A DNA stretch of 64,000 nucleotides, taken from Macrostomum lignano (taxonomy: Eukaryota). This document shows, piece by piece, positions 1 through 64,000 of this stretch (position 1 is its first letter; each line of letters begins with the position of its first letter). The notes beneath the pieces were generated by a model, which was not told the origin of the DNA, made no database searches, and saw only the letters and a list, made by a program, of their open reading frames with translations. The stretch is from assembly GCA_002269645.1 (NCBI GenBank), contig NIVC01000337.1, positions 558,001-622,000 of the forward strand, written 5' to 3'. The position numbers and the translations under genes were made by a program.

Positions 1-298
1 CCGGCGAGAGGCATTACTGCCCATTCCGCCGACTCCCCTGAGCAGGCATACAAGCGCGCGGATACGTACGCAGGCACACACTCACACAGGAGTGTACAGC
101 GGCCCTAACTTTATATTCTCGTTAGGCATGTACACTTCACTGCGCCTTGGGGGGTTGGCTCTCAAGGCCGTTAATTGCACGAGCAGAGCCAAGCCGAGAT
201 TCCAATTCAGCCCCATATTAATGTGACTGCACTTGGAATCGAGCCTGGGTCGCTGGCACACCAGAGCAGCTGCGCTACCGCTGGGCTGCGGCCCCCCC
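1..298 (-). mobile_element. tRNA-derived SINE-like element (runs off the window start)
   Basis: The minus strand reads GGCCGCAGCCCAGCGGTAGCGC (A-box/D-arm-like) ... GGCTCGATTCC (B-box-like, 245..235). The anticodon and T arms are degenerate, so this is not a functional tRNA. It shares downstream segments with the elements at 48843 and 62040. Confidence 0.6.
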
Positions 299-1014
299 AA
301 GCCTCCTAGATCTAAAAAAAAAAAATAATAACTAATTCAACACAACTAATGGTTGCTTAGTCCACATAATTCACGGCTGATTAATCTGTTTAAAGAGTAT
401 CATTTCAATACAGTTTATTAACTAACAAAATCAATGCACAGCACCATACAGAAATCAAGGACAACAGGTGCAACAGTTGCTACCAGTGGTCCTTGACCCA
501 AATACTCGTATAAGAAATTTCAATCAACAGGTATCTATGCGATAAGGCTCTAACTACAGGCTAGGGTGGATAAATATTTTATACTCAATTATGCTAAGGC
601 TACATAAGATTTCTTATATAAGCAACTAAAATTCTATAAAACCTGCCTTGGCTAACCAAAATGGTTTATAGACTAAAATATCAGTACACCTTGATTGTCA
701 ATTATAAACGGACTACGAGAAAACAAAATTTCACAATGAAAGGAAAGAATGCTTCAATGCATATTTCCAATCACTGAATAACAATTTGACATGCAATCAA
801 AATGGTCTGTTTTGGAATCTGAAACTAGATATCATAACAAAATTATGTTGCCATGGGGATTTACAGAGCAGCTCAAGGACGAATCCTAGAAAGGATCTCA
901 GATTCGAAGCGAGAGAATCTACACTCGCAGATTCCCAGACGGCAGTGAGCTGCGAAATCCGCTATGCTAGACGTGAAAGGAACTCGAAATCCTCTCATTC
1001 ATCATCTGATCCTC

Positions 1015-1385
1015 TCAGGAACCCTAAATCCGCTCCAGTAGGAACCCTAAATCCGCCCCCCAGTAGGAACCCTAAATCCGCCCCCCCAGTAGGAACCCTA
1101 AATCCGCCCCAGTAGGAACCCTGAATACGCCCCCTAGTAGGAACCCTAAATCCGCCCCCGCCCCAGTAGGAACCCTAAATCCGCCCCATCCCAGTAGGAA
1201 CCCTAAACCCGCCCCAGTAGGAACCCTAAATCCGCCTAAGTAGTATAGGAACCCTAAATCCGCCCCCCAGTAGGAACCTCAAATCCGACATAGTAGGAAC
1301 CCTAAATCCGCCCCCCAGTAGGAATCTCAAATCCGACATAGTAGGAACCCTAAATCCCCCCAGTAGAAACCCCAAATCCGCCCTT
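1015..1385 (+). repeat. ~24-26 bp minisatellite (AGTAGGAACCCTAAATCCGCCCCC)n, ~14 copies, downstream of GSR
   Basis: Direct reading of tandem units with small indels. Confidence 0.95.
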
Positions 1386-1502
1386 TTGACATCCGAAATT
1401 CGCTGTAAAAGGAATGCAAAATCCTGCGCAATGCTCAGAGCATGCTCAGATACTCAGTTCAGCATCTCTCCACGCCCCCAGCCCCCGAGTCCAGCGAAGA
1501 CT

Positions 1503-5855
<4,353 letters not shown>

Positions 5856-6596
5856 TCAAATTATGAAGTCGTTTTTTTGGTAAACTTATTGCAATAATTT
5901 GAAACACAAGAAATTATATGTTGAGCAGAGAAGACCAGGGTTGTATTGTTAGACAATTAACTAGCAATAAGTAAATTTGTATGCCTATACTTATATATAT
6001 TATATACATTAGACTAGATTGTTTAAATTGCAGACTAGTATAAAATACTGCATAATTAGTAGTTTAAGACACATTAATACTATTGACTCTATATATACTT
6101 TTTCTTAGTACTTTATTTATAGTAAAAATATCAACATTGCATTCATAAAATTTATATTAGGGAACTTTTATTTGATATCCTATTAAAAAGTAGAGTCATG
6201 GGAGAAAATATATTAAATAATAATAGCAATTTATATAGTGGAGCCTAAGTAACTTATACACAAATGAAATATCATTCTGCTCATAGTGACATCAAAATAT
6301 TCAATGGCATAGGCAAGGGGGAAGATAAGGGGATACTAGTATATCCCCCTATGGGGCTATGGGGGTCTAGTGTGGGGGCATGAAATTCATACCTGTAGTA
6401 CACCTTTCCACATTCCAAACCAAAGAGTACCAAAGAGTAGCCCTATGATCCGGCTAGTAAACTTGCATTTTTAACTAGATCATAGATACATTTGTGTAGA
6501 TTTTATTGTTGAAAACATTCATCTAAAATAGACTATCTATTACAATATCTATCTTTTCCAAAATTTGAAGCTACCTTACCTTATCTATACCTTACA

Positions 6597-8141
6597 CACA
6601 GAATATACACAGAATGCAAATCTCACATTTTGAGAACATTTTTTGCACAAGAATGGTATTCTATACTGGCTACTCTTGTTGTGAAGAAAAACTAAGTAGG
6701 CTGAATGGCACTTTACCAATTCTTTGCCATTTATTGCGGGTTTGTCCCACAGAATATAGGAAGGCTTGATAGAACCAACTCACCCCCTTATAAACTGTGC
6801 TATTTTTAGAAACTACTGGCCCTGCCTTCTGCTGCCTCTGTACTCTAAGTTAGTGCTATAGACAGCATACCTTGGGCATTCTAGCATGAGCTCGTGGCAT
6901 GAAAGCATGCAGGTCAAATGCATTATTGATCGCGCTAGCCTGTCTTTGCTGTTTTGCATTCTTTATAGCACAAGCTAGTGCTGCTGAAGCTAGGTTTGGC
7001 TTCAAAAGTGCTAATACTGAAGGCATATCTGCTAGAGTTGAATATGCAGCTTATTATGATACTGTTTTGCATGCCTGCGTCTGCTTTGAGGCTTCAGTGT
7101 GCACTGCGTATGGATGCCCCAACTACGCTGGCAAGTGTCTGCTAGGCACTAGATTTCACCAGTTTCCAGCAGCCAGAGAGCATCCAAGGCTGCAGTGAGC
7201 CAAGAAGCTCCAGATCCAATCCACCTGCAGGGCAACACTTGTGACTCAGATCTAACAGAAGCAGGTGATAAGCTCTTTGCTACATCGGATAACTTAGATC
7301 ACAAGAAGTGTGCATATGTCGGCAGTTGGTTGCTGTTCTGCTTCTTTAAAACCAAGTGCAAGTGTGAGGTGTGCTAGCAGGAACTGAAGGGAGCAATTTG
7401 ATTGGACACACTTCCTGCGACTGAAGTACAAGCGAGATGACAGCTTAGTCACCCCAAGCAGAGCAGTTATCAGAGCTGTCACTGAGATGGAATGCCAATT
7501 CAAATTGCTGGAAGTGCCAAAGTTCATGCCTGCTGGTGTGTCACACAGAATCAGCAAATTATTGGCCGATTGCAACATATTGCGACTCATTGCACTGAGC
7601 ACTCAGAGAGATGCGTGATGGGCATTGCGAGGCTATTCTCAAAGCTGCACTTATACCATTGCTGCAATGGGCACAGGATTGCGGCTCAAGAGAGAAAGCA
7701 AGGGCAAGCATTTTGCAATGAGCAATCAAGGAAGTTCAAGAGGATGAGTGTGATTGCATGAGATTTGCAATTTCTGTTGCGCCTAGCATTTCCTGCCTTG
7801 CGTGCAGGGCTAAAACTTAACCTATTGTTATATGTTTGTTACTTTCATTTTTTAGCTTATATATATATGGCAATGAGGTTATAACAGTTGTTACTACTGC
7901 TCATGACTTTGCGTACACACCATTATAAACAAATTAATTACAATGATAGCATAGCATTTATCTGCAGCATCAAAATGATGACTCAAAGCTTTCAAAGGCT
8001 GTCTTGAGCTCAATTTTTATATTCAACTTTGCATTTAAAAAATCACAGCTATTTATCAGCTTCACAACATTAGTAGTGCAAGTGCATTTATTTTCACTTT
8101 CATAGAGAACTGCCAATTTGCCATTCTATGTATATTCTATG
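6597..8141 (+). mobile_element. Internally deleted, decayed P-superfamily (THAP9/P-element-like) DNA transposon
   Basis: TIRs: 6597-6621 CACAGAATATACACAGAATGCAAAT versus the reverse complement of 8116-8141 CATAGAATATACATAGAATGGCAAAT (2 transitions, 1 indel). Flanks ACCTTACA/ACCTGACC match 6/8 (decayed 8-bp TSD). Internal remnants: THAP start CTAYGCPN...RFHQFP...Q* (7100-7198), and P-type C-terminal pieces CAYVGSW...KCKCEVC, LVTPSRAV...EMECQF and CTEH...IARLFSKLHLYHCC across frameshifts and stops. Confidence 0.8.
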
Positions 8142-8811
8142 ACCTGACCTTATTATAGCCAATAGGAAATGAGGAAATATATAGACCTACTTCTATCGAT
8201 GCAGCCATTCAGAGCTGTGGCCATCTTCTTAGTTTGTGGCAATCATGGTCATGCGCCAACAAATTAGAAAAATAACCATTTAGACTATAGCTATAAAGGA
8301 ATATTATAATATCATTTATTAAACGATTCTTTCTAAAAAACAGAAAAAAATTACTAGATTAAAAATTTTTTTAATTTAGTAGTTATATTTGCTAGGCCTA
8401 CGAAGTTTTTTTCTTCCACCAGACACTAAAACATTTTCATATAAATTGGTTAAAAGCAAACAGAGGCCAAAAGAGTAATACAGTATTACTTAGCTGCTGT
8501 CAGTGTCAGTAACACTTTAAAAGCATATTAGGTATTATGACTATGATAAATTCAATAGATTCAAAAACTTAGCTATAAGCAACCCGACTTCTATTGTAAT
8601 TTATACCATTTTTAGTTTTATATATAACCTATAGGATTAAACATAGGCCTATTTTACAATACTAATAGTGTAAACTTTAATAATTGGATGGAACGAGTAG
8701 GGGCCTACATAAAACATTCTGTGCTAAAAAATGTAAACGTAGTAATAAATTAAATAAAGTATTTGGAAGATGTATCCTCAACATTGTAACTGTTGTAATA
8801 AACTTTAAATA

Positions 8812-11800
8812 GGGGCAAAGTCAAAACGAGGGCATCGCGAGTTTACACCGTTCAAACTTTGTAATACCAAGTTTTATCTGTTTTTTAATGAGTATGACTG
8901 GTTTAATCTTCCATTAAACCGTGAAATATAAATAATATTACCATAATTAAAAAAAAATTAGTCTTTTTCGCCCCTCTAAAAGACAAAATATGTCCTTTTT
9001 TCAGCGATAATTTTTTTGGCGGAAATTCAACTACGCTGACCACGTGCGAAAAATGTCTATATGATTTACAAATTAGGGCTACAAAAATGTAGGAATTAAG
9101 GTAGATATTGAAAGTTTTAAGTTAATTTGCGTTAAATGCATGCATGAGTAATGATTTTATTGTACAAACCCTGTTGGAGTTCGAATATTCTTCGTTTTGG
9201 TGGTAAACATTAATTATGACATCCCACATGTATGCTCATATGAGAATAGGTTAAAGACTAATCTACATTGATGTATCTAATAGGATTATTCACTTTTCTA
9301 TTTTAGAAATAATTTAGCATTAAATCCAAGCTTTTTTATTAAAAAACCCTAACATATTACCTACTGTATAATATTCTACAACAATATAAAGATACTTTTT
9401 AATAGTTAGGGAGCACAAAGTGATTTTCTCCAGTAGTCTGTTGTAACAAAATGAATAATTGCCAGCTTTTAGAATTACAATATGTTATTACACACTTATC
9501 AAGCTTGAAGCATTTTTTTTCTTTACTAAATGGCACTCTTTGTTGGCTCCTGAATGTCATATATGTTAGTTTTTGTCATGATTTTTTTCTCCGGAAGCCC
9601 ACTGTGTGGAGCATGTACAATGAAAAGCTTAGATATTTCATAAAGGCACTGCAAAGAACCCTATAAAGAAGCATTTTTTTTGCTTTACAGCAGGGAGGAC
9701 CTAATTTAATTTTATTGCCAATTAATGTACAATTTGTATCGAATTAGGATTTAGTTAGTTATTTTTGATGATATTTATTTTGCTTTAAATTTTATGCTGA
9801 ATAAGTTGAGTTAATTTTTGTAAAAATTGCTTTAAACATTTATTTATTGACTGTCAGTTAAAATTTTTAATGACTAGCTATTCTAGTCTAAGGCCACCAA
9901 AGATAGTAGAATATCAAAGATTAATCAGAGACGTCACTTACTAACACCAACTAATCAGGTCTGATTGACTTTAAATTTACTTAGAACCAAATTCATTGGT
10001 TTTTTTAATTGAAATCAGATTTACCTAGGATCAATAATTTTGGGGCATCATGAAGATTATAACATTAGAATAACTTATGTAATCATGCTCAAATAACTTG
10101 ATACTCGTAATTTAATATCTTGAAATCTACAAGAAGACAGCAAAAAATACAGACAAAGCGTTCACTCATTATCTCTCTGACAGTAAAATGTTCCATCTCC
10201 ACAGTGTACCTTTCAGCTATGAAAGAAAAAGAAGAAAACAAGAAACAGCTAGAGATGAAAATATTACGGAAAAGTATAAGATGAAAAGAAAAAGGAAAGG
10301 AGAGAATGCTACTGCTACTAGCAGTAGTGCATAAAATACGGAGAGAGAAAAAATATGCCAATATATCTGAGCTGAAATTCCCGTTCTCATTATATGTATT
10401 TTCTAACCTTTTCAGAGCATGCCATTTAGGCCATCTAGGAAACAGGTGAAGCAGGAACAGCAGCAGCGCTACATAGAAAAAAAATTTGACAGCTATGCTG
10501 ACTACCTGCAGCATGAGAGACGGCGCGCCTATCGACGCTACCATGGCTGTTCACCACCACCAGATGCCGGAGAAAGGACGACACGGTCAAAACTTTCCCG
10601 CTCTGATGCTGCCCGGTTACGAGAGCGCAGGAAGTTGGTTGAGCACTACGACGATGCTATCTTTAGTCATCAGCGGACCATCAACAAGTTGCGTCTCAAA
10701 CTGCGCAGAGAGCAGCGCCAATCAGCTAAGGCGGAGCGCCGACACAAAGATGCTGAAATGGCGAGGCATGTAATACAGGATGCGATTGCCAGAGTACGGC
10801 GTTTTTCCATCTGCCGGAAGATGACACGGTGCATTGTGGCAAGCACACCAGTTGGGGCACAGCGCAAGGCAGTGCTGAAGTTTTTTGGTGCAACAGCGAA
10901 AATTCTGAAAAGGCAAGCAGTAAAACGAATCAAAGAGAGACAACAGCACATTGTCGACTTCTTTTATGACGATGAAAATTCCCGTGCCAGTGCTGCAAAG
11001 CATGAGACAATCACGGGCGTCGACCGCGTGACTGGCGAAAAGGAGAAGCGGCAGAAGCGATACTTGTGTGACACCCTGAAGTCGCTGCATAGCAAGTACC
11101 TCGCCGAGTTTCCTGAGCGTCGCCAGATCAGCCTCTCTACATTTAGACGGTGGAAACCGTTCGAGGTAAATTTAATTAATTATCTGATACTGCTATGAAC
11201 TGTGCCAGCTTGTGCAGCTAACATATCATTTTACACCCTCCCTTGATTGACAAAGCCCAAATCTAATCGATTTCTACGTACAGTACTTCTTCGCTGCTAT
11301 ATATGTTATTCCTACGAAAAAATAAATTAAAAAAATATGAGACCGACACTTCAATCTAGAGACTTTGGTGTACAACTCCGACTCAATTCCAATTCAATCG
11401 AATTTGTCTCAATTCATTACAGGTAGTCAAGCCGCGTCTCTGCGACAGGCCGCTGTGCATGTGCATGCAATGCACAAATTTGGAGTATCTGGCGAAGGCT
11501 ATGCACACTGCTCGCCTGATACCCTGCACCAGCCTTCGCGATCTGCTGCAGCTCTTCGTCTGCAGGGACGATTCTCCTGCCTGCCTCATGCGTGCCTGTG
11601 ATGACTGCAGGACGAAGTCGCCAGTTGTCAACGAGGTAGCGGCTGCGAAGCCTCGCGTGACGTATGAGGCTTGGAGACAGCGCACGGACGGTCGCAGCGG
11701 TGTAGAGGTGGTCAAGTTGATAGCAGAGTGCCAGGAAGCAGTCAGTCTGCTTCACTGCAAACTGCGAGCCTTTGCCTCCCACTTTCACCGCATTAGGAAC

Positions 11801-13521
11801 CAGTTTCGCGCAATAAAGTTCCTCAAGTTGACGCTGCAGCCTGGCCACCTTTTACTGCACGTCGACTTCTCGGAGAATTATGCGGCAAAATACAGCAAAG
11901 AGGTGCAGTCAGCGCACTTTGGCGATCAAGACAGTATAGTCCTGCATCAGGGAGTTGGATACGTCAGTGGATGGAAGCCGACTTCATTTATTACTGTTTC
12001 GGACGTCAAGGCTAAGACTGCCGATGCAATTGCCGCGCACCTCAAGCCTGTACTACTGTTTTTTCTGAACGAGTGCGAAGATCTGGGCGTCCCCATTCGC
12101 CGGGTGTCGATGCTTAGCGACTCACCATCCAGTCAATATCGCAGCAGGAAGATGATATATATCTTCAATCGTCTACTGCTGCACCTTGACATTACTGAGT
12201 GGCAATGGTTGTACACCGAGGCTGGCCATGGCAAAGGAGCTGCCGATGGTGTCGGCGCGGCTGTTAAGCGCCGCTGTGATCAAATCGTTGTCAGCCGAGG
12301 CAATGTCATCACGCCACAGGACGTCCTATCGGCTATACGATCGGCTGACAATCCGCTAAAGGTGTTATCTTGGTTGATTGAGGAGCGGGATATTCAGGAG
12401 TTCCGCAACATACTGGAGATGCTGAAGTTGTCCGACATGCGGGACATCTCCAAGATGCATCACGTATGGCGAACCGAAAAATGCCCCCCACTGCAGGTTC
12501 AGTATCGAGCACTCACCTGCACATGCCTACCAGGAACACCATGTTCTTGTCCTGCTCCTCTGCTCTGGACGCCAATCAACGCCACACGGAATTCTCGCAC
12601 TAGTGCTAGTACTGTTGTTGCCTCTTCCTCTGTCGCTGATAGTGAACAGGGCCAGGGACGAAGCGGTGGATGCGGACGCAGGCATGGACGAGGCCGTGGC
12701 CGTGGAAGAGGGCGTGGCGCTCGGAGTGCTGTCGCCGAGGTTAATGCATGCGATGCTGAGATCTGTCTGCAGCCATCAGATGCCCAGTGGGTGCAGTGCG
12801 ATGGTTGCAAGCGCTGGTTGCACTCTCAGTGTGTCGATCTGCCTCCGCAAACTGACATCAGCCGGCAAAGGAACTTCTTCTGCGATGTCAGCTGCATGAA
12901 TGCTCGAGAATTGTAAAGTATGACGTCGATTACACGCGACGATGGTGTTAGTTGAGGAAAGTACATGTAGTTTTAAACTTCTTACATTACTTTTAAGCCA
13001 AGGAGAGAAAATGTCATAAAACGAGAAAAACACTTAGCTCCGGCTGTACTCGATGCGATAAATGTATTGTAGAAACAGAATATAATCCTTACGATAACGA
13101 CACAACCTATGGAGATAAAACTTCCGTACTGTAGCTACACTATAAAGTACGATGGAAAGTAAAGAGGAAGATAAAAAACAACTCTATACTCGTAAAGAGC
13201 ACTCAAGACAGAATGCCAGTGTACGAGTACGAGTACCAAATAGAGAAAACGAACATATAGCTACGATAGCCCGGCACAAGCCCAAAATATTCCATATTTT
13301 CATTTGTCTCAGATATAATAGCCTTCCAAGTCAAAATCAATTTTGAAGCTAAATACTCGTATGCATGTATGTGTAAGTAAAGTAAGACGAGGTAAACCGA
13401 TACCCCCGATTTGACATAAGTGAACATTTTTAAACCATGCGCTTAAAGTTCCGTACAGATCAGAACAGAAAATCCATGTGGCTGTCTCAAGAAGGGTAGA
13501 CAAGTTATTTGGCTATGCCCC
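8812..13521 (+). mobile_element. Candidate boundaries of the Sola2-like element
   Basis: Right end 13501-13521 (reverse complement GGGGCATAGCCAAATAACTTG). Two possible left partners: 8812-8825 GGGGCAAAGTCAAA (12/14) or 10090-10100 CAAATAACTTG (11/11). No 4-bp TSD is visible; the 8812/13521 pair has only TA on each side. Confidence 0.35.
10419..12916 (+). CDS. DDD transposase (Sola2-like) with C-terminal PHD finger, 2 exons, ~746 aa, apparently intact
   Basis: Exons 10419-11165 and 11423-12916 joined by a phase-0 GT-AG intron give ...FRRWKPFE|VVKPRLCDRPLCMCMQCTN. Catalytic motifs HVDFSENY (D at 11864), SDSPSSQYR (D at 12119) and GHGKGAADGVGAAVKR (D at 12245). GR-rich tract at ~12669-12722. 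C4HC3 PHD CDAEIC...WVQCDGCKRWLHSQCV...FFCDVSC at 12749-12895. The Sola2 assignment is from motif recall, not a search. Confidence 0.85.
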
Positions 13522-16331
13522 TATCCAGTTTCAAGTTTCAAGTTTCAAGACAAATTCGAATCTCACAAAGCTCTAAATAAAGCTTTTAAGGCCTTTTAAT
13601 TTTTAAAAAGAAAAAGACGAACAGACAACAACAATAGGTTTTAGAAGTTTTAGGCACAAGTATTAAAGTCCTGAAGCAGATCAATTAACTTAAATTCAAA
13701 GCAATATTTTCGGTATATCTCAGGCCTACACAATAGGCCTACACAATAGCACGCTGACAAACATAAGGTCCTTAAAAAGAAAAAGGTGCGCCTCGTGGTA
13801 TGTGCGAAAATGTAGGCCACATAGCCACCAGAATTCGCGGTGCCATAATCCAAAAGTAAGCTGCGCAGCACCTCCTGAACCAGCTGTGGCCTGTGGGCAG
13901 AAGTGGGCTGCTAAGTGGAGTCGCCAACATTGCAACAGTTTGTTTGGATAGACTAGGTTTGTACATAAATAAAGTGCTTGATTCACTCAACCAATTGTGA
14001 AGATGAAATGCAGGAACTCCACTAGTTTCATTGTTTACATTGGGCTTTAAGTAGGTAAGGCCTAAGGCCTAGAGCTCAGAATGAAAGGCATATGAAGAGC
14101 AGTCTCAAAGAAGTCCTGGCATTGCTTGAATAAAAGTGAAAAACATCATTTTAAATAAGGTTAAATAATTTCTATTAGAGCAGATTAGGAATATAAAATA
14201 GATTACAATATAAATTAAATCTGTTAGTAGACATTAAATCCCTGATTTTTTATCAAAACTATCCAATAGGAAATATTGCTATATTCAAATGCATTTCTGA
14301 AGAGAATAGATATTGCTTTTTGCTTCTTATATTGTAATTATGTTCTAAGTTCTTAAAACTCTAGTTGTAACTTGTAATATATCATGAATGAAAATATATT
14401 AATCTTTTTCAAAATATTCCAAGCCACTTTTTATATTCTATTTACATTTTAATATACAAAGTTTGAAAGTTAAAAAAATTAAAAAAAGTTATTAATTGTT
14501 TTACCTGCTACTTATTAATTATTTAGCTATACATGGGGTATATTTACAAGTGCGAGTGCATAGTTATGCCTATGGGCTATAGTAAGCAGTTCAGTATTAG
14601 TTGATAATATGAATAGTCTATGGACTATGGCTATAAAAACATGTCTCAATTTCAAAGTAATTCTAAGCTTTACGAATTCGTATTTACACTACATGTCTCA
14701 TTACTACGTCATTAGCAAAAAATTATTGACATGGGCAAATCAAATGGGACATGGATAATAAAATATTAATCTGAACTAGACTACCAATATAAATTACAGC
14801 ATGGATGAAGCAATTTTATAACCAACTTAAGGACACCTACACCTATACGTAGCGTGTCATTCCATCCATTCAGTAAAATTATTTATACATCATTGTCGTT
14901 TGCCTATTTGTTCGTAAGCTAAAAAACGAGAGTATTTCAGAACACAAACAGGCGCGAAGTAAACAAATTAAGCAGTTTAACAAACTCCAACTAAATATTT
15001 ACTTTAAAAAGCATTTATTGCAATATTTATTGAACAAAAATTAGTTTTATGCATTAGTATAAAACATTTAATTGTTGAATATTATATTTAGTTCCTAATT
15101 CTGCGTCCGTACAGTTCCGTAAGAGTTAAAATTAACAAATTGGTAGGAAACTTAACAAGGGGTATATTTTGTGCTTTAAAAATGTTTTTCAAGACCACTT
15201 CACCGAGATATAAAAAATTGTAAAAAAAATTCCCAATTGAAACAACAAATTTTTTTCTACATTTTCTGACTCCCCAGTTTTGACTTTAACCGAATAAAGT
15301 GAACTGTTTGCTTGAGTTAAAAAAACTGCGAAAAGTTGTCTATAGATTCTGGCCGCGCGATACTACGCTGCTCTCGTTATTCACGTAGTAGTAGTATGTC
15401 GTATCATGATATCTGACCCTTTTTGCTGCACTTATTTGTGATATATTCCAGCAAAACTGTACACGGGTGACGTCAAAGGCTGAATATTTTATCAATAGTT
15501 GTTGTACGATGCTTTGTGTGTGTTTCACGCGACCAACCTTAGGTTGAGCTTGCATAGTTCTATAAATTGACGCGCGCGCACACAACTCTGACAGTCTTGT
15601 CCAGCTCTCGACCAAGCTTTTTACTCGCGAATACGGCAATACGCTCGTGTAAATTAGCTCATTTACTTAAATTCGCCTTATGACAGACAATGTCACAACA
15701 AGTCACAAGAATGTCGATTTAGGCCTAGGGATGAAAGAAATGAAATCAAAGCTTTGAGCAGGTTGTCTGTACCGTAAATTTTCTGCTCTATGTTCGACAT
15801 GGTGTCTCTTGAATGTTTGACATGGAGTCATGTATATGTTTGACATGGTGCTTCTTTTATTAATGTGTTGTGCATAAAAAAGAATTACTAAGCGGCTTTT
15901 GAGCCAGAAATCTTAATAAAATGCTAGATACTTACTATTTTAAGTTGTAAGCCAATTTACGTTATGTCGATAAAAAACAACATAGCTGACTATTTGTGAA
16001 AGATTTATACTATTCTACTAGTCGTTGTAGCTCGTAACGTATTACTCCAGCTCGAGTGCTCTTAAGGAATCTGATGAGCAGCCAGCAGCTAAGAGAGCAT
16101 CCAATTGGAACATTTAATGAAGTAAAAAGACAACATGCGCGATTTCTTTCTTGATGTTTAAATTAAAGCTTTCAAAACCGGGACCGGGCTTGGCCACAGA
16201 CACTTCTCAGAACTAACTGCTATTCAATCGATTTCTAAAAAATGCTCAAATTAATTTACGAGTATAAACGAAGAACACCCAGAAAGCAAAAGCGCAGCCA
16301 TTGAAAACTTAAAAGTAACTTGAATTAAAGC

Positions 16332-19102
<2,771 letters not shown>

Positions 19103-19479
19103 ACCCTCGGAGCCTTCGTTTGCCGCCTTCAGTTGGACGCTTACCATGAATTTATAATTTCGAGCATCTTGTCAATCTGCTCAAGTTGTCTTGAGCATCG
19201 TATGAACGGCCTTCTCTTCTATATTTTTCTCAAAGCCTAGAAATACTTTGATGCCGATGACAGACTGTGCTACAGAGTTTAATTTTACCGTCGGTGCCTG
19301 TTTTTACAAAATTAGATTTTTATGCTTACAAGAATGCCGCGCTCACGGCGCTGACTGCGGACTAATGGAAAGAAGTAAATTTGCCTTGCGCTTTGCTTAA
19401 CTGTTTTACATTTTTCATTATTGATTTACTCTGCCTTCCATTGGGAATAATAATCAGGGTTCAGCGCGATAGATCTTGG

Positions 19480-20035
19480 CACCCCCTTCCTGCGAGACGA
19501 GACACCCCTTCCTGTACGAGACATTCCAGAACTGCAAGATGAGACACCCCCTTCCTGTACGAGACACTACAGAACTGCAAGATGAGACACCCCCTTCCTG
19601 TACGAGACACTACAGAACTGCAAGATGAGACACCCCCTTCCTGTACGAGACATTCCAGAACTGCAAGATGAGACACCCCCTTCCTGTACGAGACACTACA
19701 GAACTGCAAGATGAGACACCCCCTTCCTGTACGAGACATTCCAGAACTGCAAGATGAGACACCCCCTTCCTGTACGAGACACTACAGAACTGCAAGATGA
19801 GACACCCCCTTCCTGTACGAGACATTCCAGAACTGCAAGATGAGACACCCCCTTCCTGTACGAGACACTACAGAACTGCAAGATGAGACACCCCCTTCCT
19901 GTACGAGACATTCCAGAACTGCAAGACGAGACACCCCCTTCCTGTGCGAGACATTCCAGAACTGCAAGACGAGACACCCCCTTCCTGTGCGAGACATTCC
20001 AGAACTGCAAGACGAGACACCCCCTTCCTGTACAG
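19480..20035 (+). repeat. 43-bp minisatellite (GAGACACCCCCTTCCTGTACGAGACATTCCAGAACTGCAAGAT)n, ~13 copies
   Basis: Tandem units with ATTCC/ACTAC variants; intergenic, upstream of the fibrinogen-domain gene. Confidence 0.96.
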
Positions 20036-20392
20036 GACCCCAGTCTCTTGTCCGAGACCCTGTTCCTGTAGAAGTCTGCTACCCAATTCAAAATTTCATT
20101 TTCCCCTGCTCTGTTTGTGCAAACGAATTTCACTTGCAAGTCAGAGAGTGGTCTCCGCACACAGCTACAGCAAATGTTTTTTCTTTGAATTTCATTTCAC
20201 CTTTTTCTCTGTGGAAAGTCCTGCCACTGTGACCGGGACTTCGCCAGCAGCTTGCTTTCACTGCCAACAAAGCCGGTCAGGCCTTAGCAACCGTTATTTA
20301 CTTTAGTAACCACCCGCCGCAGCTTTGCGGAGTCTATTTAAAGCAGCTCAGCTTAGAGGGGGAATTTCAAAGCCGAGCAGAAAACTAATAAA

Positions 20393-21603
20393 ATGCAAAT
20401 GCAGTCAGTGATGTTGTTTAGAGCGATTCTGGGTCTTCAGTTTGTAGCTGCGCTGGCGGCTGCTCAGGGTGAGTCCAGACTTAAATTAGCTCGATTTGCC
20501 GAATTCTTGCAAGAAAGTCAACCATTTTGCTCTACGCCCAACAGCAGCCTTCGAGTTCGACTTGATCGCTTCGAACGCCTCCTGTGCTGCCAGTTCGGTC
20601 ACCGTGAGCGCTCGCAGTGACATCGAGTGCGCTGTGAAATGCGCTCAAGCTGGCAGCAGTCTCTCCTACAGCTTCATCAACGGAGTCTGCGTCCTGTTCG
20701 ACAGCGCCGACTGCGCCGCATCCGATGCTGCGTCAGTGTACCGGAAGCAATTGGACGGGGGTGGGTTTGCGCTCTGCTTCAGTAGCTTCAATAGCCAAAT
20801 TTATATCTTCGGAGTCGAACGTATCGATGCTGATTTGATTTTGTATTCGTTGATTCACAACAGTACAAAAACTAACTTTACATGCAGTTCCAATACCAAC
20901 GGAGAGCTCGAGTAGCGCAGCTCCCGGGATAACGACAAGTGCTCAAATCCCCAGCTTCCCCATACTGAGTCCCGGATACCAGCAGCAGATCGGCGGCCGG
21001 ACATTCTGGGTGTTCCAGCAGCGACAGACGGGCCAGATCGCCTTCAACAGGAGCTGGGATGACTACGTTGCCGGGTTTGGGAACGCCACCGAGTTTTGGG
21101 TTGGTGAGTTCGACTTTTTTTAAAGACCTTCTTCGGTAAACTTCTAAGAAAGCAGTGAAAAATGAAGAGAATCTTTGTTCTTGGCAGGACTTGAACAAAT
21201 CCACAGCTACACTTTGGCCCAAGTCAGCAGCTTGCGAATCGAGATTTTCACTGCATTCGGCGAGTTCTACGTGTTCGAGTGGCTCAACTTCACCATCGGG
21301 GACTCCGGCACGAACTACAGGATGAACTACAACAGCTTCGTTAGCGCCAACTCCACCACCAACTGTGACTTCTTGTCCAGGGCTCGGGGCCAGCAGTTCT
21401 CCACCTTCGACAAGGACAACGACGGTGCTTCTTACAGTTGCTGCACCAAGTATGGGGGCGGCGGCTACTGGTGGGAAGCTTGCATGAACTCCAACCCGAA
21501 CGGCGTGTACTCAACTGAGACGTCCAGCTCCTCCCAGATGGCCTCGTCTTGCATCGGAGGCTACAAGGCTCTGCGGGCGATGCGGATGATGCTGCAGGGA
21601 TGA
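20393..21603 (+). CDS. Secreted fibrinogen-related protein (signal peptide, PAN/apple-like Cys domain, fibrinogen C-terminal domain), ~307 aa
   Basis: Exons 20393-20468, 20545-20760 (NAGNAG alternative 20548), 20888-21103 and 21188-21603, all phase 1. Motifs WVFQQR...FNRSWDDYVAGFG..EFWVG, LRIE, FTIGDSGTNYR, FSTFDKDND..C...GGGYWW..C..SNPNGVY. AATAAA at 21788 and 21830. Confidence 0.9.
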
Positions 21604-22074
21604 AGCCGCGTTGATCGAACCTTGAGAGACGATTGCTTTTGAGTTAAAAACTCCGACCTGCCTCTTTATTTGATTGATCACAGTGAAATATGCAGCTTAC
21701 TTATGCAACAGCTTGTCGAAATGAGCCTTGGGAATTGTTTTGAATGAAGAAGCCATTATCTTAACGCCTTTTGCAACAGCCGATCAAAATAAATTCAAAT
21801 GTACTAAATAGTGTACTGAAATTTGATACAATAAATATTGGCAGGAGAGCGGCGGGCACCATGCCGAAACGTCTTTTGCGGGACATTGTCACACAACCAG
21901 AGCTGAGCCAATTCTGCCCATTCCACTGACCCCTGAGCACATGCGAGCTGCAACCGTGTGGATACTGTGGGCACGTACTCACACTCTGGCAGGATTTACA
22001 GACAGTGGCTCTGGCTTTATATTCATCAGGCATGTACACTTGCTCTGCCTTGGAGGTGGGAGTGAGTGGAAATG

Positions 22075-25000
22075 GGGGAGGGCGATTCTCTCTGGAGTGA
22101 GGGAGGGCGATTCTCTCTGGAGTGAGAGAGGGCGATTCTCTCTGGAGTGAGGGAGGACGATTCTCTCTGGAGTGAGGGAGGGCGATTCTCTCTGGAGTGA
22201 GGGAGGGCGATTCTCTCTGGAGTGAGGGAGGGCGATTCTCTCTGGAGTGAGGGAGGGCGATTCTCTCTGGAGTGAGGGAGGGCGATTCTCTATCTGAAGT
22301 GAGGGAGGGCGATTCTCTCTGGAGTGAGGGAGGGCGATTCTCTCTGGAGTGAGGGAGGGCGATTCTCTCTGGAGTGAGGGAGGGCGATTCTCTCTAGAGT
22401 GAGGGAGGGCGATTCTCTCTGGAGTGAGGGAGGGCGATTCTATCTGGAGTGAGGGAGGGCGATTCTCTCTGGAGTGAGGGAGGGCGATTCTCTCTGGAGT
22501 GAGGGAGGGCGATTCTCCATCTGAAGTGAGGGAGGGCGATTCTCTCTGGAGTGAGGGAGGGCGATTCTCTCTGGAGTGAGGGAGGGCGATTCTCTCTGGA
22601 GTGAGGGAGGGCGATTCTCTATCTGAAGTGAGGGAGGGCGATTCTCTCTGGAGTGAGGGAGGGCGATTCTCTCTGGAGTGAGGGAGGGCGATTCTCTCTG
22701 GAGTGAGGGAGGGCGATTCTCTCTAGAGTGAGGGAGGGCGATTCTCTCTGGAGTGAGGGAGGGCGATTCTCTCTGGAGTGAGGGAGGGCGATTCTCTCTG
22801 GAGTGAGGGAGGGCGATTCTCTCTGGAGTGAGGGAGGGCGATTCTCTATCTGAAGTGAGGGAGGGCGATTCTCTCTGGAGTGAGGGAGGGCGATTCTCTC
22901 TGGAGTGAGGGAGGGCGATTCTCTCTGGAGTGAGGGAGGGCGACTCTCTCAGAGTGAGGGAGGGCGATTCTCTCTAGAGAGAGGGAGGGCGATTCTCTCT
23001 GGAGTGAGGGAGGGCGACTCTATCTAGAGTGAGGGAGGGCGATTCTCTCTGGAGTGAGGGAGGGCGATTCTCTCTGGAGTGAGGGAGGGCGATTCTCTCT
23101 GGAGTGAGGGAGGGCGATTCTCTCTGGAGTGAGGGAGGGCGATTCTCTCTGGAGTGAGGGAGGGCGATTCTCTCTGGAGTGAGGGAGGGCGATTCTCTCT
23201 GGAGTGAGGGAGGGCGATTCTCTCTGGAGTGAGGGAGGGCGACTCTATCTAGAGTGAGGGAGGGCGATTCTATCTGGAGTGAGGGAGGGCGACTCTCTCA
23301 GAGTGAGGGAGGGCGATTCTATCTGGAGTGAGGGAGGGCGATTCTATCTGGAGTGAGGGAGGGCGATTCTCTCTGGAGTGAGGGAGGGCGACTCTCTCAG
23401 AGTGAGGGAGGGCGATTCTATCTGGAGTGAGGGAGGGCGATTCTATCTGGAGTGAGGGAGGCGATTCTCTCTGGAGTGAGGGAGGGCGATTCTCTCTGGA
23501 GTGAGGGAGGGCGATTCTCTCTGGAGTGAGGGAGGGCGATTCTCTCTGGAGTGAGAGAGGGCGATTCTCTCTGGAGTGAGGGAGGACGATTCTCTCTGGA
23601 GTGAGGGAGGGCGATTCTCTCTGGAGTGAGGGAGGGCGATTCTCTCTGGAGTGAGGGAGGGCGATTCTCTCTGGAGTGAGGGAGGGCGATTCTCTATCTG
23701 AAGTGAGGGAGGGCGATTCTCTCTGGAGTGAGGGAGGGCGATTCTCTATCTGAAGTGAGGGAGGGCGATTCTCTCTGGAGTGAGGGAGGGCGATTCTCTC
23801 TGGAGTGAGGGAGGGCGATTCTCCATCTGAAGTGAGGGAGGGCGATTCTCTCTGGAGTGAGGGAGGGCGATTCTCTCTGGAGTGAGGGAGGGCGATTCTC
23901 TCTGGAGTGAGGGAGGGCGATTCTCTCTGGAGTGAGGGAGGGCGATTCTCTCTGGAGTGAGGGAGGGCGATTCTCTATCTGAAGTGAGGGAGGGCGATTC
24001 TCTCTGGAGTGAGGGAGGGCGATTCTCTCTGGAGTGAGGGAGGGCGATTCTCTATCTGAAGTGAGGGAGGGCGATTCTCTCTGGAGTGAGGGAGGGCGAT
24101 TCTCTCTGGAGTGAGGGAGGGCGATTCTCTCTGGAGTGAGGGAGGGCGATTCTCTCTAGAGTGAGGGAGGGCGATTCTCTCTGGAGTGAGGGAGGGCGAT
24201 TCTCTCTGGAGTGAGGGAGGGCGATTCTCTCTGGAGTGAGGGAGGGCGATTCTCTCTGGAGTGAGGGAGGGCGATTCTCTATCTGAAGTGAGGGAGGGCG
24301 ATTCTCTCTGGAGTGAGGTAGGGCGATTCTCTCTAGAGTGAGGGAGGGCGATTCTCTCTGGAGTGAGGGAGGGCGATTCTCTCTGGAGTGAGGGAGGGCG
24401 ATTCTCTCTGGAGTGAGGGAGGGCGATTCTCTCTGGAGTGAGGGAGGGCGACTCTATCTAGAGTGAGGGAGGGCGATTCTATCTGGAGTGAGGGAGGGCG
24501 ACTCTCTCAGAGTGAGGGAGGGCGATTCTATCTGGAGTGAGGGAGGGCGATTCTATCTGGAGTGAGGGAGGGCGATTCTCTCTGGAGTGAGGGAGGGCGA
24601 CTCTCTCAGAGTGAGGGAGGGCGATTCTATCTGGAGTGAGGGAGGGCGATTCTATCTGGAGTGAGGGAGGCGATTCTCTCTGGAGTGAGGGAGGGCGATT
24701 CTCTCTGGAGTGAGGGAGGGCGATTCTCTCTGGAGTGAGGGAGGGCGATTCTCTCTGGAGTGAGAGAGGGCGATTCTCTCTGGAGTGAGGGAGGACGATT
24801 CTCTCTGGAGTGAGGGAGGGCGATTCTCTCTGGAGTGAGAGAGGGCGATTCTCTCTGGAGTGAGGGAGGGCGATTCTCTCTGGAGTGAGGGAGGGCGATT
24901 CTCTATCTGAAGTGAGGGAGGGCGATTCTCTCTGGAGTGAGGGAGGGCGATTCTCTCTAGAGTGAGGGAGGGCGATTCTCTCTGGAGTGAGGGAGGGCGA

Positions 25001-28000
25001 TTCTCTCTGGAGTGAGGGAGGGCGATTCTCCATCTGAAGTGAGGGAGGGCGATTCTCTCTGGAGTGAGGGAGGGCGATTCTCTCTAGAGTGAGGGAGGGC
25101 GATTCTCTCTGGAGTGAGGGAGGGCGATTCTCTCTGGAGTGAGGGAGGGCGATTCTCTCTGAAGTGAGGGAGGGCGATTCTCTATCTGAAGTGAGGGAGG
25201 GCGATTCTCTCTGGAGTGAGGGAGGGCGATTCTCTCTGGAGTGAGGGAGGGCGATTCTCTCTAGAGTGAGGGAGGGCGATTCTCTCTGGAGTGAGGGAGG
25301 GCGATTCTCTCTGGACTGAGGGAGGGCGATTCTCTCTAGAGTGAGGGAGGGCGATTCTATCTGAAGTGAGGGAGGGCGATTCTCTCTGGAGTGAGGGAGG
25401 GCGATTCTCTCTGGAGTGAGGGAGGGCGATTCTCTCTGGAGTGAGGGAGGGCGATTCTCTCTGGAGTGAGGGAGGGCGATTCTCCATCTGAAGTGAGGGA
25501 GGGCGATTCTCTCTGGAGTGAGGGAGGGCGATTCTCTCTGGAGTGAGGGAGGGCGACTCTCTCAGAGTGAGGGAGGGCGATTCTATCTGGAGTGAGGGAG
25601 GGCGATTCTATCTGGAGTGAGGGAGGGCGATTCTCTCTGGAGTGAGGGAGGGCGACTCTCTCAGAGTGAGGGAGGGCGATTCTCTCTGGAGTGAGGGAGG
25701 GCGATTCTCTCTGGAGTGAGAGAGGGCGATTCTCTCTGGAGTGAGGGAGGGCGATTCTCTCTGGAGTGAGGGAGGGCGATTCTATCTGAAGTGAGGGAGG
25801 GCGATTCTCTCTGGAGTGAGGGAGGGCGATTCTCTCTAGAGTGAGGGAGGGCGATTCTCTCTGAAGTGAGGGAGGGCGATTCTCTCTAGAGTGAGGGAGG
25901 GCGATTCTCTCTGGAGTGAGAGAGGGCGATTCTCTCTGGAGTGAGGGAGGACGATTCTCTCTGGAGTGAGGGAGGGCGATTCTCTCTGGAGTGAGGGAGG
26001 GCGATTCTCTCTGGAGTGAGGGAGGGCGATTCTCTCTGGAGTGAGGGAGGGCGATTCTCTCTGGAGTGAGGGAGGGCGATTCTCTATCTGAAGTGAGGGA
26101 GGGCGATTCTCTCTGGAGTGAGGGAGGGCGATTCTCTCTGGAGTGAGGGAGGGCGATTCTCTCTGGAGTGAGGGAGGGCGATTCTCTCTAGAGTGAGGGA
26201 GGGCGATTCTCTCTGGAGTGAGGGAGGGCGATTCTATCTGGAGTGAGGGAGGGCGATTCTCTCTGGAGTGAGGGAGGGCGATTCTCTCTGGAGTGAGGGA
26301 GGGCGATTCTCTCTGAAGTGAGGGAGGGCGATTCTCTCTGGAGTGAGGGAGGGCGATTCTCTCTGGAGTGAGGGAGGGCGATTCTCTCTGGAGTGAGGGA
26401 GGGCGATTCTCTCTGGAGTGAGGGAGGGCGATTCTCTATCTGAAGTGAGGGAGGGCGATTCTCTCTGGAGTGAGGGAGGGCGATTCTCTCTGGAGTGAGG
26501 GAGGGCGATTCTCTCTGGAGTGAGGGAGGGCGATTCTCTATCTGAAGTGAGGGAGGGCGATTCTCTCTGGAGTGAGGGAGGGCGATTCTCTCTGGAGTGA
26601 GGGAGGGCGATTCTCTCTGGAGTGAGGGAGGGCGATTCTCTCTAGAGTGAGGGAGGGCGATTCTCTCTGGAGTGAGGGAGGGCGATTCTCTCTGGAGTGA
26701 GGGAGGGCGATTCTCTCTGGAGTGAGGGAGGGCGATTCTCACAGAGTGAAGGAGGGCGATTCTCTCAGAGTGAGGGAGGGCGATTCTCTCTGGAGTGAGA
26801 GAGGGCGATTCTCTCTGGAGTGAGGGAGGGCGATTCTCTATCTGAAGTGAGGGAGGGCGATTCTCTCTGGAGTGAGGGAGGGCGATTCTCTCTGGAGTGA
26901 GGGAGGGCGATTCTCTCTGGAGTGAGGGAGGGCGATTCTCTCTAGAGTGAGGGAGGGCGATTCTCTCTGGAGTGAGGGAGGGCGATTCTCTCTGGAGTGA
27001 GGGAGGGCGATTCTCTCTGGAGTGAGGGAGGGCGATTCTCTCTGGAGTGAGGGAGGGCGATTCTCTATCTGAAGTGAGGGAGGGCGATTCTCTCTGGAGT
27101 GAGGGAGGGCGATTCTCTCTGGAGTGAGGGAGGGCGATTCTCTCTGGAGTGAGGGAGGGCGACTCTCTCAGAGTGAGGGAGGGCGATTCTCTCTGAGAGA
27201 GGGAGGGCGATTCTCTCTGGAGTGAGGGAGGGCGACTCTATCTAGAGTGAGGGAGGGCGATTCTCTCTGGAGTGAGGGAGGGCGATTCTCTCTGGAGTGA
27301 GGGAGGGCGATTCTCTCTGGAGTGAGGGAGGGCGATTCTCTCTGGAGTGAGGGAGGGCGATTCTCTCTGGAGTGAGGGAGGGCGATTCTCTCTGGAGTGA
27401 GGGAGGGCGATTCTCTCTGGAGTGAGGGAGGGCGATTCTCTCTGGAGTGAGGGAGGGCGACTCTATCTGAGTGAGGGAGGGCGATTCTCTCTGGAGTGAG
27501 GGAGGGCGACTCTCTCAGAGTGAGGGAGGGCGATTCTATCTGGAGTGAGGGAGGGCGATTCTCTCTGGAGTGAGGGAGGGCGATTCTCTCTGGAGTGAGG
27601 GAGGGCGACTCTCTCAGAGTGAGGGAGGGCGATTCTATCTGGAGTGAGGGAGGGCGATTCTATCTGGAGTGAGGGAGGCGATTCTCTCTGGAGTGAGGGA
27701 GGGCGATTCTCTCTGGAGTGAGGGAGGGCGATTCTCTCTGGAGTGAGGGAGGGCGATTCTCTCTGGAGTGAGGAGGGCGATTCTCTCTGGAGTGAGGGAG
27801 GGCGATTCTCTCTGGAGTGAGGGAGGGCGATTCTCTCTGGAGTGAGGGAGGGCGATTCTCTCTGGAGTGAGGGAGGGCGATTCTCTCTGGAGTGAGGGAG
27901 GGCGATTCTCTATCTGAGTGAGGGAGGGCGATTCTCTCTGGAGTGAGGGAGGGCGATTCTCTATCTGAAGTGAGGGAGGGCGATTCTCTCTGGAGTGAGG

Positions 28001-31000
28001 GAGGGCGATTCTCTCTGGAGTGAGGGAGGGCGATTCTCTCTGAAGTGAGGGAGGGCGATTCTCTCTGGAGTGAGGGAGGGCGATTCTCTCTGGAGTGAGG
28101 GAGGGCGATTCTCTCTGGAGTGAGGGAGGGCGATTCTCTCTGAGTGAGGGAGGGCGATTCTCTCTGGAGTGAGGGAGGGCGATTCTCTCTGAGTGAGGGA
28201 GGGCGATTCTCTCTGGAGTGAGGGAGGGCGATTCTCTCTGGAGTGAGGGAGGGCGATTCTCTATCTGAAGTGAGGGAGGGCGATTCTCTCTGGAGTGAGG
28301 GAGGGCGATTCTCTCTGGAGTGAGGGAGGGCGATTCTCTCTGGAGTGAGGGAGGGCGATTCTCTCTAGAGTGAGGGAGGGCGATTCTCTCTGGAGTGAGG
28401 GAGGGCGATTCTCTCTGGAGTGAGGGAGGGCGATTCTCTCTGGAGTGAGGGAGGGCGATTCTCTCTGGAGTGAGGGAGGGCGATTCTCTATCTGAAGTGA
28501 GGGAGGGCGATTCTCTCTGGAGTGAGGGAGGGCGATTCTCTCTGAGTGAGGGAGGGCGATTCTCTCTGGAGTGAGGGAGGGCGATTCTCTCTGGAGTGAG
28601 GGAGGGCGATTCTCTCTGGAGTGAGGGAGGGCGATTCTCTCTGGAGTGAGGGAGGCGACTCTATCTGAGTGAGGGAGGGCGATTCTATCTGGAGTGAGGG
28701 AGGGCGACTCTCTCAGAGTGAGGGAGGGCGATTCTATCTGGAGTGAGGGAGGGCGATTCTATCTGGAGTGAGGGAGGGCGATTCTCTCTGGAGTGAGGGA
28801 GGGCGACTCTCTCAGAGTGAGGGAGGGCGATTCTATCTGGAGTGAGGGAGGGCGATTCTATCTGGAGTGAGGGAGGCGATTCTCTCTGGAGTGAGGGAGG
28901 GCGATTCTCTCTGGAGTGAGGGAGGGCGATTCTCTCTGGAGTGAGGGAGGGCGATTCTCTCTGGAGTGAGAGAGGGCGATTCTCTCTGGAGTGAGGGAGG
29001 ACGATTCTCTCTGGAGTGAGGGAGGGCGATTCTCTCTGGAGTGAGGAGGGCGATTCTCTCTGGAGTGAGGGAGGGCGATTCTCTCTGGAGTGAGGGAGGG
29101 CGATTCTCTATCTGAAGTGAGGGAGGGCGATTCTCTCTGGAGTGAGGGAGGGCGATTCTCTCTGAGTGAGGGAGGGCGATTCTCTCTGGAGTGAGGGAGG
29201 GCGATTCTCTCTGGAGTGAGGGAGGGCGATTCTCTCTGAAGTGAGGGAGGGCGATTCTCTCTGGAGTGAGGGAGGGCGATTCTCTCTGAGTGAGGGAGGG
29301 CGATTCTCTCTGGAGTGAGGGAGGGCGATTCTCTCTGGAGTGAGGGAGGGCGATTCTCTCTGAGTGAGGGAGGGCGATTCTCTATCTGAGTGAGGGAGGG
29401 CGATTCTCTCTGGAGTGAGGGAGGGCGATTCTCTCTGGAGTGAGGGAGGGCGATTCTCTCTAGAGTGAGGGAGGGCGATTCTCTCTGGAGTGAGGGAGGG
29501 CGATTCTCTCTGGAGTGAGGGAGGGCGATTCTCTCTGAGTGAGGGAGGGCGATTCTATCTGAAGTGAGGGAGGGCGATTCTCTCTGGAGTGAGGGAGGGC
29601 GATTCTCTCTGGAGTGAGGGAGGGCGATTCTCTCTGGAGTGAGGGAGGGCGATTCTCTCTGGAGTGAGGGAGGGCGATTCTCTCTGAGTGAGGGAGGGCG
29701 ATTCTCTCTGGAGTGAGGGAGGGCGATTCTCTCTGGAGTGAGGGAGGGCGACTCTCTCAGAGTGAGGGAGGGCGATTCTATCTGGAGTGAGGGAGGGCGA
29801 TTCTCTCTGGAGTGAGGGAGGGCGATTCTCTCTGGAGTGAGGGAGGGCGATTCTCTCAGAGTGAGGGAGGGCGATTCTCTCTGGAGTGAGGGAGGGCGAT
29901 TCTCTCTGGAGTGAGGGAGGGCGATTCTCTCTGGAGTGAGGGAGGGCGATTCTCTCTGGAGTGAGGGAGGGCGATTCTATCTGAGTGAGGGAGGGCGATT
30001 CTCTCTGGAGTGAGGGAGGGCGATTCTCTCTGAGTGAGGGAGGGCGATTCTCTCTGAGTGAGGGAGGGCGATTCTCTCTGAGTGAGGGAGGGCGATTCTC
30101 TCTGGAGTGAGGAGGGCGATTCTCTCTGGAGTGAGGGAGGGCGATTCTCTCTGGAGTGAGGGAGGGCGATTCTCTCTGGAGTGAGGGAGGGCGATTCTCT
30201 CTGGAGTGAGGGAGGGCGATTCTCTCTGGAGTGAGGGAGGGCGATTCTCTCTGGAGTGAGGGAGGGCGATTCTCTCTGAAGTGAGGGAGGGCGATTCTCT
30301 CTGGAGTGAGGGAGGGCGATTCTCTCTGGAGTGAGGGAGGGCGATTCTCTCTGGAGTGAGGGAGGGCGATTCTCTCTGAGTGAGGGAGGGCGATTCTCTC
30401 TGGAGTGAGGGAGGGCGATTCTCTCTGGAGTGAGGGAGGGCGATTCTCTCTGGAGTGAGGGAGGGCGATTCTCTCTGGAGTGAGGGAGGGCGATTCTCTC
30501 TGAGTGAGGGAGGGCGATTCTCTCTGGAGTGAGGGAGGGCGATTCTCTCTGGAGTGAGGGAGGGCGATTCTCTCTGGAGTGAGGGAGGGCGATTCTCTCT
30601 GGAGTGAGGGAGGGCGATTCTCTCTGGAGTGAGGGAGGGCGATTCTCTCTGGAGTGAGGGAGGGCGATTCTCTCTGGAGTGAGGGAGGGCGATTCTCTCT
30701 GGAGTGAGGGAGGGCGATTCTCTCTGAGTGAGGGAGGGCGATTCTCTCTGGAGTGAGGGAGGGCGATTCTCTCTGGAGTGAGGGAGGGCGATTCTCTCTG
30801 GAGTGAGGGAGGGCGATTCTCTCTAGAGTGAGGGAGGGCGATTCTCTCTGGAGTGAGGGAGGGCGATTCTCTCTGGAGTGAGGGAGGGCGATTCTCTCTG
30901 GAGTGAGGGAGGGCGATTCTCACAGAGTGAAGGAGGGCGATTCTCTCAGAGTGAAGGAGGGCGATTCTCTCAGAGTGAGGGAGGGCGATTCTCTCTGGAG

Positions 31001-31332
31001 TGAGAGAGGGCGATTCTCTCTGGAGTGAGGGAGGGCGATTCTCACAGAGTGAAGGAGGGCGATTCTCTCTGGAGTGAGGGAGGGCGATTCTCACAGAGTG
31101 AAGGAGGGCGATTCTCTCAGAGTGAGGGAGGGCGATTCTCACAGAGTGAAGGAGGGCGATTCTCACAGAGTGAAGGAGGGCGATTCTCTCTGGAGTGAGG
31201 GAGGGTGATTCTCTCTGGAGTGAGGGAGGGCGATTCTCTCTGGAGTGAGGGAGGGCGATTCTCTCTGGAGTGAGGGAGGGCGATTCTCTCTGGAGTGAGG
31301 GAGGGCGATTCGCTCTGCAGTGAGGGAGGGCG
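22075..31332 (+). repeat. 9.3-kb satellite of 25-bp unit (GGAGTGAGGGAGGGCGATTCTCTCT)n, ~370 copies
   Basis: Direct reading; 27-bp (TCTATCTGAA) and 24-bp variants are interspersed. Confidence 0.99.
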
Positions 31333-31703
31333 CTAGGATCTGTATTTTTAACTTAGACAATTCAGTCCATCAATACAGAGGGCTAGAGGTTGCTCAAGCT
31401 GCTCAAGCTAATGATCTCTGGCTCAACCAGGACGGGCCTGATTTGATTGACAGGTGCAACGCCTGACGGGACTCGCAGACAAAGGCCTAAAAATCTGACT
31501 GCATGAAAGCCTGCTGCTCACAACAGCACATGGAGCGCGCGCAGAACGAATGCGTGACATGCAAATATTCATAAAAACGAACAGAGCACATGCGGGAATA
31601 AATAATACAAAGTATAAAACAAAAAACCAGATGAAAATTGAAATAACTGAGCTAGCAGTCATCGATCCGAGCTGTAGAGCTACTCGCGGCAACATCACTC
31701 TGA

Positions 31704-32009
31704 CTGCAGTTCTCAAGTGTGCAAGTTTTCCCTGTAATCACGGATAGTCAAGGTGAGCTCCCAAATTGAGAATATTTGTGCATTCACCTGATTGCGTTTG
31801 AGTTCAGCTCTGTCGTAGCGACCGCCCCCTGCTCTGCGAGCTCGGCCAGGCCATGAGCGCTCGCAGCGACACTGAGTGTGCTTTGAAATGCGCTCAAACT
31901 GGTGGCAGCCTCTCCTACAGCTTCATCAACGGAGTCTGCGTCCTGTCCGACAAGGCTGACTGCGCCGCATCCGGAGCAAAATTTATCTGGCAGAAGCAAA
32001 GCAAAGCCG
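31704..32009 (+). pseudogene. Truncated, frameshifted paralog of exons 1-2 of the fibrinogen-domain gene
   Basis: SARSDTECALKCAQTGGSLSYSFINGVCVLSDKADCAAS is near-identical to 20605-20725. There is a 2-nt insertion at ~31848-31852 relative to the intact gene, an upstream stop in the exon-1-like piece, donors at 31753 and 32010, and no fibrinogen exons downstream. Confidence 0.8.
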
Positions 32010-32332
32010 GTGAGATTTTAATTGGTTTCGGATCCGTGTTCTAATAACCGAAAATCCAATTGATTTTGTTTTGGAATCATCTAAATCCAACAAAATTGCA
32101 GGAATTTCACCTTTGGCGGCTTCAACAGTGGATTGATCTGACATGAAGGAAAATAATACTGTCTTACTGTATAATACTGTATCTCTGTTGAACGCATTGC
32201 TACAAAAATTATTTAAGCACATTTTAAATCGACATAAGAGTTGTTGAACTTTTACAATGGATTATATTGACTTCTAGAGTCAGTGCTTCTGTATTTATTG
32301 CTGCTATTCATAATTAGCAACCTATTAATGCC

Positions 32333-34618
32333 TAAGCATCCCGAACATTCATTAAGCATCTCGAACATTCATTAAGAATCTCGAACTTTCATTAAGCATC
32401 TCGAACTTTCATTAAGCATCTCGAACTTTCATTAAGCATCCCAAACATTCATTAAGCATCCCTAACATTCATTAAGCATCCCTAACATTCATTAAGCATC
32501 CCAAACATTCATTAAGCATCTCGAACATTCATTAAGCATCTCGAATATTCATTAAGCATCCCTAACATTCATTAAGCATCCCAAACATTCATTAAGCATC
32601 CCTAACATTCATTAAGCATCCCTAACATTCATTAAGCATCCCAAACATTCATTAAGCATCTCGAACATTCATTAAGCATCTCGAATATTCATTAAGCATC
32701 CCGAACATTCATTAAGCATCTCGAACATCCATTAAGCATCTCAAACATTCATTAAGCATCTCGAACATTCATTAAGCATCTCGAACATTCATTAAGCATC
32801 CCGAACATGCATTAAGCATCTCGAACTTTCATTAAGCATCTCGAACTTTCATTAAGCATCCCAAACATTCATTAAGCATCCCTAACATTCATTAAGCATC
32901 CCTAACATTCATTAAGCATCCCAAACATTCATTAAGCATCTCGAACATTCATTAAGCATCTCGAATATTCATTAAGCATCCCTAACATTCATTAAGCATC
33001 TCAAACATTCATTAAGCATCCCTAACATCCATTAAGCATCTCAAACATTCATTAAGCATCTCGAACATTCATTAAGCATCTCGAACATTCATTAAGCATC
33101 CCGAACATTCATTAAGCATCTCAAACATTCATTAAGCATCCCTAACATTCATTAAGCATCCCAAACATTCATTAAGCATCTCGAACATTCATTAAGCATC
33201 TCGAATATTCATTAAGCATCCCTAACATTCATTAAGCATCCCAAACATTCATTAAGCATCCCTAACATTCATTAAGCATCCCTAACATTCATTAAGCATC
33301 CCAAACATTCATTAAGCATCTCGAACATTCATTAAGCATCTCGAATATTCATTAAGCATCCCGAACATTCATTAAGCATCTCGAACATCCATTAAGCATC
33401 TCAAACATTCATTAAGCATCTCGAACATTCATTAAGCATCTCGAACATTCATTAAGCATCCCGAACATTCATTAAGCATCTCGAACTTTCATTAAGCATC
33501 TCGAACTTTCATTAAGCATCCCAAACATTCATTAAGCATCCCTAACATTCATTAAGCATCCCTAACATTCATTAAGCATCCCAAACATTCATTAAGCATC
33601 CCTAACATTCATTAAGCATCCCTAACATTCATTAAGCATCCCAAACATTCATTAAGCATCTCGAACATTCATTAAGCATCTCGAATATTCATTAAGCATC
33701 CCTAACATTCATTAAGCATCCCAAACATTCATTAAGCATCCCTAACATTCATTAAGCATCCCTAACATTCATTAAGCATCCCAAACATTCATTAAGCATC
33801 TCGAACATTCATTAAGCATCTCGAATATTCATTAAGCATCCCTAACATTCATTAAGCATCTCAAACATTCATTAAGCATCCCTAACATCCATTAAGCATC
33901 TCAAACATTCATTAAGCATCTCGAACATTCATTAAGCATCTCGAACATTCATTAAGCATCCCGAACATTCATTAAGCATCTCAAACATTCATTAAGCATC
34001 TCGAACATTCATTAAGCATCTCGAACATTCATTAAGCATCCCGAACATTCATTAAGCATCTCGAACTTTCATTAAGCATCTCGAACTTTCATTAAGCATC
34101 CCAAACATTCATTAAGCATCCCTAACATTCATTAAGCATCCCTAACATTCATTAAGCATCCCAAACATTCATTAAGCATCCCTAACATTCATTAAGCATC
34201 CCTAACATTCATTAAGCATCCCAAACATTCATTAAGCATCTCGAACATTCATTAAGCATCTCGAATATTCATTAAGCATCCCTAACATTCATTAAGCATC
34301 CCAAACATTCATTAAGCATCCCTAACATTCATTAAGCATCCCTAACATTCATTAAGCATCCCAAACATTCATTAAGCATCTCGAACATTCATTAAGCATC
34401 TCGAATATTCATTAAGCATCCCTAACATTCATTAAGCATCTCAAACATTCATTAAGCATCCCTAACATCCATTAAGCATCTCAAACATTCATTAAGCATC
34501 TCGAACATTCATTAAGCATCTCGAACATTCATTAAGCATCCCGAACATTCATTAAGCATCTCAAACATTCACTAAGCATCTCGAACATTCAATAAGCATC
34601 TCGAACATTCATTCAGCA
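32333..34618 (+). repeat. 20-bp satellite (ATTAAGCATC[TCGAAC]ATTC)n, ~114 copies
   Basis: Strict 20-bp phase with a hypervariable 6-nt slot. Confidence 0.99.
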
Positions 34619-34862
34619 TCGAATTTTTCATAAAAAAATTAATAATTTGTCAAGCACTAGACAAAGATACTGGCAGAGCATCACAATCCCAACCAATTAA
34701 CCTTGAGGTAAAATATTTTTGGTCATGAGTTGTTATACTTGTTGTTTGGTTGTCTATGGTTAAGACTCGGCTTTACAAAAGCCGATCTACCCAGCCATTT
34801 CTCACGATGCAGCAGCACTGACCAGAATCGCACAACAAGCTCTGCTATCATCAGACCGAAAC

Positions 34863-35450
34863 ATGAAGCCGCAACGCCGGTCGCAGGTGTCCTCATCCCG
34901 CGGCACCCGGATGCGCAGCGACATGCTGCAGCAGCAGCGGGAGATCATTGGCCTGAACAGGAACGGCACCTCCTCCGTGGAGTCCTACGCCTCCAGCCTA
35001 CTGTTGAAGTTCATCGCCCGCCGAGACGTGACGATGACCGACCTTTTCGGCGTCAGCCGGCAGCACGGCAGCCTCGAGGACGCCTGCGAGAGCGCCAGGA
35101 AGCGCGACCAGGTGCATCCGCCACAGTCCGAGCCTGCAGAAGAGAGCGGCGGTCCGGCCCGTCGCAGGCGCCGGCTGATTCCGAGCCGGTCGGCACAGCT
35201 GGCGGTGCTGCTGCTGTGCCACGGCGCCGTCCTGTCTATCGGGATGTTCCTGTTCGGGCTGACCGCGCCCATGCTGCTGCGGCAGAGCCCCGTCACGGAG
35301 CCCTGGTTCTCCATGTGGCTCTCCGGCTGCTGCTCGGTGCTGCTGCTGCTGCTGGCCTTCGCCCTGCCCGCCGTGTTTCCATCGCTTCTGGGCGCCTGCT
35401 GCCACGGCTTTATGCGGCACCTGCGCCTGGACCGCTACCACTATAAGTGA
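34863..35450 (+). CDS. Uncharacterised 195-aa protein with two C-terminal transmembrane helices
   Basis: GC-rich coding-like ORF with hydrophobic segments LAVLLLCHGAVLSIGMFLFGL and WFSMWLSGCCSVLLLLLAFALPAVF. An acceptor-like AG lies 8 nt before the ATG. Confidence 0.65.
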   Translation: MKPQRRSQVSSSRGTRMRSDMLQQQREIIGLNRNGTSSVESYASSLLLKFIARRDVTMTDLFGVSRQHGSLEDACESARKRDQVHPPQSEPAEESGGPARRRRRLIPSRSAQLAVLLLCHGAVLSIGMFLFGLTAPMLLRQSPVTEPWFSMWLSGCCSVLLLLLAFALPAVFPSLLGACCHGFMRHLRLDRYHYK

Positions 35451-35475
35451 GGGCTGGGGGAGCGGCAGAAATGCG

Positions 35476-36045
35476 ATGCAGGCATGTATTGGAATGTTCA
35501 GGGATGTATTGGAATGTTTAGGGATGTATTGGAATGTTCAGGGATGTATTGGAATGTTCAGGGATGCATTGGAATGTTCAGGGATGTATTGGAATGTTCA
35601 GGGATGCATTGGAATGTTCAGGGATGTATTCGAATGTTCAGGGATGTATTCGAATGTTCAGGGATGTATTAGAATGTTCAGGGATGCATTGGAATGTCCA
35701 AGGATGTATTGGAATGTTCAGGGATGTATTGGAATGTTCAGGGATGTATTGGAATGTTCAGGGATGCACTGGAATTTTCAGGGATGCATTGGAATGTTCA
35801 GGGATGTATTGGAATGTTCAGGGATGCATTCAGGGATGCATTGGAATGTTCAGGGATGCACTGGAATGTTCAGGGATGTATTCAGGGATGCATTGGAATG
35901 TTCAGGGATGCACTGGAATGTTCAGGGATGCACTGGAATGTTCAGGGATGCATTCAGGGATGCACTGGAATGTTCAGGGATGCATTGGAATGTTCAGGGA
36001 TGCACTGGAATGTTCAGGGATGCATTTGAATGTTTAGGGATGCAC
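35476..36045 (+). repeat. 20-bp minisatellite (GGAATGTTCAGGGATGCATT)n, ~28 copies
   Basis: Direct reading; related to the reverse complement of the 32333-34618 unit. Confidence 0.97.
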
Positions 36046-36380
36046 AGGAACGGTCATGGATACACACAATGAAGGTCAAAGCTACATTGAAGGTCAAAGC
36101 TCTGCGGGGAACTGAGTTATTGACTGTCCGTCAGACTACTCATACATTAATTTGTTGTTGAGTGATTATGTAAATTTTCGCTGCGGCATGTTTGCATTTA
36201 TCTCTACTCGAATCCAGTTGAAACAAGTTCTTACCCTGCAGAGGCCGGCATCCATAATAACGCATTGCTGCTTCTGTTTATCCTGCCACTTATGGCGCAT
36301 CATAAGCGCTCGTTAAACTTTGCTTTTAGACTTATTTAATAGCCCTTGCCTGAAAGTGAAAACTTGTTTCTGTTGCAAAG

Positions 36381-36384
<4 letters not shown>

Positions 36385-36464
<80 letters not shown>
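36385..36464 (+). repeat. (CT)40 microsatellite
   Basis: Direct reading. Confidence 0.99.
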
Positions 36465-36468
<4 letters not shown>

Positions 36469-36930
36469 AGCTGGGAAACTCGATGGAGCACAGCGGCCCC
36501 GCCCCTGTTCGTGCCTTTCATCTGGGCGGACGTGGGAAAGCAATTTAAAGTTAAGATGAGGCTTTTCTGCAGCAGCCAGGAAAATAATTGGAGTAGGGAG
36601 GGGGAGCCGCCGAGCTCCTTTGAGACGGCATGGGCGACATGTGAGAACATTGCTGCCATTGTGGCGATACACTCTCGCTTTCACTGAGACCCTCCATATG
36701 AGCCCTAATTGCTCTAATTGTTGTCTAGACTGACGAAAGCAAGCCAGCCAAATGCGCCAGAGACTGGGGGAGGGCGAAGCGGGGGTAAGCAGTGCTTTCA
36801 GCTCTGCAGTGAATTTAATGTTTAATCGAGTGGTTGATATCTCAGCAGTGCGAAATCTGCTTGCAGCGAAGGCCATGGCAGTATACAGCCTGAACCGGAC
36901 TTGACGAAGTACATCAGCTACCTCGAGTAA

Positions 36931-37560
36931 GGACAGGACAGGATAGGACAGGATAGGATAGGATAGGATAGGAAAGGACAGGACAGGACAAGACAGGACA
37001 GGACAGGACAGGATAGGACAGAACAGGACAGGACAGGACAGGACAGGACGGGACAGGACAGGACAGGACAGACAGGACAGGACAGGACAGAACAGGACAG
37101 GACAGGACAGGACAGGACGGGACAGGACAGGATAGGACAGGACATGACAGGACAGGACAGGACAGGATAGGATAGGACAGGACAGAACAGGACAGACAGG
37201 ACAGGACAGGACAGGACAGGACAGGACAGGACAGGACAGGACAGGATAGGACAGTACAGGGGCAGGACAGGACAGGACAGGGCAGGACAGAACAGGACAG
37301 GACAGGACATTACAGGATAGGATAGGACAGGACAGTACAGGGGCAGGACAGGACAGGACAGGGGCAGGACAGAACAGGACAGGACAGGACAGGACAGAAC
37401 AGGACAGGACAGGATAGGACAGGACAGGACAGTACAGGACAGGACAGTACAGGACAGGACAGGACAGGACAGGACAGGACAGGACAGGATAGGACAGTAC
37501 AGGGGCAGGACAGGACAGGACAGGGGCAGGACAGAACAGGACAGGACAGGACAGAACCAG
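36931..37560 (+). repeat. (GGACA)n pentanucleotide tract
   Basis: Direct reading, with GGATA and GAACA variants. Confidence 0.97.
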
Positions 37561-38281
37561 TCCGGTAGATTGCGTTTCATCCAATAAAATTTGACACATC
37601 AAGGACTTTTCAATAGTATTCGGTACAATTCGGTAGTCTTTGTACGTAAAACTCTTTCGAATCGTACTGTTTACTGTTGCTACTGGTCTCAGCTCTTGGA
37701 GCGGTCAAAAACACATTGCTCCTGCGCCATTGGTTGGAGTTGATGGCACTGAGGGGTGAGGGCAGGGGGGGGGGGTCAGCCCATAAAACCCTGCAGCCGG
37801 TCGCCGCTCGGGCACGAGGGGCCTCAAAGCGAGCCTGCAGTCCTGGACCCCACCGACCCCGCCTCAGCCAGCCTGCTTCCTTCCTGTGCTGCCCACTCGA
37901 GGCCGGTAAGCCAAGTTCTGCTCTTATCGTATTTCTCACCTCTCTCACCTCTCTCTCATGTTCGAATAACAGACCGCTAATTGGCTAATTGGCCAACCAG
38001 GCAAAAAAGCTGGTGCCAAATCTTGATTGAAAAGCTTCTGCAGCTGTCAAACCGCTTTTTTGTAAATTAAAAAACATTTAAATTCGCGTGAAAAAAGACG
38101 TTTTTTGAAGCAAAATTAAAACCCTAATGTATTTAAAGAAGGTAATTGTCAAGCTGAAATCATGGGTTTAACATTTTTTGTTCTTCATTATATTTCTTGA
38201 TTTCATATTGCTCACTCAATTATTACTCATCGTCTCTGATGAAAGAAACCCGGACTCCGTCTCGCCTCGCCTCCCCAGCGG

Positions 38282-40388
<2,107 letters not shown>

Positions 40389-40534
40389 GCGACTGAAAGC
40401 GGCAGCTAATTTTTATAACTAAATAAGTTAACCTGATAACCTATTATAACTGTATGTGCTCTGCTCTGCTCTGCATGCAGCTGCTGGCTTTTGGTTGCTG
40501 ACAACTGATTGCTGATCTTGATTGCTTAAACTGA

Positions 40535-40572
40535 CCTAACCTAACCCTAACCCTAACCCTAACCCTAACCCT
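40535..40572 (-). repeat. Interstitial telomeric repeat (TTAGGG)~5 plus 2 degenerate TTAGG units
   Basis: The plus strand reads CCTAACCTAACCCTAACCCTAACCCTAACCCTAACCCT. Confidence 0.85.
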
Positions 40573-40574
40573 CA

Positions 40575-40845
40575 TCACTCCCTCTCACCGCCCCCCTCTC
40601 CTCTCTCCCTCTCCGCTCTCTCTCTCCGCTCTGCCTATCTTCTCCCCCTCTCCGCTCCCCCTCACCTCTCTCCCTCACCGCTCCCCCTCACCGCTCTCCC
40701 TCTCCGCTCCCCCTCTCCTCTCACCCTCTCCTCTCTCCCTCACCGCTCCCCCTCACCGCTCTCCCTCACCGCTCCCCCTCACCGCTCCCCCTCACCGCTC
40801 CCCCTCACCGCTCCCCCTCACCGATCCCCCTCTCCGCTCCCTCCC
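40575..40845 (+). repeat. C-rich ~13-14 bp repeat (CTCACCGCTCCCC)n abutting the telomeric seed
   Basis: Direct reading; degenerate at the left, more regular at the right. Confidence 0.9.
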
Positions 40846-41463
40846 ACTCATTCCATGCCGGAAAATCGCAAAATTTACAATTTACAGCTTGTCTGAATTG
40901 ATTGGCTTTTTAATAAGAATTTTCTACTCAAAGGCTGTTCAAATTCAAGCACACAATCAGCTTTACAGTGCGCGTTCGATCATATTCAATCCTGGCTTCA
41001 CTGCTGGCATGTTTCACAGCTTGTTTCGTAAAACATTCACTTGCACATTTTCCTATCCTTAATGTACCAATATTTGCGCAAGCCGTTCAGCACCTTCTTT
41101 TTTGTTTATCTTGCATCATGAGAAATTTTTGTGTCGTTCGGTTCTCGGCTGGCTACAAGTTCGATGTGCCTCAACTCCGTTTTGGTCAAATACAGTTTCA
41201 ATCAGTGCTGTGCAAGCAATTGTTACACTTAGAAGTACATGACAGCTTTGCCTGTCTGAGAACTGGTTCTCTAAAATGCCCAAGGGCTCGGGTGTTTGCA
41301 AGCTGTACCCATCCGATTGTTACCGTTCATGGACAAGAGCACAAAATAAGATGTGTGGCGTCAGTGCATGGGAAAGTGGCTAGTTGTGCAGATGAAATTG
41401 TACTCTGGAAAGCAGTTCACACACAGAGTGCAAATGGGTTTCAAACTCGCCCTTTAATGTGAA

Positions 41464-41687
41464 GCAGGACAGTTGAGGACAGGACAGGACAAGACAGACA
41501 GGACAGGAAAGGAGGATAGGACAGGACAGGACAGGATAGGACAGGACAGGACAAGACAGACAGGACAGGAAAGGAGGATAGGACAGGACAGGACAGGACA
41601 GGATAGGGGCAGGACAGGACAGGACAGGACAAGACAGGACAGGACAGGACAGGACAGGACAGGACAGGACAGGACAGGACAAGACAG
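41464..41687 (+). repeat. (GGACA)n tract
   Basis: Direct reading. Confidence 0.95.
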
Positions 41688-42423
41688 GAAACTCCACCAG
41701 CTACCCAGACGCAACATACGAATGTAAGAAGACCCTGTTGAGTTCCATTCTCCGATTTCTCCAATTGGAATCCACTTTGTTAGAACGCATTTTCTCCCTC
41801 AACGTCGGGATCGTTTGTTTTCGCTCTTTGGCGGCAAAACAAGCAGGAGGACTGGGCAGTCTTGAAAGCATTACTTTGCAAAAGCAAGAAGTTTGCTTGC
41901 TTGCAAAGCATCTCTCCTCTTTCACTCCTCCGCTGGCTATCTCCACCAGCAGTGGAAGTCAGTCCAACACCGAAGCCCCTGGATGCGGGGGTCATTTGTC
42001 AGCGGACTGGACTGACTAAGCGGGGCCGCTGCGCCCCCCCCCCCCCCCAACAAGAGGCGGCGCACACTACTATCACTGAAACCATTGACTGATGAGGCCT
42101 TTGGTCCGAATTTTTCCTACCAGTTGCCTCTCTCTGCCCGCGCCGCTGCCTTCACTGATAATTGGACCAGCCGGGGCGCCCCCCACACTCTCCCGCCTCT
42201 CCGGGGCCTGATTATTTAAGGTGGCGCGATATTCGAACCTCGGTTTGGCTTGGCCCCGTCAGATTATTCTCGCTCCTTGCCGGCCCTGCCGCCCCGCCGA
42301 GAATCCAGCAGCTCCCCGAGCCGAAGGCCGAACTCTCGCAACCGCCCGCCTGGCTTTCATCGCCAGCAGTTGAACTCTGCGCTGATCCGCTGGGAAAGCA
42401 TCAGGGCCCCAGCCGAACCCGAA

Positions 42424-49507
<7,084 letters not shown>

Positions 49508-50093
49508 GGCGCTGCAGCATCCGCAGCTTCATCGGTGACTGGCCAAGCCTTCTCAGCAGGCGGTCAGCAGTGACACTTTGCCTGCTGGCGGTTGTCTCGA
49601 ATTCTAACTAATTCGCGCCTGCTGAGTTCAAACTGTCTTCTTCCTCATATTTTCGCTCACGAATTGGAACTGGAAACTTCCCCATTCAATAAATATTTAG
49701 TACTATCACATGTATTAATTTGTAAGCTCTGGAGGCGAAGGTGTTGAAGCAATCCGCGCGATCACATCCTTGTGTACAGCTCATTCTACTGCAGCCGCCT
49801 ACTGCTTGCTTCTCTGCAATTTCTGCTTTTTCTCTTGATTTTACGAGCGCAAGTTTTTTTTACAGCCGCCTGGCTACAGCCGCTGCTGCATGCTCAACAT
49901 TTTTTCATGCTCAACAAGGTTTTTGGGGCCTAAAATTGTGAAAGACTGTGTCATCGTTCGACTCCTATAGCTATTTTGAAGACCTTTTGGAATGAAATAA
50001 ATGTGCACTCGATTTCTGCTTCTTTTTGCTAAAAGTGCAGTTGAAGCCATCTGCTGTGAAGGGACTCAACTTTGTAGCTTAGGTGTTCTTTAA

Positions 50094-50270
<177 letters not shown>

Positions 50271-51029
50271 TTTTCTGGGAAATTCCTCTCAGACGCGCGG
50301 ACACATTAGAGTGAAGCGCACAGATGCTTTAGGACAAAAACTCACCAAGTCGAGAATGCAAGACGATAAAAAAGACCCCGTCAGAAAACACAACCCAGTC
50401 ATTAGTTGCCATGACAACGCAGTGGATGAATTTCTGTCCAGATTGCATATCCTTCCAGATACAAGTTTTCTCAAACAGAAATCGTAAGCGGCCTCGCCGG
50501 CAGTCAAATTGGTCACCAACCAGGGATGCTCAGGCGAGGCAGCGAGAACAGAGGAAGCTGGGCCAACCCCCCCCCCCTGCAGACAATGGGATTTGAACTC
50601 ATTTTCAAAGAAATGCTACATTATTCAGCCCCCGCAGCCTGGGTTTGGGAGATTTTCCCCTTTTCGCAGGGGGTCTCTTTAATATTTCAGCCAGCAGAGG
50701 GGAAACGCACTGGAAAAAAGCAGCAAGTCGCGTGAAAGAACAAAAAAGAAGAGACGGCTTGAAAAGCTGCGGGGGGCCGTCGGGGCCAACTGTAAGCGGA
50801 GGGCCTGGGAGGGCAGGCAGGCAGGAGAGGCAGAGCGGCAGTTTTTTGGCCGCCCCCCCACCAGCCTCACGAAAAATATTTGAGGGAAACGGCGGAGGCG
50901 GAGGCTGTTGACTCCTCCTCAGTGTACACGGGCCAGCAGCAGGGGGAGGGAGGGAGGCTGGCAGAAATCTTCATCAGCCCCGCCAGCCCCTGCCACCTGA
51001 GCAGGCTTGCAGCTGAATTTGCCAAGTAA

Positions 51030-56589
<5,560 letters not shown>

Positions 56590-56591
56590 AT

Positions 56592-57225
56592 AGAGCCAGC
56601 TTCCGGTCCTGACCTAGAGCCAGCTTCCGGTCCTGACCTAGAGCCAGCTTCCGGTCCTGATCTAGAGCCAGCTTCCGGTCCTGACCTAGAGCCAGCTTCC
56701 TGTCCTGACCTAGAGCCAGCTTCCGGTCCTGACTTGGAGCCAGCTTCCGGTCCTGACCTAGAGCCAGCTTCCGGTCCTGACCTAAAGCCAGCTTCCGGTC
56801 CTGACTTGGAGCCAGCTTCCGGTCCTGACTTGGAGCCAGCTTCCTGTCCTGACCTAGAGCCAGCTTCCGGTCCTGACCTAGAGCCAGCTTCCGGTCCTGA
56901 CTTGGAGCCAGCTTCCGGTCCTGACTTGGAGCCAGCTTCCGGTCCTGACCTAGAGCCAGCTTACGGTCCTGACCTAGAGCCAGCTTCCGGTCCTGACCTA
57001 GAGCCAGCTTCCGGTCCTGACCTAGAGCCAGCTTCCGGTTCTGACCTAGACAGACACAGCTTCCGGTCCTGACCTAGAGCCAGCTTCCGGTTCTGACCTA
57101 GACAGGCACAGCTTCCGGTCCTGACCTAGAGCCAGCTTCCGGTCCTGACCTAGAGCCAGCTTCCGGTTCTGACCTAGATGGACACAGCTTCCGGTCCTGA
57201 CCTAGAGCCAGCTTCCGGTCCTGAA
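56592..57225 (+). repeat. 24-bp minisatellite (AGAGCCAGCTTCCGGTCCTGACCT)n, ~26 copies, starting at the kinase stop codon
   Basis: Direct reading. Confidence 0.97.
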
Positions 57226-57844
57226 CATAGACCATGACAGAATCCCAGTCATTGCTATACTTGCCGCAGCGCTGACAAATCTGTTTAGAGCTGTAAATTT
57301 GCCTTATTTCTGCTTTTAGTGAACGATTTTTTCTCATCTTTTTTGATTGACAGACTGAAGACTTTGTTAAAAACAAACATTTAGATTCTGATAGAACTGT
57401 TAATTTCTTGCTAAAAAATGATATTTTTCTTAAGTATTATTAATTAAACTTGCTTTTAAAACTGACTGAAATCAATACATTTTAAATGAAAGCTTGAGCA
57501 CAGTCTATTCTCTGAATGGAGTCAACAGCATTCTCAGCGTAGCACTGCTATTGCGATGGGTTCCGGTTTTTTTCTGCTTCAAGGCTCACTGATTTATGAG
57601 CAGCAGGGACCTCCGCTTGTGAGCTGCCTCTCCGATAGGTGAGCAGTTTTGGAGAAGCAATTGATGCAGCTGAGCCGGAGTCACATCTGCTTTGGATAAC
57701 GGATTTTAATCCAATTTCATTTCATAGATGACCCAAACAGCTGAGAGCCTTCGCGAAAAATTTAATTTTCTTTTTGAAAAATTCTGATTTATGAATTCAC
57801 TCTCTAAGAGTCAGACCTGGGAATACAGGCAAACATGCTGAGAC

Positions 57845-59010
57845 ATATCTGTCTGCCTGTCTGTTAGTGTCTATCTGTCTGCCTCTTAGTGTCTGACTTG
57901 CCTGTCTCTTAGTGTCTGTCTGTCTGTCTCTTAGTGTCTCTCTGCCTGTCTCTTTAGTGTCTGCCTGTCTGTCTCTTAGTGTCTGTATGCCTGTCTCTTA
58001 GTGTCTGTCTTGCCTGTCTCTTAGTGTCTGTATGCCTGTCTCTTAGTGTCTGTCTTGCCTGTCTCTTAGTGTCTGTATGCCTGTCTCTTAGTGTCTGTAT
58101 GCCTGTCTCTTAGTGTCTGACTTGCCTGTCTCTTAGTGTCTGTCTGTCTGTCTTTTAGTGTCTGCCTTGCCTGTCTTTTAGTGTCTGTATGCCTGTCTCT
58201 TAGTGTCTGACTTGCCTGTCTCTTAGTGTCTGTCTGTCTGTCTTTTAGTGTCTGCCTTGTCTGTCTTTTAGTGTCTGCCTGTCTGTCTCTTTGTGTCTTT
58301 TTTGCCTGTCTCTTATCTTAGTGTCTGCCTTGCCTGTCTCTTAGTGTCTATCTGCCTGTCTCTTAGTGTCTGTCTCCCTGTCTCTTAGCGTCTATATGCC
58401 TGTCTCTTAGTGTCCGTCGGCCTGTCTCTTAGTGTCTGTCGGCCTGTCTCTTAGTGTCTGTCTGCCTGTCTCTTAGTGTCTGTCGGCCTGTCTCTTAGTG
58501 TCTGTCTGCCTGTCTCTTAGTGTCTATCTGCCTATCTCTTAGTGTCTGTCTGTCTATCTTTTAGTGTCTGCCTTGCCTGTCTCTTAGTGTCTGCCTGTTT
58601 GTCTCTTTGTGTCTGTCGGCCTGTCTCTTAGTGTCTGTCTGCCTGTCTCTTAGTGTCTATCTGCCTGTCTCTTAGTGTCCGTCGGCCTGTCTCTTAGTGT
58701 CTGTCGGCCTGTCTCTTAGTGTCTGTCTGCCTGTCTCTTAGTGTCTATCTGCCTATCTCTTAGTGTCTGTCTGTCTATCTTTTAGTGTCTGCCTTGCCTG
58801 TCTTTTAGTGTCTGCCTGTTTGTCTCTTTGTGTCTTTTTTGCCTGTCTCTTATCTTAGTGTCTGCCTTGCCTGTCTCTTAATGTCTGCCTTGACTGTTTC
58901 TTATCTTAGTGTCTGAGTGACTGATTCTTAGTGTCTGTCTTGCCTGACTTTTAGTGTCTGCCTGTCTTTTAGCGTCTGTCCCTCTGTCCCTTATTGTCTG
59001 TCCACCTGTC
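57845..59010 (+). repeat. Degenerate ~20-22 bp repeat (GTCTCTTAGTGTCTGTCTGCCT)n
   Basis: Recurring CTTAGTGTC core, the reverse complement of the ACACTAAG motif seen in the CAGA tracts. Confidence 0.9.
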
Positions 59011-59775
59011 TGTTTGGCAGACACTCAGGCAGAGACTGTTGCAAAAAGCAAGGGGTGTTTAGTGCAGCCAGACTCAACGCGAAAGCAGCCAATGTTTTTT
59101 ACGAGCTTAGCTGAAAATAAAGAGTAAGATTCACTGCCGAGTCGGTTCGATCGGGTCGGACAGTTGCCTGGCAACCAGCTGATGCCTCCATAAATCCTCG
59201 AGTTTTATCACTTCAGACTCACCCCTACTATGCTACTCAAACATAATAATCATAAATCAAGTCCTTCTCTAAGCGGATATTGAGAACTAATTTCTGACTT
59301 CTTGACAGCTTCTAGAAGTTAAAATAATCAACTGCGAGCTTACAGATTTGATGGCGAAAACAGTGAAACTGGGTGAAAACGCATCGAATCTGAATACCGG
59401 AGCTGGCAGGGAGCCACCGCGAGCCGCTGATGTATCGCTGGCATGCGAGTGGGCGGCTCGAGTCTGCGGGTACCACGCAATGCGGCACTGAGGCTCTCGT
59501 TAGCAACACGTCAGCTAAGCTGGCCCTCACCTGCGAGTTTTTGAAAGCATGCCGCCGACCTCATTAGCGCTTTTGCTTCCGTTTCTCTGTCTCGCCGCCT
59601 TCTTTTCTTTTCTTTCGGATTGTTTCTTTTGCTCACGAAAACTCCAAACAAAACTGCAGTTTGCTTGGGCTCAAAGCTGCTCATGCTGGCAACCAGTGCG
59701 GGTCTGACAGATTGAAATCACAGCCTCTGACCTCCAGCGACCTCCGTGACTTTTAGCGTACCCGTTTTGTTTTCT

Positions 59776-60333
<558 letters not shown>

Positions 60334-60902
60334 ATGAATGGAAAAAGAGCGGACAGCAATAGCAGGCTATTCAGGCTGCATATCCGTGTGCTCGATTAGG
60401 CTCCACCCGGGCCTCAAGCAGCTTTCTGAGACGCACTCAGCAGCCGGGCCGCAATGTCCCGCCCAGGCTCTCGGCTCTGCACAGCGCACAGAGACAATGA
60501 GGCAGTTCAGCCGGCCGGGCCACTCGTGCTCTGACAAGCAGCCGCATGATGCGCCCCACCCGCTTTGTTTGCCCAGTGAGTGTGGCAGGTCATTCAGTGG
60601 ATAGCCGCCATTTGCGAGGCCGAGGGCCATGAAAGCCTGTGTCAGTCAAGCTATTCAATTGTACAGCTGACTGGATTCTTTATCATAATAATAAACAAAA
60701 TCATCCCTGCTGTTGCAGCTGCGTTTGGCTCAAACTAATTTAGTACTTTATAGATTGCTCTGTGTACGTATTTACAAATTGACATATTTTATGTCGCGCA
60801 AACTGACACTAGTGTGAGCCTGGGCCCTGTCCCGTGACCTGCGTCACGTGAGTTTTTAATTCAAGTGCTAGGCAATCATAGCTGGACCATAAATATCTGC
60901 CC

Positions 60903-61346
60903 CTAGCAGCCAGGTTCCTAACAGCCAATCACAGCTGGGCTAGGCAAGGAACGCCGACCCCCATCCAGACTATCAGCCAGGTTACTGACAGCCAATCACA
61001 GCTGGGCTGGGCAAGGAACGCCGACCATCATCCAGACTAGCAGCCAGGTTACTGACAGCCAATCACAGCTGGGCTAGGCAAGGAACGCCGACCCCCATCC
61101 AGAGTAGCAGCCAAGTTCCTGACAGCCAATCACAGCTGGGCTGGGTAAGGAACGCCGACCCCCCCCATCCAGACTAGCAGCCAGGTTACTGACAGCCAAT
61201 CACAGCTGGGCTAGGCAAGGAACGCCGACCCCCATCCAGAGTAGCAGCCAAGTTCCTGACCGCCAATCACAGCTGGGCTGAGCAAGGAACGCCGACCCCC
61301 CCCCCATCCAGACTAGCACCCAGATTCCTGACAGCCAATCACAGCT
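60903..61346 (+). repeat. ~67-bp minisatellite, 7 CCAATCACAGC-containing units
   Basis: Units at 60921, 60988, 61055, 61122, 61192, 61259 and 61331. Confidence 0.95.
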
Positions 61347-62039
61347 TCCTTAGTCATGTGCTTCGACCTCTCAGATCCCATAACCAAAATATTTTAAGCA
61401 GCTCCTTATATCCCATTGTGACCAGGCTGGCAGGGCGTGGCACTTGGCTGCCAGCCAGTGCTGCTGGGTTTGCCGTAGAGAATCGCTGGCTGCCACACCC
61501 GGTCACAAAGGGTGGATGGCGGGAGGGGCGGTCATCGCAGGCTCCAATGCAATCGCTAGACAGATTGTGTGACTGCCACACCTTGGCCCAGTTTGCCTGG
61601 CTTCTTTTCTGTTTTTCAGCGCTTCTGCATTAGGCCGGTCTTCTGCTCCCTATTCTCATACAGACAATGATGCGGCTTCCTGGCTTACGCGGCGATCTGT
61701 CAGGGAGGCTGCGGCGGCTGCTGCTGCATCATAGAAGCTCAAGCTTAGAAGCCGCCCGCCCATCTCCTGGAAGATTTTCACGCTTGATTGCTTGAGCTGC
61801 AGAAACCTGGCAAGCACTAACTGGCCCGTGAAGCCTCTCTGTAGCCTCACTAGAATTGAGCCGGCTTTTGGGGGGGGGCGGGTGGGGATGGAGATTTGAA
61901 GACGAACATCCGGGATCCGGGAGTTAACAAGCAGCAATAGGAAGTGCTTGTGGGACCCGCGTGTTTTCAGTCTGTTCTGGACTGAATAATCCCGATCCCA
62001 TCCTTATTGAGCTGATGATGCAAATGACGCGAACTTCAT

Positions 62040-62390
62040 CGCATCTGAGTTTGGGCCCACGTTTGACTCTGGCACTAAAATGTCCCCGGGTTCGAATCGC
62101 AATGATTTGAGGCTCTGACCATGAAAGTTGGTCATGAGATTCCCTAGATTAGAAAGTCGGTGCCGCTGTACACCCCGTGTGAGCGGATGAACTATGCTAG
62201 CTGGGGATCGGTGCCGCTGTACACCCCGTGTGAGCGGATGAACTATGCTAGCTGGGGATCGGTGCCGCTGTACACCCCGTGTGAGCGGATGAACTATGCT
62301 AGCTGGGGATCGGTGCCGCTGTACACCCCGTGTGAGCAGATGAACTATGCTAGCTGGGGATCGGCTGTCGCATCCCATCCCCACTCTTCC
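62040..62390 (+). mobile_element. tRNA-derived SINE-like element whose body contains a 51-bp x4 tandem expansion
   Basis: A-box-like CATCTGAGTTTGG, then CTCTGG-16 nt-GGTTCGAATC (same spacing as the SINE at 1-298). The repeat at 62160-62363 contains CCGCTGTACACCCCGTGTGAG, matching CCGCTGTACACTCCTGTGTGAG at 102..81. Confidence 0.5.
62160..62363 (+). repeat. 51-bp tandem repeat x4
   Basis: Units at 62160, 62211, 62262 and 62313. Confidence 0.97.
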
Positions 62391-62525
62391 TCTCCCTCCC
62401 ATACTCAATACTCCGCATTTCACTTTCGTCTGCTCAAGAGACATTCCATCTCCGGTTCTGCACAGCAAATGTCAAAAGCGCAGCAGCCCATTGTCAGGTG
62501 GCAAAGCAAACAGAGATTCGCTTTC

Positions 62526-63377
62526 CTAGTGGGGCCACTTAGCAGCGGCAGCTGATGCAGACAATTCCATGCAGCCATGCACTTTACGAGTCCAGCCTTT
62601 CTGATCCAGCCGCCACGAGTCACAATGGCGGAGCTGGGAAATCAATAAGAGCACCGTGCCATTGCTGCTGCTATTGCAATTTTTCTGGCATTGCGAAAGC
62701 TTTTTCATTGATTGCCTGCAGGAATGCGCCGGGGAAGGCTGGGGTTCTGACTCAGCTGGATTGTTGCCAGGGGGGGGGAAGAAGACAAAAAAGTAATGAA
62801 AGCAGAATGATGCGTGCGCAGATTGCTTGCAAATTTTGCTTGAATTTTTTTGTATTCGGGAGTCCAGAAACATCCGCGAGCGTCGCGCAAAAATTTAATA
62901 TAATAATAACAATGGTATTTGATGCAGCAAGCAAACAGACCGCCAGTCTGCCTGCTCCAGTGCCTGGCATTTGCATTGTCTGACTCTATGGGGAAGTTCG
63001 CAGGCTATGCTCTGTGTCTATTTACACGGGCAGGCGCCGGTCGGTCACCGGAGCCGCTGCAGGCTGCGCAGGAACCGCCTGAGCCGCGGCCTGCTGTTGC
63101 CGAACAGCTGCCGCAGCGACTGCAGGCTGCGCCGGTTCTCCAGCAGGGCCCGCTGGCTCACCGTCACCGAGTGCCGGCTCTCCGCGTCCGTCAGCTGATA
63201 GGCCGTCACGTGGATGCCCTGCGCCAGGAACCGCCGCTCCTCCGGGCTCAGCGACTTCAAAGGTGACGACAGAGCGGCAGTGCCGGAGACGGTCGGCGAC
63301 AGCAGCATCGATAGCAGCAGAAGTGGCAGCAGCTGGAGGCTCAGGCTTGAAGGACACGAGGGCAACCGCTGCGGCAT
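62526..63377 (-). CDS. Putative secreted or signal-anchored protein of unknown function (~172 aa or longer)
   Basis: GC-rich ORF with a signal-like MPQRLPSCPSSLSLQLLPLLLLSMLLSPTVSG. A donor at 63048 (phase 2) can join an acceptor at 62716 in frame. An upstream in-frame ATG at 63557 adds a poly-Q leader. The second exon is speculative. Confidence 0.4.
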
Positions 63378-64000
63378 CGCATGGCCGCTGAGCTGAGGCT
63401 GAACAGCTGGCGGCCTCCGCCTCTGCTGCTGTTGCTGCTGCTCGAGTATTGCTGCTGGCGAGTTTTCTTTGCTGCTTTTGCTGCTTCTGCTGTTGCTGCT
63501 GCCGGGGCTGAGTCGCATAGCGGTGGGGAGGCGGGGGCTGAGCTGGCAGAGCTTCATATGAACTGGTGAAGCCCGAGCTCTAAGCGGGTCCTCCATTAGC
63601 CAGCCACAGCCAGCCAATGGGAGCGCAGCTGGCAGGCAGCACTGCACGACCCCGTTGGATTCCTCTGCGCTGATGAAAACCCATTAAAACAGTTTGACAC
63701 GAGCACAGGCCAGAGATTAAGGCTTGCTCAACAATGTTCACCTGCTGGGTTCTTTGACTCTTGCTTCGGCAGTTTACTCGGGACCTGGCTCACTCTGGCC
63801 TGCGACTGCCCTGACGGAGCCGCTTGGCTCAGTAGGGAAGCACAGGGACTGGGGGTACGGGGTTCGATTGCATTTTCCGGCCAGCTGAGCACTCGCATAT
63901 CGTAAATTGATTCTCGATGCGACTTGAGTCCTCCTGACGTCCTCCCCCTCCCAGCGGCCGACACCCCTTGGGGGCCCGCCGAGGTCCTCCCTCCGGCAGA

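What the first reader, a model, noticed from the sequence alone, without database searches (positions are those of the whole stretch)
10419..12916. Intact, intron-containing DDD (Sola2-like) transposase fused to a PHD finger and a GR-rich tail
Seen: the two ORFs in the track splice in frame into one ~746-aa protein with all three catalytic Asp motifs, Cys clusters, a GRGRGRGRG tract and a complete C4HC3 PHD at the C-terminus. Established: PHD fingers read histone H3 tails, and RAG2's PHD targets the RAG1 recombinase to H3K4me3. Inference: this may be a chromatin-guided transposase (target-site selection by histone marks) or a domesticated nuclease. I cannot tell without a search whether the fusion has been described for this superfamily.
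Basis: partly seen in the sequence, partly recalled or inferred. Interest (0 to 1): 0.75.

Follow-up and report, generated by a model that had tools for sequence, protein, structure and literature searches.

The report
Sola2 transposase gene with PHD finger
This flatworm (Macrostomum lignano) locus holds an intact gene for a cut-and-paste transposase of the little-studied Sola2 group, ending in a histone-reading PHD finger where most relatives carry a Tudor-like domain; this copy has no recognisable transposon ends.

Summary
Exons 10419-11165 and 11423-12916 join across a GT..AG intron into a 746-aa protein that is collinear with intron-less relatives.

- **Catalytic core:** an RNase H-like fold with invariant D397, D482 and D524. 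It matches published Sola2 transposases (hhalign probability 95%, E 3.8e-8).
- **Tail:** a Gly/Arg-rich linker, then a complete C4HC3 PHD finger (Pfam 26.1 bits, cut-off 24). It is closest to KDM5A/B PHD3, and both cage tryptophans (W705, W714) are kept. Core and PHD lie in one uninterrupted ORF, so the fusion does not depend on the intron.
- **Family:** very large (22,410 clusters at 50% identity). Relatives are proven transposons: one has 27-bp TIRs in near-identical copies, with a CTAG duplication at one copy.
- **Rarity of the PHD:** most members end in a Tudor-like barrel. The RG+PHD tail is limited to a small clade: three intact tails and two decayed ones.
- **This copy:** two clade members, one from M. 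lignano itself, have homologous 18-23-bp TIRs. This locus has none within 4.6 kb upstream or 3.4 kb downstream.

My reading is a chromatin-tethered Sola2 transposase that is stationary here, possibly domesticated. Histone binding and mobility were not tested. I rate it a new variant of a known kind.

The parts
10419..11165 (+). Exon 1 (aa 1-249): basic, largely helical N-terminal region. It includes the family-conserved N-terminal basic motif and probably binds DNA.
   Evidence: ORF; splice and translation; collinear with the N-terminus of paralog P0002; long helices in the AF2 model.
11166..11422 (+). Intron, 257 nt, GTAAAT...TTACAG.
   Evidence: Removing it restores a gap-free alignment to intron-less relatives. 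The UniRef model P0001 uses the same junction. No RNA evidence was available.
11423..12916 (+). Exon 2 (aa 250-746 plus stop): Cys cluster, catalytic core, H/C knuckle, RG linker and PHD in one uninterrupted frame.
11456..11608 (+). Conserved Cys cluster (C261, C263, C266, C296, C303, C308, C311), a presumed zinc-binding module ahead of the core.
   Evidence: Nearly invariant columns in A1; positions.
11837..12295 (+). RNase H-like catalytic core (aa 388-540). Catalytic codons: D397 at 11864-11866, D482 at 12119-12121, D524 at 12245-12247.
   Evidence: Invariant D/D/HGK..D. hhalign to Sola2_DFa-2 gives probability 95%, E 3.8e-8. AF2 pLDDT is about 90, with D397 on strand 391-402, D482 just after strand 476-481 and D524 in helix 522-539. 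Best Foldseek hits are PIWI and terminase RNase H folds.
12455..12550 (+). C-terminal His/Cys knuckle (H595, H596, C603, C615, C617, C623, C625), conserved across the family as 'HQ....LSC.C....C.C'.
12638..12721 (+). Gly/Arg-rich, predicted disordered linker (aa 655-682). The GRGRGRGRGRG run starts at aa 671.
   Evidence: pLDDT is below 50 from aa 637 onward. An RG tract is shared by clade members P0002-P0006 and P0172.
12749..12895 (+). PHD finger (aa 692-740), C4HC3, with cage tryptophans W705 and W714.
   Evidence: Pfam PF00628 26.1 bits, cut-off 24. Best PDB matches are KDM5B PHD3 2ma5 (E 7.5e-7), SHL, KDM5A PHD3, ALFIN and EBS, with both Trp aligned. The same motif is in P0004 and P0172.
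5808..10418 (.). Upstream AT-rich unique flank. It has no TIR and none of the family's terminal motif.
12917..16319 (.). Downstream AT-rich unique flank. It has no TIR and none of the family's terminal motif.
   Evidence: The next gene (fibrinogen-related) starts at about 16320.

Best explanation
This is an intact, two-exon gene for a Sola2-superfamily DDD cut-and-paste transposase.

Shown or modelled parts of the protein:
- a basic helical N-terminus;
- a zinc-type Cys cluster;
- an RNase H-like core with D397, D482 and D524;
- a His/Cys knuckle;
- a tail made of a disordered Gly/Arg-rich linker and a KDM5-PHD3-like PHD finger, where most family members carry a Tudor-like barrel.

Inferred mechanism: the N-terminal and zinc modules bind DNA, and the DDD core cuts and joins it. 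The PHD, through its W705/W714 cage, docks the enzyme on methylated H3K4 tails, probably H3K4me3. That would direct activity to active, promoter-proximal chromatin. It is the same logic as RAG2's PHD for RAG1, or chromodomains for chromoviral integrases, but built into one polypeptide.

The tail was present in the ancestor of a small clade of TIR-bearing transposons. The copy in this window has no recognisable ends. It is therefore a stationary transposase gene. It may supply enzyme in trans, or it may be kept by the host.
For: Identity:
- Homologues reach E 1e-174.
- The family has 22,410 clusters at 50% identity.
- The three acidic residues are invariant.
- hhalign to published Sola2 transposases gives 95% (E 3.8e-8) and 73.6% (E 2.9e-5) (sequences from PMC3627910 supplement 3).
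- The core models as an RNase H fold at pLDDT about 90.

The family is mobile:
- A 4,614-bp element has perfect 27-bp TIRs in about 100% identical copies with different flanks, and a CTAG duplication in L012.
- Two members of the RG-tail clade have homologous TIRs: L003 with 23 bp and M. lignano L001 with 18 bp.

PHD:
- It passes Pfam's cut-off.
- The best solved relatives include known methyl-H3K4 readers, among them KDM5A/B PHD3 (that they read H3K4me3 is from memory), and both cage Trp align.
- Zinc ligands and both Trp are conserved in P0004 and P0172, which are only 41% identical overall.
- The clade is monophyletic at 100% bootstrap, with PHD tails or remnants on both main branches.

No ends at this locus. 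A positive control confirmed that the method finds real TIRs.
Against: - No histone-binding, DNA-binding or transposition data exist for any Sola transposase known to me (from memory).
- The PHD region modelled poorly (pLDDT below 50, only two aligned sequences). Cage geometry is therefore inferred from sequence only.
- PHD-like cross-brace fingers can bind DNA instead, as the piggyBac CRD does (PMC5861402, listed).
- Short TIRs of 12-13 bp, as reported for Dictyostelium Sola2 elements, would fall below the chance level in these AT-rich flanks, so mobility is not excluded.
- Copy number in the M. lignano genome could not be measured.
- The intron lacks RNA support.
- Animal Sola2 consensus sequences in Repbase and Dfam could not be compared.
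Confidence: 0.6

Rival explanations
1. Domesticated gene. The transposase has been immobilised and is kept by the host as a chromatin-targeted nuclease or DNA-binding factor, and no longer serves a transposon.
For: - The ORF is intact and every conserved residue is kept.
- Neither flank has a TIR or the family's terminal motif GGGT(C/G)(G/A)TTC, over 4.6 kb upstream and 3.4 kb downstream. Clade relatives have their TIRs 1.1-2.5 kb from the ORF.
- There is only one copy in 64 kb.
- Only one protein cluster of this type is on record for M. lignano (P0001, 1 member), against 3 members for the TIR-bearing paralog type.
- If the TIRs had decayed neutrally, a 2.2-kb ORF would not be expected to stay open (inference).
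Against: - No ortholog from another species, no synteny and no dN/dS could be obtained.
- Transposon genes are often left out of annotations, so low protein counts are weak evidence.
- Short or atypical ends cannot be excluded.
- Relatives in another organism behave like decaying transposon copies: an in-frame stop followed by a PHD remnant in L004, and a truncated PHD in L005.
Confidence: 0.4
2. Ordinary autonomous Sola2 transposon. Its ends are simply too short or too diverged to detect from a single copy, and the PHD guides choice of integration site.
For: - The ORF is intact.
- The clade's ancestors had TIRs.
- Published Sola2 elements can have TIRs of only 12-13 bp, below the chance level in these flanks.
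- The best TIR+TSD candidate is 9780/13704, 15 bp with 2 mismatches and TSD TATT.
Against: - By my estimate that candidate is within chance expectation for AT-rich flanks, and its arms look nothing like the L001/L003 TIRs.
- The TIR consensus shared by both clade relatives and the family-wide terminal motif are both absent.
- There is no second copy in the window.
Confidence: 0.3
3. The C-terminal finger does not read histones. It binds DNA (for example transposon ends) or mediates protein contacts, as the PHD-like cysteine-rich domain of piggyBac does.
For: - piggyBac's cross-brace finger binds DNA in a sequence-specific way (PMC5861402, title and abstract).
- The adjacent RG tract is a typical nucleic-acid-binding element (general knowledge).
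- The last ligand pair is spaced C-x3-C rather than the usual C-x2-C.
Against: - The finger passes the Pfam PHD cut-off.
- It aligns best to KDM5A/B PHD3, and both cage tryptophans are conserved across clade members that are 41% identical overall.
- Other family members carry a Tudor-like barrel, another methyl-mark reader fold, at the same position.
Confidence: 0.2
4. Annotation or assembly artefact: the two ORFs, or the core and the PHD, do not belong to one product.
For: The only database model for the locus (P0001) is a chimera that splices across the core and runs on into a neighbouring fibrinogen-related gene. No RNA data are available.
Against: - Core and PHD share one uninterrupted ORF.
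- The splice junction restores exact collinearity with intron-less paralogs.
- Independent contigs encode the same core-RG-PHD order.
Confidence: 0.03

Closest known systems
Sola2 DNA transposons (Sola superfamily; Bao, Jurka, Kapitonov & Jurka 2009, recalled from memory; Sola2 transposases of Dictyostelium fasciculatum and Polysphondylium pallidum in Bao & Jurka 2013, PMC3627910)
   Same: - The motif order D(F)xEN ... SD ... HGKxxxD matches, and the profile match is significant.
- A C..C motif precedes the core in both.
- Relatives of the window protein have TIRs, and one copy has a 4-bp duplication, as described for Sola2.
   Different: - Identity to the amoebozoan Sola2 proteins is only about 18-21%.
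- The tail here is an RG linker plus a PHD.
- This copy has no ends.
- Animal Sola2 consensus sequences in Repbase and Dfam could not be compared.
Tudor-tailed members of the same family (for example the 4,614-bp element in L012-L015 and L021; P0012, P0018, P0033)
   Same: N-terminal basic region, Cys cluster, DDD core and His/Cys knuckle are the same, at 25-36% identity. A C-terminal reader-type module sits at the same position.
   Different: Their module is an 85-aa Tudor-like SH3 barrel with no Pfam model, not RG+PHD. They have clear 27-bp TIRs and near-identical copies.
RAG1/RAG2 recombinase (Transib-derived)
   Same: A DDE-type RNase H-fold recombinase coupled to an H3K4me3-reading PHD that links cleavage to active chromatin (established knowledge; PMC12337333 listed).
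   Different: In RAG the PHD sits on a separate subunit (RAG2) and the core is of the Transib type. Here the PHD is fused to a Sola2 core. No sequence relationship was found beyond the general folds.
Rehavkus (MULE-related) transposases with a PHD finger
   Same: A cut-and-paste transposase with a PHD finger in the same polypeptide (PMC6446971).
   Different: A different superfamily, with 9-bp TSDs and long TIRs. No sequence relationship to the core here is known.
Reader domains captured by transposons in general (chromoviral integrase chromodomains; PHD and Chromo fusions surveyed by Grau-Bove et al., bioRxiv 10.1101/2021.11.30.470311)
   Same: A chromatin reader is fused to a mobile-element enzyme, with tethering as the proposed role.
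   Different: That survey identified transposon parts by their protein domains. The Sola2 core has no Pfam model, so I infer this kind of fusion would probably have been missed.
KDM5A/KDM5B PHD3 (3GL6, 2MA5)
   Same: Best sequence match for the finger. It shares the C-x4-C start, the 'WVQCDG.C..W.H..C' core and both cage tryptophans.
   Different: Only the roughly 48-aa finger aligns, and the last ligand pair is C-x3-C. Whether it was captured from a host KDM5 gene is unknown.

Membership tests
Sola2 (Sola superfamily) transposase | DDD catalytic triad on an RNase H-like fold | tested here: met
   D397, D482 and D524 are invariant in 29 sequences. They align to the D, D and D of Sola2_DFa-2. 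The AF2 model places them on or next to a central strand, a later strand and a helix of a confidently modelled core. Best Foldseek hits are RNase H-fold nucleases.
Sola2 (Sola superfamily) transposase | Significant sequence similarity to accepted Sola2 transposases | tested here: met
   hhalign of profile A1 against Sola2_DFa-2 gives probability 95%, E 3.8e-8 over 164 columns. Against Sola2_PPa-1 it gives 73.6%, E 2.9e-5. Repbase and Dfam animal Sola2, and Sola1/Sola3 as negative controls, were not available.
Sola2 (Sola superfamily) transposase | Terminal inverted repeats flanking the gene | tested here: not met
   At this locus nothing rises above shuffled controls. The clade TIR consensus and the terminal motif are absent. 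The feature is met in relatives L014 (27 bp), L003 (23 bp) and L001 (18 bp). The protein therefore belongs to the family, but this copy is not shown to be a complete element.
Sola2 (Sola superfamily) transposase | 4-bp target-site duplication | tested here: inconclusive
   This cannot be assessed here because no ends were found. Among relatives, only L012 shows CTAG|...|CTAG. The other contigs look like chimeric assemblies of a repeat. The L003 flanks read TACA and TGCA if the element starts at GGGT.
Sola2 (Sola superfamily) transposase | Several copies at different genomic sites | not testable with these tools
   The M. lignano genome could not be searched. There is one copy in the window. 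Multiple copies are shown only for the L012-type relative.
PHD finger (PF00628), methyl-H3K4 reader subtype | C4HC3 zinc ligand pattern and a score above the curated threshold | tested here: met
   Ligands are C692, C697, C708, C711, H716, C719, C736 and C740. The score is 26.1 bits against a cut-off of 24.
PHD finger (PF00628), methyl-H3K4 reader subtype | Aromatic cage residues at the positions used by known H3K4me3 readers | tested here: met
   W705 and W714 align with the two Trp of KDM5A and KDM5B PHD3. That these two Trp form the cage in KDM5A PHD3 is from memory. They are conserved in P0004 and P0172.
PHD finger (PF00628), methyl-H3K4 reader subtype | Actual binding to a methylated H3K4 peptide | not testable with these tools
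   This needs peptide array, ITC or NMR. The AF2 model of the tail had low confidence.
Domesticated transposase gene | Loss of transposon ends while the ORF stays intact | tested here: met
   The caveat is that very short ends would escape detection.
Domesticated transposase gene | Single-copy syntenic orthologs in related species under purifying selection | not testable with these tools
   No other Macrostomum genomes were accessible. The closest relatives are 37-48% identical paralog-like sequences.

The most novel reading that the evidence does not exclude
Sola2 transposases as a group are guided by chromatin. Their C-terminal position is a swappable slot for a histone-mark reader: a Tudor-like barrel in most lineages, and RG+PHD in the Macrostomum-type clade. 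The end-less, intact PHD copy in M. lignano would then be a host-retained, H3K4me3-targeted DDD nuclease. That would be a single-chain, independently evolved analogue of RAG1/RAG2.
Probability: 0.2. Interest if true: 0.8.

Novelty: new variant of a known kind. Interest (0 to 1): 0.55.

Why it matters
No Sola transposase has been studied biochemically, as far as I know. How DNA transposons choose chromatin targets is understood for only a few systems.

This case offers a natural pair within one family: the same DDD core carrying either a Tudor-like barrel or a PHD finger. It is a ready-made test of whether a reader module alone redirects integration. If it does, these enzymes could be starting points for transposases whose targets are set by chromatin state.

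The end-less but intact copy is also a candidate for an early or complete domestication event of the RAG type. M. lignano is a flatworm in which transgenesis is possible (from memory), so the question can be tested in the animal.

If histone binding fails, this is simply one more lineage-specific transposon gene.

Tried and rejected
- **TIR/TSD search at the locus.** I used the repeat finder, a custom TIR plus 4-bp TSD scan, and blastn-short of one flank against the reverse complement of the other, with shuffled controls. The best candidates were 9780/13704 (TATT TSD) and 8809-8825/13508-13524 (no TSD). By my estimate the first is within chance expectation, and nothing exceeds the shuffled controls.
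- **Clade TIR consensus and terminal motif in the window.** Nothing was found near the gene.
- **Non-coding similarity** between the window flanks and L001, L003 or L004: none.
- **Search with the C-terminal 207 aa alone:** no hit at E <= 0.01 in 5.8 billion proteins. A short domain cannot reach significance in a database that size.
- **Two other C4HC3-like strings** in family tails (P0038, P0078): not supported by Pfam.
- **Papers.** The published Sola2 alignment (supplement 10 of PMC3627910) is held only as garbled machine text, so I took the sequences from supplement 3 instead. Bao et al. 2009 and Yuan & Wessler 2011 are not held. What I say about them is from memory.
- **Look-ups.** P0001 is not on record as a called gene.
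- **Metagenome scan.** It returned only Tudor-type relatives at 39% identity or less, apart from two short fragments. That was useful as proof that the family is mobile, but not for this copy's ends.


Full report
**What is there**

On the + strand, ORFs 10419..11198 and 11459..12916 join through a canonical intron. The donor is GAG|GTAAAT after 11165 and the acceptor is TTACAG|GT before 11423, removing 257 nt. The product is a 746-aa protein.

The junction recreates 'RWKPFEVVKPRLCDR', which aligns without a gap to intron-less relatives. The spliced protein is collinear over aa 1-634 with an intron-less paralog in the Macrostomum lignano genome (P0002, 45% identity, locus L001).

The window is M. 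lignano DNA or something very close to it. A UniRef M. lignano model (P0001) maps to the window at 84-100% identity per segment. It is a chimera running from 5679 to 21600: it splices across the catalytic core and continues into a neighbouring fibrinogen-related gene.

The catalytic core, RG tract and PHD all sit in the single exon-2 ORF. The fusion therefore does not depend on the intron call.

**The enzyme**

Pfam recognises nothing in the protein except the PHD. This fits published remarks that Sola, Zator, Kolobok and similar cores have no Pfam model (PMC5751038).

A 29-sequence alignment (A1) shows invariant D397 (in DFSEN), D482 (in SDSP), H518-G519-K520 and D524. It also shows a nearly invariant Cys cluster (C261, C263, C296, C303, C308, C311) and a downstream His/Cys knuckle.

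I took two published Sola2 transposases from supplement 3 of Bao & Jurka 2013 (PMC3627910) and compared them with profile A1:
- Sola2_DFa-2: probability 95%, E 3.8e-8 over 164 columns.
- Sola2_PPa-1: probability 73.6%, E 2.9e-5.

Both alignments run across all three acidic motifs: MDFKEN with VDFSEN, WSDGAKHF with LSDSPSSQY, and YHGKSDVD with GHGKGAAD.

AlphaFold2 with A1 models residues 260-630 at pLDDT about 90. D397 sits on strand 391-402, D482 comes just after strand 476-481, and D524 lies in helix 522-539. The best Foldseek matches in the PDB are PIWI domains and terminase nucleases. These are RNase H-fold enzymes, and no Sola structure has been solved.

The label 'DDD, Sola2-like' is therefore supported.

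**The family is a transposon family**

A profile search over 1.84 billion representative proteins found 22,410 clusters at E <= 0.001 and 4,393 at E <= 1e-30.

A metagenome scan returned 71 loci. Five of them (L012-L015, L021) share a 4,614-bp segment at about 100% identity, set in different flanks. The segment is bounded by perfect 27-bp TIRs (GGGTGATTCTACAGGAAACGACAAATT). In L012 it is flanked by CTAG on both sides. That element encodes a two-exon transposase of this family.

Closer to the window protein, two members of its own clade have TIRs that are clearly homologous to each other:
- L003 (P0006): CAGGGTCGTTCGCAAATCTTGGG, 23 bp, perfect.
- M. lignano L001 (P0002): GTCGTTCTCAAAATCAGG, 18 bp, perfect.

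All three TIR types begin with GGGT(C/G)(G/A)TTC.

**The tail**

The finger has ligands C692, C697, C708, C711, H716, C719, C736 and C740. It scores 26.1 bits against Pfam PHD, whose cut-off is 24.

Among solved structures, its best matches include KDM5B PHD3 (2ma5, E 7.5e-7 with the tail alone), SHL, KDM5A PHD3, ALFIN-like proteins, EBS, DIDO1 and Spp1. Several of these are known methyl-H3K4 readers (from memory). The alignment keeps 'WVQCDG.C..W.H..C', including W705 and W714. From memory, these two Trp form the methyl-lysine cage in KDM5A PHD3.

The same RG tract plus PHD follows the core in uninterrupted ORFs of P0004 and P0172. Both are only 41% identical to the window protein, yet all ligands and both Trp are conserved. 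Decayed versions follow an in-frame stop in L004 and are truncated in L005.

A neighbour-joining tree on 319 gap-free columns gives:
- the seven RG-tail proteins as one clade, 100% bootstrap;
- window plus P0002, 86%;
- P0004-P0007, 96%.

PHD tails or remnants occur in the window, in P0003 and in the P0004-P0007 group, and TIRs occur in both groups. The common ancestor was therefore most simply a TIR-bearing transposon with this tail.

**The PHD tail is the exception**

Of 171 family proteins in hand, only P0004 shares the tail. Two further C4HC3-like strings get no Pfam PHD hit at E <= 0.01.

Instead, 73 of 112 usable tails form one cluster: an 85-aa module with consensus G.W..V.YDG..YPG...V.V.CM...G.N.FFWP..D..WY.
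- No Pfam family reaches its cut-off for this module.
- Its profile is closest to the PHF19 Tudor domain (E 0.02).
- It models at pLDDT 96 as a small all-beta domain.
- That model superposes on the SMN, TDRD1, TDRD3 and RDM15 Tudor domains, with TM-scores normalised to the target of 0.6-0.7 and rmsd 2.3-3.4 A.

The E-values are weak. I therefore call it Tudor-like, not a proven Tudor domain. Two different reader-type folds occupy the same slot in one transposase family.

**This copy has no ends**

Between 5808 and 10418, and between 12917 and 16319, I found no inverted similarity above shuffled controls. The same test recovers the TIRs of L014, L003 and L001.

The clade TIR consensus, its 12-mer core and the terminal motif are all absent near the gene. 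The best TIR+TSD candidates are what chance gives in 30% GC DNA.

In the relatives, TIRs lie 0.6-2.5 kb from the coding sequence, so the stretch I searched should have contained them. There is no second copy in the window. Only one protein cluster of this type is recorded for M. lignano, against three members for the TIR-bearing paralog type.

Very short TIRs, such as the 12-13 bp reported for amoebozoan Sola2 elements, cannot be excluded.

**Interpretation**

Shown:
- the gene structure;
- the DDD RNase H-like core;
- kinship with Sola2;
- that relatives are mobile;
- a bona fide PHD with conserved cage residues;
- the rarity of this tail within the family;
- the absence of detectable ends at this locus.

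Inferred:
- The PHD docks the enzyme on methylated H3K4, so activity would be directed to active chromatin.
- The RG linker adds nucleic-acid or partner contacts.
- The copy is stationary.

I cannot decide whether it is host-retained (about 0.4), a transposon with undetected ends (about 0.3) or a recently stranded copy.

The general idea that transposons capture PHD and Chromo readers is already in the literature (Grau-Bove et al.; Rehavkus PHD; RAG2). This is therefore a new variant, not a new kind. I found no paper that mentions both Sola2 and a PHD finger in a relevant sense.

Noticed in passing
Relatives P0012, P0018, P0033 and others; alignment A2; for example L014 3880-4170: Most members of this Sola2 family end in a conserved 85-aa module that no Pfam family matches above its cut-off. 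It models at pLDDT 96 as a Tudor-like SH3 barrel and is weakly similar to the PHF19, SMN and TDRD Tudor domains. It may be an undescribed reader domain of a transposase family.
   Followed up: partly
L012 861-5474, L013 190-4803, L014 196-4809, L015 126-4739, L021 496-5112: A 4,614-bp Sola2-type element with perfect 27-bp TIRs is present as about 100% identical copies in different flanks in several JGI metagenome samples, with a CTAG duplication in L012. It looks recently active. The host organism is unknown.
   Followed up: partly
L001 8400-8417 and 14633-14650 (M. lignano NIVC01000504.1): The M. lignano paralog P0002 lies inside a 6.25-kb element bounded by 18-bp TIRs that are homologous to those of L003. 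It keeps the RG tract, but its ORF stops where the PHD would begin. Two UniRef cluster-mates are named 'ATP-dependent DNA helicase', which probably reflects further chimeric gene models.
   Followed up: partly
window 5679-21600: The UniRef M. lignano model A0A1I8I361 (P0001) is a chimera. It combines an upstream exon (5679-5807), fragments of the transposase ORF with invented introns that remove the DFSEN motif, and a fibrinogen-related gene (exons 16320-21600). The transposase may lie between exons of, or next to, that host gene.
   Followed up: partly
window 1017-5502 and 16969-62364: Outside the AT-rich island that holds the gene, the window is mostly tandem arrays. Examples are a 25-bp unit repeated 370 times (22076-31332), a 20-bp unit repeated 114 times (32333-34620), and many AGAC, AGAT, TGTC and AGGAC arrays of 0.5-1.5 kb.
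   Followed up: no
window 31794-31999: A short partial duplicate of the fibrinogen-related coding sequence (53-73% identity to P0001 residues 845-912) lies just beyond the 9-kb minisatellite.
   Followed up: no
P0178 (NCBI MEE4248862.1): A 90%-identity cluster-mate of the PHD-bearing relative P0004 is deposited as a protein of a 'Kangiellaceae bacterium' MAG. This is almost certainly a eukaryotic contig mis-binned into a bacterial genome.
   Followed up: no
L004 3440-3560; L005 1620-1683: Relatives from JGI sample 3300040801 show decaying PHD tails: an in-frame stop followed by 'CSSGSCIRPQGRVQWIQCDGC' in L004, and a truncation after 'QQWIQWI' in L005. At least six diverged copies come from that one sample, which is typical of a transposon family in one host.
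   Followed up: partly
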